DNA of 64,000 bases from Nitrospira sp. (GTDB taxonomy: Bacteria > Nitrospirota > Nitrospiria > Nitrospirales > Nitrospiraceae): positions 11,888 to 75,887 of the forward strand of contig JAFEBI010000006.1 in the NCBI GenBank assembly GCA_018242725.1, in the 5' to 3' direction. Shown here piece after piece: positions 1 to 64,000 of the stretch. The translations under genes and the position numbers were made by a program. The notes beneath the pieces are model-generated. The model was not told the DNA's origin, did not search any database, and was given only the letters and a program-made list of their open reading frames with translations. Positions within the stretch are counted from its first letter, which is position 1. Each line of letters starts with the position of its first letter.

Positions 1-25
1 CCAATGGGGATGAAATTCGCGCATG

Positions 26-99
26 GTTCCAACCGCCCGTTCGTGATGAGCCCTTCGATTAACTCAGGACAGGCTCGTCGAACCAGGCCGGAACTTTTT
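26..99 (+). terminator. Long imperfect hairpin followed by T5 (terminator-like palindromic element at window edge)
   Basis: Arms GTTCCAACCGCCCGTTCG..GAGCC and GGCTCGTCGAACCAGGCCGGAAC pair imperfectly. They are followed by TTTTT at 95-99. No CDS overlaps. Confidence 0.3.
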
Positions 100-325
100 G
101 ATATGGGTGCTGTGTTGTACGGTAGGTGATTCTTCTGGCAAATCGATGCGACTTCAGTACTTCCAGGAAAGTTGTTGATCATCAAGGATAGATCCACAAG
201 TCATGGGAAGAGTTCCTGGCGCTACCCTGGAAAATTTCAGTTGGTCATGATAAACGAGGCGCAATTGCATCCACGAATTCCCAAGTACTGAGAAAACGGT
301 TTGATATACCAAGGAGGGATTCATC

Positions 326-1165
326 ATGGCACTTTATGCGTTTGACGGCACGTGGAATGACGATGAAGCAGATGAAGCCAAGGAGACCAATGTTCTCCAA
401 TTTCGCAAATGCCTGTCTCCTGGTACGAATGCCTTCTACCTAGAAGGAGTCGGAACGCGGCTGGGGTTTATTGGCAAGCTCCTCGGTGGAGTTACCGGGG
501 CGGGTGGGCATTTTCGGATTCACGAAGCGAAGCAACAATTGGACCAGTACTTTGCGCAAGGAGATCGTACAGTCGACATTATCGGGTTTAGCCGAGGGGC
601 GGCCTTGGCGCTGCATTTTGCCAATCAGGTGCAGAAGGAGCAGCCTGGAGCCGATGTCCGCTTTCTCGGGCTCTGGGATACAGTCGCCTCTTTCGGCCTT
701 CCAGGGAATGACTTGAATATTGGCTGGGATCTGACTTTACCGGATTACGTCAAACATTGTTACCATGCGATGGCACTGGACGAGCGACGACGAAACTTTA
801 CTCCGACCCGGATCGTTTCCAGAAAAGGTGGAGTACTCGGAGATCGACTTCAGGAAGTGTGGTTCCGCGGAGTCCATTCTGATGTGGGGGGAGGGCAGTC
901 CCTGGGTCTCTCGAACATTGCTCTCTGCTGGATGCTCCGGCGAGCGGAGAAATCGGGACTTCCTGTGGACGAGGCAAAGTTACAGGCCCATGTGGCCTCG
1001 TGTGATCCGGAGGCCCCGATTTCTAAAAATTTTGATCCAAAGAAAGATCCGCAGCGCACGATTCTTCCAGGCGATTGCGTGCATGAATCGGTGAAACCGC
1101 GAGGGAATCAAGGGGGGAACACACACAATGACCCTCCACCTGGGGTGCGTATCATTCATGGGTAG
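326..1165 (+). CDS. DUF2235 / Tle1-like alpha/beta hydrolase (putative phospholipase), short form
   Basis: Carries the ordered motif series of the family: FDGTWN at the N-terminus, GFSRGA nucleophile elbow, LWDTVASFG, HAMALDERRRNF, VWFRGVHSDVGGG. AAGGAGGG RBS 7 nt upstream of ATG. Confidence 0.8.
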   Translation: MALYAFDGTWNDDEADEAKETNVLQFRKCLSPGTNAFYLEGVGTRLGFIGKLLGGVTGAGGHFRIHEAKQQLDQYFAQGDRTVDIIGFSRGAALALHFANQVQKEQPGADVRFLGLWDTVASFGLPGNDLNIGWDLTLPDYVKHCYHAMALDERRRNFTPTRIVSRKGGVLGDRLQEVWFRGVHSDVGGGQSLGLSNIALCWMLRRAEKSGLPVDEAKLQAHVASCDPEAPISKNFDPKKDPQRTILPGDCVHESVKPRGNQGGNTHNDPPPGVRIIHG

Positions 1166-1278
1166 AGTAGAACGGCATCAGATGAACAGGACGTGGGTTC
1201 ATGATGCAGTGATTCGGTCAATGACATGGCCATCGTTCGCAATCGATGAGAGGATTGCGAACGTAACCAGGAGGGCAC

Positions 1279-1599
1279 ATGATTCTGTCGACGACGAATA
1301 ATATCGAGGGCAGAAAGACCGTGAAATATTTAGGATTGGTGTCTGGCGACGCGATCCTCGGCGCGAATGTGTTTCGTGACTTCTTCGCGTCGATTAGGGA
1401 TATCGTCGGAGGCCGCTCGGCCGGTTATGAAAAAGAACTCCGGAAGGCCAAGGCGATTGCGCTCGAAGAAATGGAGGCACAGGCCAAAAATCTGGGAGCC
1501 AATGCGATTCTCGGAATCGATATCGACTATGAGACCATCGGTGCCAACAGTAGTATGTTGATGGTCAGTGCGAATGGGACGGCGGTCGTGCTCGAGTAG
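1279..1599 (+). CDS. YbjQ/UPF0145 family protein
   Basis: 106-aa protein with full-length YbjQ-type pattern ([17 protein letters not shown]....[26 protein letters not shown]). AGGAGG RBS. Confidence 0.8.
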
Positions 1600-1946
1600 C
1601 GGGAGGCCGAAAATACTTGCCAGGGTCGTTTTTGTATCGTTCAGAACTTCAACGTACCCGAGCGCGAACGCCGAAGCCTTTCACTCGCTGCAGTCTTAAC
1701 AGTGGAAGGGCCGAGCTTCGGCGTGTCGGGGTTGGGTGGGTGAAAACAGGATCCATTTTGAGTCTCCTTCGGGAGAGGCGGCCTTCGACAAGCAGCAAAT
1801 GCCGGCTCAAATGCTGCTCAAATATGACTCTCAGTTCCACAGTGGATACAACGCTGTAGCGCTATTCAAGTGGATCTTGCTGCAGAGTCATGCGCAATCA
1901 TGGATTCTCCGGCAAGCCGGAGTTCTGATGAACGAAGTCTGGGCAG

Positions 1947-2291
1947 CTAGCGCAGCATTATCTTCACCAGCCCCACGCATCCCAGATAGAGGGCGAGCGA
2001 TCCGCCCATCGCCGGCCAGAAGCCAAGGCGTGGAATGCCCAGGATCATGGCCGTGACATAAACAATCCAGGGGGGAACGAACCACATCAAGTTCTTGGCA
2101 TAGTCGACGGTTGTTGCGCCGCCGCTATTCATGTAGAGCAGGATGAAGGTGGCGGCGGTGATGGCGGGAAAGGTGCTGGCCATAGCGGCAAGGAATGAGT
2201 TCCCTTTGGCACCGAGGTAGGTGGACAAACTGACGATCGTACCCCCCAGCAGAAAGTAGACCGCATACTTTACGAGATCACCCACCGACAA
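1947..2291 (-). CDS. Small multi-pass membrane protein (DUF3147/GlpM-like)
   Basis: 114 aa with four hydrophobic segments. The family assignment rests on weak recall of GlpM-like sequences. Confidence 0.5.
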   Translation of the reverse strand: MSVGDLVKYAVYFLLGGTIVSLSTYLGAKGNSFLAAMASTFPAITAATFILLYMNSGGATTVDYAKNLMWFVPPWIVYVTAMILGIPRLGFWPAMGGSLALYLGCVGLVKIMLR

Positions 2292-2408
2292 TCCTCCTCA
2301 TGTTTTCTGAAACGCTTTGATCGTTCGATTGGCTCAGCCACCACATGATAGCGGTCTCCGGCCTTTTCTACACCATAATCCTAATCGGGTGTTTTGTACC
2401 AGCCGACT

Positions 2409-3116
2409 TTATCCGATCGCGGTTCTGACAGCACTGTACATCACGATCACTTCGACGGCGTGGGCCACAATCGTGATCCAGAGGTTGCGGGTTTGGAGCC
2501 AGATCATTCCCCAGATGAGTCCGTCCCAGAGCGCGATCCAATGGAGATGCCGAAAGGTATTCACCATGAATGGGTCGAATGTAAATGTCAGCGTTGTTGC
2601 GAGCAGCGCCAGGGGAGCAAGCTGTTTCCGGGAGTGAGTCCCTCTCCATTGTCTTTCGTAATCAGCCAAGCGTCCCAAGAGGAATCCGCGAAAGTTGACC
2701 TCCACAAATAACGCGATGCAGCAGATGAACCAGGGGACCATCAGCAAGACAGGCAGTCGGGCGTGAGGGGTTTGTTTCAAAAAGGCGATGTCGTAGCCAA
2801 GTGAGGGGTAGACGGAGAGGATCATGACGGTATTGAGGCAGCCCAGGATCAGTCCTGTCAGCAGCCCCCACTTCAGCCCGACGATGACCTTCGCTCGTTC
2901 CAATCCCAGATGAGTCAAAACATCAGGTGTGCGCGAAGCCCAGAGGCCCATCGCCAGATAGGCCAACAGCTGCGGGGTGAATTGAGTCAGTAGCAGAGTT
3001 TGGAGGGAAGCAGGAAGGGTGTAATAGCCGAGCGTGGCTCCGACGGGGAGCAGCGCGAGTGCTGCTCCCCATTGAATCATGTGACTATGATCGAGCCGAG
3101 GGGGCTCGGGTGTCAT
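2409..3116 (-). CDS. CPBP family intramembrane metalloprotease (CAAX protease-like)
   Basis: Polytopic membrane protein with an E-x-x-F-R-G motif (FVEVNFRGFLLG) and a distal His motif (VAHAVEVIV). Start moved to the ATG at 3116, which abuts the stop of the upstream tolC-like gene. The longer ORF would overlap that gene by 134 nt. Confidence 0.7.
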   Translation of the reverse strand: MTPEPPRLDHSHMIQWGAALALLPVGATLGYYTLPASLQTLLLTQFTPQLLAYLAMGLWASRTPDVLTHLGLERAKVIVGLKWGLLTGLILGCLNTVMILSVYPSLGYDIAFLKQTPHARLPVLLMVPWFICCIALFVEVNFRGFLLGRLADYERQWRGTHSRKQLAPLALLATTLTFTFDPFMVNTFRHLHWIALWDGLIWGMIWLQTRNLWITIVAHAVEVIVMYSAVRTAIG

Positions 3117-3117
3117 G

Positions 3118-4683
3118 TTACGAGAGTTCGAGGTGATAGCGGTCCAACGTGGTCGCCTTGTGCCGAGACAAGTTGGATAAGGACTTATTGTAATCGACGA
3201 TCGCACGCAACTCGTTTCCCTGCGCGGTGGCGAGGTCGCGCTGGAACTCAAGGACGAAGCGCGTCGTGCTCAGTCCTACCTTCAGCCGTTCCTGCTCGGC
3301 CTGGAGTTGTTTCTCCGCCATGATGCGCGCGGACCGGGTGGTTTCGATTCGCTTAAAATCCGTCTGCACTCGGCGTACTGCTTCACGAATGCCGACGATG
3401 ATCTGCTGACGCACGTTCGCGAGGGCCACCTCGGCGTTTTGTGCTTCAAGCTTTCGCTTGCTGTAGGTGTTGATAGCGGCTCGGTTCCCGAGCGGATAGC
3501 TGAGCACCAGCCCGGCTCCATAGTTATAGAAGTCACCGCTGAAGTTTCTGGTGAAGGATTCGCTGTAGTCCCCGCCCAGGCCGGCAAGTCCGATTGTCCC
3601 TTGAAGCGAGAGCGTCGGAAGCAGTTGGTTACGCGCAAACTGCTTATTGAGTTCACCGGTTTCGACGCCTTTCTTGGCCTGTGTGATTTCAGGTCGTTGT
3701 TCGATCGCGGTATCGATGGCTTCCTGAAGACTCAGGGGTTCAAGGACGGTGACGGGAGGATCAGCCGGTGTGAGACGGACGTCTTGCCGAAGATCTTCCT
3801 CGCCGGGATTCAAAAGCCGCCGTAGCTGATCTTCTTGGTCGCGGATGGCTTTCTCGGCCACTAACACCTGCTCCACTCGCGAGGCCATTGCGGCTTCGGC
3901 TTGTAAGACATCGACGATCGACATGACCCCAGCCTTGGTTTTTGCTCGGTTGGCAGCCAAGAGTTCTTCGGCGGCTTTCAAGGCGGCTTGGGCGACCTTC
4001 AAGTTTTCATTGGCAAACACGACCTCCCAATAGGTTTGTTCCACCGAAGTGATGACGGTCATGACTCGATCTCGAAAAACATGTTGTTCGACGATCGCGT
4101 TGTTCTGAGCGACCTTGATGAACGTCTTGTTGACGGCAATTCCCGCATTCCTAAGCAGCGGTTGAGTGAAGGTGAACGCCAGTCCGCCCGTCCACGATGG
4201 ATTGAACAGAAATCCACGCGCGACGTTTTGGTTCACACTGTTTCGGGCCGGGCTATAGTTGATGTCGAAGTTGCCGCCGGTGATCAGGTTGGTTTGTGCA
4301 TCGACCGTCAGCGAATGACTCCGTTGGTCGAAGGTGGTGATCTGGTCGAGGACTCCTACGGTTCCTCCGAAGACGGGGCGGTTGAGCGGATTCACGGTTC
4401 GGTTGTATTGGCCGTTGATGCTCAGGTTTGGGTCGAACTTCGATTGTTCGATGATGATATCGGCCAGTCGACTTTCGCGATTCTGCCGGCTGATGCTGAT
4501 GTCGAGGTTGCTTTGCAGTGCGCGGACGGCCGCGTCGGCCAGAGAGATCGTTTCACGACGCTCCGTCGGGATCGGTTGAGTGATATCCAGCCCCCAACTT
4601 CTGTGCGGCGAAGAGAGACACGCCAATCCGGCGATCACAATGATCGTGAGACGATATCGGTAGAACGAGGATGCGCCATTCAT
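3118..4683 (-). CDS. TolC family outer-membrane efflux protein
   Basis: Signal peptide and two repeated coiled-coil/beta halves typical of TolC/OMF (LSLADAVRALQSNLDI.., ..ARNQLLPTLSLQG..). AAGGAG RBS 7 nt before the ATG at 4683. The ORF extends to 4743. Confidence 0.85.
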   Translation of the reverse strand: MNGASSFYRYRLTIIVIAGLACLSSPHRSWGLDITQPIPTERRETISLADAAVRALQSNLDISISRQNRESRLADIIIEQSKFDPNLSINGQYNRTVNPLNRPVFGGTVGVLDQITTFDQRSHSLTVDAQTNLITGGNFDINYSPARNSVNQNVARGFLFNPSWTGGLAFTFTQPLLRNAGIAVNKTFIKVAQNNAIVEQHVFRDRVMTVITSVEQTYWEVVFANENLKVAQAALKAAEELLAANRAKTKAGVMSIVDVLQAEAAMASRVEQVLVAEKAIRDQEDQLRRLLNPGEEDLRQDVRLTPADPPVTVLEPLSLQEAIDTAIEQRPEITQAKKGVETGELNKQFARNQLLPTLSLQGTIGLAGLGGDYSESFTRNFSGDFYNYGAGLVLSYPLGNRAAINTYSKRKLEAQNAEVALANVRQQIIVGIREAVRRVQTDFKRIETTRSARIMAEKQLQAEQERLKVGLSTTRFVLEFQRDLATAQGNELRAIVDYNKSLSNLSRHKATTLDRYHLELS

Positions 4684-4747
4684 AGATGTCTCCTTGATCA
4701 AGGTTGAAGGAAAGAGCATACTATAATCAGTTGGATGGTTCACGCCT

Positions 4748-5170
4748 ATGGATAATTGGAGTCATCGCTTACTAGATGTCAGGTCAGTGGGTGGATTGGT
4801 GTGTCTGCTGAGCATGAGCATCCTCTGCGCCGAGGGAACTGCTACGGCGCAGAATGCATCGAGTGTTCGGTCGTTCGCCGGAGGGGTTTCTCCGATGTTC
4901 AAGTTCGGCGGCGGTAGTCTCTACATTGATAACCAGGGAACGCAGGGATTTCTCTTCACGCCGGGACAGAATTTCCAATCGTACAACTTTCGCAATCCGA
5001 CTACGGGACAGGCGTGGAGCGGAGCCGTGATGACGTTCGGTCCGCAATTGTCCATTGGACTGATACAAGGGGCGAACCAGACCGGGAGTCCGACCGTTCT
5101 GCCGCCTCCACCTCGCCAGACGGATTTATTACCGCCGATTGAGTCGGAGTTGTTCGAACCATTTCCCTAA
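4748..5170 (+). CDS. Hypothetical secreted protein
   Basis: 140-aa ORF with an N-terminal hydrophobic signal-like segment and a Pro-rich C-terminus. No recognisable family. Confidence 0.4.
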   Translation: MDNWSHRLLDVRSVGGLVCLLSMSILCAEGTATAQNASSVRSFAGGVSPMFKFGGGSLYIDNQGTQGFLFTPGQNFQSYNFRNPTTGQAWSGAVMTFGPQLSIGLIQGANQTGSPTVLPPPPRQTDLLPPIESELFEPFP

Positions 5171-5238
5171 ACGCCTCTTGAAGCAAGTTCCTCGGTCTAT
5201 GGCCTGTGTGCCAATGGGGGTGCGGTGTGTCGGGTCGT

Positions 5239-6873
5239 TTACTGCGGTGACGGAGAGGTGCTCGTGGATTCCCCTTCCCTATCCGTTGAGCCATAGGCCA
5301 ACTGCCACGTCAGACCCAAGACGAATTGGGCGGTGATTTTGAGGATCTGGGGATCGACGGTGTCGGCGGTGTCAGTGGGTTGATGGAAGTGTGGGTGGAT
5401 ACCGCCACTGACGACGGTGATGGTCGGGACACCGGCTTCTTTGAACGGGACATGATCGCCGCCGGGGAAAAATCCGTAGAGATCCAGCTTCTCCTTCAGG
5501 CCGACAGACTGGCCAGCCGCTGATGCAATATCCCTCTCCATCCCTGTTACCCCGACAGTGAGCCGTCCGCTGCCGATTCCGGCATGGTCGATGTTGATCA
5601 TGGCTTTGGTGAGTGGGAGTGGCACGGCAGGGTGTGAGGTATACAGGCGGGAGCCGAGCATATCGCGTTCTTCTCCGCTGAACGAGACGAAGAGGATGGT
5701 TCGGGAAGGATATCTCTCAACTTTGGCGAGCGCCCGTGCCACCTCCAAGATGACCGCCGTTCCAGAGGCGTTGTCGTCGGCGCCGGGAAAGAGGATCCCT
5801 CCGGGACGGCCGAAGTGATCGCGATGGGCTCCGATGAGTACCGTCTCTGATCCTGTCCCAGGGATCATGCCGAGCACATTGATCAGCAACCCGTCATCGA
5901 TTGTTGTCTTCCACTGAAGCGAGGCAAATCGATCGGTCTTGGTTGCGTGTGATGAGGTTGTTTGGTTCAGACGTTCTTGAAGGACACGCAGGTGATCCGG
6001 ACCAGTGCCGTCTGATTCTTGGAGAAGCTCTTGTGCCAGAGCAGTACTGATCCAGGCGCCGGGAATCGCTTGTTCCTGTGGCAGTTGCCCATAGAAGGCG
6101 CTGGGACTCCCTGTGACGCCGCGACGGATTTCATAGGGATGGAGAAGGGGGCCCGTTGCCGTGAGATAGCCGATTGCTCCACGTTCTCGTGCATACCGTA
6201 CTTTGTCGGCATGGCTGATAGTCCGTGCGTAATGTTCCGGCTTGCCGCGTAGAAACAGCACGATGCAATGGTTCACGTCGACGCCGGCATAATCATCGAC
6301 ATTGTGAGTCGCATCGACGATGCCATATCCGACGAAGACGATCGGGGCGTGGATTTCCGCGGAGGGTGAATCAAAAATGGGGAGGTAGTCCACGCCAAGC
6401 GTTTTGGTGATCAGTTGATCGGTTGACCCGACTCGTACGATTGGATGCGGTGCGAGCACTGGAGTAGGAACCAGCGTCGCCATCGCCCCGGATGACGCAC
6501 CGTCCTTTCCGGTAAAGGAAGGAATGATCAGCGATCCATTGCGAATTCGTGTAAGCCGCAGGCCCGCTGAAAGAAACTCTTGCGTGACCCACCGCGCAGA
6601 CTCGAAATCGGCGCTCGTGCCGCTTTGCCTGCCGTTGAGCGCAGGGCCGCTGAGAGTTCGAATGTCAGCCAACATACGTTCTGGAGAGAGTGAGTCTAGG
6701 GAGGCTTGGAGAGCCGTTTCCGGTGCCTGTGCGAGAGTCATCCGAGGCTGCAGTAAGAAGGCTAAGAGAGCGCAGAGCACTATTGGTGCGAGCAACCGAT
6801 TGAGGCAGAGTGCGATAGCATTCATGATGGTATTTTGGCCACGGAGAGCAACGGTGGAATCCCGACGGATCAT
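5239..6873 (-). CDS. M28 family metallopeptidase (aminopeptidase) with PA domain
   Basis: Signal peptide. Shows LIGAHRDHFGR..GADDNASGTAVILEVARAL and SGEE..LGS metal-ligand motifs of M28. Alternative start at 6825 (MNAIAL..). Confidence 0.8.
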   Translation of the reverse strand: MIRRDSTVALRGQNTIMNAIALCLNRLLAPIVLCALLAFLLQPRMTLAQAPETALQASLDSLSPERMLADIRTLSGPALNGRQSGTSADFESARWVTQEFLSAGLRLTRIRNGSLIIPSFTGKDGASSGAMATLVPTPVLAPHPIVRVGSTDQLITKTLGVDYLPIFDSPSAEIHAPIVFVGYGIVDATHNVDDYAGVDVNHCIVLFLRGKPEHYARTISHADKVRYARERGAIGYLTATGPLLHPYEIRRGVTGSPSAFYGQLPQEQAIPGAWISTALAQELLQESDGTGPDHLRVLQERLNQTTSSHATKTDRFASLQWKTTIDDGLLINVLGMIPGTGSETVLIGAHRDHFGRPGGILFPGADDNASGTAVILEVARALAKVERYPSRTILFVSFSGEERDMLGSRLYTSHPAVPLPLTKAMINIDHAGIGSGRLTVGVTGMERDIASAAGQSVGLKEKLDLYGFFPGGDHVPFKEAGVPTITVVSGGIHPHFHQPTDTADTVDPQILKITAQFVLGLTWQLAYGSTDREGESTSTSPSPQ

Positions 6874-7236
6874 AGCATGTGAAGAAGGCTGGTTGCAGAG
6901 CCGTACCGAGCCCAGGTACTATTCGTTCGAGTATCGGCAAAGATGGCGGTCCATGTTGTGAGGATGGAGATTCAGGATGGCAGGGGGTGAACAGGGAAAA
7001 GGACTATACGATCACTTGTACGGGCGGTTTTTTGAGGAGCGTCATACTCACGAGGGCTATTCTTTTCAGCAGGCTCCAGGGGGAAGCGCGGCGACTCCGA
7101 TGGTGGCGTTCAGGGAGAAACTGCGGTGGTGGACGTGGGATCGGTGGAAGCGTCGACGAACGATTCTTGCTGAGCGGGATCGGCTGCAAAGGGACATTCT
7201 TCAAATCAAGAAATCGGGGAGCTCCCAATAGGGCGC

Positions 7237-8034
7237 GTGGTGCTGAGGAGAATGGTCATTCATATGTCACCTCTCGGAAGACAATCGTTGGCAATGCTGG
7301 GCCTGGTGGTGGCTGGAGCGGTCCTTCTGATGGACTCGTCCCTGAGTTACGGCGTTCAACGCGAGACGCAGGAAGAAAAGGCCGCCAACCTGAAACAACA
7401 GGCGCGAGGTGGGCTCTTTCAGCAGTGGCTGTTCGACCAAGAGCCGCTCGGAGGGTTGCCTCATGGCTTTGCACAAGCGGTGTCCAGTGAGGAGCCGCTT
7501 GCCGAATGGGTCGTACAACAGCATCCTACGGCTCCCTCTCCTTCCCATGTCGTGGCCGCTGCGTCGAACTGTCGGCAACGCTGCTATCAAGTGTTGTTAG
7601 CCGAAGGGATGCAGTATGAATATCCTGATCTGAGTGTTCGGTTACATGCCGCTCCTGGAATTGGTGGAGCAGGCGGTGTGGTGGTCGGAGCACGTGATGC
7701 GAAAAACTTCTATGGTGCGATCGTGGATCTTGGCAAGCAACAAGTTCACTTCATTCGACTTTCCAGCGGAGTCGCAACGATTCTCGGGCAAGCGGCTATC
7801 AATCTGAAATCGGTGGACTGGCACACCCTCAGAGTGCAACGCAATACGATCATCAGCAAAGATTTCATTGAGGTGTTTGTGGATGGCACGCTCGTGCTCT
7901 CGATTGAGGACCAAACATTGGGGTTGGGGCAGGTGGGTTTCGTCGTGTCGGATCAGTCCACTATGTTGTTTGATAGCTTTCATGCGGTTCCGCTCTTTTC
8001 GCACCGGCCGCTTTCTCCTCCGCCAGCCTACTAG
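7237..8034 (+). CDS. Hypothetical secreted protein, LamG/DUF1080-like jelly-roll C-terminal domain
   Basis: Signal-like N-terminus. The C-terminal ~150 aa has a beta-rich pattern (FYGAIVDLGK..WHTLRVQR..IEVFVDGTLV..GQVGFVV) reminiscent of concanavalin-like domains. Family uncertain. Confidence 0.4.
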   Translation: MVLRRMVIHMSPLGRQSLAMLGLVVAGAVLLMDSSLSYGVQRETQEEKAANLKQQARGGLFQQWLFDQEPLGGLPHGFAQAVSSEEPLAEWVVQQHPTAPSPSHVVAAASNCRQRCYQVLLAEGMQYEYPDLSVRLHAAPGIGGAGGVVVGARDAKNFYGAIVDLGKQQVHFIRLSSGVATILGQAAINLKSVDWHTLRVQRNTIISKDFIEVFVDGTLVLSIEDQTLGLGQVGFVVSDQSTMLFDSFHAVPLFSHRPLSPPPAY

Positions 8035-8299
8035 GGCGATCCAATTGGCAATCAGAGTGATGCGTCAAACTTGCCTTTGTCGTTGTATCTGAGGTACGAT
8101 TAAAGTGTCGGCTTGTGAAAGGCCTGCGCAAGTTCGGCGCAGAAATTGATGAGGCCTGGATAGATGTTGTGTTGGGCCGGTCCGGGAATCTGATCGGAAG
8201 CCAGAGCTAAGTCGCCGTTGTGCTGACGTCTTCGGCCCATTCCTTCCTTGTTGTTTTCTCGAGTCCAAGACAACATCCTTGTGTCAAAGGAGGAGCCTG

Positions 8300-8599
8300 A
8301 TGGGTGCGAAGATTTATGTCGGTGGATTGCCGTATGCAACGACGGAGCAACAACTCAGTGATTTGTTTGGGGCGCATGGGGCCGTGGCATCGGCCCGGAT
8401 CATCACGGACAAGTTTACCGGGCAGTCTCGTGGGTTTGGATTTGTGGAAATGTCGTCCGACGCTGAAGCGCAGGCGGCAGTTGCGGCGTTAAACGGCACG
8501 CAACTTGGTGGACGTACATTGACCGTGAATGAAGCGCGTCCTCAAGAGCCGCGTTCCGGTGGCGGAGGCCGCGGCGGATTCGGCGGCGGTCGCGGTTAG
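8300..8599 (+). CDS. RRM-type RNA-binding protein with Gly/Arg-rich tail
   Basis: RNP2 (KIYVGGL) and RNP1 (RGFGFVEM) motifs, GGGGRGGFGGGRG tail. AAGGAGG RBS before the ATG at 8300. Confidence 0.9.
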   Translation: MGAKIYVGGLPYATTEQQLSDLFGAHGAVASARIITDKFTGQSRGFGFVEMSSDAEAQAAVAALNGTQLGGRTLTVNEARPQEPRSGGGGRGGFGGGRG

Positions 8600-8626
8600 T
8601 TCGAGATAGCCTTCGTTACTGATGAG

Positions 8627-8656
8627 GGGCTGCCGGAACTTCCGGCAGCCCTTTTT
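8627..8656 (+). terminator. Rho-independent terminator of the RRM gene
   Basis: Perfect 11-bp stem GGGCTGCCGGA/TCCGGCAGCCC, 3-nt loop, then TTTTT. Confidence 0.8.
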
Positions 8657-8729
8657 ACTTTCGAGACCTATGGTGGGAGTATCTTGGTGCTGATCGGGTA
8701 TTCAGCCCGTCGCATCACGGGAGGTTGTC

Positions 8730-10727
8730 ATGCCACCCTTTAAGCTCGATGCCCCCTTCAAGCCTTGTGGGGATCAGCCTGCCGCCATCGACAAGCTGAC
8801 GGCCGGAATCCAAGCAGGAACCAAGCATCAGGTTTTACTCGGCGTCACAGGATCAGGCAAGACATTTACGATGGCCAATCTTGTCGAACGTGTCCAGAAG
8901 CCGACGTTGGTGCTCGTGCACAACAAAACTCTCGCCGGGCAACTCTACCAGGAGTTCAAACAGTTTTTCCCCCATAACGCCGTCGAGTATTTTGTGAGTT
9001 ACTACGATTATTACCAACCGGAAGCGTATATTCCGCAGAGCGATACGTACATTGCCAAGGACTCCTCGATCAATGATGCCATTGATCAGATGCGTCACTC
9101 CGCCACGACAGAGCTGTTGCAACGCAACGATGTTCTGATTGTGTCCTCCGTCTCCTGTATTTATGGATTGGGGTCGCCGGAGGTCTATCATGACATGCTG
9201 ATTTATCTGGAGGTCGGTCTCGAAACGAGGCGTGACAAACTTTTGTCGAAATTGGTGGACATTCAATATGAACGCAATGATGTGGATTTTCATCGTGGAA
9301 CTTTTCGAGCGCGCGGAGATGTGATCGAAATTTTCCCTGCGTCGTCGGAAGCGAAATCCGTGCGCATCGAACTCTTCGGAGATATGGTCGATGCGATTCA
9401 TGAAATTGATCCGCTTACCGGAAAATCCTTGGCAAAGTTGCCAAAGGTTGCGATCTACCCGAATACCCACTATCTCATCGCGCCTGATCGCTATGAGCGG
9501 GCCATCACCGGAATTGAAGAGGAACTCGACGAGCGCGTTGCCTATTTCAGAAAATCCGGACGGCTGTTGGAGGCCCAACGGATTGAGCAGCGCACGAAGT
9601 TTGATCTCGAGATGGTCCGAGCGATGGGCTATTGTCACGGGATTGAAAACTACTCTCGACATCTCAGTGGAAGAAACCCTGGCCAGGCACCCCCCACGTT
9701 GCTGGATTACTTTCCAAAGGAGTTTCTGTTGATCGTCGATGAGTCTCACGCGACCATCCCTCAAGTCGGAGGCATGTATGAGGGAGATTTTTCACGGAAA
9801 CGGACTCTCGTGGAGTATGGATTCAGACTTCCGTCGGCCGTTGATAATCGGCCGTTAAAATTTGTGGAGTTCGAACACTGCCTCAATCAGGTCGTATATG
9901 TGTCGGCCACACCCGGCACCTACGAGCTCAGACATGCGGGGCATGAGGTCGTGGAGCAGATCGTTCGTCCGACAGGATTGATGGATCCGCATATCGAAGT
10001 CGTACCGGCCAAAGGGCAAGTTGACCACCTTCTAGGACAGGTCCGTGCAGAGGTGGCCAAGCGGGGAAGAGTGCTTGTGACAACCCTGACGAAGCGGATG
10101 GCGGAGGATTTGACGGAGTATTATCACGATTTGGGCGTGAAGGTTCGCTATCTCCATTCCGATATCAAAACGCTTGAGCGAGCTGAGATCATTCGTGATC
10201 TCCGGTGTGGAACGTTCGACGTCTTGGTCGGAATCAATTTACTGCGAGAGGGACTGGACCTTCCTGAGGTGAGCCTCGTTGCAATTCTGGATGCGGATAA
10301 GGAAGGTTACCTGCGTTCCTACCGCGCGTTGATCCAAACGGCCGGCCGGGCAGCACGCCATCTCGAAGGGCGGGTGATTTTTTACGGAGATGGCGTGACA
10401 GATTCGATGAAACAAGCCATTGACGAGACGAATCGTCGTCGTGGGATTCAGGCCGAGTATAACCGCGTCCACGGCATTACGCCGGTCGGTATTACGAAAG
10501 GGATCCCGTCTCTTGAGTACGCGGTCGCGGACCTTGATTACGTCCAGTTGCCGCTTGTCGCGGAATCCGATGCGGAATATGGAAGCGCAGAGTCAACCGA
10601 TCGCCTGATTCAGCGACTGGAGATCGAGATGAAAGCGGCTGCAAAGGAGCTGGCCTTCGAGCGGGCCGCAGAGTTGCGGAATCGGATCAGAGCGTTGCGA
10701 CTTCAGACGTTGCAGGTAAAGGATTAG
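8730..10727 (+). CDS. uvrB: Excinuclease ABC subunit B
   Basis: Full-length UvrB pattern: GDQP..I..L, Walker [13 protein letters not shown] box, C-terminal UVR domain ([14 protein letters not shown]). Confidence 0.97.
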
Positions 10728-10984
10728 ACGTGCTTGTAGAGATAGATGCCGACGAACATGCCGAGGACGCTCAAGATGTTGATTTTGAGGCTGAACCCTA
10801 ACACGAGTTTGATCAACACAAGATCCACGGTCAGGGGGGGATTAATGCCGGGCATAAAATGCGTTGAGAAAATACTTTGGATGGTGCCCTCAGGCGCCAT
10901 TACATGAAGAATCTCGCCGAGAATTCCGCCAAGCAGGCCTCCGATGATCACGAAAACGATCAAGATCCAGGGCGATTTCCGCAC
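10724..10984 (-). CDS. Small membrane protein (DUF4321-like)
   Basis: 86 aa with two hydrophobic helices ([20 protein letters not shown]..). Converges on uvrB with a 4-nt overlap. Confidence 0.5.
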
Positions 10985-11225
10985 GCAGCTTCTCCTCGTT
11001 GACGGCTTTCCTACGCGTGAGTTGTGAGATGAAACTGTCTCACAGTCGCACCATATCTGAAGGGTTTCAGCATGTCAATAAAACTACTGACTTCCGGTGA
11101 TCTTGACTTGCTTTCTGTGGTCCTATACACTTTCCGATGCTCTTTTCCTAGAATTTTCGAGGCGATCGGAGGTCTGGTACAAGGCCTCGGTGGCCTCTCT
11201 TTCTTCTGTAGAGCGGTAGGATGTC

Positions 11226-12572
11226 ATGCTTGATGCGCTGAGTGAGAAGTTTGAAAAAGTTCTGAAAAAGCTCCGTGGGCAGGGTGTGCTTACCGAGCAG
11301 AACATCACCGAGGCGCTCAAAGAGGTGAGGTTTGCTCTTCTCGAAGCTGATGTCAACTTTAAGATCGTCAAAGAGTTTATCGACCGCGTCCGCGAAAAGG
11401 CGATCGGACAGGAGGTTCTGCAGAGTCTGACCCCGGGACATCAGGTTGTCAAGGTCGTCTGGGATGAACTCCGGGCGATGATGGGACAGGATCGGGTTGG
11501 TCTCGCCCTCCATTCCCAACCACCGACCGTGGTCATGATGGTTGGACTGCAGGGGGCCGGCAAGACGACGGCCAGCGGTAAACTCGCGCGTCTTTTCAAA
11601 AATCAAGGTAAGCGAGTGCTCCTGGTTGCCGCGGATCCGCGTCGTCCTGCCGCTGGAGAGCAGTTGAGTGCGCTGGGGCGAGATCTTGGAGTCGAGGTGC
11701 ATCGTGTCGATCAGGCACAGGCTTCACAATCCGATGTCGTGCGGATCTGCAGTGGCGGTGTGGACCGAGGCCGAACACAGGGCTTTGATGTAGTCATTCT
11801 GGATACCGGCGGTCGCTTGCACATTGATGACGAGTTGATGGGGGAATTGACTGCGGTGAAGGCCGCAGCGGCCCCTCACGAAGTGTTGTTAGTCGCCGAC
11901 GCCATGACCGGCCAGGATGCTGTCACCATGGCTGGACAGTTCGATCAACGCGTCGGCATCACCGGCGTTATCTTGACCAAAGTCGAGGGGGATGCGCGCG
12001 GAGGGGCAGTCTTATCGATTCGGGCCGCGACGGGAAAACCGATCAAGTTTTTGGGTGTCGGAGAAAAACTTGATGCGCTCGAACCGTTTCATCCGGATCG
12101 GATGGCTTCTCGCATTCTCGGGATGGGCGATGTGCTGTCGCTCATTGAAAAAGCACAGGAAAGCATCACGCGGGAACAGGCGGAGGAAGCTCAGAAACGG
12201 CTCACCAGCAATACGTTCACGTTGGAAGATTTTCGGACCCAGTTGGGACAGATGAATCGCATGGGTTCCTTTGAGCAGATTTTAGGCATGTTGCCTGGTG
12301 GACAAAAGCTCAAAGAAGCGATGGAAGGGGACAAGCCAGAGCGCGAGATCAGTCGTGTGGTTGCCGTGATTGATTCGATGACCATAAAAGAGCGTCGTGA
12401 TCATACGATCATTAATGGAAGCCGAAAAAAAAGGATTGCGCGGGGAAGCGGTACGACGGTGCAGGATGTGAATCGGCTGATCAAGCAATTCCTGTCTGCA
12501 AAGAAATTGGCAAAGGCAATGACCGGTGCGGGAGGGCGTCGGCAACTCGCCCAGCTCTTGCGTGCGCGGTAA
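11226..12572 (+). CDS. ffh: Signal recognition particle protein Ffh
   Basis: N domain, SRP54 GTPase (GLQGAGKTT, DTGGR, TKVEGD) and Met-rich M domain. Confidence 0.97.
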   Translation: MLDALSEKFEKVLKKLRGQGVLTEQNITEALKEVRFALLEADVNFKIVKEFIDRVREKAIGQEVLQSLTPGHQVVKVVWDELRAMMGQDRVGLALHSQPPTVVMMVGLQGAGKTTASGKLARLFKNQGKRVLLVAADPRRPAAGEQLSALGRDLGVEVHRVDQAQASQSDVVRICSGGVDRGRTQGFDVVILDTGGRLHIDDELMGELTAVKAAAAPHEVLLVADAMTGQDAVTMAGQFDQRVGITGVILTKVEGDARGGAVLSIRAATGKPIKFLGVGEKLDALEPFHPDRMASRILGMGDVLSLIEKAQESITREQAEEAQKRLTSNTFTLEDFRTQLGQMNRMGSFEQILGMLPGGQKLKEAMEGDKPEREISRVVAVIDSMTIKERRDHTIINGSRKKRIARGSGTTVQDVNRLIKQFLSAKKLAKAMTGAGGRRQLAQLLRAR

Positions 12573-12613
12573 TCGATTCAGAAGACTCGAACCAGTGTAA
12601 AGGAGGAATCGTT

Positions 12614-12910
12614 GTGGCAGTACATTTGAGGCTCGCTCGCACAGGACGACATAAACGGCCGATGTATCGGGTGGTGGCGGCAGACTCGCGGAAAGCACGC
12701 GACGGCCGTTTCATCGAGATTCTCGGAATTTTTGACCCATTGAAAGAAGCAGGTGTGCCGGAGCTCAAGCAGGAGCGGGTGCTGACGTGGCTTCACCAAG
12801 GGGCGCAACCGACGGTCACCGTGCGGACATTGCTGCGCCGCGCAGGGGTCTGGAAGCAGTTTGAGGCGGAAAAGTCCGCGCAGAAGAAGGCGGCGCCGGC
12901 CAAAGCCTAA
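12614..12910 (+). CDS. rpsP: 30S ribosomal protein S16
   Basis: GTG start after AGGAGG. AVHLRLARTGRHKRPMYRVVAADSR..DGRFIE is the S16 signature region. Confidence 0.95.
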   Translation: MAVHLRLARTGRHKRPMYRVVAADSRKARDGRFIEILGIFDPLKEAGVPELKQERVLTWLHQGAQPTVTVRTLLRRAGVWKQFEAEKSAQKKAAPAKA

Positions 12911-12918
12911 TTCGGGCT

Positions 12919-13437
12919 ATGGTGAGTCAACCGGAAACCGTGACGGTGGGACGGATCGAACGGCCGTTTGGCGTTCGTGGAGAAGTTAAGGTCCGTTCCC
13001 TTTCCGATGTCCCAGGTCGGCTGGAAGGGTTGACGCATGTCAGTCTTCTGGCCACAAACGGAAGGACGCTGGAAACGGGTGTCACCCATGTGAGGCGGGC
13101 GGGAACGAGCTTTATTCTTGGGTTGTCCGCGTTCACCACACCAGAAGAAGCGGGTCTTTGGCGGGGGGGATTGATTCAGACGGTTCGCGGGGCTATCCCT
13201 GCGCTTCCAGCTGGGCAGTACTACGAGTGCGATTTGGTGGGGCTTGTCGTCCAGACGGAGTCAGGGGAGCCGCTCGGTGCTGTGGAAGAGATTTGGGAAT
13301 TGCCAGGAAATTCTCTGATCGTTGTTCGTAATGGAAGTAAAGAGGTCTTGATCCCAGCGGCAAAAGAGTTCGTGCTCGGAGTTGATCTGATCGCTCGAAT
13401 CATGACGGTGCGGTTGATCGACGGGCTTGGTGATTAG
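12919..13437 (+). CDS. rimM: 16S rRNA processing protein RimM
   Basis: VGRIERPFGVRGEVKV N-terminal motif and PRC-barrel C-terminus. Canonical rpsP-rimM-trmD-rplS context. Confidence 0.93.
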   Translation: MVSQPETVTVGRIERPFGVRGEVKVRSLSDVPGRLEGLTHVSLLATNGRTLETGVTHVRRAGTSFILGLSAFTTPEEAGLWRGGLIQTVRGAIPALPAGQYYECDLVGLVVQTESGEPLGAVEEIWELPGNSLIVVRNGSKEVLIPAAKEFVLGVDLIARIMTVRLIDGLGD

Positions 13438-13439
13438 TC

Positions 13440-14225
13440 ATGATACGGTTCGATGTCCTGACGCTGTTCCCAGGTATGTTCGCGCCGGTTTTGGCGCAGA
13501 GCATGCTCAAGCGTGGCCAGGAGAAGGGGCTTCTCGCCGTGCGGGTGCACAATCTGCGAGACTTTACAGCGGATCGCCACAAGGTCGTTGATGATACGCC
13601 GTACGGAGGTGGTGCGGGGATGGTCATGAAAGCCGAACCGATTCTCCAGGCGGTTTCTGCGGTGCGGAGAGAGGCTCAATCGCAAGGAGAAGAGATTCGG
13701 GTATTGTTTCCGACTCCTCATGGGCGTCCGTTGACACAGTCGTATGCGCAAGAATTGGCGACGGAATCTCGTCGAATGGTGATTCTGTGTGGGCACTATG
13801 AAGGTGTGGATGAACGTGTCCGTCTCGCGTTGGCGCCTGAAGAGGTTTCACTCGGCGATTATGTGCTCACGGGAGGTGAACTGCCGGCGCTAGTGTTGAT
13901 CGATGCCACGACAAGGCTCGTTCCTGGCGTGTTGGGCGATCCAAGTTCTGCCGTCGATGAGTCATTTTCTGAGTCGCTCTTAGAGTATCCACAGTACACG
14001 AGGCCGGCGGAGATCGACGGTATCACGGTGCCGGAGGTCTTGTTGTCTGGTCATCATGAGGCCATTCGCTTGTGGCGTCGAAAACAGGCCTTGCGTAGCA
14101 CGTATCTCAGACGCCCCGATTTGCTGCGGGATCGGACGTTCACGAAAGAGGATCGACAATTGTTGGATGAGTTGATGAATGAAGGCCTGTTGACGGCCCC
14201 GTTATTATGTGAGGAGGAGGGTTGA
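13440..14225 (+). CDS. trmD: tRNA (guanine37-N1)-methyltransferase TrmD
   Basis: [11 protein letters not shown].., [38 protein letters not shown] motifs. Confidence 0.96.
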
Positions 14226-14229
14226 GGAC

Positions 14230-14637
14230 ATGAATCAGTTGGAGCGAATTCAGCGATCATTGACGAAAAAGTCAGTTCCGCACTTCGAGATCGGAGACAC
14301 CGTACGTGTCCATGTCAAAGTCGTGGAAGGAGAGAAGGAGCGTATTCAGGTGTATGAAGGGACGGTCATCGCCCGTAAGGGCAGCTTGAACACCGAAATG
14401 TTCACGGTCAGGAAACTCTCGTACGGCGTAGGTGTCGAGCGGATTTTCCCCGTACATTCTCCGATTGTGTCTAAGATTGATGTCGTGCGCCAGGGGCGCG
14501 TTCGACGTGCCAAACTGTACTATCTCCGCGGCAAGAAAGGGCGGTTTGCGAAAGTTGAGGAGCGGGAGTTTGTCGGAGAGAGCAAATCCTCGGCCCAGCC
14601 TGCGGCAGCACCCGCAGAAGGAGCGGCCACGGCCTAG
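14230..14637 (+). CDS. rplS: 50S ribosomal protein L19
   Basis: [32 protein letters not shown].. is the L19 pattern. Start at the ATG at 14230 after a GAGGAGGAGGG RBS. C-terminal Ala/Pro-rich extension. Confidence 0.95.
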
Positions 14638-14702
14638 CCAGCTCTGCGCAGGCGTTCCATCACGGCTGGCCGATTGGCAGGATCGTCGGTAGAGAGCGAT
14701 TG

Positions 14703-15362
14703 ATGGGACCTACTGATGAATTTGAACGAGCAGCCCGACTCTGTGGATATCGTCGTATTGCTGGAATTGATGAAGCAGGGCGTGGTCCATTGGCTGGACC
14801 TGTGGTGGCGGCTGCGGTGATCCTTCCGGTACGCAGTCGGCTTGTTGGGGTGAATGATTCGAAGCAACTGTCAGAGCGTGAACGCGAGCGATTCCACATC
14901 GCTATCTGTGAGCAGGCGGTGGGAATGGGGATCGGCTGGGCCGACGTTGCAGAAATCGACCGGTTGAACATTCTTGAGGCGACTCGTCTTGCCATGCGGC
15001 GGGCTCTCGAGCAGCTGGTTCCGTCACCCCATTATGTGCTCATCGATGCGGTGAGCCTACCCGGTGTCAGCGTTCCGGTACGGCCGATCATCAAAGGAGA
15101 TTCCTTATCTATCTCGATTGCTGCTGCCTCTATCGTGGCTAAGGTCACGAGAGATCGGCTGATGGCGCGCTATCATGACATGTTCCCGGAATACGGGTTT
15201 CTCTCGCACAAGGGATATGGGACGGCGGAACACCTTGAACGGCTTGCGCACCACGGCCCCTGCTCCATCCATCGTCGAAGTTTTGCTCCAGTCAAACTTG
15301 CCATGAGAGCAAGAAAGATGGAGAAGGCTCATCTGATAGGTCACACGTTATCCGAGGCCTAA
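14703..15362 (+). CDS. rnhB: Ribonuclease HII
   Basis: IAGIDEAGRGPLAGPVVAAAV, DSK.L, ASIVAK motifs. Confidence 0.95.
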   Translation: MGPTDEFERAARLCGYRRIAGIDEAGRGPLAGPVVAAAVILPVRSRLVGVNDSKQLSERERERFHIAICEQAVGMGIGWADVAEIDRLNILEATRLAMRRALEQLVPSPHYVLIDAVSLPGVSVPVRPIIKGDSLSISIAAASIVAKVTRDRLMARYHDMFPEYGFLSHKGYGTAEHLERLAHHGPCSIHRRSFAPVKLAMRARKMEKAHLIGHTLSEA

Positions 15363-15366
15363 CCCC

Positions 15367-15747
15367 ATGGTCGCTGCAGACTCGCGTCACCAGTTCGGCC
15401 AAGACAGCGAGATGCGGGCGGAGCAGTTCTTGATCGCGAAGGGTTATCGTATTCTTGCCAGAAATGTGCGGCTGTCAATCGGTGAATTGGATCTCGTCGC
15501 GGACGATCAGGGTGTCATCGTCTTTGTCGAGGTCAAGGGCAGAAATACTGAGGCGTTTGGAGGCGCGCTGTCGGCGGTGGATCGTCGCAAGCGGGCAAAA
15601 CTGTCGAAGCTGGCCGCGCAGTATCTGGCGCAGCGGCACTGGTCTGACAAGCTCTGTCGATTCGATGTTGTCTTGGTCCAAGGGCAGCCATCGGCCTCAG
15701 CGCAAATTGAGCACATCCCCAATGCGTTTGATGTCACTGAGTCGTGA
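15367..15747 (+). CDS. yraN: YraN family (UPF0102) endonuclease-like protein
   Basis: GELDLVA...VFVEVK..R pattern and position immediately after rnhB. Confidence 0.9.
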   Translation: MVAADSRHQFGQDSEMRAEQFLIAKGYRILARNVRLSIGELDLVADDQGVIVFVEVKGRNTEAFGGALSAVDRRKRAKLSKLAAQYLAQRHWSDKLCRFDVVLVQGQPSASAQIEHIPNAFDVTES

Positions 15748-15777
15748 CAGGTCTCATCTCTATCGAGAGGGGTCTTC

Positions 15778-16467
15778 GTGGACGCGATGATTCAGCTCAT
15801 CCATGTCTCGAAATGGTACGACCGAAGACCGGCATTGTCCGACGTCATGATCGAGATCGAGAAGGGGGAGTTCGTGCTGCTCATGGGCCCCAGTGGATCG
15901 GGAAAGTCGACGATCCTTCGCATGCTGATTGGGGAGGAGCAACCTGATGAAGGACAACTCTTTGTCCAAGGCAAGAATGTCACAAAATTGAAGCGGTCTG
16001 AGATCCCATACCTGCGACGAAAAGTAGGGTCGGTCTTTCAGGACTTCCGATTGCTGTCGAAGAAATCAGTATTTGACAATGTGGCACTCCCGTTGATCGT
16101 GCAGGGTGTCTCAGAAAAAGATATTCGACGTAAGGTCACGGAAGCGTTGCGGGCGGTCGGCGTTGAGCATAAGCGGGACCAGTCACCCAGCAGTCTTTCC
16201 ACCGGAGAGCAACAGCGAGCGTGCATCGCTCGGGCGATCGTGAACGGACCGGTCGTTCTGTTGGCGGATGAGCCGACGGGCAATCTTGATCCGGAACTCA
16301 CGGGTGAGATCATCGAGCTGTTCAAACTGATCAATGCCCGTGGTACCACGGTGGTCGTGGCGACACATAATCATCATGTCATGCATCAAGTGAATTGCCG
16401 AGTGATCAGTTTGATGCAGGGCGTCGTCCTTCCGGAACGGGCGATGCCTGAGCGGGTCGGCGTATGA
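15778..16467 (+). CDS. ftsE: Cell division ATP-binding protein FtsE
   Basis: ABC ATPase (GPSGSGKST, LSTGEQQR, LLADEPTGNLD) followed by ftsX with a 4-nt overlap. GTG 15778 or ATG 15787 as start. Confidence 0.93.
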   Translation: MDAMIQLIHVSKWYDRRPALSDVMIEIEKGEFVLLMGPSGSGKSTILRMLIGEEQPDEGQLFVQGKNVTKLKRSEIPYLRRKVGSVFQDFRLLSKKSVFDNVALPLIVQGVSEKDIRRKVTEALRAVGVEHKRDQSPSSLSTGEQQRACIARAIVNGPVVLLADEPTGNLDPELTGEIIELFKLINARGTTVVVATHNHHVMHQVNCRVISLMQGVVLPERAMPERVGV

Positions 16468-17363
16468 GGCGGCTTTTCTATCTTGTTCGCGAGGCCTGGG
16501 CCAATATGCGGACGAATCGCATGACGACGATCGTTGCCATCTTGACCACGGCGTTTACGCTGACCTGTGTTGGAATCTTTCTCCTTCTCTATGTGAATTT
16601 ACAGCATGCGGCGGGATGGCTTCAGGAAGACGTCAAGATCATGGTGTATTTGGAGGATCGGCTCTCTCGAGATGGGCGTCTGCAGCTGGAACTCATGCTC
16701 AAGTCCGATCACATGGTAGGCAGTGTGCTCTTTATCTCGAAGGAACAGGCGTTGACAGAGTTCCGCGCGCAATTTCCCGCAGATTCTCATCTACTCGAAG
16801 GGCTTGGCGAGAATCCTCTCCCGGCCTCATTCGTCGTGACACTGGCCCAGAATTTTCGTTCTCCCGAGGCCATCAAAGGGTGGGTCGACCAAGTTCAAAC
16901 CATGGGAGGAGTGGCAAAGGTCGACTATAATCAGCAATGGATCAGCCTGTTGGCCGAGCTCATCGGCTATATTGAGTTGGTAGCGCTCGGCGTAGGGATT
17001 CTCCTCTCCGCCGCCGCGGTGACGATCATCGGCAATACGATCAGGCTTACCTTGTTTACCAGACGAGAAGAGATCGAAATTCTTCGCTCGATCGGAGCCA
17101 CCGGCACCTTCATCCGTGTTCCATACTTCCTCGAAGGAGCGGTGCTGGGAGCCTGTGGCAGCGCCTTATCCTTGGGAATTCTCAAGGTCGGGTTCGAACT
17201 GTTCCGGCAACAAGTTCAATTCGTCAACCGTTTCAGCGAAATGGAGGGGCTGATATCATTTTTCCCACTCTCTGCTTGTCTCGCGCTGGTCCTCGCTGGA
17301 ACGGCACTGGGTTTTACCGGCAGTGTGGTCTCGCTTCTGCGCATTGGAGAAGGACGTGTATGA
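16464..17363 (+). CDS. ftsX: Cell division permease FtsX
   Basis: Four-TM FtsX topology with a large periplasmic loop. ATGA overlaps with both neighbours. Confidence 0.9.
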   Translation: MRRLFYLVREAWANMRTNRMTTIVAILTTAFTLTCVGIFLLLYVNLQHAAGWLQEDVKIMVYLEDRLSRDGRLQLELMLKSDHMVGSVLFISKEQALTEFRAQFPADSHLLEGLGENPLPASFVVTLAQNFRSPEAIKGWVDQVQTMGGVAKVDYNQQWISLLAELIGYIELVALGVGILLSAAAVTIIGNTIRLTLFTRREEIEILRSIGATGTFIRVPYFLEGAVLGACGSALSLGILKVGFELFRQQVQFVNRFSEMEGLISFFPLSACLALVLAGTALGFTGSVVSLLRIGEGRV

Positions 17364-18541
17364 GACTCCCTCTCCTCTTGTTGACAGGGCTTCTTGCATT
17401 CGGAGGCTGGCCCATGCCTGTTGAGGCGGCCACGGATCCCCTCGTCGAAAAAATTCAGCGTGAACGAAAGCGTCTTGAAACGCTGAAAGACAAGATCGAA
17501 GAAAAGCGGAAGCGGGAGGAAGCTGCCGAAAAAAAGCGGGAATCCGTGTTACAGGGACTCCAATCCTTGGATGAACGATTGGTCCATCATCGACAAGATC
17601 ATCAGGACATCAATCGGAAATTGCGACAAAAGGATCGTGAGCTGGATGAAATTACAGAACAATTGGTGGCAACGCGGACCAGCGTCCAATCGCGACGGGA
17701 GGCCATCTTGGCCCGACTTCGCGTGCAGTACATGGAAGGCCGGTTTGGATATGTGAAGGCGCTCTTGACCGCTGATTCGTACGGAGATCTTCAACGCCGC
17801 GGGCAGTATCTCTCCGCCGTCTCGCAGAAGGACTACGAACTCCTTCGAGGTTTTCGGGCCGACATGGCGCGGATGGAGCAGGCCGAGCATCAGCGGGCTG
17901 ACGCTCGAGATGGTCTGATGGTCTTCAAGCAAAACATCGAAAAGAAGCTCACCGACATTCGAGTGCTTCAAAAAGAGAAAACCCTCTATCTGACGAAAAT
18001 CACACATCAAAAAGATGCCTATCATCGTGCGGTCGAAGAGCTGGAACGGTCAGCTTCGCGGGTGGATCACTTGCTGCAAGACTTGGAATCGCGTCGGCGG
18101 GCCGTGGCCATGCACCCACCGACGACGGCATCGCTCCCACGTGGCGTCCGAGGGGCGTTGCCCTGGCCGACCGAAGGACAGGTGGTGTCGTTCTTCGGAC
18201 GGCAGAAGCATCCCACCTTTGACACCTATGTCCAACGCAAAGGGATCGAAATTCGTACGACCGAGGGAAGTCTGATTCATGCCGTGATGCCTGGGAGCAC
18301 TGTCTATGCGGACTGGTTGAAAGGGTACGGACTCGTTATAATCCTGGATCATGCCAACGGGTTCTTCTCGCTGTATGCCCATGCGTCCAAGATTTTGACC
18401 AAGGTTGGTGAGCAGGTGGTCGAAGGCCAGACGATTGGGGAAACCGGAGACACGGGCATGACGGGAGAAAATACATTATACTTTGAGTTGCGCGAGGGAG
18501 CTGAGCCGGTCGATCCGCTCCACTGGCTGACGAAGAAATAA
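17360..18541 (+). CDS. EnvC-like murein hydrolase activator (coiled coil + M23/LytM domain)
   Basis: Signal peptide from the ATG at 17360 (ATGA overlap with the ftsX stop), long coiled coil, C-terminal M23 domain (GIEIRT.., LYAHASK..). ftsEX-envC context. Confidence 0.88.
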   Translation: MRLPLLLLTGLLAFGGWPMPVEAATDPLVEKIQRERKRLETLKDKIEEKRKREEAAEKKRESVLQGLQSLDERLVHHRQDHQDINRKLRQKDRELDEITEQLVATRTSVQSRREAILARLRVQYMEGRFGYVKALLTADSYGDLQRRGQYLSAVSQKDYELLRGFRADMARMEQAEHQRADARDGLMVFKQNIEKKLTDIRVLQKEKTLYLTKITHQKDAYHRAVEELERSASRVDHLLQDLESRRRAVAMHPPTTASLPRGVRGALPWPTEGQVVSFFGRQKHPTFDTYVQRKGIEIRTTEGSLIHAVMPGSTVYADWLKGYGLVIILDHANGFFSLYAHASKILTKVGEQVVEGQTIGETGDTGMTGENTLYFELREGAEPVDPLHWLTKK

Positions 18542-18606
18542 AGAGAAGTCGGGAACGCGCCTCCAGACCGAATGGTTCGATGGCGTAAGAAAGAAGGGAT
18601 GAAAAG

Positions 18607-19965
18607 ATGATGGAACAGCAGCCGCGGCGGAAATCTTGGGTGGTCGGGCCGATGATTGCACTCGCCCTGCTTGGTGGCGTCATCATCGGAAAGGGTTGGG
18701 AGCGAACCGGACATGCCAGCGAAACCTACGAGGAACTGAAGACCTTCTCGGAAGTGCTGAACCAGGTTCAGAAGCACTATGTCGACGAGACAAAACCGAA
18801 AGATTTGATCCAAGGTGCTATTCGGGGGATGCTGTCGACGCTCGATCCGCACTCTGCCTATATGACGCCTGAGATGTACAAAGAGATGCAGGTTGAAACC
18901 AGAGGGGAATTTGGAGGAGTCGGGATCCAAATCGGCGTGAAGGATAATCGGTTGGCGGTGATCGCCCCGATCGAAGGCACACCTGCTCATCGAGCCGGAA
19001 TCAAGGCAGGGGATTTCATCACCAAGGTCAATGAAGATCCGACCAAAGATCTGACGTTGATGGATGCCGTGCAGAAGATGCGGGGGCCGAAGGGGAGTAA
19101 AGTCAATCTGACCATTCAACGCGATGGTGCGACAGATCCCTTGGTGTTTACCCTCGTTCGAGACACCATCAAAATTGAAAGTGTGAAGTCCAAGGTGATC
19201 GATAACCTCGGCTACGTTCGGCTCACCCAGTTCCAAGAAGCCACGGGGAGGGACTTGGCCAAAGCGATCAAGCAATTTAAGGAGCAGAAGGTCCAGGGCG
19301 CGATCCTCGACCTGCGAAATAATCCAGGCGGGTTACTGACGGCGGCGGTTGATGTGTCCGAGCAATTCCTGCCGACTGGAAAGCTGGTGGTCTATACCAA
19401 GAGCCGAGAAGGGAAGAAGGATGAATGGGTTGCGAAGGCAAAAGATCAGTTGGAGGACCTTCCTGTCATTATCCTTGTGAACGAGGGCTCGGCGAGCGCA
19501 TCGGAAATCGTCGCGGGAGCGCTCCAAGATTGGGGTCGAGGTCTCGTGGTGGGAACCACATCGTTTGGAAAAGGATCGGTTCAGACCATCTTGGCGTTGG
19601 GAGATGGGTCAGGACTTCGCCTCACGACTGCGAAGTACTATACGCCGAAAGGTCGATCGATCCAGTCGACCGGGATTACTCCCGATATTGTGGTGAAGCT
19701 GTCTGCGCCAGTGGTGGCCAAGGCGACTGAAGGGAAGTCTGGAGAGAAGGAAGCCGAACCGAAAGCGGTCAAGCCTCCGACAGGGAAAGATGCCGCACCA
19801 CAGAACGGGAAGTCTCCGGATGAGGGAGGGTCAAAGAATGGGACGCCTTCACCAGCCTTGCCCGAAGCGGGTGGGGAACTTTCACTTGAGCAAGATGTGC
19901 AGCTGCAAAAGGCTGTAGAATTGTTAAAGAGCTGGAAGATATTTAAGGAACTCAAGGCGTCATAG
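18607..19965 (+). CDS. ctp: Carboxy-terminal processing protease (S41) with PDZ domain
   Basis: PDZ (GTPAHRAGIKAGDFI), S41 catalytic region (LVNEGSASASEIVAGALQD..TSFGKGSVQ). Low-complexity C-terminal tail. Confidence 0.93.
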   Translation: MMEQQPRRKSWVVGPMIALALLGGVIIGKGWERTGHASETYEELKTFSEVLNQVQKHYVDETKPKDLIQGAIRGMLSTLDPHSAYMTPEMYKEMQVETRGEFGGVGIQIGVKDNRLAVIAPIEGTPAHRAGIKAGDFITKVNEDPTKDLTLMDAVQKMRGPKGSKVNLTIQRDGATDPLVFTLVRDTIKIESVKSKVIDNLGYVRLTQFQEATGRDLAKAIKQFKEQKVQGAILDLRNNPGGLLTAAVDVSEQFLPTGKLVVYTKSREGKKDEWVAKAKDQLEDLPVIILVNEGSASASEIVAGALQDWGRGLVVGTTSFGKGSVQTILALGDGSGLRLTTAKYYTPKGRSIQSTGITPDIVVKLSAPVVAKATEGKSGEKEAEPKAVKPPTGKDAAPQNGKSPDEGGSKNGTPSPALPEAGGELSLEQDVQLQKAVELLKSWKIFKELKAS

Positions 19966-19982
19966 CAGAGATAGTGACAAGA

Positions 19983-20015
19983 CTGCCCTTCCGCCTCATG
20001 GAGGTTGAAGGGTAG
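19983..20015. terminator. Hairpin between convergent ctp and HhH genes (possible bidirectional terminator)
   Basis: CTGCCCTTCCGCCTC-ATG-GAGGTTGAAGGGTAG imperfect stem. No U-tract. Confidence 0.3.
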
Positions 20016-20042
20016 CAAGGTTCTTAACTTGGTCTTAACCTC

Positions 20043-20513
20043 CTAATGCTCGTGATGGTGGATCCGTTGTTGGACCGCTTGTAACAACTTTTCTTCTGAT
20101 CCTGAGAAGCTCGGGAGGGTTCTAAGTAAGTGAGACTGGATGAGTTGGGCCAGATCGGGCAAAGTCTTGATACTCAGTCTGAAGTACAAGTACGAGACGA
20201 GTGAATCCGACAGTCCCGGAAGTGTTGCCCAACTCTTAACCTCCTCGGGGAGTGGAGTTTTCAGCTCTTCGTAGGCACGGATCTTCCCGATCTCAAGAAA
20301 CTCCTCGATCTTTTTGGCCAAATCCGTGCCGATCCCGTCAATTTCTTCAAGCTCCTGGCGCTGTGCCACCACTGCCACATCTTCTTCAAGGGCAAGCAAT
20401 GCATCCGCCGCATGTCGATAGGCCCGCACGCGATAGGGGTTCGCTCGTTGAGCTGACAGGAGATCGGCCATTGAGCGAAAAAGCCCTGCGAGATGCTGAT
20501 TGTTGTTCTGCAT
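20043..20513 (-). CDS. Stand-alone helix-hairpin-helix protein resembling the PolX N-terminal (8-kDa + fingers) region
   Basis: NPYRVRAYRHAA..L, IDGIGTDLAKKIEEFLEIGKI and a second HhH (LPGLSD..) match the N-terminal third of family X polymerases. No palm or PHP domain. Ends HHHEH. Confidence 0.65.
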   Translation of the reverse strand: MQNNNQHLAGLFRSMADLLSAQRANPYRVRAYRHAADALLALEEDVAVVAQRQELEEIDGIGTDLAKKIEEFLEIGKIRAYEELKTPLPEEVKSWATLPGLSDSLVSYLYFRLSIKTLPDLAQLIQSHLLRTLPSFSGSEEKLLQAVQQRIHHHEH

Positions 20514-20573
20514 GGGGAAACTCTTGATGGACTATTGTGCGGTTTTCACCGATACCGGCGCAAGCCCCATTTG

Positions 20574-20603
20574 TTGACAAGGCGAATTCCTGTCCCATAG
20601 GAT
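20574..20603 (+). promoter_or_regulatory. Sigma70-like promoter upstream of thiS
   Basis: TTGACA (20574-20579), 18-nt spacer, TAGGAT (20598-20603). The predicted start site would fall at or next to the thiS ATG at 20611. Confidence 0.3.
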
Positions 20604-20610
20604 GACAAGC

Positions 20611-20829
20611 ATGCAGAATGCCATTAAAATCCATGTGAATGGTGAAGCGAAGACCTGGCGCAGCGGTGCAACGGTTGCCGATCTCTTGACAGAGTTGGAC
20701 ATCAAGACCGAACGTGTGGCTGTGGAGCTGAATCTTGAAATTCTCGATCGTGCGGCATTCAGCCAGCGCCAGATCAAAGACGGAGATCGGGTGGAGATTA
20801 TGAGTTTCATCGGTGGCGGATCATTTTGA
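20611..20829 (+). CDS. thiS: Sulfur carrier protein ThiS
   Basis: About 70-aa beta-grasp pattern (I.VNGE......TV.DLL..L......VAVE.N..I......Q..I.DGD.VEI..FIGGG) directly upstream of thiG. Ends GGGSF rather than GG. Confidence 0.88.
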   Translation: MQNAIKIHVNGEAKTWRSGATVADLLTELDIKTERVAVELNLEILDRAAFSQRQIKDGDRVEIMSFIGGGSF

Positions 20830-20838
20830 GAGGACAGC

Positions 20839-21612
20839 ATGACGGACGATCGACTGATAATCGCTGGACGTGAGTTCAAATCCCGGCTTTGGGTCGGGAC
20901 GGGGAAATATAAGGATTTTGCCGAGACCAAAAAGGCCATTGAACTGTCGGGCGCTGACGTCGTGACGGTCGCGGTGCGTCGGGTGAATATCACCGATCGA
21001 TCGAAGGAAAATCTCCTCGATTACATCGACCCTAAAAAGTATACGATTTTGCCCAACACAGCCGGGTGCTACACCGTGGAAGACGCAGTGCGATACTCGC
21101 GGTTGGCTCGCGCAGCCGGCGTCTCCGACTTGGTAAAGTTGGAAGTGCTCGGGGATGAAAGGACGCTGTTTCCGGATACGGCGGGCTTAATCGAAGCCGC
21201 CAAGATTTTGATTAAGGAAGGGTTCATTGTCCTGCCTTACACGAATGACGATCCTATCGTTGCTCAGAAACTCGTCGATGTTGGATGTCCCGCCGTCATG
21301 CCGTTGGCGGCGCCGATCGGATCAGGCCTTGGCATCCGCAATCCTTATAATTTGAAAATCATCATGGAAATGATCAAGGTGCCGATCATCGTCGATGCCG
21401 GTGTGGGGACCGCGTCAGATGCCGCATTCGCGATGGAGTTAGGCGCCGACGCGGTGCTGATGAACACAGCGATTGCTGGTGCGCAAGATCCTTTTGCGAT
21501 GGCGGAAGCGATGAAGTATGCCGTGTATGCTGGCCGATTGGCGTACAAGGCCGGCCGTATTCCCAGGAAGCTGTACGCCACGGCGAGCAGTCCGATCGAA
21601 GGAATGCTCTAG
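20839..21612 (+). CDS. thiG: Thiazole synthase ThiG
   Basis: Full-length ThiG pattern (L.I.G..F.SRL..GTGKY, VTVA.RR, LPNTAGC, VMPL.APIGSG.G, DAGVG..SDAA.AMELG). Confidence 0.97.
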
Positions 21613-21735
21613 CAGGATGTTGAAAAAGGCCGCCAGCTTTGTTCTCGCGTCGCTTAGAGGCTCGACGTACGGCTCAAAGAACGCCTCCGTCTCTTCACTC
21701 GCTGCGGCCTCGCTGGGTGGCCGTTTTGAATATCC
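21613..21735 (+). repeat. Palindromic intergenic repeat, copy 1 (thiG-thiE spacer)
   Basis: About 100/123 positions match the reverse complement of 25981-26102 by hand alignment. Terminal arms AAAAAGGCCGCCAGC / GCTGGGTGGCCGTTTT are inverted repeats. Confidence 0.75.
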
Positions 21736-21840
21736 TGTGGGATATTCGGTTGCCAGAACAGTGTTGAACAAAAAGCACTCAAGAAATATAGATGGCTCCT
21801 TCGTCTCAGTCCTCAGTCCTTTGCCCTCAGTCCTTCAGCG

Positions 21841-22467
21841 ATGCCTCCAGTAAACTTTCGCCTGCTGCTTGTTACGGATCGTCATCAGACGAGCGAGCGT
21901 CCGCTTCCTGAGATCCTCCATCAAGCAATCGTCGCAGGTCTACCGGCTATTCAAGTGCGAGAACGTGATCTTCCAACGAACGAACTCCTTCCACTGTTAC
22001 AGGAAATTCAGTCAATCACGACGCCACGCGCCGTTCCTCTAATCGTCAATGATCGTGTAGACCTCGTGCTGGCGTTGAACTTAGGTGGTGTTCATCTTCG
22101 TTCCGACAGCCTTCCGGTATCGAGTGCCCGTCGGTTGCTGGGGCCTGATCGGTTGATCGGGATTTCTACGCATTCCGTTGAAGAGGTTCGGCGGGCGAAT
22201 CAGGAGGGCGCCGATTACATCATCTTCGGCCCGATTTTTGATACGCCCTCGAAACGTTCGTACGGTCCCCCACTTGGACTCGATCTCCTTGCCACGGCCT
22301 GTCGTGAATCGACGGTTCCAGTTTTCGCCATCGGAGGCATCACGTGCGAACGGGTGGGAGCCGTTCGTCGAGCCGGTGCTCACGGAGTGGCGGTGATCGG
22401 AGCGTTGTTGACTCGTGATGATATCGGTGAAGCGCTTCGGGAGTTCACATACGCGTTGCAGGCGTGA
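21841..22467 (+). CDS. thiE: Thiamine-phosphate synthase ThiE
   Basis: LLLVTDR.., IQVRERDL, VNDRVDLVLA, GVHL, STHS, GADYIIFGPIF.T.SK, AIGGI motifs. Confidence 0.93.
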   Translation: MPPVNFRLLLVTDRHQTSERPLPEILHQAIVAGLPAIQVRERDLPTNELLPLLQEIQSITTPRAVPLIVNDRVDLVLALNLGGVHLRSDSLPVSSARRLLGPDRLIGISTHSVEEVRRANQEGADYIIFGPIFDTPSKRSYGPPLGLDLLATACRESTVPVFAIGGITCERVGAVRRAGAHGVAVIGALLTRDDIGEALREFTYALQA

Positions 22468-22608
22468 TGCGATGTGCTGGCGCGTGAATTTGTCCCGAGT
22501 CAGAACGCCCGTCGGAGTTGACCACCCCTGGGTCGGATGTTAGAATCCCTCACACCAAACGTACTCTCGCTTAGGCTCGATATTTCGGGCTGGTCGTATC
22601 GTCTCACT

Positions 22609-24378
22609 ATGGCGGATAGCAAGAGTCAGCCAAACCGGCTCCGGTCCCTCCGAGATTCTGTCAAGAAGATTACAAAGCGGTTGTCCGAGGGGGAGGGGGA
22701 GATGATTCACAAGAACAGTGAACAGGCTCGGGAGCTCGACAAACTTCGTGTGCAAATTCAGTCGATGGAAGATGAGATCCGTCGGCTGTATCAATCTCGC
22801 TACCAACTCGACCAGGCGACCAAACAGAACGAGAAACTCGTCGCAACGCTGCAAGACGCCAAGGCTCAGATCGAGGCCCTGCGGGCTGAGGTGGAAAAGC
22901 TGACGGCGCCTCCGTCGAGCTACGCCATCTTTTCCAGTTTGAACGAAGACGGAACGGGCAATGTCTATGTGTCTGGGCGGAAAATGAAAGTGAGCCTTCA
23001 TCCCTCAATCAAACGGACTGAGCTGCGAAAGGGGCGAGAGGTTGTCCTGAATGAAGCCCTCAATGTGATCGAGGTCAAGGGGTTTGACAGCCAAGGGGAA
23101 GTCGTTCGACTCAAGGATGTGCTGGAAGGGGGCCGGGCATTGGTCACACTCCACTTCGACGAGGAGAAGGTGGCGGACCTGGGCGATCCTTTGTTGGCTG
23201 AACGGCTGAGTGTGGGAGACCACCTGCTCTACGATGCTCGTTCCGGCTACGTGATCGAAAAGCTCCCCAAGTCCGAAGCGGAAGAGTTGGTCTTGGAAGA
23301 AGTCCCGGATGTCGACTATGCGCATATCGGCGGCCTTCAGAAAGAGTTGGAACAGGTTCGCGATGCCGTCGAACTCCCGTTTCTGCATCCACAGGTCTTC
23401 GCAGAGTATCAACTCAGTGCGCCTAAGGGGGTGTTGCTCTATGGGCCGCCGGGTTGCGGAAAGACCCTGATCGCCAAAGCGGTGGCCAACTCAATCGCCA
23501 AGAAGCTGGGTGATCGATCCGGGAAAGAGATTCGGAGTTACTTTCTACATGTCAAAGGTCCGGAATTGCTCAATAAATACGTCGGTGAGTCGGAGCGTCA
23601 AGTCCGTGAGGTGTTCAAGAAAGCCAAGGAACGGGCCGAGGATGGGCATCCGGTGATCGTCTTTTTTGATGAGATGGATGCGCTCTTTCGAACCCGTGGG
23701 ACCGGCGTGTCTTCGGATATTGAATCAACGATCGTCCCCCAATTTCTCTCCGAGATCGATGGCGTCGAACGATTACGCAATGTCATCGTCATCGGAGCGA
23801 GCAATCGTCAGGATTTGATCGATCCGGCCGTGCTGCGTGCCGGGCGATTGGACGTCAAAGTGAAGGTAGGGCGTCCGGATGCCGACGCGGCGCGGGATAT
23901 TTTCTCCAAGTATATCTCGACAGCGCTTCCGTTTGCCGAGGAGGACGTCGCGCGACATGGAGGGGATCGGCACGCGCTCGTCGAGCGCTTGACAGAGATG
24001 ACTGTCGAAGCCATGTATGCGGCCAGCGAAGAAAATAAATTCATCGAAGTGACCTATGCCAACGGTGAAAAGGAAGTGCTGTACTTCAAGGACTTCGCCA
24101 GTGGCGCGTTGATTGAAGGGATCGTGTCGCGGGCGAAAAAGTTCGCCGTGAAGCGAGTAATCGCCAACGAGGGAACCGGTTTGCGATCGGACGACCTGAT
24201 CCGTGCCATTCGTGAAGAGTTCAAAGAACACGAAGATCTTCCGAATACCACCAATCCTGACGATTGGGCCAAGGTGGCCGGCAAGAAGGGTGAGAAGATC
24301 ATCCATCTTCGAACCATCAGCGGTGGACCGACGGAACATCGTCAGATTGAAACCATGAGTACCGGCCACTATCTCTAG
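22609..24378 (+). CDS. arc: Proteasome-associated AAA ATPase (ARC/Mpa)
   Basis: N-terminal coiled coil, OB domains, AAA module (GPPGCGKT, VIVFFDEMD, SRxxR). C-terminal ..TGHYL tail is analogous to the Mpa GQYL docking motif. Start uncertain (22537, 22609 or 22699). Confidence 0.93.
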   Translation: MADSKSQPNRLRSLRDSVKKITKRLSEGEGEMIHKNSEQARELDKLRVQIQSMEDEIRRLYQSRYQLDQATKQNEKLVATLQDAKAQIEALRAEVEKLTAPPSSYAIFSSLNEDGTGNVYVSGRKMKVSLHPSIKRTELRKGREVVLNEALNVIEVKGFDSQGEVVRLKDVLEGGRALVTLHFDEEKVADLGDPLLAERLSVGDHLLYDARSGYVIEKLPKSEAEELVLEEVPDVDYAHIGGLQKELEQVRDAVELPFLHPQVFAEYQLSAPKGVLLYGPPGCGKTLIAKAVANSIAKKLGDRSGKEIRSYFLHVKGPELLNKYVGESERQVREVFKKAKERAEDGHPVIVFFDEMDALFRTRGTGVSSDIESTIVPQFLSEIDGVERLRNVIVIGASNRQDLIDPAVLRAGRLDVKVKVGRPDADAARDIFSKYISTALPFAEEDVARHGGDRHALVERLTEMTVEAMYAASEENKFIEVTYANGEKEVLYFKDFASGALIEGIVSRAKKFAVKRVIANEGTGLRSDDLIRAIREEFKEHEDLPNTTNPDDWAKVAGKKGEKIIHLRTISGGPTEHRQIETMSTGHYL

Positions 24379-24382
24379 CGCC

Positions 24383-25885
24383 ATGATGAAAGAACACACT
24401 CCCACGAATTCAGCCAGGGTGCTTGGTACGGAAACGGAGTTCGGGATTGCCTCGAGAGATGCCTCGGCGATGGATCCGGTATCCGGGTCCTTTGCCGTGA
24501 TCGGGCACTATCCGAACCTGGCGGCTCCAACCTCGCTCTGGGACTACGAAAACGAGAATCCTTTGGTCGATGCGCGTGGGTTTGAGGTCGATGGTGAGCG
24601 CGAGCGTCCGAACCCGGACTATAACCGACAGTTGAATAAGGTGCTGGCGAACGGTGGACGCTTGTATGTGGATGGGGCCCATCCGGAGTACTCGACGCCT
24701 GAGTGTTCACACGCTCGAGAGATCGTAGCGTTTGAACGGGTAGGGGAACGCATTCTGGCTTCATGCCTGCAGACCATGGCCCGCGCGCGAGGCTTTGAAG
24801 TCTATACCCTCTATAAGAATAACTCCGACGGCAAGGGCAACAGTTACGGGTATCACGAGAACTACTTGGTCTCGAGAACGGTGTCGTTCGATCGGATTGC
24901 GCGTGTGCTGACTCCGTTTCTTGTGACCAGGCCGATCTTCGCCGGGGCGGGAAAAGTCGGCGCTGAAAATCAGACCACCCCAGCGGAGTATCAGATCTCT
25001 CAGCGGGCGGACTTTTTTGAATGTCTCATGGATCTCAACACGATGGTCAAGCGCCCGATCATCAACACGCGCGACGAACCGCATGCGGATGCGGCCAGGT
25101 TTCGGAGGCTGCATGTGATTGTGGGCGATGCCAACATGGCGGAGCTATCCACCTATCTCAAGGTCGGAACTTTGGACATCGTGTTGCATCTGCTGGAAGC
25201 TGGTGCTGACTTGCCGCAGATGGAACTCGAAGATCCGGTTCAAGTGTTCAAACAGATATCGCGAGACTTAGAAGTCAAGCAGACGGTGAAGTTGGTAGGG
25301 GGGAGGCCTACCACAGCGCTGGCGGTCCAACGAGCTTACCTGAGTGCGGCCAAAATATTTTATGCCTCGCAGGTACATAGTTCCGTTACCCAGGAAGTGC
25401 TGCTCCGTTGGGAAGAGGTGCTGAATATGCTTGAGCAGGATCCGCGTTTGCTGGTCCATTCATTGGACTGGGTGGCGAAGCGACACTTGATCGAGTCGTA
25501 CATGGAGCGAAAAGGCTGTAGCTGGGACGACCCACGCGTAAAATTAATGGACCTGCAATATCACGACGTGCGTCCTGAGAAGGGACTCTTCTACACGCTG
25601 GAGCGGAGTCAGCTGATCGAGCGGATCGTTGAGGAGGAAGAAATCCATCGGGCCGAGTCCCATCCTCCGACGGGTACGCGAGCGTATTTTCGTGGCCGCT
25701 GTGTGAGCAAGTTCGCGAAGTCGTTGTACGGCGCCAGTTGGACCTCGGTCTTGTTCGATGCCGGCGACACCACGATTAAGAAGGTTCCTTTGATGGATCC
25801 CCATCGTGGGACACAAGCTTTGACGGGGGCGCTGCTGGATTCTTCCGATTCGGTTGATGTGCTTCTTGAAAAACTCAAGGTGTGA
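24383..25885 (+). CDS. dop: Pup deamidase/depupylase Dop homologue
   Basis: Pup-ligase superfamily (LGTETEFGI.., NGGRLYVDGAHPEYSTPE, INTRDEPHAD..RFRRLHVIVGDANM). Longer than the second paralogue, with an extra loop near the N-terminus, and sits directly after arc as in known loci. Confidence 0.88.
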   Translation: MMKEHTPTNSARVLGTETEFGIASRDASAMDPVSGSFAVIGHYPNLAAPTSLWDYENENPLVDARGFEVDGERERPNPDYNRQLNKVLANGGRLYVDGAHPEYSTPECSHAREIVAFERVGERILASCLQTMARARGFEVYTLYKNNSDGKGNSYGYHENYLVSRTVSFDRIARVLTPFLVTRPIFAGAGKVGAENQTTPAEYQISQRADFFECLMDLNTMVKRPIINTRDEPHADAARFRRLHVIVGDANMAELSTYLKVGTLDIVLHLLEAGADLPQMELEDPVQVFKQISRDLEVKQTVKLVGGRPTTALAVQRAYLSAAKIFYASQVHSSVTQEVLLRWEEVLNMLEQDPRLLVHSLDWVAKRHLIESYMERKGCSWDDPRVKLMDLQYHDVRPEKGLFYTLERSQLIERIVEEEEIHRAESHPPTGTRAYFRGRCVSKFAKSLYGASWTSVLFDAGDTTIKKVPLMDPHRGTQALTGALLDSSDSVDVLLEKLKV

Positions 25886-25980
25886 CGAACGGTGGTTATC
25901 GTACGCTGCCCAAACGTACTTCAACATAGCCGCAAAGCACAAAACCATGGGAGGTAGCAAATCAATGAAGATCGCTCGCA

Positions 25981-26102
25981 GGATGGACAAAAAGGCCGTC
26001 CAGCAAGGCCGCAGCGAGCGAAGAGGCGAGGCATACTGTGTCCCGTATGGTGAGCCTCTGAACGACGCGAGAACGAAGCTGGCGGACTTTTTCAACATTC
26101 TG
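25981..26102 (-). repeat. Palindromic intergenic repeat, copy 2 (dop-prcB spacer), inverted relative to copy 1
   Basis: Its reverse complement aligns with 21613-21735 (about 80% identity by hand). It fills the slot where pup normally lies. Confidence 0.75.
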
Positions 26103-26113
26103 TCAGGGCCACG

Positions 26114-26929
26114 ATGAAGTTACCCCACCTCCCTGACCACGATGGGTCGAGTTTTGTGGAGTTCCTGTCGCGACATTATCCAGGCATGACGCTGGGAGCC
26201 AACGGACTCGTGCCGAACTCCGATCACGCGCGCACTGCTGGGGCAGTGTCAGTCCCCTCTGCGACGACCGTGTTGGCGATCAAGTATCAGCAGGGCGTGA
26301 TCATTGCCGGTGATCGCCGCGCCACCGAGGGATTTCAGATTGCCGATCGCCGGATTGAGAAGGTCTTCAAGATCGATGAGTGGTCGGCAATGGCGATTGC
26401 TGGTGCGGCCGGTCCCTGTATCGAGATGGCCAAGCTCTTCCAGACCGAGTTGGAGCATTACGAAAAATTGGAAGGCATGCCGCTTTCGTGCGAAGGGAAG
26501 GCCAATAAGCTTGGCCAGATGGTGAAGGCGAACTTGCCCATGGTGTTTCAGGGGTTAGTCGTGATGCCGCTCTATGTCGGCTATGATCTGAAACGTGGGG
26601 AGGGGCGTATTTTCAAGTACGACATCACCGGGGGGCGATACGAAGAGTCCGATTACCATGCGATCGGGTCCGGGGGAAAAGATGCCCGCAATACGATGCG
26701 GGAACACTTTCAGCGACATCTTCCCGAGGCGGAGGTGATCAAGCTGGCCCTCTTGGCACTCTACAATGCCGCGGATGACGATGTTGGGACTGGTGGTCCA
26801 GACCTCGTGCGGGGGATTTATCCCACCGCGAAGCTGGTGACCGCTCAAGGCATCACGGATGTCGCGGAGGACATACTCCGGACGGTCTGTGACGCCGTCA
26901 TGGCGGCTCGCCGTTCACGGGAGACATAA
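26114..26929 (+). CDS. prcB: 20S proteasome beta subunit PrcB
   Basis: Propeptide followed by TTVLAIKY..GVIIAGDRRATEG (catalytic Thr1 context). ELEHYEKLEG matches actinobacterial PrcB closely. Confidence 0.96.
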   Translation: MKLPHLPDHDGSSFVEFLSRHYPGMTLGANGLVPNSDHARTAGAVSVPSATTVLAIKYQQGVIIAGDRRATEGFQIADRRIEKVFKIDEWSAMAIAGAAGPCIEMAKLFQTELEHYEKLEGMPLSCEGKANKLGQMVKANLPMVFQGLVVMPLYVGYDLKRGEGRIFKYDITGGRYEESDYHAIGSGGKDARNTMREHFQRHLPEAEVIKLALLALYNAADDDVGTGGPDLVRGIYPTAKLVTAQGITDVAEDILRTVCDAVMAARRSRET

Positions 26930-26931
26930 CG

Positions 26932-27618
26932 ATGCCGATGCCCTACTACGTATCCCCTGAGCAGATGATGCATGATAAGGCGGAGTACGCCAAGAAGGGG
27001 ATCGCCAAGGGCCGATCGATCATCGCGATGGAGTATGTCGAAGGGATTCTCTTGGCTGCCGACAATCCGAGCGCCTCACTGCATAAAGTCTCTGAGATCT
27101 ACGACAATATTGCGTTTGCCGGGGCCGGCAAGTATAGCGAGTTCGAGAATCTTCGGAAGGCGGGGATTCGCCACGCCGATCTCAAGGGGTTCATGTATAG
27201 CCGGGAAGATGTGACCGGTCGGTCATTGGCGAATGGCTATTCGCAAAGTCTTGGGACCGTCTTCAGCCAGGAAATGAAACCGCTGGAGGTAGAAATTCTC
27301 GTCGTACAGACTGGTGCCAATACCCATCCGAATGAAATCTATCGTATTTCCTTTGATGGGAGCATCATCGACGAGAAGAGCTTTGCCGTGATCGGAGGAC
27401 GGGCGGACGTGGTACAGAGTTTCCTGAAGGAGAAAAGCCCAAGCCATGCCCCGAATCTCGACGAGGCTCTACGGCTTTGTGTGGCGGCTCTCGATCAAAC
27501 GGCCAATCAAAAGCTCCAGCCGGAGGGGTTGGAGGTTGCGGTGCTGGACCGCAGTCGGACCGGCCGCAAGTTCCGTCGCCTCTCAATCAGTGACATTCGA
27601 CGCGCGCTCTCTTCCTAA
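26932..27618 (+). CDS. prcA: 20S proteasome alpha subunit PrcA
   Basis: PYYVSPEQ.M.DKAEYA.KGIA.GRS N-terminus typical of bacterial PrcA. Follows prcB by 2 nt. Confidence 0.95.
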   Translation: MPMPYYVSPEQMMHDKAEYAKKGIAKGRSIIAMEYVEGILLAADNPSASLHKVSEIYDNIAFAGAGKYSEFENLRKAGIRHADLKGFMYSREDVTGRSLANGYSQSLGTVFSQEMKPLEVEILVVQTGANTHPNEIYRISFDGSIIDEKSFAVIGGRADVVQSFLKEKSPSHAPNLDEALRLCVAALDQTANQKLQPEGLEVAVLDRSRTGRKFRRLSISDIRRALSS

Positions 27619-27643
27619 CCTCTGCCGTCCATAATGGCATCCT

Positions 27644-27673
27644 TTGTTGAAGATCCCGGTCCGGGCGTATAAT
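27644..27673 (+). promoter_or_regulatory. Sigma70-like promoter in the prcA-pafA spacer
   Basis: TTGTTG (27644-27649), 18-nt spacer containing CCCGGTCCGGG, perfect TATAAT (27668-27673), 17 nt before the pafA ORF start. Confidence 0.3.
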
Positions 27674-27690
27674 CTGGGTGTGGCTCGCGC

Positions 27691-29085
27691 ATGATGACGG
27701 TGGGTCCCATGAAACAACGGATTTACGGCCTCGAGAACGAATACGGCCTCATTTTTTCTCCCAATGGCCGGATTTATCTGCCGATGGAAAAAGTCCTGGG
27801 ATATATTTTTGAGGGACTGATTCCGAACAGCTGGCCGTCGAATGCCTTTTTGGTCAATGGGGCTCGGTTCTATCAAGATACCGGCTGTCATCCGGAGTAT
27901 TCGACCCCGGAGTGCGACAATATCCTGGACCTTGTCGTGCATGATAAGGCGGGAGAGCGACTGCTGGAAGCCTGCCTACCTGCCGCAGAGGAGCGGCTCC
28001 GTGAGGAAGGGTTGTCCGGGGAGATCTATATTTTCAAGAACAATACGGACTCGTTGGGCAATACGTACGGATGCCACGAAAACTTCCTGATGCGACGGGA
28101 CGTCGACTTTTGGAAGGTCACCGAGCAGTTGATCCCGTTTTTCGTGACCAGGCAGATCTTCAGCGGTGCCGGGAAAGTTTTAAAGGTCTCGGGAAAGCCG
28201 CAGTATTTCATCTCGCAGCGCGCACAACATATTCATGAAAAAACCTCGTCATCGACGACGTCCTCTCGGAGCATCATCAATACCCGTGATGAGCCGCATT
28301 CCGATGCGGAACGATATCGTCGTTTGCATATCATCGTCGGCGATTCGAACATGTCCGAGTATGCCACCTACCTCAAGGTGGGAACCGCCGCGCTCGTCCT
28401 GTCGATGATCGAAGAGGGCTATGCGGTCCACGGAATGGAACTCGAAGACTCCGTGAAGGCGATCCGAGAGGTGTCTCGCGACCCCACATTGAAAAAGAAG
28501 GTGCGGCTCGATGACGGTCGGCAGATGACTGCCATTGAGCTTCAGCGGGTCTATCTGAGCCGGGCGAAGGATTATCTGGCTCAAGAAACACATGAGCCCA
28601 TTCTCGATGATGTGTGTAATAAATGGGAAACGGTGTTGCAGCAGTTGGAGGAAGATCCGATGCAGCTGACGCATCAGATCGATTGGGTCACAAAGAAACA
28701 TCTGATCCAATCCTATGTCGACAAGAAGGATTGTGGATGGGACGATCCGAGGGTGTTGCTGCTGGATCTGCAGTACCATGACGTGAAGCGGACGAGAGGG
28801 TTGTACTATCTGATGGAGTCACGTGGGTTGGTCGAACGAGTCGTGGAGGAAGATGCCGTTCAGCGGGCGATGTCCACCCCTCCACAAACCACGAGGGCAA
28901 AGGTGCGAGGCGACTTCATTCGTTTTGCGCGGGCAAAGAACCGATCCTATACGGTGGACTGGACCTATTTGAAACTGAATGGCTACTGGGAGGAAACGAT
29001 TCTCTGTATGGACCCCTTTAGTGCGTCGAATCGGCGGGTCGAAGAACTGATTTCGCAAGTTTCCGGAGGGCGATTCTACCGATGA
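27691..29085 (+). CDS. pafA: Pup-protein ligase PafA homologue
   Basis: RIYGLENEYG, NGARFYQDTGCHPEYSTPE, INTRDEPHSDAERYRRLHIIVGDSNM. Shorter paralogue lacking the Dop loop. Alternative start at 27709. Confidence 0.9.
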   Translation: MMTVGPMKQRIYGLENEYGLIFSPNGRIYLPMEKVLGYIFEGLIPNSWPSNAFLVNGARFYQDTGCHPEYSTPECDNILDLVVHDKAGERLLEACLPAAEERLREEGLSGEIYIFKNNTDSLGNTYGCHENFLMRRDVDFWKVTEQLIPFFVTRQIFSGAGKVLKVSGKPQYFISQRAQHIHEKTSSSTTSSRSIINTRDEPHSDAERYRRLHIIVGDSNMSEYATYLKVGTAALVLSMIEEGYAVHGMELEDSVKAIREVSRDPTLKKKVRLDDGRQMTAIELQRVYLSRAKDYLAQETHEPILDDVCNKWETVLQQLEEDPMQLTHQIDWVTKKHLIQSYVDKKDCGWDDPRVLLLDLQYHDVKRTRGLYYLMESRGLVERVVEEDAVQRAMSTPPQTTRAKVRGDFIRFARAKNRSYTVDWTYLKLNGYWEETILCMDPFSASNRRVEELISQVSGGRFYR

Positions 29086-30077
29086 AACTGTTGCTTGATC
29101 TCCGCCATCTCGGTCATATCAGAGCCAAATGGCTTGTAATGGTCGTCATACTGCTGGCTCATCTTGTCGGCGCGCCTTTGCCTGGCTCCATACCGCCTGC
29201 TCATAGTGCTGAGGGCCGTTATAGCGGCAAGCAGGGCCAAGTGCTTGTCGTGAAAGTCTCGTTGGAAGATGAATCGGCCATAGTACAAGGAACGTTTCTT
29301 GGTCGCTCCATCCGATTCTTTCCGGATCCGCGTTCTGAAGAGCCAAAAGGATTTGTGGGGTTGCTCGGGATTGATTTGCAAGATGAACCGGGAACACATG
29401 ACCTGATCGTTGAGTTGAAGCAAGGGGAACAGAGTCGTACGCTCAAATACAGCGTGTCGGTTCTCAAAGAGAAATTTCACGTCGAGCATCTCACGCTGCC
29501 CAAGGACAAGGTCGATCTTGACGAAAAGACCCTCGCTCGTTGGAAATCTGAGCAAGAGCAGGTGAAGTCGGCCTTGGCGACTGATTCGCCGGCGCGATTG
29601 TGGCAGCCTGGGTTTGTTGAGCCGGTGAACGGGAAGCGCACCGGTATTTTCGGCAGCGTTCGAATCATGAACGGCCAGCCACGGAATCCGCATAATGGCG
29701 AAGATATCGGGGCTCCGCTTGGTACACCGGTCGCAGCCACAAATGATGGCTTGGTGAAGCTCACCGTCGATCATTTTTTCTCCGGCAAGGGTATCTTTCT
29801 TGACCATGGATTGGGATTCTACTCAATGTATTTCCACCTGTCGGAAATCCTGGTCAAGGATGGCGACGTTGTGAAGGCCGGGCAGATCGTGGGAAAAGTC
29901 GGCGCCAGCGGTCGGGCCACCGGCCCGCATCTCCATTGGGGCGTGAAACTCAACGGCGCACGCGTGAACCCTTACGCACTGCTTGATCTCCCCTTCAAAG
30001 GTTCCGTCCAGTCCACAACTCCAGCGCCTGTGTCTAGCACTGAATCTGTCACCGGTATGGGGTCGCCGACTCCATAA
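29082..30077 (+). CDS. M23 family metallopeptidase (LytM-type)
   Basis: HNGEDIGAPLGTPVAA, SMYFHLSE, GPHLHWGV motifs. Signal/anchor N-terminus. ATGA overlap with the pafA stop. Confidence 0.88.
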   Translation: MKLLLDLRHLGHIRAKWLVMVVILLAHLVGAPLPGSIPPAHSAEGRYSGKQGQVLVVKVSLEDESAIVQGTFLGRSIRFFPDPRSEEPKGFVGLLGIDLQDEPGTHDLIVELKQGEQSRTLKYSVSVLKEKFHVEHLTLPKDKVDLDEKTLARWKSEQEQVKSALATDSPARLWQPGFVEPVNGKRTGIFGSVRIMNGQPRNPHNGEDIGAPLGTPVAATNDGLVKLTVDHFFSGKGIFLDHGLGFYSMYFHLSEILVKDGDVVKAGQIVGKVGASGRATGPHLHWGVKLNGARVNPYALLDLPFKGSVQSTTPAPVSSTESVTGMGSPTP

Positions 30078-30254
30078 GTGTATGACCTACATACGTTCGC
30101 TCTGAGCCCGTTGAAGGGCGACCAAGTATCACGAGAGGGTTAAGGCCAATACTGGTTTCAGTCTCTATCCCGTCCCATGATTTCCAGTTGACCTGAGTCT
30201 GACCGCAGGCATACCCTTTGGAACATCATTATTATTCACACTGAGTCATCCGTC

Positions 30255-30518
30255 ATGCGAACCTTCTTGTTCCTCTGCTCGGCGCTCTCCCTTCTCATCT
30301 CCGCGCACAAGTTTTCACTGGTCGATGCGAGCGGGCAGTACAAGGGCGCCTTATTCTTTCTCCTTCTCGGCATCCAGATGCTGATCACCGGGGCCCTCAT
30401 CGGTGATCACCAAGACGAGCGAGATCTCAAGTCACAGATGGAGACGGAGAAGAAAAACTGTGAAGGAACCGCTTCGCGCGTGACGAACCAAGCAGCAGAA
30501 CAGAGACGAGAGTCTTAA
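30255..30518 (+). CDS. Hypothetical small membrane protein
   Basis: 87-aa ORF with two hydrophobic segments and a charged tail. No RBS seen. Core-like GC. Confidence 0.3.
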   Translation: MRTFLFLCSALSLLISAHKFSLVDASGQYKGALFFLLLGIQMLITGALIGDHQDERDLKSQMETEKKNCEGTASRVTNQAAEQRRES

Positions 30519-30962
30519 CAGACCGTGCCTAAGGCACCTGAATCGGCGGTTAGGTCGATGGAAGTATGATGCCGTCGTAAGCGTACGAGGCATGAGCGAA
30601 AACCCGTTTTCCAGAAAGGTTGTTTATACCTGCCAATTTTCAGCAATCTACCTCCTTGCAGTTTTAGCCGCCCGGCTCAATAACTCGCACCTAAGTGTTC
30701 AAAATCAGCTGATCGACTTCAATGCGATTGTGAACTGCTCCGAGAGCAGGCTCAGTAAAAAGCTCATTCCAAGGGCAACGATGGAAGCAGTGTTGTCATG
30801 AACAAGATCGGCTATACGCCTGGAGTTATAAAGAGTGTGTGACCTTGGCCGGGAATATGTCCACAACAGTGACTTGATGCTCTTCAAGATGGGATGCGTC
30901 AGCCATGCAGGCACTGGCACCCCCAATGGCAGTCCGAATCCTCTCCTGAATCCATGCTGTAT

Positions 30963-30987
30963 CTAATCAGATTCAGTATCTGATTGG
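30963..30987. promoter_or_regulatory. Inverted repeat (candidate operator) in the low-GC spacer
   Basis: AATCAGAT-TCAGT-ATCTGATT is a perfect 8-bp inverted repeat with a 5-nt spacer (30965-30985). It extends to 10 bp with one mismatch. Confidence 0.3.
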
Positions 30988-31042
30988 ATTCACTGTCGCG
31001 AAATAATCCCCTACCGAACTAGCTCGGGATCGTTTTGATCTA

Positions 31043-31067
31043 TCACTGTAAATATTACGTACAGTGA
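31043..31067. promoter_or_regulatory. Inverted repeat (candidate operator) upstream of the PEP-CTERM genes
   Basis: TCACTGTA-AATATTACG-TACAGTGA is a perfect 8-bp inverted repeat with a 9-nt spacer, about 240 nt upstream of the ATG at 31306. Confidence 0.3.
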
Positions 31068-31305
31068 CAAATTCTTCGCTCAAAAATGAAACGCGAAAGA
31101 ATATTCAGCGCTTAGTTATAGTGGCGGCGTGAAACACTATCTGCATGTGCTCGTACGAGTGTAAGTAAACTTTACAGTTCACACCACCCAGCTAATCACA
31201 CCATCGAGTGTTTCAAAATGTTATTGGTTGGCCCGTATTTTGCCTGTTCTTAGTCGGGCTTTAGCATATTCATTTATTGCGGTCACTATTGGTAAGGAGT
31301 TCAGC

Positions 31306-31791
31306 ATGATTATGATTTGTCCATGGAGCAATAAGTCTTGCCTGATTACTATCTTGCTCGCTGCACTCGTGTTCCTCTGGACTTCGGCTGCCCATGCCAT
31401 CCCTAGCACTGGCAACTATGAATTCACCGGAGATTTAACAGGGACGTTTCATTCTACGGGGACTAGCCTAGATGAATGGAGTTTTTCTGATCCAATCGGT
31501 TACCTGTGGAGTAGCCAGGCGAACGACCAAACAACGCTTCAAAACGATCAGTCAACCTTTAGCCTGGCTAATGCACCTTCAGGACTCAATGAGATTATGT
31601 TTGATTGGAGACAAACAACCGTGTTTGGGTTGGGCGATGCCGGGAGCGAGGCCACCCAATTTGATGTCTTCGCACAGTTCTCACCTGTCGCGGTCTCCGC
31701 GGTGCCCGAACCGTCAACCGTCCTGCTGTTACTGACCGGGTTGGGCCTAGTTGCGGGCTATGGGTGGCGGCAACGGCGTCAGACCTGGTGA
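31306..31791 (+). CDS. PEP-CTERM sorting-domain protein (small, unknown passenger domain)
   Basis: AAGGAG RBS, signal peptide (..FLWTSAAHA). C-terminal VPEP + hydrophobic helix + RQRRQ is the PEP-CTERM architecture. Confidence 0.8.
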   Translation: MIMICPWSNKSCLITILLAALVFLWTSAAHAIPSTGNYEFTGDLTGTFHSTGTSLDEWSFSDPIGYLWSSQANDQTTLQNDQSTFSLANAPSGLNEIMFDWRQTTVFGLGDAGSEATQFDVFAQFSPVAVSAVPEPSTVLLLLTGLGLVAGYGWRQRRQTW

Positions 31792-31798
31792 CGCCGTT
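31772..31798 (+). terminator. Perfect 10-bp hairpin overlapping the stop codon of the first PEP-CTERM gene
   Basis: AACGGCGTCA-GACCTGG-TGACGCCGTT. The TGA stop (31789-31791) lies in the 3' arm. Only a short T run follows. Attenuator or terminator is possible. Confidence 0.35.
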
Positions 31799-31848
31799 TG
31801 CAGGTTCATCCACGTATTCAAATCAAGTAAAGACATGAGGTGCGAAAC

Positions 31849-32478
31849 ATGAAGGCCGTAACTGTGCGATTTCTGCTAGTAACATTGTTCGTCATTGGCC
31901 TTGTAATCCAAGAAGCCAAGGCGATTTCGCTCTCCTTCCAGCTGAGCTCGTCTTCGGCCACTGTCGGCGATACGGTGACGCTTAGCGCCGTGATCGGAGG
32001 GCTTGGTGACTTCACAAGTCCATCCTTGGGGGCGTTTGACTTCAACATTGATTTCGATCCCTCACTCGTGGCGTTGACGGCTTCGCCGATCACGTTCAGC
32101 ACGTTGTTGGGCGATGAGGGGGTGGGGGAATCACTGTCTGGGAGCAGTGCGACTGCGGGGTCGGTCAATCTGTTTGCTCTCTCATTTTTAACAGCGTTAG
32201 AGTTGAATGCCCTGCAACCCAGCAGTTTTACGCTGGCGACCCTGTCGTTTAAAGCGCTGGATTCCGGCGTGAATACCTTCACCTTTCCCACTTCCACTGC
32301 CATCTTGGGTGATGGAATCGGCGATCCATTGATCGCGACGCTTGGAAGCTCAATCCTGACCATTACCCCGATCACTCCTCCTCCGACCGGGGTGCCGGAG
32401 CCGGCGAGCGTGCTGCTGTTTGGGATTGGAATAGTGGCATTAGGAATGGCAAAAGCCTATGGTCTGAGGGCTAGGTAG
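31849..32478 (+). CDS. PEP-CTERM-anchored cohesin-like domain protein
   Basis: Signal peptide (..VIQEAKA). Cohesin-type pattern VGDTVTLSAVIGGLGDFTSPSLGAFDFNIDFDPSLVAL ... FTLATLSFKALDSGVNTFTF. PPPTG linker. VPEP + TM + basic tail (32392-32478). Confidence 0.75.
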   Translation: MKAVTVRFLLVTLFVIGLVIQEAKAISLSFQLSSSSATVGDTVTLSAVIGGLGDFTSPSLGAFDFNIDFDPSLVALTASPITFSTLLGDEGVGESLSGSSATAGSVNLFALSFLTALELNALQPSSFTLATLSFKALDSGVNTFTFPTSTAILGDGIGDPLIATLGSSILTITPITPPPTGVPEPASVLLFGIGIVALGMAKAYGLRAR

Positions 32479-32726
32479 TCATATGGTGTGCACTGAGCAG
32501 GGTAGTGATGATTAAGCCATGAGTGAGCCTGGCGGGTCAAATGTTCTGTGACGAGGGGTACGTCGTGTGAGTGAGAGACTGAAATGTGTCCGATGATGTG
32601 GCCAACGGATCTAGTCGTTTCAGGTCATCCGATGTCGGACATCTTGACAATTCCGTTCTTCGACATGACTGGGGCCGCGTTGGTGTTGTTCTGTGATGGT
32701 TGTTTCGAATTCTCACGAGGGGGATT

Positions 32727-35363
32727 ATGCGTAAACTGATATGGACCAATATTTCAATCTGGTCAATGCTGGGGGCAGTACTGCTTCTTGCAGCTCCCGG
32801 GTTTGCGAGTGTCTTTTATGATTACAAGAAAATTGCGGCCACGGGTGAAAATGGTATTACCGCAATTCAACCAGGAGTGTCAGTGAATGCGCAGGGAAGG
32901 GTAGCGTTTCAGGCTACTAAGGATGGCCGCGATAATGTCTTCGTTAGTGAGGGGACAGCGGCGGTTGACCTTCGTAACATTACCGCGAATCCGACCAGTG
33001 CCAGGCTCTTCAATGGCGGCGTACAGATCAATGATAATAATCAGGTAATTTCTCGAGATCGAATCGGCACTGCCTTGGGTCCTGAGTTTAGGCTGAGAAT
33101 CTGGGACTCCAACCTAACAACAGGTGCATTTATTAGTACGTTAGTGACCTGTGGCGGGTCATTTGGGAGCTGCCTCACTGTCCTTCCAAATCCAAGTTTG
33201 AGCAACGGTTCCTCTCCTCTTTTTGCTGCGAACATTGGGTTTTTAAGCGGCGGTATTTATGTGTGCAAGGATCTACTCTGCCCAATTGGTGGCGCTGGCC
33301 CGTTCGGGAGCGGACAATTTAAGGCCCCTCTCATTGCCACTTCAGGTGATTTCGTCATACGTAACGGCGATACAGCAACGAGTCCAATATCGGTCATTAA
33401 AACTGGCACTACATTCGATATTGCCTTTAGTGGGCTGGGGTGGACGGCTTTGGGAGCGAAACCGGGAATAAGCGACGATGGCTCAGTTGTCGCATTCGCA
33501 GGAAACAGAGGTTCCGGCGAGGGAGTTTTTACGAGCATTCAGTGGGGACCTAATTACGGTGATCGGACCACGGTAAGAGTAGCGGGCGAAGGGTTAACGG
33601 TGGGATTTCCTGACTTGGGCGCTGACCTGGTGGTTGGTAATGCGAGGTATTTTTCTCAGGTTTCAATAGACGAGCGAATTGGAGTAACTCGACATGTTGC
33701 TGAGGCTAGCGATCCTACTGGGTTAAAAGAGACCATCGTCGTTTCGTTCTTAGCAACGCCCAACTTAAAGAGTCCTACAAATTCATATATAAGTGGGTTG
33801 GTATTTTCGGACCAGCTGGCTTTATGGACAAGAAGAATTGATGTGATGGATTGGAACTCTTCAATGCCACTGCTCTTCAATGAAGTGGCTTTGACTGGTA
33901 GTCTCAAGCTTGTATATCACTATCCGATTCCAGTCGCTCAAGTTGGCGAGAAGATTCTAATTGGCCCAGAGGAGCTTCTGATTAGTGGATTGGTAGTCCA
34001 TGATCCACTTTCTACGGATAAAATAGGGCGAAATGATTCTGTAGGAAACCCAATGACCAAAAGACCTGGTGACCATTTTGTAGTGTTTATGGCACAAAGT
34101 GGAACCAGTCAGGTTATCCTTCGTGCTGATCACCAAAGCGCTTGTATTCTTTTTGTTCAACGGCTAGCGCAGGGTGGGAATGTTGCTGATGATCCAGTTG
34201 ACTGGCAAGGTGAAAGATTAGATACGCATTTACGGTGGCTAGAACCCCCTGTAGGAACACAAGGAACTATTGGGAAAAGAGGCTGCGTGTTGACTGCTTT
34301 TACCATGCAAATGAACTATGCAGCCGAGCATAGCGGAATCAGGCTTCTTAGTAACCCAGGTTTCATGAACGATGTGCTTAAGGGTGTTCCTGGCGCATTC
34401 AGCATAGGCATTGATTATGACGATCCAGGTGCTGACCTCAAGCGTGATGTTGCAGCCGAGGAATACGTGAAATCTCAGCTTAAGCCAATGGCACCAGGGG
34501 ATCCGAAAGTGGCAGGGATTATGTTTGATGAAACGGTAAAGTACTCTACAAGCCCAGCTGCACAATTGTACTTGAAAGACATGCTATGTAACAGCGGGTT
34601 GCCAATTGAAATAAGGGTTAAGGGTAGTGATGGCACGGACTATGCCCATTCTGTGCTAGTGACAGGGACCGTAAACGATAGATTCATTATTGTTGATCCT
34701 GGACACAGAGATAGGAGCTCGCTGTCTGGCCCCCCCTATGATGGGAAATATCGTACTAAGGGTGTAATTACCGATCCGCCAAACAAAAGTAAGGTAATTG
34801 TTTCAATAGGTAGCAACGCGGACATTGACGTCAGTAACGATCAAGGGTTGCATACAAATGCTGGTCAGGCAGGTATACCACTGTCAGTTTATGACACCGA
34901 TTTGGGTGTTGATGAAGAATCGACTGCGCCCCAGGTGCCGACTATAATGAGGTATGTCAGCATTAAGCAGCCGCAGAATGCCCAATATACGATTGTCATT
35001 AAAGGTTTGCGAGCTGGGCCATTCAAGCTTGAAGTTGCTATCATTGAACCAGATGGGACTGTTCAGCCACGGATAATCTTTGACGGTACTGCAACAGCAG
35101 GATCCACCCAATCACTACAACTAAAAGTTGACACTGCGATAAGCGGGAATTCCACACTGACCTCGACGCCAAGTATTTCTGGCGACCTCGATGGCGACAG
35201 TGACATCGACAAGAATGATATCGCAGTCATTCTGGCGGCTAAAGGGACTGCCGCCTCCGGTCCGAATGATCCCCGCGACATCGATAAGGATGGCAAGATC
35301 ACAATTCTCGACGCCAGAAAGCTGAGCACGATGTGTACTAGACTGAACTGCGCGACCCAATAG
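32727..35363 (+). CDS. Secreted multidomain protein: repeat-rich N-terminal region, papain-like cysteine peptidase domain, beta-sandwich, C-terminal dockerin-like module
   Basis: GAGGGGG RBS before the ATG at 32727, signal peptide. Recurrent P.INN.G.VAF-type repeats in the first ~480 aa. GCVLTAFTMQMNY (Cys codon 34284), AHSVLVTG (His codon 34647), FIIVDPG (Asp codon 34695). GDLDGDSDIDKND..DIDKDGKITILD at 35181-35324. Markedly low GC. Confidence 0.75.
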   Translation: MRKLIWTNISIWSMLGAVLLLAAPGFASVFYDYKKIAATGENGITAIQPGVSVNAQGRVAFQATKDGRDNVFVSEGTAAVDLRNITANPTSARLFNGGVQINDNNQVISRDRIGTALGPEFRLRIWDSNLTTGAFISTLVTCGGSFGSCLTVLPNPSLSNGSSPLFAANIGFLSGGIYVCKDLLCPIGGAGPFGSGQFKAPLIATSGDFVIRNGDTATSPISVIKTGTTFDIAFSGLGWTALGAKPGISDDGSVVAFAGNRGSGEGVFTSIQWGPNYGDRTTVRVAGEGLTVGFPDLGADLVVGNARYFSQVSIDERIGVTRHVAEASDPTGLKETIVVSFLATPNLKSPTNSYISGLVFSDQLALWTRRIDVMDWNSSMPLLFNEVALTGSLKLVYHYPIPVAQVGEKILIGPEELLISGLVVHDPLSTDKIGRNDSVGNPMTKRPGDHFVVFMAQSGTSQVILRADHQSACILFVQRLAQGGNVADDPVDWQGERLDTHLRWLEPPVGTQGTIGKRGCVLTAFTMQMNYAAEHSGIRLLSNPGFMNDVLKGVPGAFSIGIDYDDPGADLKRDVAAEEYVKSQLKPMAPGDPKVAGIMFDETVKYSTSPAAQLYLKDMLCNSGLPIEIRVKGSDGTDYAHSVLVTGTVNDRFIIVDPGHRDRSSLSGPPYDGKYRTKGVITDPPNKSKVIVSIGSNADIDVSNDQGLHTNAGQAGIPLSVYDTDLGVDEESTAPQVPTIMRYVSIKQPQNAQYTIVIKGLRAGPFKLEVAIIEPDGTVQPRIIFDGTATAGSTQSLQLKVDTAISGNSTLTSTPSISGDLDGDSDIDKNDIAVILAAKGTAASGPNDPRDIDKDGKITILDARKLSTMCTRLNCATQ

Positions 35364-35374
35364 CATAGAATCCT

Positions 35375-35409
35375 GAGGAGGGGCTCTCTTCTGAAGAGAG
35401 CCCCTCCTC
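35375..35409 (+). terminator. Strong hairpin after the dockerin-protein gene
   Basis: GAGGAGGGGCTCTCTTC / GAAGAGAGCCCCTCCTC form a near-perfect 17-bp palindrome 12 nt after the stop. No U-tract. Confidence 0.5.
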
Positions 35410-35436
35410 CTGCGCACCAATTGAGGAAGTTGTGGT

Positions 35437-35727
35437 ATGAGATGTCTCGTTCAGATGAAGAAAGCGGCTATAGGCGGTGTATCATGTCTATTCCTGGCGG
35501 GGGCCTTAAGCTGTGGACCTGGTGGCTCCCCAGCAGGGTCAGAGGGAACCAGTAGCTCCCCGCCGAGGAAAGCGGTCGTTACGGATTATCCAAGGGCAGC
35601 AGAGCTGGTTCAGAATGCACCAACTCCTCCCCAACCTCGTGTCGAGGTCACGGATGATTGCCTTGCTTTTCTTATGAATAAACATCCACGCGCCACTGCT
35701 TGCGACAACCCTCCCAAGGCCCCCTGA
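35437..35727 (+). CDS. Hypothetical small secreted/lipoprotein-like protein
   Basis: GAGGAAG RBS. N-terminal hydrophobic segment ending ..LAGALSCG (non-canonical lipobox). Pro/Ser-rich. Confidence 0.45.
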   Translation: MRCLVQMKKAAIGGVSCLFLAGALSCGPGGSPAGSEGTSSSPPRKAVVTDYPRAAELVQNAPTPPQPRVEVTDDCLAFLMNKHPRATACDNPPKAP

Positions 35728-35734
35728 AATCATC

Positions 35735-35998
35735 TCATTGATGGCTGCCGCCATCGACTGATGTCAGCGGAATAGACCCTTGTCTGGGAAAGCGATCACA
35801 GTATCTTGACAGCGAGGGTGGTTGCCGCACGCTGACGATGGTTTTCAGATCGGGTCTATGGTGGGTGGGATATTTGGATCCATCGAGCTCACTGAGTGGA
35901 TATGACAGTTTCTGACGCATCTGAGGAACGGTAGGTTCCAATTTAGCCAGCTTCCCAGGAGCTTCATACCCGAGCTTCCAGTCTGCACGCCAGCCCAT
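35735..35998 (-). CDS. Hypothetical protein, short diverged paralogue of ORF 36887-37204
   Basis: The segment LAKLEPTVPQMRQKLSYPLSELDGSKYPTHHRPD aligns with LELETPVPHMRQKLSIPLSELEVSEDSTHYTRDPD of the downstream ORF. About 70% nt identity over ~100 bp by hand. No RBS. May be a remnant. Confidence 0.3.
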   Translation of the reverse strand: MGWRADWKLGYEAPGKLAKLEPTVPQMRQKLSYPLSELDGSKYPTHHRPDLKTIVSVRQPPSLSRYCDRFPRQGSIPLTSVDGGSHQ

Positions 35999-36078
35999 AG
36001 CACGGTGTATCGTGCTTCTTCATGATGAACGTGTTGGATTTTGTACAATCGAGCGTGACATGCTATGAATAGCACGTC

Positions 36079-36810
36079 ATGAACGAGCTCCTCACCTCTA
36101 TTGCCACAAAGAAGAGGCAACTCGACGCGTTGCGTCCTCTATCAGGCGCGGCCTTGTTGGCTCTACAGAAATCCTATGATGTGGACTTGACCTATACGTC
36201 CAACGCCATTGAAGGCAATACGCTGACCTTGCGAGAAACGGCGGAGCTGATCGAGCATGGGATTACCGTCGGGGGAAAACCCTTGCGCGATCATCTCGAA
36301 GCAATCGATCACTACGAGGCGGTCATTTGGATGCGCGAACTGGCAGCCAAAACGACACCGATTGCTGAAAACACCGTGCGCGAGTTGCACCGACGTCTTG
36401 TGTCCCGCAGTCAGCCTGAGATCGGCGGGATGTACAGTACCCTTCCCCGCCGCATTGCCGGTTCCCCAGTGGTCTTTCCGAATGCGGTGAAAATTCCCGA
36501 GCTGATGCAGGCCTATGGCGAATGGATTTCGCAAGCGGCATCAGAACCGGCAGCCAGCTTTGATGCGCATTACCGGCTTGTGGCCATTCACCCGTTTGCG
36601 GATGGCAACGGGCGTACGGCCAGGCTGGTGATGAATATCTTGCTCTTGCGTGGCGGATATCCACCGGTTGCTGTACGACCGGAAGACCGAAAAGCCTACC
36701 TTGATACACTTGAGCATGCGTCGATGAAGGACGATCTGACGCCCTTTCAGGATTTCATGCACCAACGGCTGGACGCAACATTGGGAGAGTATCTCACTGC
36801 CTTGCAGTAG
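36079..36810 (+). CDS. fic: Fic family protein (class II, intramolecular inhibitory helix)
   Basis: Fic core motif HPFADGNGRTAR (36589-36624). N-terminal S-x-x-x-E-G inhibitory motif SNAIEG (36199-36216). Confidence 0.9.
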   Translation: MNELLTSIATKKRQLDALRPLSGAALLALQKSYDVDLTYTSNAIEGNTLTLRETAELIEHGITVGGKPLRDHLEAIDHYEAVIWMRELAAKTTPIAENTVRELHRRLVSRSQPEIGGMYSTLPRRIAGSPVVFPNAVKIPELMQAYGEWISQAASEPAASFDAHYRLVAIHPFADGNGRTARLVMNILLLRGGYPPVAVRPEDRKAYLDTLEHASMKDDLTPFQDFMHQRLDATLGEYLTALQ

Positions 36811-36886
36811 GCACGATCTTGGGTCTGCGAAAGGCTCTGAGCCTCGCAATATCCAGTACGATCTGCAACTATCCTCCAGCTCATAC

Positions 36887-37204
36887 TCAATACACAATGG
36901 CCGGGCGCTTGCCTTTGACGATCAATAGTAGCCGTTTAAATTGTAATGGTTTATCGGGGTCGCGCGTATAGTGGGTGGAATCTTCGGAGACCTCAAGCTC
37001 ACTGAGCGGGATGGATAGTTTCTGACGCATATGGGGCACGGGAGTTTCCAGCTCCAAATCGACTAACTGTTCAGTGCACCCGGTCACGACAGTATTGATA
37101 TCGCGTTGATCGTCGAACTGCACAGTGATCCGCTCCTCCGGATTGATCCATGGTGTGATGAGGGCTAACTTTTCTGTGCGGTTCATATGCGCGGGGCTGT
37201 CCAT
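36887..37204 (-). CDS. Hypothetical protein (paralogue of 35735-35998)
   Basis: ORF extends to 37270, but GGAG lies 8 nt before the ATG at 37204. No recognisable family. Convergent with fic. Confidence 0.45.
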   Translation of the reverse strand: MDSPAHMNRTEKLALITPWINPEERITVQFDDQRDINTVVTGCTEQLVDLELETPVPHMRQKLSIPLSELEVSEDSTHYTRDPDKPLQFKRLLLIVKGKRPAIVY

Positions 37205-37291
37205 CTCACAGTCTCCGGTTTCGATGACACGGCTCGTGATTGTTTGGCGGATGGGCCTGTTGTACCACACAAGGCGTGGGTATGTCCCTAA

Positions 37292-37480
37292 CCCGCATTA
37301 TTCATGAACACTTCTGCTGCAATCGCCCATCCGCTGTTGCGACAGGCCGATGGCCTGCGGGCTCGCCCCTCGGACCTTCGACGTACTGCACGAGTACGCC
37401 TCAGGTCCTCTAGGCTCCGCGCGCCGGTCTCACGACGCGACTTGGCGATTTCGCGACGAACTGTCATGAGTAATACGGGC
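37292..37480. repeat. 189-bp imperfect palindrome (MITE/REP-like or long terminator hairpin)
   Basis: Outer arms CCCGCATTATTCATGAACACTTCTGCTGCAATCGCC vs the reverse complement of GGCGATTTCGCGACGAACTGTCATGAGTAATACGGGC. Inner arms GGACCT../..AGGTCC and CGTACT-GCACG-AGTACG. Its core resembles the core of the 21613/25981 repeats. Confidence 0.6.
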
Positions 37481-37504
37481 TGAGGCTGTTCCCCTGCTCG
37501 GGTT

Positions 37505-37867
37505 CTATTCCGGCAAGATACCTAACCCTCCGAGTAGCGGTGTGAGACCTTCCTCACCTGGTCCTTTTCCCTGTTTCAACGCTTCACTGATGTCACGGAG
37601 GAGCTGATCTGCCTCAGGGTTCAGCCGTTTGAGCTTCTCATTCAGTTCGCCAGACATCAAGTCTTGTGAGATCTCATTCTCAGTGAGTTTGCCATCTGAG
37701 AGCCCCTGGTGGAGGATGTGCGCCAGCGATTGGATCTTGGCGAGCACCTCGGGAGGCATTCCATTCAGGACATTCTCAGCGTCCTTCTGCCCTTGAGCAT
37801 AGACTGGAACGATGAACAACAGTGAGAGCCCCCAAACAGCCATCATTCGTGTTCTAGAGACCATCAT
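37505..37867 (-). CDS. Hypothetical small secreted alpha-helical protein
   Basis: AAGGAAAGGGA RBS, signal peptide (..LLFIVPVYAQG), charged helical remainder. Confidence 0.5.
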   Translation of the reverse strand: MMVSRTRMMAVWGLSLLFIVPVYAQGQKDAENVLNGMPPEVLAKIQSLAHILHQGLSDGKLTENEISQDLMSGELNEKLKRLNPEADQLLRDISEALKQGKGPGEEGLTPLLGGLGILPE

Positions 37868-38104
37868 ATCTGTCCCTTTCCTTTGCTTGTGTCAATCCGT
37901 GTTAGCTGAGTGATGATGCATGTTCCAGGCCATTGCCCCTCAGAAGCTAGGGGGGACTGAGGAGAGTGGAAGGGAATCAAGTATGCCGGAGAAGTAACCG
38001 ATACAGTTTTGTGTGTGTAGGGGAAGCAAGAAATTCTGAGTGAACCCCACATCGGCTAATCCTAAATTGGTGCTGATCTCAAACGACAAAGCGGGAGCGT
38101 GCTG

Positions 38105-38872
38105 ATGTTTGACGGGTTTGAGTCTCAGGACGTGATGATCTATGCGGTGGCCATTCTCGGTCTGCTGGTTCTCTGGCAATACTACCAGCTGCAAATCTTG
38201 TCTGGGCGTATCCTAGCCGTGGATATCTTCGATCGCTCCGGCGTTCGAATGTATATCTATGTTGCGCCTGATGATGATCATGTCTGCGACGTCTGTGAGG
38301 CTGCGCACGGCCGTGTGTTCTTACCGTCTCACGTTGCGAAGAAACATTTCTCTCCTCTCACCGGAGAATGTACCAAGCCGACTCCCTGCAACGGAGTCCT
38401 GCTTGGTTTGTACGGCGCTTGGTTGGAGGCCAGAGGCGTATTGGAGAATCTGCGTAAGAATGTCAAAAAAGGCGGGATTCAACTCTCAGCCGAAGAAGTC
38501 CGCGCTTTGGTAAACGGGCAGTGGGAGCGTTGCATCAGCACAGAAACCGATCGAGTGTCAGTCTATTTAGCCGAGGCGATGGTGTCTGAACGAGGCAGTC
38601 CGGAGGTCTCGATCGAAGGTTATCGCTATGTGGTCAATGAGGCGAAAGAGGTGCGGCACCTCATGCTGCTTGTCCCCGCGTATCTCCGGCTCGTACAACT
38701 CTTGCTTAAGGCAGGAGAGGAGGCGGAAGCGCTTGAGGTCATCGAACAGTTCGAGCGCCGGTTCCCACGATCGAAGCGCGGCTCACATTTCCCGTTAGAG
38801 CCCCAGCGAGACTTCATGACCAGTAAGAAATCCAAATTGATGAAGAACCTCCCGCTCAAAATGGCGGCGTAG
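38105..38872 (+). CDS. Hypothetical membrane-anchored protein with Cys-rich motif
   Basis: GGGAG RBS 7 nt before the ATG at 38105. One N-terminal TM helix. DDHVCDVCEAAHGRVF...GECTKPTPCNG motif. Helical C-terminal half. Confidence 0.5.
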   Translation: MFDGFESQDVMIYAVAILGLLVLWQYYQLQILSGRILAVDIFDRSGVRMYIYVAPDDDHVCDVCEAAHGRVFLPSHVAKKHFSPLTGECTKPTPCNGVLLGLYGAWLEARGVLENLRKNVKKGGIQLSAEEVRALVNGQWERCISTETDRVSVYLAEAMVSERGSPEVSIEGYRYVVNEAKEVRHLMLLVPAYLRLVQLLLKAGEEAEALEVIEQFERRFPRSKRGSHFPLEPQRDFMTSKKSKLMKNLPLKMAA

Positions 38873-38947
38873 TGACAGATATGTCGCGCCATGGCCTTTC
38901 CAGTTGCCGCTGCCCGCATCCGTGTCCTGTGAGTCAATAAACGGCGT

Positions 38948-40366
38948 TCAGTCGTGTGACTCCAGACTGGTCGGTGTTTTATTCAGCACAGTCGAGGCGG
39001 CTTGCGAGAGGGCGGCGTCGTGGATATGGTCCGGCGAGTAAATACGAAATTGGACCAATCTTGTGGGCAGCAGATCTAAGCACTCTTCCAATAGCTCGGT
39101 CGAAACCTGGCCTGTGCCAGGATCATAGACGTAGAGGGGATTACCCCGTGAATCTTTCGGGTCCGGCCGTGGATCCAAGAGGGCCATATCCACTCGAAAG
39201 GGAACTCGCTTCAGGCGAGTCGGAAGCTCCTTGATGATTTGCTGCTCAAAATGTCGATGGCTTGGAAATGCCATACCGCGCTCCTGTCCCTTGTCTTTCA
39301 AGGTTGTACTGTAGGCCATCTTCCATTTGATATCGCGGTTGAGGATCCTCGTCCATTCCTGTCCCAGCTGCCGGCGGGATGTGTTGCGGCTCTTGGCCCA
39401 CTCTCGAACCTCCTCCAAGAGCGACCAATCAGTTAGTGTTTGGTAGCCATCCATATTCTTTCGCGGATCGCGAGGACAGATAAGCTTCATCGTGTCTCCA
39501 AAAATATCGCGAAGATGGATGTCGATGGCTCTGGTTGTACGATGAAAATACACATTGGAATAGAGGTACATCCGGGTGTTGAGGAACATCTGGAGCGCGG
39601 GGAGTCCGGTCTTATGAATGGTGAATCCCTTCTCCGTCACAATGGTGTAATGAATCAACCGTGTGAGATCAACCGGTCCCACCGCGACACCGCACATATA
39701 AGAGTCCCGCAAGACGTAATCCAGATTATCTCCGGTGTAGCTCCCGGAGATGATGGGTTGGAGCATGTTCAGCCAGCGAGGGAGCCGGGAGTTGTCCTTG
39801 TCCTTTTCTTTGAGGATCAGATGGGCGATCTGGCTCGGGTCCAACTCCTCACCGTTGGCGAAGGGGCCGGAAGGACTTCGTCGGATCTTCTTGATCAAGG
39901 GGGCCAGATGATCTCGGATGATAATTTGTCCCAATCGTTCATGGGTCAGGCCGAATCCATGGAGAAAATTGTCGTCAAAGAAATGGCAGAACGGACCATG
40001 TCCGATGTCGTGCACTAAGGCCGTGATTCGCAAGAGCTCTTCAACATAATTGGCCGACGGCACGTCTTTGATGGTGTTTTTGAGAAAGGGATACAAGTGT
40101 CGAGCGAACCGTCCTGCCACATGCATGGTCCCTAAAGAGTGGACGAATCTGGTGTGTTCGGCGGACGGATAGACCCAACGGGCACTTTGTAACTGATAGA
40201 TGTACCGTAATCGCTGGACCCAAGCGGAATCGATCAGGTCCTTCTCGGTATGTTCATGCGAGTCGGGGTTTGCAAACGGAACGGTAAAGGTGACGTATTT
40301 GTGAATCGGATCGGCGATGAGTGCGGAGCCATCGTAAGGGGCATCAGGACGGTCTATGGGTTCCAT
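38948..40366 (-). CDS. HD-domain phosphohydrolase (SAMHD1/dNTP triphosphohydrolase-like)
   Basis: RLRYIYQL......YPSAEHTRF.HSLG and LVHDIGHGPFCHFFD are the HD-domain metal-binding motifs of this subfamily. Confidence 0.8.
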   Translation of the reverse strand: MEPIDRPDAPYDGSALIADPIHKYVTFTVPFANPDSHEHTEKDLIDSAWVQRLRYIYQLQSARWVYPSAEHTRFVHSLGTMHVAGRFARHLYPFLKNTIKDVPSANYVEELLRITALVHDIGHGPFCHFFDDNFLHGFGLTHERLGQIIIRDHLAPLIKKIRRSPSGPFANGEELDPSQIAHLILKEKDKDNSRLPRWLNMLQPIISGSYTGDNLDYVLRDSYMCGVAVGPVDLTRLIHYTIVTEKGFTIHKTGLPALQMFLNTRMYLYSNVYFHRTTRAIDIHLRDIFGDTMKLICPRDPRKNMDGYQTLTDWSLLEEVREWAKSRNTSRRQLGQEWTRILNRDIKWKMAYSTTLKDKGQERGMAFPSHRHFEQQIIKELPTRLKRVPFRVDMALLDPRPDPKDSRGNPLYVYDPGTGQVSTELLEECLDLLPTRLVQFRIYSPDHIHDAALSQAASTVLNKTPTSLESHD

Positions 40367-40380
40367 AGTTGGTGAATATC

Positions 40381-40896
40381 TTAGCCCACACGATCAGAGG
40401 GCGGCAATGGTGTGGCCATATCAGATGCCGACTCCGGTCGGTATTTCATAATAAAGAAATAGGCGGCGGGGTATGAGGCCAGGGCACCGAGCACGCTGAG
40501 GATAAGTCCTCCGAGCACAAAGGGACCGGCGTACGGGAGGACTTGGTCATAGATCCCGTTGAAGCTCAAGTCCTGCCAGTTGAAGGTAGGCACATCAGTT
40601 CGTCCTAGCAAGAACGCTCCGGTCCAATAGGTTGCGCCTAGGATCGGAATGATGGTCCAAGGATTATTGATCAGCGCTCCAGCAAACAACGCGACAAAGT
40701 TGAGACCAAACAACCAGGTGCATAACGCCACCATGGCCGTATGCAGGCCATACGCCGGTGAAAACGCGATAAAGACGCCCAAGGCGAAGGCCAAGGCCGT
40801 GCGGCGCGGGGATTCTTGTAGATGAAGGACTTGGCGTAAGAGTGCACGAAACGATCGACCCCCTTTCACAGGTTGTTTGCTGAGTTTCGACATCAC
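40381..40896 (-). CDS. DUF2062-like membrane protein
   Basis: 171 aa, basic N-terminus then 3-4 TM helices (..SPRRTALAFALGVFIAFSP..). 4-nt overlap with thiL upstream. Confidence 0.55.
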   Translation of the reverse strand: MMSKLSKQPVKGGRSFRALLRQVLHLQESPRRTALAFALGVFIAFSPAYGLHTAMVALCTWLFGLNFVALFAGALINNPWTIIPILGATYWTGAFLLGRTDVPTFNWQDLSFNGIYDQVLPYAGPFVLGGLILSVLGALASYPAAYFFIMKYRPESASDMATPLPPSDRVG

Positions 40897-41936
40897 TGAA
40901 AATGCTCGTAACTGGTGACTGGCAGCGGGTGTCTTTTTCCGCCGGACAACGTCTGCATGCCAAATCGTTTCGGGCGAATCGTGCCGATGCAGGTGACGTG
41001 ATAGCCGCGGGCACGGGCTTGCTGTTCAATTGTACTTCGCGAGCCTGGAGCGGCGGTGAAGAGCAGTTCATAGTCCTCGCCTCCGCTGAGCGCGAGCTGA
41101 ATCGGTGAGCGGCCGACTGCTTTGCCGTAGGACCGACAGGCTGCCGAGATCGGGAGTTTCTCGAGTTCTACTTCGGCGCCGACCTGACTCGCCTCACACA
41201 GGTGACGCAGATCTCCCGATAGACCATCGGAGACATCGATGGCGGAAGAGGCCAGCCGTTCCTGATTCAGCCATTGCCCTTCGGCGACTCTCGCGGCTGG
41301 GTGTAAGTGACGATTAATCAGAAATCGTTGGTGCAAGGTGGAAAGGGCGATCCTGCTCCTGCGTGAGGGTTGAGCCCTGTGGAGCGGCATCAAGAGGCGA
41401 AGGCCGACGAGAGAATCCCCGAGTGTCCCGGTGACGTAGATCAGGTCATCGACGTGAGCTCCGTGACGAAAGAGAGCTTGCCGTGTGGGAGTAGTCCCGA
41501 TGAGCGTGATGCTGAGAAAGAGACCGGCCTTGGAGGCAGAGGTATCACCGCCGATAAGCGCCACGCGCGTACGACGGCACGCGTTCATCAAGCCGCTGTA
41601 GAGCTTGAAAATGTGCGATGACGCCAGTGACTTTGGGATGGCAAGTGAGATGAGCAAATAGCGAGGGGTGGCCCCCATGGCGGCAAGATCGCTGAGGTTG
41701 GCCATGGCGGCCCGATACCCGATGGATTCTGGGGCCGCAGACTTGAAATTGAAATGGATGCCTTCCGCGAGCAGGTCTGTCGTGACGTGCCACCAGGTCC
41801 GTGATGTGGGTTCAACGACCGCGGCATCGTCACCGATGCCCTGGATGAGGCCCGGAGCGCGGCGAGAGAACCGGTGCGCGAGGCCTCGGATCAGAGGGAA
41901 TTCCTGAATGACTGATTTGGCCTTGCGATTGGCCAC
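40893..41936 (-). CDS. thiL: Thiamine-monophosphate kinase ThiL
   Basis: PurM-like fold with GIGDDAAV, TTDLL.EG.HF, GGDT..S, DVSDGL..DL.H, GGEDYELLFT motifs. Confidence 0.92.
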   Translation of the reverse strand: MANRKAKSVIQEFPLIRGLAHRFSRRAPGLIQGIGDDAAVVEPTSRTWWHVTTDLLAEGIHFNFKSAAPESIGYRAAMANLSDLAAMGATPRYLLISLAIPKSLASSHIFKLYSGLMNACRRTRVALIGGDTSASKAGLFLSITLIGTTPTRQALFRHGAHVDDLIYVTGTLGDSLVGLRLLMPLHRAQPSRRSRIALSTLHQRFLINRHLHPAARVAEGQWLNQERLASSAIDVSDGLSGDLRHLCEASQVGAEVELEKLPISAACRSYGKAVGRSPIQLALSGGEDYELLFTAAPGSRSTIEQQARARGYHVTCIGTIRPKRFGMQTLSGGKRHPLPVTSYEHFQ

Positions 41937-41945
41937 AAGGCGATC

Positions 41946-44444
41946 CTATGAACGTACCGAGAGCTGGTCCGCCTTCATCGTGGCTGGGAGCTCGTGAGAC
42001 CGGCGCCCTTTGCCTGACCGCAGGGGGCGGATGCGGGCTGACACCGGAGAGGCTGGTTGTTTGTTTGAATCTGGCCGCGTCTTTCCTCGTCGACGGAGCG
42101 CGATTTTGATGACGTCATCCATCGTATCGACAAAAGCCAGCTGAATACCCTTCAGAAGATGTCTGGGAATTTCTTCGAGATCCTTCTTGTTTCGGCGAGG
42201 TAGGATGACGGTCGTCAGCTTGGCCCGTTTGGCCGCCAGGATCTTTTCTTTCAACCCGCCGATGGGAAGGACACGGCCGCGCAAGGTGATCTCTCCCGTC
42301 ATGGCCAGGTCTCGCCTTGTGGGAATACCAGAGAACGCTGAGGCAATCGCCGTGGCCATCGTGATACCGGCGGAGGGCCCATCCTTGGGGATGGCCCCGG
42401 CTGGGACGTGAATATGCAGGTCTTGTTTGCTGAACATGCTGGGATCGATGTTCAAGCTTTTCTCCCTCGAACGGACATAGCTGAGGGCCGCTTGGGCGGA
42501 TTCTTTCATCACATCCCCGAGGTGGCCGGTGAGGGTCAACTGGCCCTTGCCTTTCATGACGGTGGCCTCAATGTACAGCACATCGCCGCCCGCCTCGGTC
42601 CAGGCCAGACCGGTTGCGACGCCGGTCTCGTCTTGTTCGAGCTCAGCTTCCGGAACGTACTTTGAGACACCGAGATATTTATTGAGATTGGATGGATCGA
42701 TGGAGAATCCCTGCCCCTTGCCTTCCGCTACTTTCTTGGCGACCTTGCGCATGACGTTTGCGATCTCGCGTTCGAGATTTCTGACTCCGGCTTCTCTCGT
42801 ATAGTGCGAGATGATTTGTCTGATGGCGGGCTCCGAGAGCTGTACATGTTTGTTCGTGATGCCGTGTTCGTCGAGTTGGCGAGGAATTAAGTAGCGCTGG
42901 GCGATGCCGAGTTTCTCCTCCTCCGTGTATCCCGGGATTTCGATGATCTCCATCCGATCACGTAGTGCAGGCAGAATCGGATCGATTAAGTTGGCCGTGG
43001 TGATGAACATCACTTCGGTCAAGTCGAAAGGGACTCCGAGATAGTGGTCGGTGAAGGCCGTGTTCTGTTCGGGGTCAAGTACTTCCAGTAAGGCGGCAGA
43101 AGGGTCGCCTCTAAAATCCATCCCCACTTTATCCACCTCGTCCAGCATGAATACGGGATTGCTGGTCCCCGCCTGCTTCATGCCTTGGATGATACGACCG
43201 GGCAATGCTCCAACGTAGGTGCGGCGGTGGCCGCGGATTTCTGCCTCGTCCCGCACACCGCCCAAACTGATCCGCACGAATTCACGACCTAAGGCTTTGG
43301 CAATCGATTTGCCTAATGAGGTCTTACCGACTCCTGGCGGACCGACGAAGCACAAGATCGGCCCCTTCATTTTTTCCTTCAGCTTTCGAACCGCCAGATA
43401 TTCCAGGATTCGTTCCTTGACCTTTTCAAGATCGTAGTGATCTGCGTTCAGTACCTTGGCCGCGGCTTTCAACTCCAGATTGTCCTTCGATCGCTTAGAC
43501 CAGGGCAACTCGACCATCCATTCCAGATAGGTGCGGACGGTGGCGGACTCAGCGGTATCTGGATGCATTTTCTCAAGGCGTTTGAGCTGTTTTTCCGCCT
43601 CTTTCAGCACCTTCTCGGGCATCTTGGCGTCTTTGATACGCTTGCGGAATTCCGTGACCTCTTCCGCTCGTTCGTCCAGTTCACCTAACTCCTTCTGAAT
43701 CGCCTTTAGCTGTTCCCGGAGAAAGTATTCGCGCTGGGTCTTGTCCATCTCGCCTTTGGCTTGTGCCTGGATCTTCTGCTGCATGGAGAGGACTTCAATT
43801 TCTTTCCCGAGAATGTCGCTGACCTGGCGAAGTCGTTGGATCGGATCGGCAATTTCTAAGACGGCTTGGGTTGTGTCGACTTTGAGGCCGAGATTGGAGG
43901 CGACCATGTCGGCTAAGCGTCCAGGCTCTTCGAGATTTTCGATGACGACCATGACATCGGGGATCAGGACTTTGCCTAAACTGACGATTCGCTCGATCTG
44001 TTCCTTGACGGTCCTCATCACGGCTTCGGCTTCCAGTGGGGTGGCCGCTGGTTTCGTGTCGGGAACTTTGTCGATTCGAACGGAGTAGTACGGGTCGGTT
44101 TGGATATATTTGTTGATCTTGGCTTTTGCGATGCCTTGGACCAAGATCTTGATGCGTTCATCCGGCAGCTTAAGCATTCGCATGATGATGCCGACGGTCC
44201 CGACGGCATGGATGTCCTTGGGGGTTGGGTTCTCGACATCCAACGCCTTTTGAGTGGCAAGGAAAATCATCCGGTTGCCGGCCAAGGCTGCTTCGATGGC
44301 CTTGATCGACATATCTCGGCCAACGAACAGTGGAAGAACCATGTACGGAAAGACGACAATGTCTCGAACCGGCAACAGCGGGAGCTGGCTGGGGACCTCA
44401 ATGTTTTGGGGGGGCTGGATATCCTGCTCGTTTAGGTCGGTCAT
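41946..44444 (-). CDS. lon: ATP-dependent Lon protease (LonA)
   Basis: LON N-domain, AAA+ (GPPGVGKTS), S16 protease ([14 protein letters not shown]). About 48-aa basic C-terminal extension. Confidence 0.97.
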
Positions 44445-44682
44445 ATTTATGGGCCTGTTCTGTTTATCGATACATGGAATTTTGAATCAATGGACCAGAA
44501 GGCTGGTACTGCTGGCGTAGTTGGAACGATTTGTTTGTTCATATTGTAGTCCGTTACGTGAATGAAAAGAGTCAATGAGATTGCGCGATGTGCCGAGCGA
44601 ACACTCCGTTCACGGTATAGTCTCGTACACGATCGGTGTAGCCGAGATTCTTGCGATAGACCCCCATTCAGGGCAGACCGGA

Positions 44683-45579
44683 TCATCCGCGACGATTATT
44701 CGATGTGGTGTGCGTTCTGGTCGAGAGGTAATCGCGGAATTCTGCTCCCAATGCCGGGTTCTTTAAGGCAAACTCCACGGTGGCGATCAAAAAACCCAGC
44801 TTGTCTCCAGCGTCGTGGCGCTGGCCTTCGACCTCAAGCGCATACATCGGAGATTTTTTTGCCAGTGTTTTGAGCGCATCGGTCAACTGAATTTCCCCGT
44901 TCTTTCCCGGGGCTGTTTTTCTCAGGATGGGAAAGATTTCCGGAGGAAGCACGTAGCGGCCGATCACGGCGAGCGTAGAAGGCGCATCAGCGGGCGATGG
45001 TTTTTCAACCAAATCTTCCACCCGATGTAACCCGTTGGAAAGGCGTTTCGGAGTGACAATGCCATATCGACTGACATCCGCCTTCGGAACATCCTGCACG
45101 CCAAGGACGGCCCCGTGTCGTTTCTTATAGACGTGGATTAACTGAGCGAGTCCCGGCACGTCGGCGTCGATGATTTCGTCTCCCAGAATCACGGCGAACG
45201 GCTCGTCGCCGATCAGATGTTGGGCACATAGGACAGCATGCCCCAACCCCAATGCCTCTGACTGGCGGACGTAGCAGAAGTTCGCGAGGTTGGAAATCTG
45301 GCGAATCTGATGGAGAACTTGGCTTTTCCCGGTTCCTTTTAAATTTTCTTCCAGTTCGACGGAACGATCAAAATGATCTTCAATGGCACGCTTGCCGCGT
45401 CCTGTGATCACAATGATATCCTCGATGCCGGAGGCCACCGCTTCTTCAACCGTATATTGAATGAGCGGCTTGTCGACCAGAGGCAACATCTCCTTGGGAG
45501 AGGCTTTGGTCGCGGGAAGGAAACGCGTGCCCAGACCAGCTGCAGGGATAACGGCTTTTCTGACTGCAAAGCGAGACAT
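44683..45579 (-). CDS. galU: UTP-glucose-1-phosphate uridylyltransferase GalU
   Basis: KAVIPAAGLGTRFLPATKA.PKEMLP..DKP.IQY N-terminus from the ATG at 45579. The longer ORF to 45708 adds a non-homologous leader. Confidence 0.93.
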   Translation of the reverse strand: MSRFAVRKAVIPAAGLGTRFLPATKASPKEMLPLVDKPLIQYTVEEAVASGIEDIIVITGRGKRAIEDHFDRSVELEENLKGTGKSQVLHQIRQISNLANFCYVRQSEALGLGHAVLCAQHLIGDEPFAVILGDEIIDADVPGLAQLIHVYKKRHGAVLGVQDVPKADVSRYGIVTPKRLSNGLHRVEDLVEKPSPADAPSTLAVIGRYVLPPEIFPILRKTAPGKNGEIQLTDALKTLAKKSPMYALEVEGQRHDAGDKLGFLIATVEFALKNPALGAEFRDYLSTRTHTTSNNRRG

Positions 45580-46154
45580 GTGAGGATAGTATGTGATGGA
45601 TTGAGCGAAGTCAAGAAACAGACGAACTGGTTGCAGGGAATGTCGATTGAATGATGGCCCACACGGATGAGTTGGTGAAGCCTTTGTCCGGATATGATAC
45701 CGGTGCACTCTGGCTCGCCGTGGCAGGAAATTTCGTCATGGGACCTCTGTCTCTAGTCGGTAGCTCCGAATCAGCTTTTTATACGCTTGTGGTTTGGTCG
45801 TAGCGCAATCGGATGAGCTGAAGCCGGTGTAGTCTCGATGCGTTGTGGTGTGTAGATGAAGAGCGCAGAACACGAGTGAATTTCAAGCTGAAGGTCAGAC
45901 GCTGCTTTACAATGTGCGGCGACCTCAATATAATTCTGAATTTTCGCGAGCCTGTGCGTTGTCAAGAGACATACACGAGCTTTGTCTCGAGCGTTGGATC
46001 TGCTGTGAGTACGCTGCCAGCTGAGGATTGGTCTGCTATCTGTGCGCGATCACAGTCAGCTGGGTTTGCTACGTATTACGTATAGTGTGAAATCGGCTAT
46101 GATGATGCTGTCGCCTCCACCATCCACTTCCATCTTGCGCCAGAGGAATCCTCA

Positions 46155-48479
46155 TTGGTGACCGGGCATGCCGTCTACAGATCCCGATCATTGATGGTTG
46201 TGGTACTGATGGCTTCTGTTTTCTGGGGTGGGTTCGATAGTTATGGGCAGGAGGGCGAGCCGAAGGTGACCTCGATCGACATCCGCGGGGCTAAGCGGAT
46301 TGAGGCATCGGCTATTGTCGGTCGTCTCACTCTCAAGCCGGATGATCCCTATACATCGGAACATGTGCGCGGCCAGATCCGGATTCTGTACGACACGGGA
46401 TTTTTCGAGGATGTGCAGGTGGAGACTGAATCGGTTCCAGCCGGTATGGCGGTGACGTTCGTTGTGAGAGAAAAACCCTTCATCAGTGAAGTCGTCTTTG
46501 ACGGAAACGAGCATTTGAGTGACGAGAAGTTAAAAGAGAAAACGACGATCAAGAGCCAGACGTTCCTTGATCAACAACAGGTCAAGGAGAGTGCCGAGCG
46601 GCTGCGTCTCGCCTACCAGCAGGATGGATATTATGGCGCGCAGGTCACCCCGGTGATTCAGGCGATCGATGAAGATCGGATGCGCTTGATCTTTCATGTG
46701 ACGGAAGGAGAGAAAGCACGGGTCAAAACGGTGGTGTTTGATGGCCTTACTGGGACGAGTAAAGCAGAGTTGCTGAATGTGATGGCGACCAGAGAGTGGA
46801 TTCCGTGGTATGGCCTTTTTACAAAATTGAAACTCCCCTCTTTATTCTCTGATGCCGGTCTGCTGAAACGTGAGGAGATGGATAACGACGTGGAGCGGAT
46901 CCGGGAGGTATTGCTCAATAAGGGGTACTTCAACGCTCGAGTCGGTCAGCCATCGGTCGAACTGACCGAAGACAAAAAGTGGTTCATCGTCAGCTACCCG
47001 GTCTCCGAGGGAGAACCGTTTACAGTCAGTGAAGTAGGGTTTCGAGGATATACGGTATTCGAGGATCCTGAGCTTCGCCAAGGGTTGAAGATCAAAGATG
47101 GGGAAATCTTTCAACGAGCCAAAATCCGGGATGAGATCACACGGCTGACGGACTTGTATGGCAGCAAGGGATATTCCTTTGCCGAGGTGGTTCCCAGCGT
47201 CAATCCCAACAATGAGGAACGAACAGTCGCGATCATCTTCAGCTTTAAAGAAGGCGAGATGATGCGGATCCGACAGATCAATATCCACGGAAACGACAAA
47301 ACACGCGATAACGTCATTCGACGAGAAATACGAGTCGATGAGCAAGATGTAATCGATACCGCTTCGCTGAAACGCAGCTTTCAGCGATTGAATAACCTGA
47401 ACTTTTTCGAGACGGTCGAGATTCTGCCGAATCAGGTTGCGCCGGATAAAGTGGATCTGAATGTGCGAGTGAAGGAAAAGCCGACCGGCATGTTTAGTCT
47501 TGGCGGAGGCTTTAGCACTCTCGACCGGCTTGTGGCGATCGCCGACATTACGCAGGGGAACTTGGGCGGGTATGGATATCTCGGTCGCATTCGCGGGCAG
47601 CTGGGGCAGCGCCGAAGTCTCGGGTCCATCACCTTCCGTAACCCCTATCTCTATGATTCGTTGACGTCGCTTCAGATAGACGGTTATCGCAGTATGACGA
47701 ATTATCTTTCCTATTTTGAACAGCGAACCGGTGGAAATATCACACTGGGGCGATGGTTGTCGGAGTACGTCACGGGCAGTGTCAGCCTCTTTGGAGAGCA
47801 AATCACATTCCGAGATCCTCAGCCCGGTGTCTGCCCGGATCTCGTGCCAATTGTCTGTCGCCAGTTGGGAACACAGTCGTCGACGGGATTTCGTTTTGCG
47901 CTCTTTCGGGATACCAGAGATTATTACCTCGATCCTAGGACTGGTTGGCGGGTCGGTGGTGGATTTGATATCGGGACGCCTCTGATGGGTGGGACCAATA
48001 ATTTCATCAAGTACCATGTCGATGTGATTAAGGTCACTCCGCTGCCGTTCGATATGAGAGTGTCGCTGCGGGCTCGCTATGGAGAGGTTCAAGCGCTTGG
48101 CGGAACGCGGATCCCACTCAGTGAGCGATTCTTCGTGGGTGGGATCAACACCATGCGTGGGTTTGCATTTGGACGAGCCGGCCCCGTCGTTCCGACGACT
48201 CATGCACCCTTCGGTGCCGCTAAGCAGTTGATCTTCAGTAGTGAGTTGATCTTCACGATTTCGGCGGAAGCCAAATTGAACGGTGTCATTTTTTTCGACT
48301 ATGGCAAAGGGTTTGATGACAATGAACCGTTGTCGATCCATTTGCGGCCCGCTGCGGGTCTTGAGGGCCGGTGGATCTCTCCCTTCGGCCCTTTGCGAGT
48401 GGCCTATGGGATCAATCTTGACGCACGAACCGGTGAGCGGGCCGGCGTGTTCGAGTTTACGATAGGAACCTTGTTCTAA
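46155..48479 (+). CDS. bamA: Outer membrane protein assembly factor BamA
   Basis: Five POTRA-like repeats (I.I.G....) and a C-terminal Omp85 barrel ending in ..F.FTIGTLF. The ORF starts at a TTG/GTG; exact start uncertain. Confidence 0.95.
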   Translation: MVTGHAVYRSRSLMVVVLMASVFWGGFDSYGQEGEPKVTSIDIRGAKRIEASAIVGRLTLKPDDPYTSEHVRGQIRILYDTGFFEDVQVETESVPAGMAVTFVVREKPFISEVVFDGNEHLSDEKLKEKTTIKSQTFLDQQQVKESAERLRLAYQQDGYYGAQVTPVIQAIDEDRMRLIFHVTEGEKARVKTVVFDGLTGTSKAELLNVMATREWIPWYGLFTKLKLPSLFSDAGLLKREEMDNDVERIREVLLNKGYFNARVGQPSVELTEDKKWFIVSYPVSEGEPFTVSEVGFRGYTVFEDPELRQGLKIKDGEIFQRAKIRDEITRLTDLYGSKGYSFAEVVPSVNPNNEERTVAIIFSFKEGEMMRIRQINIHGNDKTRDNVIRREIRVDEQDVIDTASLKRSFQRLNNLNFFETVEILPNQVAPDKVDLNVRVKEKPTGMFSLGGGFSTLDRLVAIADITQGNLGGYGYLGRIRGQLGQRRSLGSITFRNPYLYDSLTSLQIDGYRSMTNYLSYFEQRTGGNITLGRWLSEYVTGSVSLFGEQITFRDPQPGVCPDLVPIVCRQLGTQSSTGFRFALFRDTRDYYLDPRTGWRVGGGFDIGTPLMGGTNNFIKYHVDVIKVTPLPFDMRVSLRARYGEVQALGGTRIPLSERFFVGGINTMRGFAFGRAGPVVPTTHAPFGAAKQLIFSSELIFTISAEAKLNGVIFFDYGKGFDDNEPLSIHLRPAAGLEGRWISPFGPLRVAYGINLDARTGERAGVFEFTIGTLF

Positions 48480-48491
48480 GGGAGTGTTGAT

Positions 48492-49067
48492 GTGACGGAG
48501 CTGAGTGTGGAGAGGACGTGGTCACGGTGCTCGGTATGGCGGCTTGGTTGGATGTCGGGAGTAGTGGGTATCGTGTTGCTTGTCGGTGGATGTGCGAGTT
48601 CGGGAGCCAAGCTTGAGAGTAAGATCGGGGTGATCAATGCCCAACGACTTCTGAATGAAACGAATGTGGGGAAGCGGGCGAAGGACATTCTAGCCTCCTT
48701 CTCCAAGAATCGACAGGCCTTGATGGAGTCCGAGGAACGGGAGTTGCGGCGGATGGAAGAGGACTTTGCGCGACAAGCGTCCATTCTGAGTTCATCGGCG
48801 AAACGGGAGCGGGAGGAACAATTTCGTCGACGGATGCAGGAGTATCAACAAAAAGCCGCAGAGTTAAATCGAGAAGTTCAAGAAAAGCAGAAAGACGTCC
48901 TGGAAGGGTTTCGTGACAAAGTCGAAGCGGTGGTCGCCAAGGTTGCAAAGGGTTTGGGAGTGCAGGTGGTGGTTGATAAGAGCAAGGGGGGGGCGACCAT
49001 CTATCATGAAGAAGGGTTGGATATTTCCAACCAAGTGATCGACGCGTTCAACCGCGAATATCCATAA
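48492..49067 (+). CDS. skp: OmpH/Skp family periplasmic chaperone, copy 1
   Basis: Coiled-coil Skp pattern (..GVINAQRLL.ET..GK.A...L........L...E.EL......) after bamA. Probable lipoprotein-like start at 48552 (..LLVGGCAS). Confidence 0.85.
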   Translation: MTELSVERTWSRCSVWRLGWMSGVVGIVLLVGGCASSGAKLESKIGVINAQRLLNETNVGKRAKDILASFSKNRQALMESEERELRRMEEDFARQASILSSSAKREREEQFRRRMQEYQQKAAELNREVQEKQKDVLEGFRDKVEAVVAKVAKGLGVQVVVDKSKGGATIYHEEGLDISNQVIDAFNREYP

Positions 49068-49087
49068 GTGTCTGCGGGAGGTAAATC

Positions 49088-49630
49088 ATGATGAATCGTA
49101 CCATAATGATCGTGCTGACTGTTCTCTGGTGCACCGCTCAATGGGTGGCGCCCCTGTATGCAGGTGACTCGGCTAGGGTCGGGGTAATGGATCAGCAGCT
49201 CGTCTTTGAGCGAAGCAAGTCGGGGAAGGCGGCGCTGGAAGATATCGCGGGCTATGCCCAGACCAGACAGAAGATCATCAATTCTGATGAACAGGAACTC
49301 AAAGAATTGCAGCAATCGTTGGAAGACCCGAATACCAAGCTCGCCGATGCGGTTCGGCAAGAGAAGGAAGAACAGTTGCGGGGAAAGGTCGAGGCCTATC
49401 AGAATCGAGTGCAAGAGTTCAATCGTGAGGTTCAGCAGAAGCGCGGTGAAATGGTCGCGGAATACTCGAAAAAGATCGCGGCAGCCGCACAAGCCGTCGC
49501 TCAAAAGGAAGGCTATGCGGCTATTCTGGACAAAGGCAACGACTCGATGCTTCGCATCGTCCTCTATCACAAGGCGGCATTGGATGTGACGGAGTCGATC
49601 ATTAAAGAATTTGATCGGCAAAACCCTTAG
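49088..49630 (+). CDS. skp: OmpH/Skp family periplasmic chaperone, copy 2
   Basis: Signal peptide, then the same Skp coiled-coil organisation. Tandem paralogue. Confidence 0.85.
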   Translation: MMNRTIMIVLTVLWCTAQWVAPLYAGDSARVGVMDQQLVFERSKSGKAALEDIAGYAQTRQKIINSDEQELKELQQSLEDPNTKLADAVRQEKEEQLRGKVEAYQNRVQEFNREVQQKRGEMVAEYSKKIAAAAQAVAQKEGYAAILDKGNDSMLRIVLYHKAALDVTESIIKEFDRQNP

Positions 49631-49656
49631 GCTAGAGACAGAGAGGAGGCAGGGCA

Positions 49657-50109
49657 ATGGCATCGGTCGAGCAGGCTGAAATTCAAGCGTTACTTCCCCA
49701 CCGGTACCCCTTCCTGTTGGTGGACCGGGTCAAAGAGTTTGAACCACATAAGCGAATTATCGGGATCAAGAATGTCACGATCAATGAGCCGTTTTTTCAA
49801 GGTCATTTCCCAGGACGCCCGGTCATGCCCGGGGTGCTCCTGATCGAGGCCATGGCGCAGGTGGGAGGTGTGCTGGTGTTCAAGTCTGGAGGGACGGTCG
49901 GCAAAACCATCATGTATTTGACAGGGGTTGAGGAAGCGAAATTCAGAAAACCGGTCGTGCCGGGTGATCAGCTTCGTTTAGAGATCGACGTACTCAAGAA
50001 ACGTCCGCCGTTCTGGAAGATGCAGGGAAAAGCATTCGTCGACAATGAGGTGGTGTGCGAGGCCGTGGTGACGGCGATGGTGATGGAAGAAAAGACCGAA
50101 ACGCAATAA
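49657..50109 (+). CDS. fabZ: 3-hydroxyacyl-ACP dehydratase FabZ
   Basis: LPHRYPFLLVDRV, NEPFFQGHFPG.PVMPGVL.IEAMAQ motifs. Confidence 0.97.
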   Translation: MASVEQAEIQALLPHRYPFLLVDRVKEFEPHKRIIGIKNVTINEPFFQGHFPGRPVMPGVLLIEAMAQVGGVLVFKSGGTVGKTIMYLTGVEEAKFRKPVVPGDQLRLEIDVLKKRPPFWKMQGKAFVDNEVVCEAVVTAMVMEEKTETQ

Positions 50110-50207
50110 TCAATCAGCGTCATGTGTCAACCTCCACGCCACAAGGTCGGATGCGCATATGGTCGGGAGAGCGTGGTTCAAGGCTGACCAATTTAAAGGG
50201 GGCAGGT

Positions 50208-51026
50208 GTGAAGATACATCCATCAGCGATTGTCCATCCCAAGGCCACGCTCGATACTGATGTCGAGGTCGGGCCCTTCTGTGTCGTCGGCGAACACGTG
50301 ACCATCGGAAAGGGGAGTCGCCTCCTCTCTCATGTGAACATTGATGGGTGGACGGAGCTCGGGGAGCGAAACGAAGTGCACCCCTTTGCGTCCATCGGAG
50401 GGCCGCCCCAGCATCTGGCATATAAAGGGGAGCCGACAAAGGTCATCATCGGCCATGACAATGTGATCCGTGAGTACGTCACGATCAACAGGGGAACCGT
50501 CCAAGGCGGGGGAGTGACCTCTCTCGGGTCCAAGGGCATCCTCATGGCGTATGTCCATGTGGCACACGATTGCCGGATCGGTCATCACATTATTATGGCT
50601 AACGCGGCGAGTCTGGCCGGACACATCACGATCGGAGATCATTCCGTGATCGGAGGATTGACCGGCGTGCTTCAGTTTGTGAGGATCGGGGACTACGTCA
50701 TGGTCGGAGGGTGCTGCGCGATCGGTCAGGATATTCCACCATTTACGTTCGCGGCCGGTGGGTATCGTGCGCATCTGTACGGCCTCAATACGGTTGGATT
50801 GCAACGGCACGGCTTCTCCACGGAGCGTATTGCGTCGTTGAGGAAGGCATTTGATCTGCTCTTCCGAACAGGTCATCGAACGGCTGAGGCGATCAAGCTG
50901 GCGAAGAAGGAGTTCAAGGGACAGGAGGACGTGGCCAAGATTCTTACGTTTATGGAGGGGACTAAACGCGGAATCTCGAGGGCAGTCAGCTCAGACCTCG
51001 AACGTGAATTCGATCAACCGGTATGA
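50208..51026 (+). CDS. lpxA: UDP-N-acetylglucosamine acyltransferase LpxA
   Basis: GTG start after an AAAGGGGG RBS gives VKIHPSAIVHP.A... Hexapeptide repeats and a helical C-terminal domain. The upstream part of the ORF overlaps fabZ and is not homologous. Confidence 0.93.
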   Translation: MKIHPSAIVHPKATLDTDVEVGPFCVVGEHVTIGKGSRLLSHVNIDGWTELGERNEVHPFASIGGPPQHLAYKGEPTKVIIGHDNVIREYVTINRGTVQGGGVTSLGSKGILMAYVHVAHDCRIGHHIIMANAASLAGHITIGDHSVIGGLTGVLQFVRIGDYVMVGGCCAIGQDIPPFTFAAGGYRAHLYGLNTVGLQRHGFSTERIASLRKAFDLLFRTGHRTAEAIKLAKKEFKGQEDVAKILTFMEGTKRGISRAVSSDLEREFDQPV

Positions 51027-51036
51027 CCAGAGGACG

Positions 51037-51891
51037 ATGGATCAGACGCTGCCTATAACCGACGGACGAATCGGCGTGATCGCCGGGAATGGGCGATTTC
51101 CGATCATCTTTTCCGATAACGCCAGAAAGATGGGCCTGTACGTGTCCGCCGTGGCCCACGAAGGTGAAACGGAACCGGAACTCGAGCAGCACGTTGACCG
51201 GATTCATTGGGTCAAGATCGGCCAACTGAATAAATTAATCAATGCCTTCAAGGGCGACGGGATACGTCATGTCGTGATGTTGGGAGGCATTAAGAAGACG
51301 CACATTTATAGCAACGCCCGTCCTGATTTTCGTGTATTGGCCTTGGCCACGAAACTGGTTCTCTGGAAGGATGATGATATTCTCCGTTCACTGGCGGCAG
51401 AGCTGGAAAAGGACGGCATCACGATTTGTGAGTCGACCTTCGGCCTTGACGGGATTCTGGTCACCGAAGGCACGTTGACCTCTCGCCGGCCGACGAAAAA
51501 GGAATGGGGCGATATCCGATATGGCTGGGATGTGGCCAGAGAGACCGGACGTCTCGACATCGGGCAATGCGTGATAGTCAAGGACCGAACCATTGTGGCC
51601 GTCGAAGCGGTTGAAGGAACCGATGAGGCGATCAAGCGTGGAGGCGCACTCGCTAAAGATGGAGTGGTGGTCGTGAAGCGGTGCAAGCCGCAGCAGGATC
51701 TGCGATTCGACTTGCCGGCTGTCGGGCCTAGAACCATTGAGATCATGCGTTCCGTCAAGGCGTCTGTGCTTGCCGTTGAGGCTGGTCGGTCGGTGATGTT
51801 GGATCGAGAGATGCTTCTTCGTGACGCTGAAGATGCGGGGATCGCCGTTGTCGGCGTGGCTCGCGAGGAAGAGTTGAGCAAGGAGACTTGA
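51037..51891 (+). CDS. lpxI: UDP-2,3-diacylglucosamine pyrophosphatase LpxI (DUF1009)
   Basis: IGVIAGNG.FP..F, LGG..K, D.GQ.V.V......AVEA.EGTD..I.R motifs and the lpxA-lpxI-lpxB context. Confidence 0.85.
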   Translation: MDQTLPITDGRIGVIAGNGRFPIIFSDNARKMGLYVSAVAHEGETEPELEQHVDRIHWVKIGQLNKLINAFKGDGIRHVVMLGGIKKTHIYSNARPDFRVLALATKLVLWKDDDILRSLAAELEKDGITICESTFGLDGILVTEGTLTSRRPTKKEWGDIRYGWDVARETGRLDIGQCVIVKDRTIVAVEAVEGTDEAIKRGGALAKDGVVVVKRCKPQQDLRFDLPAVGPRTIEIMRSVKASVLAVEAGRSVMLDREMLLRDAEDAGIAVVGVAREEELSKET

Positions 51892-51982
51892 GTTAAGGGA
51901 GAAGTTCAGGAGTCTGAAGATCTATTGGTTTCGACGCTCGACGGGGCGATCAAGAGATTTCCCAATTCGGTTAGAGAGATGT

Positions 51983-52918
51983 ATGGTCAAACTTCGTGCC
52001 GGTGTGATTGGAGTCGGACATCTTGGGCAACATCATGCGCGTCTCTATGCCTCATCACCGGATACGACGTTGGTTGGTATCATGGATCAAGATGGCGAAC
52101 GAGCCTCTGCCATCGCCCAGAAATACGGTGCAGAAGCCTTTCGTGGGTTGCCGGAGCTTCTGAAAGAGGTTGATATCGTCAGCATCGCCGTGCCGACCTC
52201 TGGGCATTATGCTGTTGCTAAGGCCTGCCTCGAAGCGAGAAAACATGTCCTTGTAGAAAAGCCGATCGCGGTGCTGTCGAGTGAGGCGCAGGACCTGGTT
52301 GGGTTGGCCAGCCGTCACGGGTGCACATTGCAAGTGGGGCACAGTGAGCGGTTCAATCCTATCATGTCGTTGATGCGACCTCAGATTCACACTCCGACGT
52401 TGTTCGAATGTCATCGATTGAGCACGTATAGTGAACGAGGCACCGATGTCGACGTCGTGCTTGACCTCATGATTCATGACATTGATCTCCTGCTTTCTTG
52501 TAACCCTGGTCCCGTCGAGGCGGTCTGGGCGACCGGTGGTGTCCTGCTTTCTCCGACCCATGATGTCGCCAATGTGCGCATTCAGTTTAGGGACGGCTGT
52601 GTGGCACAGCTGACCGCCAGCCGGATCTCGCCGAAGGCCATGCGACAATGGCGAGTGTTCCAGCCAGATGGGTGTGTCACGATCGATTTCCAGTCTCGGC
52701 ATGGAGTGGTCGGGCGGCGATCGGTCGCACCTGGTGGAAAACCAACGATGGTAACGGAAGAGATTCAAGCCGGTGATGCAGAGCCTCTCAAATTGCAGCT
52801 TGAGTCGTTCCTCCATGCCGTTCGCGGGCGAACTTGTCCTGTCGTGTCTGGCGAAGATGGAGCGGCTGCAGTGGAGCTGGCTCATCGTGTGCTGTCCGAG
52901 ATGAAGGTGGCAGGGTAA
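51983..52918 (+). CDS. Gfo/Idh/MocA family oxidoreductase (possible GnnA-like)
   Basis: N-terminal Rossmann GVIGVGHLGQHH, EKP motif, C-terminal alpha/beta domain. Embedded between lpxI and lpxB. Confidence 0.8.
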   Translation: MVKLRAGVIGVGHLGQHHARLYASSPDTTLVGIMDQDGERASAIAQKYGAEAFRGLPELLKEVDIVSIAVPTSGHYAVAKACLEARKHVLVEKPIAVLSSEAQDLVGLASRHGCTLQVGHSERFNPIMSLMRPQIHTPTLFECHRLSTYSERGTDVDVVLDLMIHDIDLLLSCNPGPVEAVWATGGVLLSPTHDVANVRIQFRDGCVAQLTASRISPKAMRQWRVFQPDGCVTIDFQSRHGVVGRRSVAPGGKPTMVTEEIQAGDAEPLKLQLESFLHAVRGRTCPVVSGEDGAAAVELAHRVLSEMKVAG

Positions 52919-53021
52919 CAGAAGCAGCCCGGGTATCCTTGGCTGAATCAGTGGGAACAGGTGCTGTCAGCCGGACTCGTCCGCCCACAATAATCGTATC
53001 GATCACGTTTGATAGGTCACC

Positions 53022-54152
53022 ATGGCACGCATGCTGATTGTAACTGGCGAAGCCTCCGGTGACCTCCATGGGGCGAATCTTGCCAAGGCCCTTAGGGCTA
53101 GGGATCCTCAGGTCTCGCTTGCTGGGATCGGAGGGGCAGCGATGGAGGCGGCTGGAGTTCACTTAGTCTGCAAGATGGGGCAGTTCGACGTGATGGGTAT
53201 GGTCGGGCCCCTGGCGCTGGTGGCGATCCTCCGACGGTTTCTCTTCATGCGGCGACTGTTTTTGTCCGAACCTTGGGACGCGGTCATTTTTGTTGATAAC
53301 CCCGGGTTGAACCTACGGTACGCCTATTTTGCCAAAGGCGCTGGGTTGCGTGTCTTCTATTATATTGCGCCGCAGATCTGGGCCTGGGGACCATGGCGGG
53401 TTTACTGGACCAAGAAACGAGTCGATCACGTGTTGGTCATTCTCCCTTTTGAGAAGGCACTCTGGGACAAAGCGGGAGTGCCCTGTACGTTTGTCGGTCA
53501 TCCCATCCTAGATGCGGTCGCAGACCGCCATGATCGAAGAGAGCTCCGCAGCAAATTGGGCCTGTCGGATGACGAGCAGGTCGTGGCCTTGTTGCCGGGG
53601 AGTCGGTCGCATGAAGTGCACGTGTTATTGCCGATTCTTCTGGCAGCAGCGGAGAAATTGGCGCGGCATAAGCCGGGAACGAAGTTTCTCCTGGCACAAG
53701 CCTCCACAATCCAGGATAATCTGTTGCAATCGCTTCTTCGACAGAGCCAAGTGCCGATCACCGTGATGAAAGGGCAGACCAGTGAGGTGCTGGCGGTCTC
53801 GGATTTTGCTTTGGTCAAGTCGGGTACGGCAATATTGCAAGCAGCCGTGGTGGGGACTCCCATGGTGCTGCTCTATCACATCAGCGCATGGCAATGGTGG
53901 ATCGGAAGCTTCTTTATGCGAGTCAAATGGATCGGGCTTGTGAATTTGGTGGCAAATCGATCCGTCGTACCGGAGTTGTTGCAGGGTGAGGCGACCGGTC
54001 AGCGGCTCTATGAAGAGGCTGTGCGGATCTTAGAAGATCCCGCAGTCTATGCTGAAATGAAGCGGAGCTTGGCGCAAGTACGAGAAGCCCTAGGCGAACG
54101 CGGCGCGTCGGCGAGAGCGGCGGAGGTGGTGTTGGCGGCATGTCGGGCTTAG
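53022..54152 (+). CDS. lpxB: Lipid-A-disaccharide synthase LpxB
   Basis: I.TGEASGDLHGA.L...L, YY..PQ.WAW, LLPGSR..E., SGTA.L.A motifs. Confidence 0.95.
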   Translation: MARMLIVTGEASGDLHGANLAKALRARDPQVSLAGIGGAAMEAAGVHLVCKMGQFDVMGMVGPLALVAILRRFLFMRRLFLSEPWDAVIFVDNPGLNLRYAYFAKGAGLRVFYYIAPQIWAWGPWRVYWTKKRVDHVLVILPFEKALWDKAGVPCTFVGHPILDAVADRHDRRELRSKLGLSDDEQVVALLPGSRSHEVHVLLPILLAAAEKLARHKPGTKFLLAQASTIQDNLLQSLLRQSQVPITVMKGQTSEVLAVSDFALVKSGTAILQAAVVGTPMVLLYHISAWQWWIGSFFMRVKWIGLVNLVANRSVVPELLQGEATGQRLYEEAVRILEDPAVYAEMKRSLAQVREALGERGASARAAEVVLAACRA

Positions 54153-55888
54153 AACGATTCAAACGGTTGATGGGGTATGTCAAACCGTACCGGGCACGGT
54201 TTCTGGCTGCCTTTACCTGTTCCGGTCTGGTGGCGCTCCTCAGCGGGGTTTATGCCTGGCTGGCACGGCCGGTGTTGGATGATATCTTCATCCAAAAAGA
54301 CGAGCAGATGTTGTTGGTATTGCCGTTGGTCCTCTTCGGCGTTGCCACGTTGAAGGCGCTGTTCAGTTACGGTGTGGGCTATCTCATGGCCTATGTCGGC
54401 AATCGAGTCGTGGCCGACATCCGACAGGAATTATTTCAACAGCTCATGCGACTTTCGGTCGGCTTTCACGATACGAACACCTCCGGCCGCCTCGTTTCTC
54501 GAGTCGTGAATGATGTGGGGATGATGGCCAATGCCGCATCGAGCGTCGTTAAGGATATTTTCCAGAACGGACTCACGTTTCTGGCCATGATTGGTGTCAT
54601 CCTGTATCAGAATTGGAGATTGGCGGGGCTTTCACTTATCGTGATCCCACTCTCTGCGGTGAGCATGGTGCGGGTCGGCAAACGATTGAAACGACTGGCC
54701 ACCAGTGGGCAAGAGCAACTGGGCGATCTGTCTTCCGCACTTCAGGAGATGCTGTCCGGTATTAGGATGGTAAAAGCATTTGGACGGGAAGAGGCGGAGG
54801 CGGAACGATTCGAGGAGCGAAACCGCAAGGTGCTCTCCACTACCCTCAAAAGTAATCAGGTCTGGTCGCTGGGTCATTCCCAGATGGAAATTATCGGGGT
54901 GATTGGCGTCGCGGCCATTATCTGGTACGGGGGCTATTTGGTCATTCACGATACCATGACACCCGGCGCATTTTTCTCATTCATGGCGGCGCTGTTCATG
55001 GCCTATACCCCGATTCGAAAATTGTCAGGATCGAATAACCTGGTTCAGCAAGCGCTGGCGGCAGCCGAACGAGTGTTTGATGTGCTGGACCTCAAGTCCG
55101 AGTACGCTCAACAGAGCGGCACGGTGTCATTGGCGGGGATCAACAAGGCCATCGAATTTCAGAATGTCTCCTTGCGGTACGAGAGTCACACGATCTCGGC
55201 CTTGACTGATATCGACCTCGTGATTCAGCCGGGTGAAGTAATTGCGCTGGTCGGGAGCAGCGGAAGTGGAAAAACCAGTTTGGTCAGTTTGCTCCCTCGT
55301 TTTTATGAACCGACGGAAGGACGTATTCTCCTGGATGGCCTGCCCGTCACGTCTTACGAGTTGCGCTCGCTACGCGCTCATATCGGGATCGTCTCGCAGG
55401 ACGTGTTCTTGTTCGATGAGACCGTCCGGAGAAACATCGCGTTTGGCCGATCCGGCGCTGGTCAGGCTGAGGTCGAGCAGGCGGCGAAATTGGCGTATGC
55501 CCATGACTTTATTCTCCGCTTACCTGGGGGATACGACACCGTCATTGGTGAGCGTGGGGTCAAACTGTCCGGGGGGGAACGGCAACGTCTGGCAATTGCC
55601 AGAGCTCTTCTGCGGGACCCCCCATTGCTTATTTTGGATGAGGCGACTTCCGCGCTTGATACCGAGTCTGAACGGATTGTGCAGCTGGCGTTGGCTAATT
55701 TGATGAAGAATCGAACGACCGTGGTGATTGCTCATCGGCTGTCGACGATTCAGAATGCGGATCGAATCGTCGTCTTGGATCGAGGCATGATTGTTGAGGT
55801 CGGCTCCCATGAAGAACTACTTCGATTGGGCGGTGTGTATCGCCGTTTGCATGCGTTGCAGTTCCAATCCGAAGAGTTGACGCGCTGA
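54140..55888 (+). CDS. msbA: Lipid A export ABC transporter MsbA-like (TMD-NBD half transporter)
   Basis: Six-TM ABC exporter domain plus NBD (GSSGSGKTS, LSGGERQR, LILDEATSALD). Lipid A cluster context. Confidence 0.88.
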   Translation: MSGLERFKRLMGYVKPYRARFLAAFTCSGLVALLSGVYAWLARPVLDDIFIQKDEQMLLVLPLVLFGVATLKALFSYGVGYLMAYVGNRVVADIRQELFQQLMRLSVGFHDTNTSGRLVSRVVNDVGMMANAASSVVKDIFQNGLTFLAMIGVILYQNWRLAGLSLIVIPLSAVSMVRVGKRLKRLATSGQEQLGDLSSALQEMLSGIRMVKAFGREEAEAERFEERNRKVLSTTLKSNQVWSLGHSQMEIIGVIGVAAIIWYGGYLVIHDTMTPGAFFSFMAALFMAYTPIRKLSGSNNLVQQALAAAERVFDVLDLKSEYAQQSGTVSLAGINKAIEFQNVSLRYESHTISALTDIDLVIQPGEVIALVGSSGSGKTSLVSLLPRFYEPTEGRILLDGLPVTSYELRSLRAHIGIVSQDVFLFDETVRRNIAFGRSGAGQAEVEQAAKLAYAHDFILRLPGGYDTVIGERGVKLSGGERQRLAIARALLRDPPLLILDEATSALDTESERIVQLALANLMKNRTTVVIAHRLSTIQNADRIVVLDRGMIVEVGSHEELLRLGGVYRRLHALQFQSEELTR

Positions 55889-55892
55889 ACTG

Positions 55893-56563
55893 ATGAAACA
55901 TTCACCCCTTGTGAAATGGCTGAAGCTTTCCGTGCTGCCTCCGGTGGCCGCCACGCTCATGCGAGGAGTTGCTCGCTCGATGCGGTGTGAAACGCGCGGC
56001 TATGAAGCGGTGGATGCCTTATATCGAGAAGGGCATCACGCGATTTTTGCATTTTGGCATGGACAGCAGTTGATGATGCTGTTCGGCTATCGTGGAACGG
56101 GTACGCAAGCGCTGATCAGCCAGCATGGCGACGGTGAAATCATTGCGCGTATCGTGGCCCGATTCGGTCACCAAGCGGTGCGTGGCTCCAGTACCAGAGG
56201 GGGGGCGGGAGCGTTGCGTGCGTTGATCAAACTCGGCCGGTCTGGCCAAGATGTCGCTGTGACTCCTGATGGTCCGAAGGGACCTCGGCAGGTGGTCAAG
56301 CTTGGGGTGATTCAATTGGCTAAAGCCAGCGGGCTTCCCATCGTGCCGATGATTTTTGCGTGCTCAAAAAAAAACTCTTTGCGAGCTGGGATCGCTTCAT
56401 GGTCCCGTACCCATTCTCCAGAGGCCTATTCCTCTATGGAAGACCGCTCTGGGTCCCGCGCGAGGCTGATGCTGCCAGGCTTGAAACGCTTCGGTTGGAG
56501 CTTGAGACTGCCCTCAATCTGCTGACGGATCAAGCAGAAGAAGATGTGACGCGTGAACAGTGA
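55893..56563 (+). CDS. DUF374 (lysophospholipid acyltransferase-like) protein, apparently frameshifted in an A9 run
   Basis: Frame 1 (55893-) reads ..GLPIVPMIFACSKK. The conserved continuation KLFASWDRFMVPYPFSRG..YG.P..VP lies in the frame of ORF 56360-56563. The two frames join at A9 (56366-56374). Confidence 0.7.
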
Positions 56564-56637
56564 GATGTGACGCGTAGGAGGCTCAGACATTCAGCAGGAC
56601 GCTTCACCTTTTTCCTCTTACGTGTCACTTCGTTCTC

Positions 56638-57975
56638 ATGTGGAAGCTTCTCTATAACATTGGCCTGCTGATCGCTGCTCCTGTGGTTATCGGAGTGCTC
56701 TGGGCCAAGCCTCGTTGTCGCCCGGGTTTCCCCCAAAGGATGGGCTGGCGCCTTCCTGCTGCTGAAAATGGTCAGGCAGTTAGACCGGTTATTTGGATCC
56801 ATGCGGTGTCGTTGGGGGAAGTGGTAGCCGTTGCGCCTCTGGTGAAGGCCCTGCATCAGCGGCATCCAGAATTCCGGTATCTCGTCTCGACCGTGACCGA
56901 AACCGGCCGTGAGGCGGTTGAACAGCGGCTCGGCAGCCTTGCTGAACATTGCTATGCTCCGCTTGATTTTCCCTGGGCGGTGGCTCGAATGGTCGGCCGC
57001 GTGAAGCCTGCCCTGTATCTTTTCGTTGAAACGGAACTGTGGCCCAATCTTTTGTGGACCTTACGTGAGCATGGGGTGCCGTCGGCGCTCGTGAACGGAC
57101 GGTTATCTTCTCGATCATTCAGCCGACAAAACATTCTTGGCATTCGTTCCTTCTGGCATTCGGTGCTCGCCACGTTAACACTCTGCTTGATGCAATCTGA
57201 GCGTGATCGACAGCGGATTGTCACATTAGGGGCGGAACCAGAACGCGTGCATGTGACGGGCAATATGAAGTTTGATCAGCCGGTGCCCTCTGTTCAGCCT
57301 GACGAGTCGCCGCGCCGGAGTCTTGGGCTCGCTGAGCACGAGCAGTTGATTCTCGCCGGTAGTACCCATGCGGGAGAGGAAGACCTCTTGGTCTCAGCCT
57401 ATGGGAAAATCGCGAAGTCCTTTCCTTCGATGGTTCTCATGCTGGCTCCTCGCCATATCGAGCGAGCCGATCAAGTTGAGAGAATGCTTCAAGCAGCTGG
57501 ATTTGTGGTGCAACGTAAGAGCCGTCTCCAAAAAACACTCACCGGCCCGCGTGTCATCATTTTGGACACGCGAGGAGAATTATCCCGTGCCTATCGAGAA
57601 GCGGTTGTGGCCTATGTGGGTGGGACGTTAGTTCCCGTCGGAGGACACAATTTGCTCGAGCCTGCGGTGTGGGGTACTCCGGTGATGTTTGGACCCTACA
57701 CGGACCATTGTGCCGAGGTTGCGACACTCTTGTCAGAATCCGGAGGAGGGCGTCGAGTGACGGGAGTGGAGGATCTCGTACAATCTTTGCACGAGTGGTT
57801 GAGTCAGCCTGATGTTCGCGAACGGGTGGGTCAATCTGCAAGGCAAGCCGTGCTGGATAATCAGGGTGCGCTGGCACGCAGTCTTGAGTTTATTGAGTCG
57901 TGCCTGACGTCTGAACCGGCGCACTCCAAACGACCGGTTGCGGAAGGAGCAGGGCCCATGACGGGTCGACCATAA
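56638..57975 (+). CDS. waaA: 3-deoxy-D-manno-octulosonic acid (Kdo) transferase WaaA/KdtA
   Basis: IW.HA.S.GE......L...L...P......ST.T.TG N-terminal pattern and C-terminal GG.L...GGHN.LEPA..G.PV..GP. Confidence 0.93.
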   Translation: MWKLLYNIGLLIAAPVVIGVLWAKPRCRPGFPQRMGWRLPAAENGQAVRPVIWIHAVSLGEVVAVAPLVKALHQRHPEFRYLVSTVTETGREAVEQRLGSLAEHCYAPLDFPWAVARMVGRVKPALYLFVETELWPNLLWTLREHGVPSALVNGRLSSRSFSRQNILGIRSFWHSVLATLTLCLMQSERDRQRIVTLGAEPERVHVTGNMKFDQPVPSVQPDESPRRSLGLAEHEQLILAGSTHAGEEDLLVSAYGKIAKSFPSMVLMLAPRHIERADQVERMLQAAGFVVQRKSRLQKTLTGPRVIILDTRGELSRAYREAVVAYVGGTLVPVGGHNLLEPAVWGTPVMFGPYTDHCAEVATLLSESGGGRRVTGVEDLVQSLHEWLSQPDVRERVGQSARQAVLDNQGALARSLEFIESCLTSEPAHSKRPVAEGAGPMTGRP

Positions 57976-57976
57976 C

Positions 57977-59065
57977 ATGACATGGTTGAACCCCGGACAG
58001 CCGGTTCGGACGGAGCTCGGGTGGGCCTCATGGTTCTATGGTCTCGTCATCCGGCTTGGTCTCTGGTGCTATCGTCAGGAATGGTGTGTGTCGACACGGT
58101 TACCCTGCCCGGTGATCAGCGTGGGGAATCTGACGGTCGGAGGAACAGGCAAGACGCCGATGGTCATTCTCCTGACGGAGTGGTTGCAGGCGAAGGGGCG
58201 GCACGTTGCGGTATTAAGTCGAGGATACAAACGGACGAGCACAGCCCCGCATCTTCTCGTCTCTGACGGATCGCGCGTGCTGGTCGGTCCCTCGGAAGCC
58301 GGTGATGAACCCTTCCTCATCGCGCAACGTTGTCCGCAGGCGATTGTGGCTGTGGGGGGCGATCGGGTTGCACTTGGTCGATGGGTGTTGGGCCAGTATC
58401 CGGTCGACTGCATCATCCTCGATGATGGTTTCCAGCATCGCGCGCTTCATCGGGATATTGATGTTGTGTTGCTGGATGCCACCGACGCGATGGGTCTCGA
58501 TGCGTTGCTTCCCGCCGGAAGATTGCGGGAACCGCTGAGCGAGGTGAAGCGTGCCAGCGCAGTCGTGATGACGCGGGCCGATTCTCGATCGGATGTCGAG
58601 GCGGTGTGCAGCCGGTTGCATGCGGTTGGCTACCCAGTGCAGGACGTGATTGAAGTGGTGTTTACTCCGGAGTGTGTCGTGGCCGTGGGGACGCATATGC
58701 GACGGTCTCCTGAGTGGGGTCAGGGGAAAAAGGCATGGTTGGTGAGCGGTATTGGCAACAGTCGGTCGTTCCATCGGTCGGCGCAGTCTATAGGGATTGA
58801 GGTTGTCGGGGAGACCGCGTTTGAGGATCATCATAGCTACGACTATCATGATGTTCAGAAAATCCGTATCGACGCGAAGACTAAATGGGTTGATATCATC
58901 CTGACGACCGAAAAAGACGCGGGAAAGCTATCTTCCTTCCTGACGTCAGATGATTCATGGTGGGCGCTTCGCCTTCAGGCGAATGTCGTTCGTGGAGAAG
59001 AGTCGCTCCGGCGATTGATCGAGACACCATCATCGGATCGTGTGACATCGGAGGCTCGTGCGTAA
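57977..59065 (+). CDS. lpxK: Tetraacyldisaccharide 4'-kinase LpxK
   Basis: P-loop VISVGNLTVGGTGKTP, GDEP, ILDDGFQH motifs. Confidence 0.95.
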   Translation: MTWLNPGQPVRTELGWASWFYGLVIRLGLWCYRQEWCVSTRLPCPVISVGNLTVGGTGKTPMVILLTEWLQAKGRHVAVLSRGYKRTSTAPHLLVSDGSRVLVGPSEAGDEPFLIAQRCPQAIVAVGGDRVALGRWVLGQYPVDCIILDDGFQHRALHRDIDVVLLDATDAMGLDALLPAGRLREPLSEVKRASAVVMTRADSRSDVEAVCSRLHAVGYPVQDVIEVVFTPECVVAVGTHMRRSPEWGQGKKAWLVSGIGNSRSFHRSAQSIGIEVVGETAFEDHHSYDYHDVQKIRIDAKTKWVDIILTTEKDAGKLSSFLTSDDSWWALRLQANVVRGEESLRRLIETPSSDRVTSEARA

Positions 59066-60782
59066 GGAGTTTCCACAGAAAATCCTGCTACGGGCACCGA
59101 ATTGGATCGGTGATGCCGTGATGTGTGAACCTGCGCTTCGAGGTCTCAGGTTGCTCTTTCCGGATGCGGATATCACGATGTTGGCCAAACCAGTCGTGGC
59201 CGAGTTGCTCAGTGCTGCTCCCGAGCTGAATCGGATGTTAGTCTACGAGGACAAGGGCGCTCATGCCGGGATCACAGGGAAGTGGACGCTTGCTGGTCTT
59301 TTGCGGGGATATGGTTTCGATCTTGCTGTGTTGTTTCAGAACGCCTTTGAGGCTGCATTTCTTGCGTGGCTTGCCGGTATCCCGCAACGGTATGGTTATG
59401 CAACTGATGGACGAGTGTTCTTTCTTACCAAGCCTGTTGCTGTGCCTGCACGTCGCCAATTGGTCCATCAAGTCGAGTACTACTGGAATTTGCTGAAGCC
59501 TTTGGGTCTGTCCGGCAGCGCTCCCCTCCCGACACTGTGTGTGACTGCGGAAGAGAATCACGCGTTGGATGCGAGACTCGCTGCCCTCGGTAGCGATTCG
59601 TCGGATATCGTGATCGGTATCAATCCGGGGTCGACCTACGGCAACGCGAAGCGATGGTTGCCTGAGCGGTTTGCCGAAGTCGCGCACAGACTTGCGGAAC
59701 AGGTAGGCCGTGATGCGGGTAGGCGGGTGGTCGTGGCAATTTTGGGGGCGAAGGGTGAGGAGACCTTGGCCAAGGATATCGCATCTCGGATCGACGGACC
59801 ATCGGTGGTGTTATCCGGTTCAACGACCATTCGCGAATTGATGACAGTAGTGAAGCGATGTCGCATCCTCATCACCAATGATACAGGGCCGATGCATGTG
59901 GCGGCTGCGTGCGGGGTACCGGTCGTTGCGGTGTTTGGTCCCACAGATTCACGTACGACGGCTCCCTATGGTCAGGAGCAGTCGGTTGTTCGAGAGGTGG
60001 TTGATTGCGCTCCTTGCCTGCTTCGAGAATGCCCGATCGATCACCGGTGTATGACCCGCATCTCCGTTGACCGGGTGTATGGGGTGGCGGTGCAACAAAT
60101 CGGGAGTTCATTGGGTTTGTCTGGTGCGAAGGTGCAGGACACCAACAAAGTGAACGAGAGAAACCACACGGACCAAATAAACCAAACAGACCAACCAAAC
60201 ATTCTTTCAGGCTACACCATTTTTCTTGATCGTGATGGCACGCTCAATTCGGACCCTGGGTACATCAAATCCCCCGACCAGTTTGAATTGTTTCCTGGAG
60301 TGGTGGAGGCGCTTGGACGCTTGAAACTGGCTGGTGCCCGATTGATCCTTGTGACGAATCAATCGGGTATTGCGCGAGGACTCCTCTCTCGTCACAATCT
60401 TGATGCCATCCATAGGAAGCTCGCGCATTTGCTTGGTCAAGCAGGCACGACGCTGGACGGTATCTACTTCTGTCCCCATCATCCGGACGATGGATGTGGG
60501 TGTCGAAAGCCGAACCCTGGAATGATTAATCAGGCGGTTCGAGAATTAGGGGTGGATTTGGAGCGGTCGTATGTGATCGGCGATCACCTTCGTGATGTTG
60601 AATTAGCCAAACGGGTGGGAGCCCGAAGTGTTCTAGTGACCACTGGGGTGACTCGTCTGCAAGACCTGGAAGGTTTGACGGGGGCTGATCTGATCCCGGA
60701 TGGGGTTGCAGCTTCCCTTGCCGAGGCTGTGAACTGGTTGTTGTCTGACGTGAACCAGGGCACTTTATCACGGCATCAGTAG
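59058..60782 (+). CDS. Fusion protein: GT9 heptosyltransferase (WaaF-like) + D,D-heptose 1,7-bisphosphate phosphatase (GmhB, HAD)
   Basis: N-terminal: ILLRAPNWIGDAVM.., GINPGS.YG.AKRW, TNDTGPMH.AAA.G.P.VA.FGPT. Linker rich in N/Q/T/D (60120-60209). C-terminal: FLDRDGTLN, VTNQSGI, CPHHPDDGC.CRKP, IGD HAD/GmhB motifs. Confidence 0.85.
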   Translation: MRKEFPQKILLRAPNWIGDAVMCEPALRGLRLLFPDADITMLAKPVVAELLSAAPELNRMLVYEDKGAHAGITGKWTLAGLLRGYGFDLAVLFQNAFEAAFLAWLAGIPQRYGYATDGRVFFLTKPVAVPARRQLVHQVEYYWNLLKPLGLSGSAPLPTLCVTAEENHALDARLAALGSDSSDIVIGINPGSTYGNAKRWLPERFAEVAHRLAEQVGRDAGRRVVVAILGAKGEETLAKDIASRIDGPSVVLSGSTTIRELMTVVKRCRILITNDTGPMHVAAACGVPVVAVFGPTDSRTTAPYGQEQSVVREVVDCAPCLLRECPIDHRCMTRISVDRVYGVAVQQIGSSLGLSGAKVQDTNKVNERNHTDQINQTDQPNILSGYTIFLDRDGTLNSDPGYIKSPDQFELFPGVVEALGRLKLAGARLILVTNQSGIARGLLSRHNLDAIHRKLAHLLGQAGTTLDGIYFCPHHPDDGCGCRKPNPGMINQAVRELGVDLERSYVIGDHLRDVELAKRVGARSVLVTTGVTRLQDLEGLTGADLIPDGVAASLAEAVNWLLSDVNQGTLSRHQ

Positions 60783-60906
60783 TACAGGTCCGGTCGAGCA
60801 AATGATCCGCGAAATGTACGAGACGCCGGACGAGGCTGGACTTGTGTTGGATACGCAGCGAGAGTAAGTTGTCTGGGACTGGGGACATTGGTCGACTCGG
60901 GGAGAA

Positions 60907-61914
60907 ATGGTGACGGCAGTGAACCAGGATGCGAAGGATTGTTCCATCCCTTGTAACCTCTGTGGTGGGACCGAGGTTTCGACTCTTTCCAGTAGAAGTC
61001 GAAGCGGGAATCCGCTGAGGACCGTCATCTGCCGAGCCTGTGGGCTCGTATGGTCAGATCCGCGCCCACATGATGCCAGGCAATTTTATGAAGAACTGTA
61101 TCGCCTTACCTATAAGAATACCTACAGTCCGAAACCCAAGCATGTGTTGCGTGCGGGCACGGTTGCTCTGTCACGGTTTGGAAAGATTGCGCCGTTGTTG
61201 TCGAGTCGGAAGACGGTGCTTGATGTCGGGACCGGGGGCGGAGAATTCGCCTATTTGCTCCAATCGTTGGGTTATGTTGTAAACGGGATTGAGCCGAATC
61301 GAGGGTATGCTGACTATTCGATCCAACAATATGGGCTGACGGTCCAAGTTGGATTCGTACAAGACGCGACGTTTGCTCCGGCCTCGTTCGATATCGTGAC
61401 GATTTGGCATGTCCTTGAGCATACGGAAGACCCCGGTTTCATCCTGGCTCGTCTCCGTTCTTGGTTAAAACCTGACGGAATCCTTGTCGTAGAAGTGCCG
61501 AATGTGGAGGCAACCTGTCAGGCGCCACGTAGTACGTTCCACGAAGCCCATCTCTACAATTTCAATGTCGTGTCCTTGCGCCGGCTGGCCAAAAAGCAGG
61601 GGTTGTATGAAACCTCCCATCTCATCTCCCAGGATGGTGGGAACATCACGATGTTTTTCACCCCAAAGGAGCCCCTGATCGCCGATCCTTTCTCCGCAGT
61701 GATTCCGGGAAACTATGAGTGGATCTCAAGAATCGTCCACCAACACACGACTCTGCGGCATCATCTTAGCCCCGCTCCGTATGTGCGTGCCTGGCAACGT
61801 CTCTGTCGATTGTTCAAAGAACGACACGAAACGGCAGCTCTGGGTAGCGGCAAGGCAATTCTCGATGGACTCTATGCCCCTCATGTGCGGATCCATTCCC
61901 TCGCATGTGCATGA
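60907..61914 (+). CDS. Class I SAM-dependent methyltransferase with N-terminal Cys4 zinc-ribbon
   Basis: CNLCGG...CRACG ribbon. SAM motif I VLDVGTGGGEF. Motif post-I/II (FDIVTIWHVLEH). Confidence 0.8.
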   Translation: MVTAVNQDAKDCSIPCNLCGGTEVSTLSSRSRSGNPLRTVICRACGLVWSDPRPHDARQFYEELYRLTYKNTYSPKPKHVLRAGTVALSRFGKIAPLLSSRKTVLDVGTGGGEFAYLLQSLGYVVNGIEPNRGYADYSIQQYGLTVQVGFVQDATFAPASFDIVTIWHVLEHTEDPGFILARLRSWLKPDGILVVEVPNVEATCQAPRSTFHEAHLYNFNVVSLRRLAKKQGLYETSHLISQDGGNITMFFTPKEPLIADPFSAVIPGNYEWISRIVHQHTTLRHHLSPAPYVRAWQRLCRLFKERHETAALGSGKAILDGLYAPHVRIHSLACA

Positions 61915-61967
61915 AGAGAGATGGTTTAGGCACGGATGTGGGACCTGCAGCTTGATTCAATGTTCCG

Positions 61968-63077
61968 ATGCTGCCACAGCTGCATAGGCAGGAAGGTTGT
62001 TTGGTGTCACCTGTCACATCTTGCGATGCCACTTCATCCGTACTATGGGATACCGCCCGTATTCTTCTGATCAAGCCGAGTTCACTGGGGGACATCGTCC
62101 ATACGTTTCCGGTGGTGTCAGCGATCAAGGCGGAGTGGCCCGGTGTGCACGTGACATGGGTGGTGAAGCGTCAATGGGCTGAGTTTGTCGAGCGAGCGGA
62201 GGGGGTGGATCGCGTCTGGCCTATCGACATGACGGTGAACAGTTGGGTCAGAGAAGGGTTGGCGCTCAGAGCGGAGCGGTTTGACTTTGCGCTCGATTTG
62301 CAAGGGCTGTTTCGAAGCGGTGTCTTGGCATGGTTCAGTGGTGCACCGATACGAGTTGGGTTTGCGAACGCACGAGAAGGAAGTTCCTGGTTCTATACCA
62401 ACCCTGTTCCTGTCGCACACCCCAATATTCATGCGGTCGATCGATATCTCTCTCTGGTGGGTGCCTTGGGGGGGAAGTTCCCTGAGAAACCTCAGTTTCA
62501 GTTCAAGTTTATGAAAGAGGACGTCGCGACTGTTCGAGCAATCTGTCAACGTCAAGGTTTCGCAGTTGATCGGCCATGGATTGCGATGAATATGGGGGCG
62601 CGGTGGGCGACGAAACGGTGGCCGCTGAAGGCGTTTGCTGCGGTCCTGGATCAACTGCATGCCTCGCAGGTTGGGCCGGTCGTGATCATTGGAAATTCAG
62701 ACGAACGTCGTTATACGAGTCAGCTCAGGGTTCTGACCTCGAGTCCATTCATCGATTTGTGTGGGGAGATTTCGTTGAGACATTTGCCGGCACTGCTTTC
62801 AACAGCATCCACCATGGTGACAAACGATTCTGGGCCGATGCATATTGCGGCGGCACTGCAAGTTCCTGTGGTTGCGATGTTTGGACCGACCAGTGCGACT
62901 CGGACCGGACCGTATGGCAATGGTCATCGCGTGTTGACCGGTCAGGTCCCATGCAGCCCCTGTTTCAGTCGTGTCTGTCGACATGTTCCTGAATTGGAAT
63001 GTCTTCACCTCATTACGCCGACCCAGGTGGTTGATGCCATTCGTCCAAGGTTGACGGCTCACGCGTCATGTCAATGA
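61968..63077 (+). CDS. Glycosyltransferase family 9 (heptosyltransferase, WaaC-like)
   Basis: ILLIKPSSLGDIVH, RW....F, TNDSGPMHIAAAL.VPVVAMFGPT motifs. True start may lie downstream of 61968. Confidence 0.85.
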   Translation: MLPQLHRQEGCLVSPVTSCDATSSVLWDTARILLIKPSSLGDIVHTFPVVSAIKAEWPGVHVTWVVKRQWAEFVERAEGVDRVWPIDMTVNSWVREGLALRAERFDFALDLQGLFRSGVLAWFSGAPIRVGFANAREGSSWFYTNPVPVAHPNIHAVDRYLSLVGALGGKFPEKPQFQFKFMKEDVATVRAICQRQGFAVDRPWIAMNMGARWATKRWPLKAFAAVLDQLHASQVGPVVIIGNSDERRYTSQLRVLTSSPFIDLCGEISLRHLPALLSTASTMVTNDSGPMHIAAALQVPVVAMFGPTSATRTGPYGNGHRVLTGQVPCSPCFSRVCRHVPELECLHLITPTQVVDAIRPRLTAHASCQ

Positions 63078-64000
63078 ATGTCTTGATCGTTCGTCCTGAC
63101 GGTATCGGCGATGTGCTCCTCTCACTTCCCGTGGCGACCCAACTCCGGCAACTCGTGCCGGGCGTCAGAGTCGAGTTCTTAACCAGTCCTGCCGTGGCCC
63201 CGTTGCTTGAACAGCATCCTGACGTGGATGCTGTCCGCATGATTCGTTTGACTGATCCTATAACGGAACTGCGCCGTACTTTCTCGGCGGGAATCGAGGC
63301 GGTAGTCTTTCTCAAACCGTTTCGTCGGTTGATGTGGGCCGCCTGGCTCGCGCGGGTGCCGATTCGAATTGCGACGGGCTATCGTTGGTATAGCGTCTTG
63401 TCGAATAGACGGATCTATCAACATCGCAGTGAGTTTTCCAAACATGAATCAGAGTACAACGTCGAGATGTTGAGAGGCCTGGGGTTGATTCCCCGACAGG
63501 TTCAACCTCCAACGCTATTCATGACGGAACCCGAGCGAACTATCGGGGCATCAGGGTGGGCGAGTCTGCCAAGCCCACGAATCGTGGTTCATCCGGGTGG
63601 CTTCTCTGCACGCCGATGGCGACCGGAGTATTACCGGGATCTGGCTGTTGAGTTGGCGCAAGCCGGTTATGGTGTGATCTTGACCGGCAGCGAGTCAGAA
63701 AAAAAACAGTTTGAATCCAATGCCCTGACGACTACGCAAACCCCAACCCAGATCAAGAATTGCATGGGGCAACTGTCGCTCCGCCAACTCATGGCCGTGA
63801 TTGCTCATGCCCATGTTGTTGTTTCAGGGGCCACAGGACCAGCGCACATGGCGGCGGCGCTGGGAATCCCCACCGTCAGTCTGTTTGATCCTCGCCGAAA
63901 CAATCTGCCGGTGAGATGGAAGCCCCTTGGAAGGGGAGTTGTGCTACGCCCGGATGTTCCTACCTGTAACAAATGTATCGGTGAAGCCTGCTCATACTGG
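63074..64000 (+). CDS. Glycosyltransferase family 9 (heptosyltransferase), 3'-truncated by the window end
   Basis: Own translation from the ATG at 63074 (ATGA overlap with the previous stop): MNVLIVRPDGIGDVLLSLPV..., later ..GATGPAHMAAALGIPTVSLF. Open to the window end, so absent from the ORF track. Confidence 0.8.
   Translation, partial: MNVLIVRPDGIGDVLLSLPVATQLRQLVPGVRVEFLTSPAVAPLLEQHPDVDAVRMIRLTDPITELRRTFSAGIEAVVFLKPFRRLMWAAWLARVPIRIATGYRWYSVLSNRRIYQHRSEFSKHESEYNVEMLRGLGLIPRQVQPPTLFMTEPERTIGASGWASLPSPRIVVHPGGFSARRWRPEYYRDLAVELAQAGYGVILTGSESEKKQFESNALTTTQTPTQIKNCMGQLSLRQLMAVIAHAHVVVSGATGPAHMAAALGIPTVSLFDPRRNNLPVRWKPLGRGVVLRPDVPTCNKCIGEACSYW

Follow-up and report, generated by a model that had tools for sequence, protein, structure and literature searches.

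A candidate two-gene module in Nitrospira pairing a cohesin-PEP-CTERM protein with a dockerin-bearing secreted peptidase

Introduction

Does a short locus of a Nitrospira sp. genome, in which a gene for a small cohesin-like protein with a PEP-CTERM tail is followed by a gene for a secreted peptidase ending in a dockerin, encode a device that holds the enzyme at the cell surface or in the surrounding matrix? A preliminary description of the DNA had proposed this, taking the first protein for the anchor and the second for its docked cargo. We followed up the proposal in the 64,000-nt stretch of contig JAFEBI010000006.1 that carries the locus (hereafter the window) and in 50 loci with homologous cohesin-PEP-CTERM genes. 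All features of the window given below lie on the plus strand. Both open reading frames proved to have been placed correctly to the base, with gene B at 31849-32478 and gene C 248 nt downstream on the same strand. We consider it probable, at roughly 65%, that the two genes form a surface or matrix display module.

Results

The cohesin-PEP-CTERM protein

Gene B (209 aa plus stop) begins with an ATG at 31849 preceded by a GAGG ribosome-binding site and ends with a stop codon at 32476-32478. The layout described earlier, including the cohesin-like strings, can be read directly in the sequence: a signal peptide (aa 1-25, 31849-31923, with cleavage between AKA and I), which appears as the N-terminal helix of the AF2 model, is followed by the cohesin module (aa 26-173, 31924-32367), by a proline-rich linker, PITPPPTG (32368-32391), whose length varies across the homologues, and by the PEP-CTERM sorting signal with the stop codon (32392-32478). 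The tail opens with VPEP at 32392, continues with ASVLLFGIGIVALGMA, containing the transmembrane helix, and ends in RAR. Gene B thus has the full architecture of a PEP-CTERM substrate, consisting of signal peptide, PEP motif, transmembrane helix and basic cluster.

The profile searches suggested in the preliminary description gave a divided result. Gene B scored above the cut-off for TIGR02595 PEP-CTERM (18.4 bits, cut-off 16), while it fell just short for Pfam PEP-CTERM PF07589 (20.4 bits, cut-off 20.7) and for Pfam Cohesin PF00963 (23.2 bits, cut-off 24.1, E 8.7e-5, covering profile positions 3-120 of 139); gene C was likewise below the cut-off for Dockerin_1. The doubt arising from these borderline single-sequence scores is dispelled at the level of the family and of the structure. 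The gene B family comprises 48 homologues, and among the 47 for which Pfam matches were counted, Pfam Cohesin was matched by 27 at E<0.01 (best 2.2e-6) and PF07589 by 35. P183 of the PEP-CTERM signal is invariant throughout the family, and cohesins rank first when the family profile is compared with the PDB (3l8q_A, E 5.5e-4). The AF2 model of gene B (pLDDT 91.8) displays the flattened jelly-roll beta-sandwich of the cohesin fold, and its best 50 Foldseek matches in the PDB are cohesin modules without exception, most of them derived from solved cohesin-dockerin complexes. The best match was 6kgf_C (E 3.6e-11, target TM 0.80), and the target TM values ranged from 0.78 to 0.83 among these 50. 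By its model gene B accordingly has the cohesin fold, and it carries the sorting signal of PEP-CTERM proteins.

The dockerin-bearing putative peptidase

Gene C (32727-35363, 878 aa plus stop) starts with an ATG at 32727 behind a GAGGGGG ribosome-binding site and encodes a secreted multidomain protein, a putative cysteine peptidase, with a dockerin; its product is identical to P0049, which adjoins B in other assemblies. A signal peptide (aa 1-27, 32727-32807, read as cleaved after GFA) precedes an N-terminal beta-propeller of about aa 30-470 (32814-34136). AF2 models C with confidence in the propeller part, for which Foldseek found the propellers in prolyl endopeptidase, paraoxonase and TolB as matches, and in homologues this domain is located before metzincin domains.

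The preliminary description had called the cargo peptidase-like rather than carbohydrate-active, and this is borne out by the homologues. On the evidence of these and of the 15-sequence alignment A6, a putative C39-like papain-fold cysteine peptidase domain is placed at about aa 505-700 (34239-34826). The putative catalytic residues Cys520 (34284-34286), His641 (34647-34649) and Asp657 (34695-34697), whose codons were verified, are invariant in A6 as Cys, His and Asp-Pro. With regard to Peptidase_C39_2 (PF13529, cut-off 24), the four homologues P0146, P0160, P0164 and P0198 gave scores of 51.0, 26.7, 23.8 and 23.8 bits, two of which exceed the cut-off. In gene C's own peptidase region none of the Pfam profiles reached threshold, and the AF2 confidence is low there. 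A profile of the domain matched the PDB weakly, best to 3erv, a putative C39-like peptidase (E 0.01), and next to the peptidase domains of ComA and PCAT, also with weak E-values. C and its homologues share the motifs GC(A/V)LT, HxVLVTG and xDP with these C39 peptidases; in contrast to them, the domain of gene C comes without an ABC transporter and sits, in a Sec-secreted protein, between the beta-propeller and an Ig-like domain with dockerin. The cargo is thus a putative C39-like cysteine peptidase. The Ig-like beta-sandwich spacer (about aa 701-812, 34827-35162) is all-beta in a low-confidence part of the AF2 model, is conserved together with the peptidase domain in A6 and weakly matches a bacterial Ig domain in the PDB.

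The duplicated calcium-loop segment noted earlier at the end of gene C is part of a dockerin (aa 819-878, 35181-35360) that starts at G819. It has the two tandem F-hand loop-helix segments of about 22 residues that characterise dockerins, DLDGDSDIDKND plus helix and DIDKDGKITILD plus helix, 31 residues apart, followed by the linker TAASGPNDPRD, an ILDARKL helix and a C-terminal cysteine pair, CTRLNC. Gene C scored 18.5 bits against Pfam Dockerin_1 PF00404 (cut-off 22.9, E 0.0024) and 94.6 bits against the purpose-built family HMM for the dockerin. Among the 50 members of the neighbour-gene family 21 matched Dockerin_1 at E<1e-3 (best 2.3e-13), with 43-53 bits for the relatives P0101, P0160 and P0181, and a 34-sequence dockerin profile found the solved dockerin 2y3n_B as its best PDB match (E 2.2e-9), with EF-hand proteins behind it. 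The C terminus of gene C is therefore assigned, from its sequence and that of its relatives, as a dockerin, and its family, with a conserved RNxPASGPxDPRD linker, LDAR helix and CTRPRC cysteine pair, is by these motifs a distinct subtype. The cysteine pairs are conserved in the family, one pair covarying between the N- and C-terminal ends (position 3 and DARxC), which agrees with a module that is folded in an oxidising, extracytoplasmic compartment.

Cohesins and dockerins are assembly modules of cellulosomes, and a few cargoes in the family are carbohydrate-related (for example PcRGLX_2nd at L005, and Sde0182_C and fn3_3 domains), so that a miniature cellulosome for polysaccharide degradation could be envisaged. 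A cellulosome combines a multi-cohesin scaffoldin with dockerin-bearing glycoside hydrolases, and the domain content contradicts this identity: gene B has a single cohesin, a scaffoldin is absent, and the cargo is a putative cysteine peptidase for which the Pfam/TIGR profile search returned neither a glycoside hydrolase nor a CBM match. The cargo of the family is also mostly not carbohydrate-active, and the family occurs in diderm nitrifiers, methylotrophs and similar bacteria. We regard this reading as having next to no probability.

Conservation of the pair

Co-occurrence of the two genes in relatives had been named in advance as a point on which the proposal would stand or fall. The proposal clearly withstands this check, and the comparison is the weightiest evidence for it. 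At 45 of the 50 loci, which come from about nine phyla, the gene directly beside that for the cohesin-PEP-CTERM protein encodes a dockerin of this same distinctive type. Of the five remaining loci four are contig ends, so the pairing is kept in 45 of 46 loci with usable flanks; the other is L032 (Hormoscilla), a full-flank locus that has the cohesin and no dockerin neighbour. The dockerin-coding end lies no more than 500 nt from the cohesin gene in 39 of the 45 paired loci. The 50 loci come from Nitrospirota, Gamma-, Beta- and Alphaproteobacteria, Acidobacteriota, Verrucomicrobiota, Desulfobacterota, Myxococcota, Spirochaetota and Deferribacterota. Cultured carriers of the gene pair that lend themselves to genetics are Methyloversatilis XJ19-13 and XJ19-49, Pelomonas Root1444 and Methylocaldum GT1BB.

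It is also evident that the cargo varies from locus to locus, comprising amidase, VWA7-like proteins, BNR/sortilin propellers, PKD/RHS, PKD/cadherin, TSP3+CARDB, beta-helix, tyrosinase and multicopper oxidase. In Nitrospira UBA5699 a cohesin 68% identical and a dockerin about 77% identical to ours occur with an unrelated Ig_VWA7/PASTA cargo. Cohesin and dockerin thus appear as a portable socket-and-plug cassette that carries different cargo in different lineages. This variation bears on the idea that B has no anchoring role and instead inhibits the peptidase, confers immunity to it or serves as its dedicated chaperone. A small gene adjoining that of a secreted peptidase is a common inhibitor layout, and B directly precedes C on the same strand. 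However, B-type proteins also accompany non-enzymatic cargo (PKD, cadherin, CARDB, VWA), the sole feature common to the partners is the dockerin and not a catalytic domain, and B bears a surface-sorting signal, which makes such a role very improbable.

Binding between the cohesin of B and the dockerin of C is predicted indirectly, from the adjacency in 45 of 50 loci. Alternatively, the two proteins might be co-regulated matrix components that do not bind each other. The dockerin-like module would then only be a stabiliser that binds calcium, or a tag for polysaccharide, and the cohesin-like part would be a structural or carbohydrate-binding beta-sandwich. The marginal single-sequence HMM scores and the resemblance of the dockerin profile to EF-hand proteins would agree with this, as would the statement in PMC5244752, citing Peer et al. 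2009, that the functions of non-cellulosomal cohesins and dockerins are mostly unknown. On the other hand, pairing in 45 of 46 usable loci, across about nine phyla and despite unrelated cargo, is not easily accounted for unless the two constant modules interact specifically, and the best 50 structural matches of B, all cohesins, come mostly from complexes with dockerins. Taken as a whole, absence of binding seems improbable to us.

The window and the exosortase linkage

Gene A (31306-31791, 161 aa), located 57 nt upstream of B, encodes a second PEP-CTERM protein (Pfam PEP-CTERM 29.9 bits; TIGR02595 27.3 bits) without a cohesin, the cohesin-family HMM matching it in its tail only. It is likely a co-transcribed neighbour of B. 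The syntenic relative L001 has no intact counterpart of gene A, which by this comparison is not a conserved part of the cohesin-dockerin module.

The segment had been described as low in GC and probably acquired. The first part holds for gene C (48.1%) and for positions 30100-35400 (49.5%) against 54.5% for the whole window, and does not hold for gene B (54.9%). Acquisition finds slight backing in the identity to the close relative L001, which is 65-81% at the locus and 94-98% in the flanks, yet the locus is syntenic in L001, with B and C kept together.

The 64-kb window has no open reading frame of at least 230 aa with at least six hydrophobic segments, and it therefore contains no exosortase, as had been stated earlier. 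Within 10 kb, an exosortase was found at one locus only of the 50, and there the proposed exosortase link is direct. In this Nitrospirales relative (NPIRA02, L058), an exosortase gene shares a single cluster with the directly adjoining genes for two cohesin-PEP-CTERM proteins and three dockerin enzymes, in the order tyrosinase-dockerin, cohesin-PEP-CTERM, BNR-dockerin, multicopper-oxidase-dockerin, second cohesin-PEP-CTERM and exosortase. The exosortase, directly after the cohesin-PEP-CTERM gene, is of the EpsH+DUF3485 type (PF09721, 236 bits). Several dockerin genes per cohesin are present at L024 and L049 as well as at L058, and at L005 the cohesin-PEP-CTERM locus lies inside a polysaccharide locus.

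Discussion

In the course of events that we infer, from exosortase processing and cohesin-dockerin binding to the location of the complex and a substrate for the peptidase, B would be exported by Sec, retained in the inner membrane through its PEP-CTERM helix and processed by an exosortase whose gene would lie in another part of the genome. PEP-CTERM proteins have been placed outside the cell (PMC1569441, PMC12188702, PMC9850573), and processed B would, as proposed for such proteins generally, reach the outer envelope or the exopolysaccharide layer. C, exported by Sec and lacking a sorting signal of its own, would then dock with its disulfide-containing, calcium-binding dockerin onto the single cohesin of B, and the enzyme would therefore be kept at the surface or in the matrix and would not diffuse away. 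Several points speak against the display model: the docked 878-aa protein would have to cross the outer membrane, the single-sequence Pfam scores are borderline, the exosortase is absent from the 64 kb, one locus alone of the 50 has an exosortase within 10 kb, and L032 is an exception to the pairing.

A variant of this model places the binding in the periplasm before export, with B serving mainly to carry folded cargo that has no sorting signal along the exosortase/exopolysaccharide route, and not to catch cargo already secreted. The cargo has a Sec signal alone and no outer-membrane targeting feature, and the PEP-CTERM model of Haft et al. (PMC1569441), if correct, would have both partners in the periplasm together. 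One dedicated cohesin gene stands beside the cargo gene with gaps of mostly 16-400 nt, an adjacency that suggests stoichiometric co-expression, and the L058 cluster puts cohesin and dockerin genes beside an exosortase. However, no route is known for large folded complexes together with PEP-CTERM proteins, no sequence feature favours it over docking after secretion, and the several dockerin genes per cohesin at L058, L024 and L049 fit a shared anchor equally well. We therefore consider export of a preformed complex rather unlikely, and display by docking remains the preferred reading.

Single-cohesin anchoring proteins are known from monoderms, namely Gram-positive cellulosome producers. Ruminococcus flavefaciens ScaE is a single-cohesin anchoring protein with an LPXTG motif and is attached by sortase. 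The SLH-anchored OlpA and OlpC of Clostridium thermocellum resemble B in combining one cohesin with an envelope anchor, and they hold a separately secreted dockerin protein, as B is proposed to do; members of their complexes (PDB 3ul4, 4dh2) rank 6th (3ul4_A) and 7th (4dh2_C) among the structural matches of B. The anchor of B differs from theirs, being a PEP-CTERM/exosortase signal of diderms in place of SLH repeats or LPXTG; moreover, the cargo is non-cellulolytic, the dockerin of the gene C family is a distinct subtype, and cohesin and adjoining cargo genes form one-to-one pairs. The cohesin-PEP-CTERM protein would thus be a diderm counterpart of the sortase- or SLH-anchored single-cohesin proteins.

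Like B and C, the NagJ/NagH toxin-complex modules of Clostridium perfringens and the Archaeoglobus fulgidus cohesin 2xdh lie outside cellulose degradation, and 2vo8, 2jh2, 2w1n and 2xdh are among the Foldseek matches of B in the PDB. ANME archaea also have non-cellulosomal cohesin and dockerin modules, according to PMC5244752, which cites Peer et al. 2009. These modules are found inside large enzymes or as orphans with no defined anchoring route, whereas B and C belong to a gene pair that is conserved as a cassette and includes a signal for exosortase sorting.

With the PEP-CTERM/exosortase system (EpsH, XrtA; Haft et al. 2006, PMC1569441) B shares the signal peptide, PEP motif, transmembrane helix and basic cluster, the occurrence in environmental diderms and the scattered genes, some in polysaccharide loci (L005) or beside an exosortase (L058). 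PEP-CTERM proteins described so far are themselves the sorted product, whereas B would be a small adaptor in which the sorting signal is accompanied by a single module, a domain for docking to another protein. As a sorted adaptor it would extend the system to cargo without PEP-CTERM. Haft et al. 2006 (PMC1569441) mention neither cohesin nor dockerin, and in the literature searched we found no mention of PEP-CTERM jointly with either. The arrangement of B and C points to an undescribed way for diderms to attach proteins to the surface or slime layer.

A wider reading, possible though doubtful at present, is that the cassette is a general, horizontally mobile adaptor by which the exosortase pathway exports and displays any folded cargo without a sorting signal of its own. 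If true, exosortase sorting would have a piggyback branch in diderms of about nine phyla, serving proteases, oxidases, amidases and adhesins, and non-cellulosomal cohesin and dockerin modules would have their first defined cellular role. The gene pair could also supply Gram-negative hosts with a natural cohesin and dockerin for displaying proteins on the surface. Two long-standing gaps meet at this locus, namely the role of cohesins and dockerins outside cellulosomes and what exosortase/PEP-CTERM delivers to the surface or matrix in environmental bacteria, and a sorted socket with a plug on the cargo is a simple, testable model for both. By this model, the socket and plug would be the means by which nitrifiers, methanotrophs, methylotrophs, acidobacteria and others immobilise enzymes such as proteases, multicopper oxidases, tyrosinases and amidases in the matrix of their biofilms or flocs.

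Layout of genes A, B and C and their surroundings

Re-reading of the ORFs bore out all the coordinates given for genes B and C in the preliminary description. Gene B, encoding the cohesin-PEP-CTERM protein, lies at 31849-32478 (+) with its ATG after GAGG, and gene C, encoding the 878-aa dockerin-bearing peptidase protein with a signal peptide, lies 248 nt past B at 32727-35363 (+), with GAGGGGG before its start. B starts 57 nt past gene A (31306-31791, +), which encodes an ordinary PEP-CTERM protein (Pfam 29.9 bits, TIGR02595 27.3 bits); gene A was discarded as a second cohesin, its match being limited to the PEP-CTERM tail. All three genes are on one strand, flanked on one side by a Pup-proteasome/M23 peptidase block and on the other by a Fic gene. 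Protein B consists, in order, of a 25-residue signal peptide, a module of ~148 residues, a PITPPPTG linker, VPEP, a hydrophobic helix and RAR. The C-terminal sequence of the gene C protein is GDLDGDSDIDKNDIAVILAAKGTAASGPNDPRDIDKDGKITILDARKLSTMCTRLNCATQ.

Scans of 30000-36200 for sigma-70 promoters and terminators gave results at chance level, with no terminator in the B-C interval. A sigma-54-like -24/-12 element, TGGCCCGTATTTTGC, with one mismatch to TGGCAC-N5-TTGC, is found at 31229-31243 (+), ~63 nt upstream of the gene A ATG. PEP-CTERM genes of Aquincola are RpoN-dependent (PMC9850573). Since the number of matches to the sigma-54 pattern in the whole window is at chance (63 versus 59 expected), this putative site is only a lead.

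The upstream block (22537-30077, +) is a complete Pup-proteasome set, assigned by synteny with the syntenic close relative L001 and by Pfam, and comprises an AAA ATPase, a Pup-ligase-family gene, two proteasome subunits and a second Pup-ligase-family gene (27691-29085), followed by the M23 peptidase (29082-30077), for which Pgp3 was the closest NCBIfam model, with a score under its cut-off. Taken with the best cohesin match, to Nitrospira sp. UBA5699, the block indicates an organism akin to Nitrospira. The Fic-domain protein (36079-36810, +; Pfam Fic 63 bits) is 95% identical in L001; a nearby gene in that relative matches Pfam MazE_antitoxin weakly.

L001 retains the arrangement of the window, with B 81% and C 65% identical, compared with 94-98% for the proteasome, Pup-ligase and Fic genes on either side. 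In the comparison of 30100-35400 with L001, the M23 peptidase, an 87-aa ORF, B, C and a 96-aa ORF are all 65-81% identical, and L001 lacks an intact gene A; the Fic gene forms the downstream edge of this fast-diverging segment. The contrast with the flanks indicates that the surface genes evolve or are exchanged much faster than their surroundings, and 30100-35400 is a local hot spot of divergence or allelic exchange. The segment had been described as low in GC, which holds for C (48.1%) and not for B (54.9%). Directly after C lies the 96-aa ORF (35437-35727, +), with a signal peptide, a Pro/Ser-rich body and a possible lipobox, LAGALSC. It gave no family match. L001 (76% identity) and a further locus, L009, retain it at the equivalent place, and its product may act as an accessory protein or inhibit the peptidase.

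Identity of the cohesin and dockerin modules

Among the profiles compared with B and C alone, TIGR02595 (PEP-CTERM) scored above its cut-off against B (18.4 bits, cut-off 16, E 0.0027), while Pfam Cohesin against B (23.2 bits, cut-off 24.1, E 8.7e-5) and Dockerin_1 against C (18.5 bits, cut-off 22.9, E 0.0024) remained below theirs. We regard these single-sequence scores as real but borderline, and each module was therefore tested at the family level.

The 48 homologues of B, each of ~200 aa, have identical architecture. Cohesin was matched in 27 and PEP-CTERM in 35 of the 47 aligned homologues, and in six of the 47 the related VPDSG-CTERM signal replaces PEP-CTERM. An AF2 model of B based on this alignment reached a pLDDT of 91.8, and all of its top 50 matches in the PDB were cohesin modules (best E 3.6e-11, target TM ~0.8), the majority taken from structures of cohesin-dockerin complexes. 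The earlier reading of B as a cohesin with a PEP-CTERM tail is thus upheld. The same applies to the dockerin at the end of C: a profile of 34 dockerin sequences gave the dockerin 2y3n_B as its first PDB match (E 2.2e-9), followed by further dockerins mixed with EF-hand proteins. A homologue search with a dockerin profile returned short fragments for the most part.

The AF2 model of the whole of C was usable for residues 30-470 only, a beta-propeller whose structural matches are propellers and which in relatives sits ahead of metzincin domains. The peptidase domain (residues ~505-700), the dockerin and the Ig-like spacer between them had pLDDT values below 50, so the peptidase assignment rests on homologues and invariant residues. 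Family members scored above the Pfam Peptidase_C39_2 cut-off (51.0 and 26.7 bits), the best PDB matches of the family, although weak, were C39-like peptidases, and the invariant Cys (GCxLT), His (HxVLVTG) and Asp-Pro correspond to Cys520, His641 and Asp657 in C. Judged by its sequence, C is a predicted secreted cysteine peptidase and not carbohydrate-active, as had been proposed.

Pairing of the two genes across genomes

The full 47-sequence alignment of B has no conserved stretch; the scan for the cohesin-PEP-CTERM family covered one genome per species with 15 closer sequences as query. It gave 50 loci, from Nitrospirota, Gamma-, Beta- and Alphaproteobacteria, Acidobacteriota, Verrucomicrobiota, Desulfobacterota, Myxococcota, Spirochaetota, Deferribacterota and one cyanobacterium. 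A first regex pass placed the distinctive dockerin in an adjacent ORF at most of these loci, and an HMM built from the regex matches found a neighbouring dockerin in 45 of the 50, so that the expected co-occurrence of the pair in relatives is borne out. At four of the other five the cohesin gene lies at a contig end, and the sole dockerin-less locus with full flanks is L032 (Hormoscilla). Beyond the pairs, the fetched flanks had almost no dockerin HMM matches.

The dockerin-coding end lies less than 500 nt from the cohesin gene in 39 loci. The usual order has the cargo gene immediately upstream and its dockerin C-terminal; cargo encoded downstream often has an N-terminal dockerin. The remaining loci, the window among them, have a cargo gene that adjoins the cohesin gene on its downstream side, with the dockerin encoded at the far end. 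An apparent cohesin-dockerin fusion in L041 was rejected, the two matches being in different reading frames. In L062 (2891-6253, a Myxococcaceae MAG), the cohesin-PEP-CTERM sequence runs in frame and without a stop into a second signal peptide heading a cargo with a degenerate C-terminal dockerin, which may be a genuine fusion or may stem from loss of a stop codon or from misassembly. A duplicated module is found in L038 (4506-9945, a Thermoanaerobaculia MAG), where two tandem cohesin-PEP-CTERM genes are each followed by their own N-terminal-dockerin gene.

The cargo differs from locus to locus and is mutually unrelated: an amidase in Methyloversatilis, VWA7_N, VWA and Ig_VWA7 in Pelomonas Root1444, BNR/sortilin propellers in Methylomonas and Methylobacter, PKD/RHS in Methylocaldum, and elsewhere TSP3 with CARDB, a NosD-like beta-helix, DUF11, cadherin and Big_9 domains and a rhamnogalacturonan-lyase-like protein. 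Of the informative cases, the nearest is Nitrospira sp. UBA5699, with a cohesin 68% identical to B and, two genes downstream, a dockerin ~77% identical to that of C on an Ig_VWA7/PASTA protein. VWA7-like cargo occurs at L002/L019 (10877-13654) and L066 (10594-13392); Pelomonas Root1444 has it in one protein (VWA7_N, VWA_4, Ig_VWA7, dockerin), and in UBA5699 it is divided between two adjacent genes (VWA7_N; Ig_VWA7/PASTA with dockerin).

Such diverse cargo combined with two constant modules is ill-suited to three other explanations, namely that B and C do not bind each other directly, that B is an inhibitor or chaperone, and that the pair is a mini-cellulosome, all of which fit poorly. With a single cohesin and a cargo that is not carbohydrate-active, the system is not a cellulosome.

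A cysteine-containing dockerin subtype

The second repeat (DxDxDGxITxLDAR) is the best conserved part of the dockerin and the first is more variable, so that the module lacks internal symmetry. The linker is RNxPASGPxDPRD or a Cys-containing variant, in which CxxC or CGxxC stands in place of SGPxDPRD, and at least 90% of the sequences have a C-terminal Cys-x4-Cys (CTRPRC). Eight sequences have an extra Cys at position 3 (xCD), and all eight also have a Cys after DAR (DARxC). This covariation fits a disulfide clasp that would join both ends of the folded dockerin. Together, the extra cysteines and alternative linkers, seen for example in L024 (1112-1984), L025 (2291-4912), L031, L040, L043, L045 and L067, define at least three putative disulfide subtypes, two of which can share one locus (L024, L058). 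CTRPRC was rejected as a terminal sorting signal in itself because no transmembrane helix follows it and because it is internal in N-terminal dockerins (L028, L036, L043, L049, L064). The conserved cysteines imply a probable oxidising, extracytoplasmic location for the dockerin.

Exosortase genes and a proposed sorting route

No polytopic membrane ORF was found in the 64-kb window, which therefore contains no exosortase gene, in line with the preliminary description. A screen around the 50 loci, by hydrophobicity and then Pfam, identified a single exosortase, that of L058, and nine further candidates proved to be transporters, COX1, Lnt or proteins of similar kinds. L058 (Nitrospirales NPIRA02, BQIV01000008.1, 4358-18701) combines cohesin, dockerin and exosortase genes in one cluster, in the order tyrosinase with an N-terminal dockerin, two HEAT-repeat proteins, SCO1/SenC, cohesin-PEP-CTERM, BNR protein with dockerin, multicopper oxidase with dockerin, a second cohesin-PEP-CTERM and the exosortase (Exosortase_EpsH 236 bits, plus DUF3485). 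The clustering of the copper-related members, the dockerin-bearing tyrosinase and multicopper oxidase and the SCO1/SenC copper chaperone, and of the HEAT-repeat proteins with the cohesin-PEP-CTERM and exosortase genes suggests a matrix-bound oxidative enzyme set. In L005/L006 the surroundings of a family member are a polysaccharide locus that encodes asparagine synthases, glycosyltransferases and Wzy; exosortase systems are classically found in such a setting (PMC1569441).

The original reading is the best supported: B would be a socket sorted, and in this organism processed, by an exosortase, and C an enzyme docked on B through cohesin-dockerin binding. We put the probability of surface or matrix anchoring by such binding at roughly two in three. 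Docking in the periplasm, after which the PEP-CTERM cohesin takes the cargo outward, we consider rather unlikely.

Full-text literature searches found no paper pairing PEP-CTERM with cohesin or with dockerin. Exosortase and dockerin were mentioned together only in one ANME review, without being connected, and the founding PEP-CTERM paper mentions neither cohesin nor dockerin (PMC1569441). Protein names in databases, for instance 'cohesin domain-containing protein' and 'dockerin type I domain-containing protein', show that annotation pipelines already recognise each domain singly; the undescribed part appears to be the cohesin/dockerin pairing and its tie to exosortase sorting. The structural matches of B include OlpA and OlpC of C. 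thermocellum, and ScaE of R. flavefaciens, which is sortase-anchored, is another single-cohesin anchoring protein. Functionally, the system would be the diderm counterpart of such single-cohesin anchoring proteins, with the PEP-CTERM of B taking the place of their SLH or LPXTG anchor.
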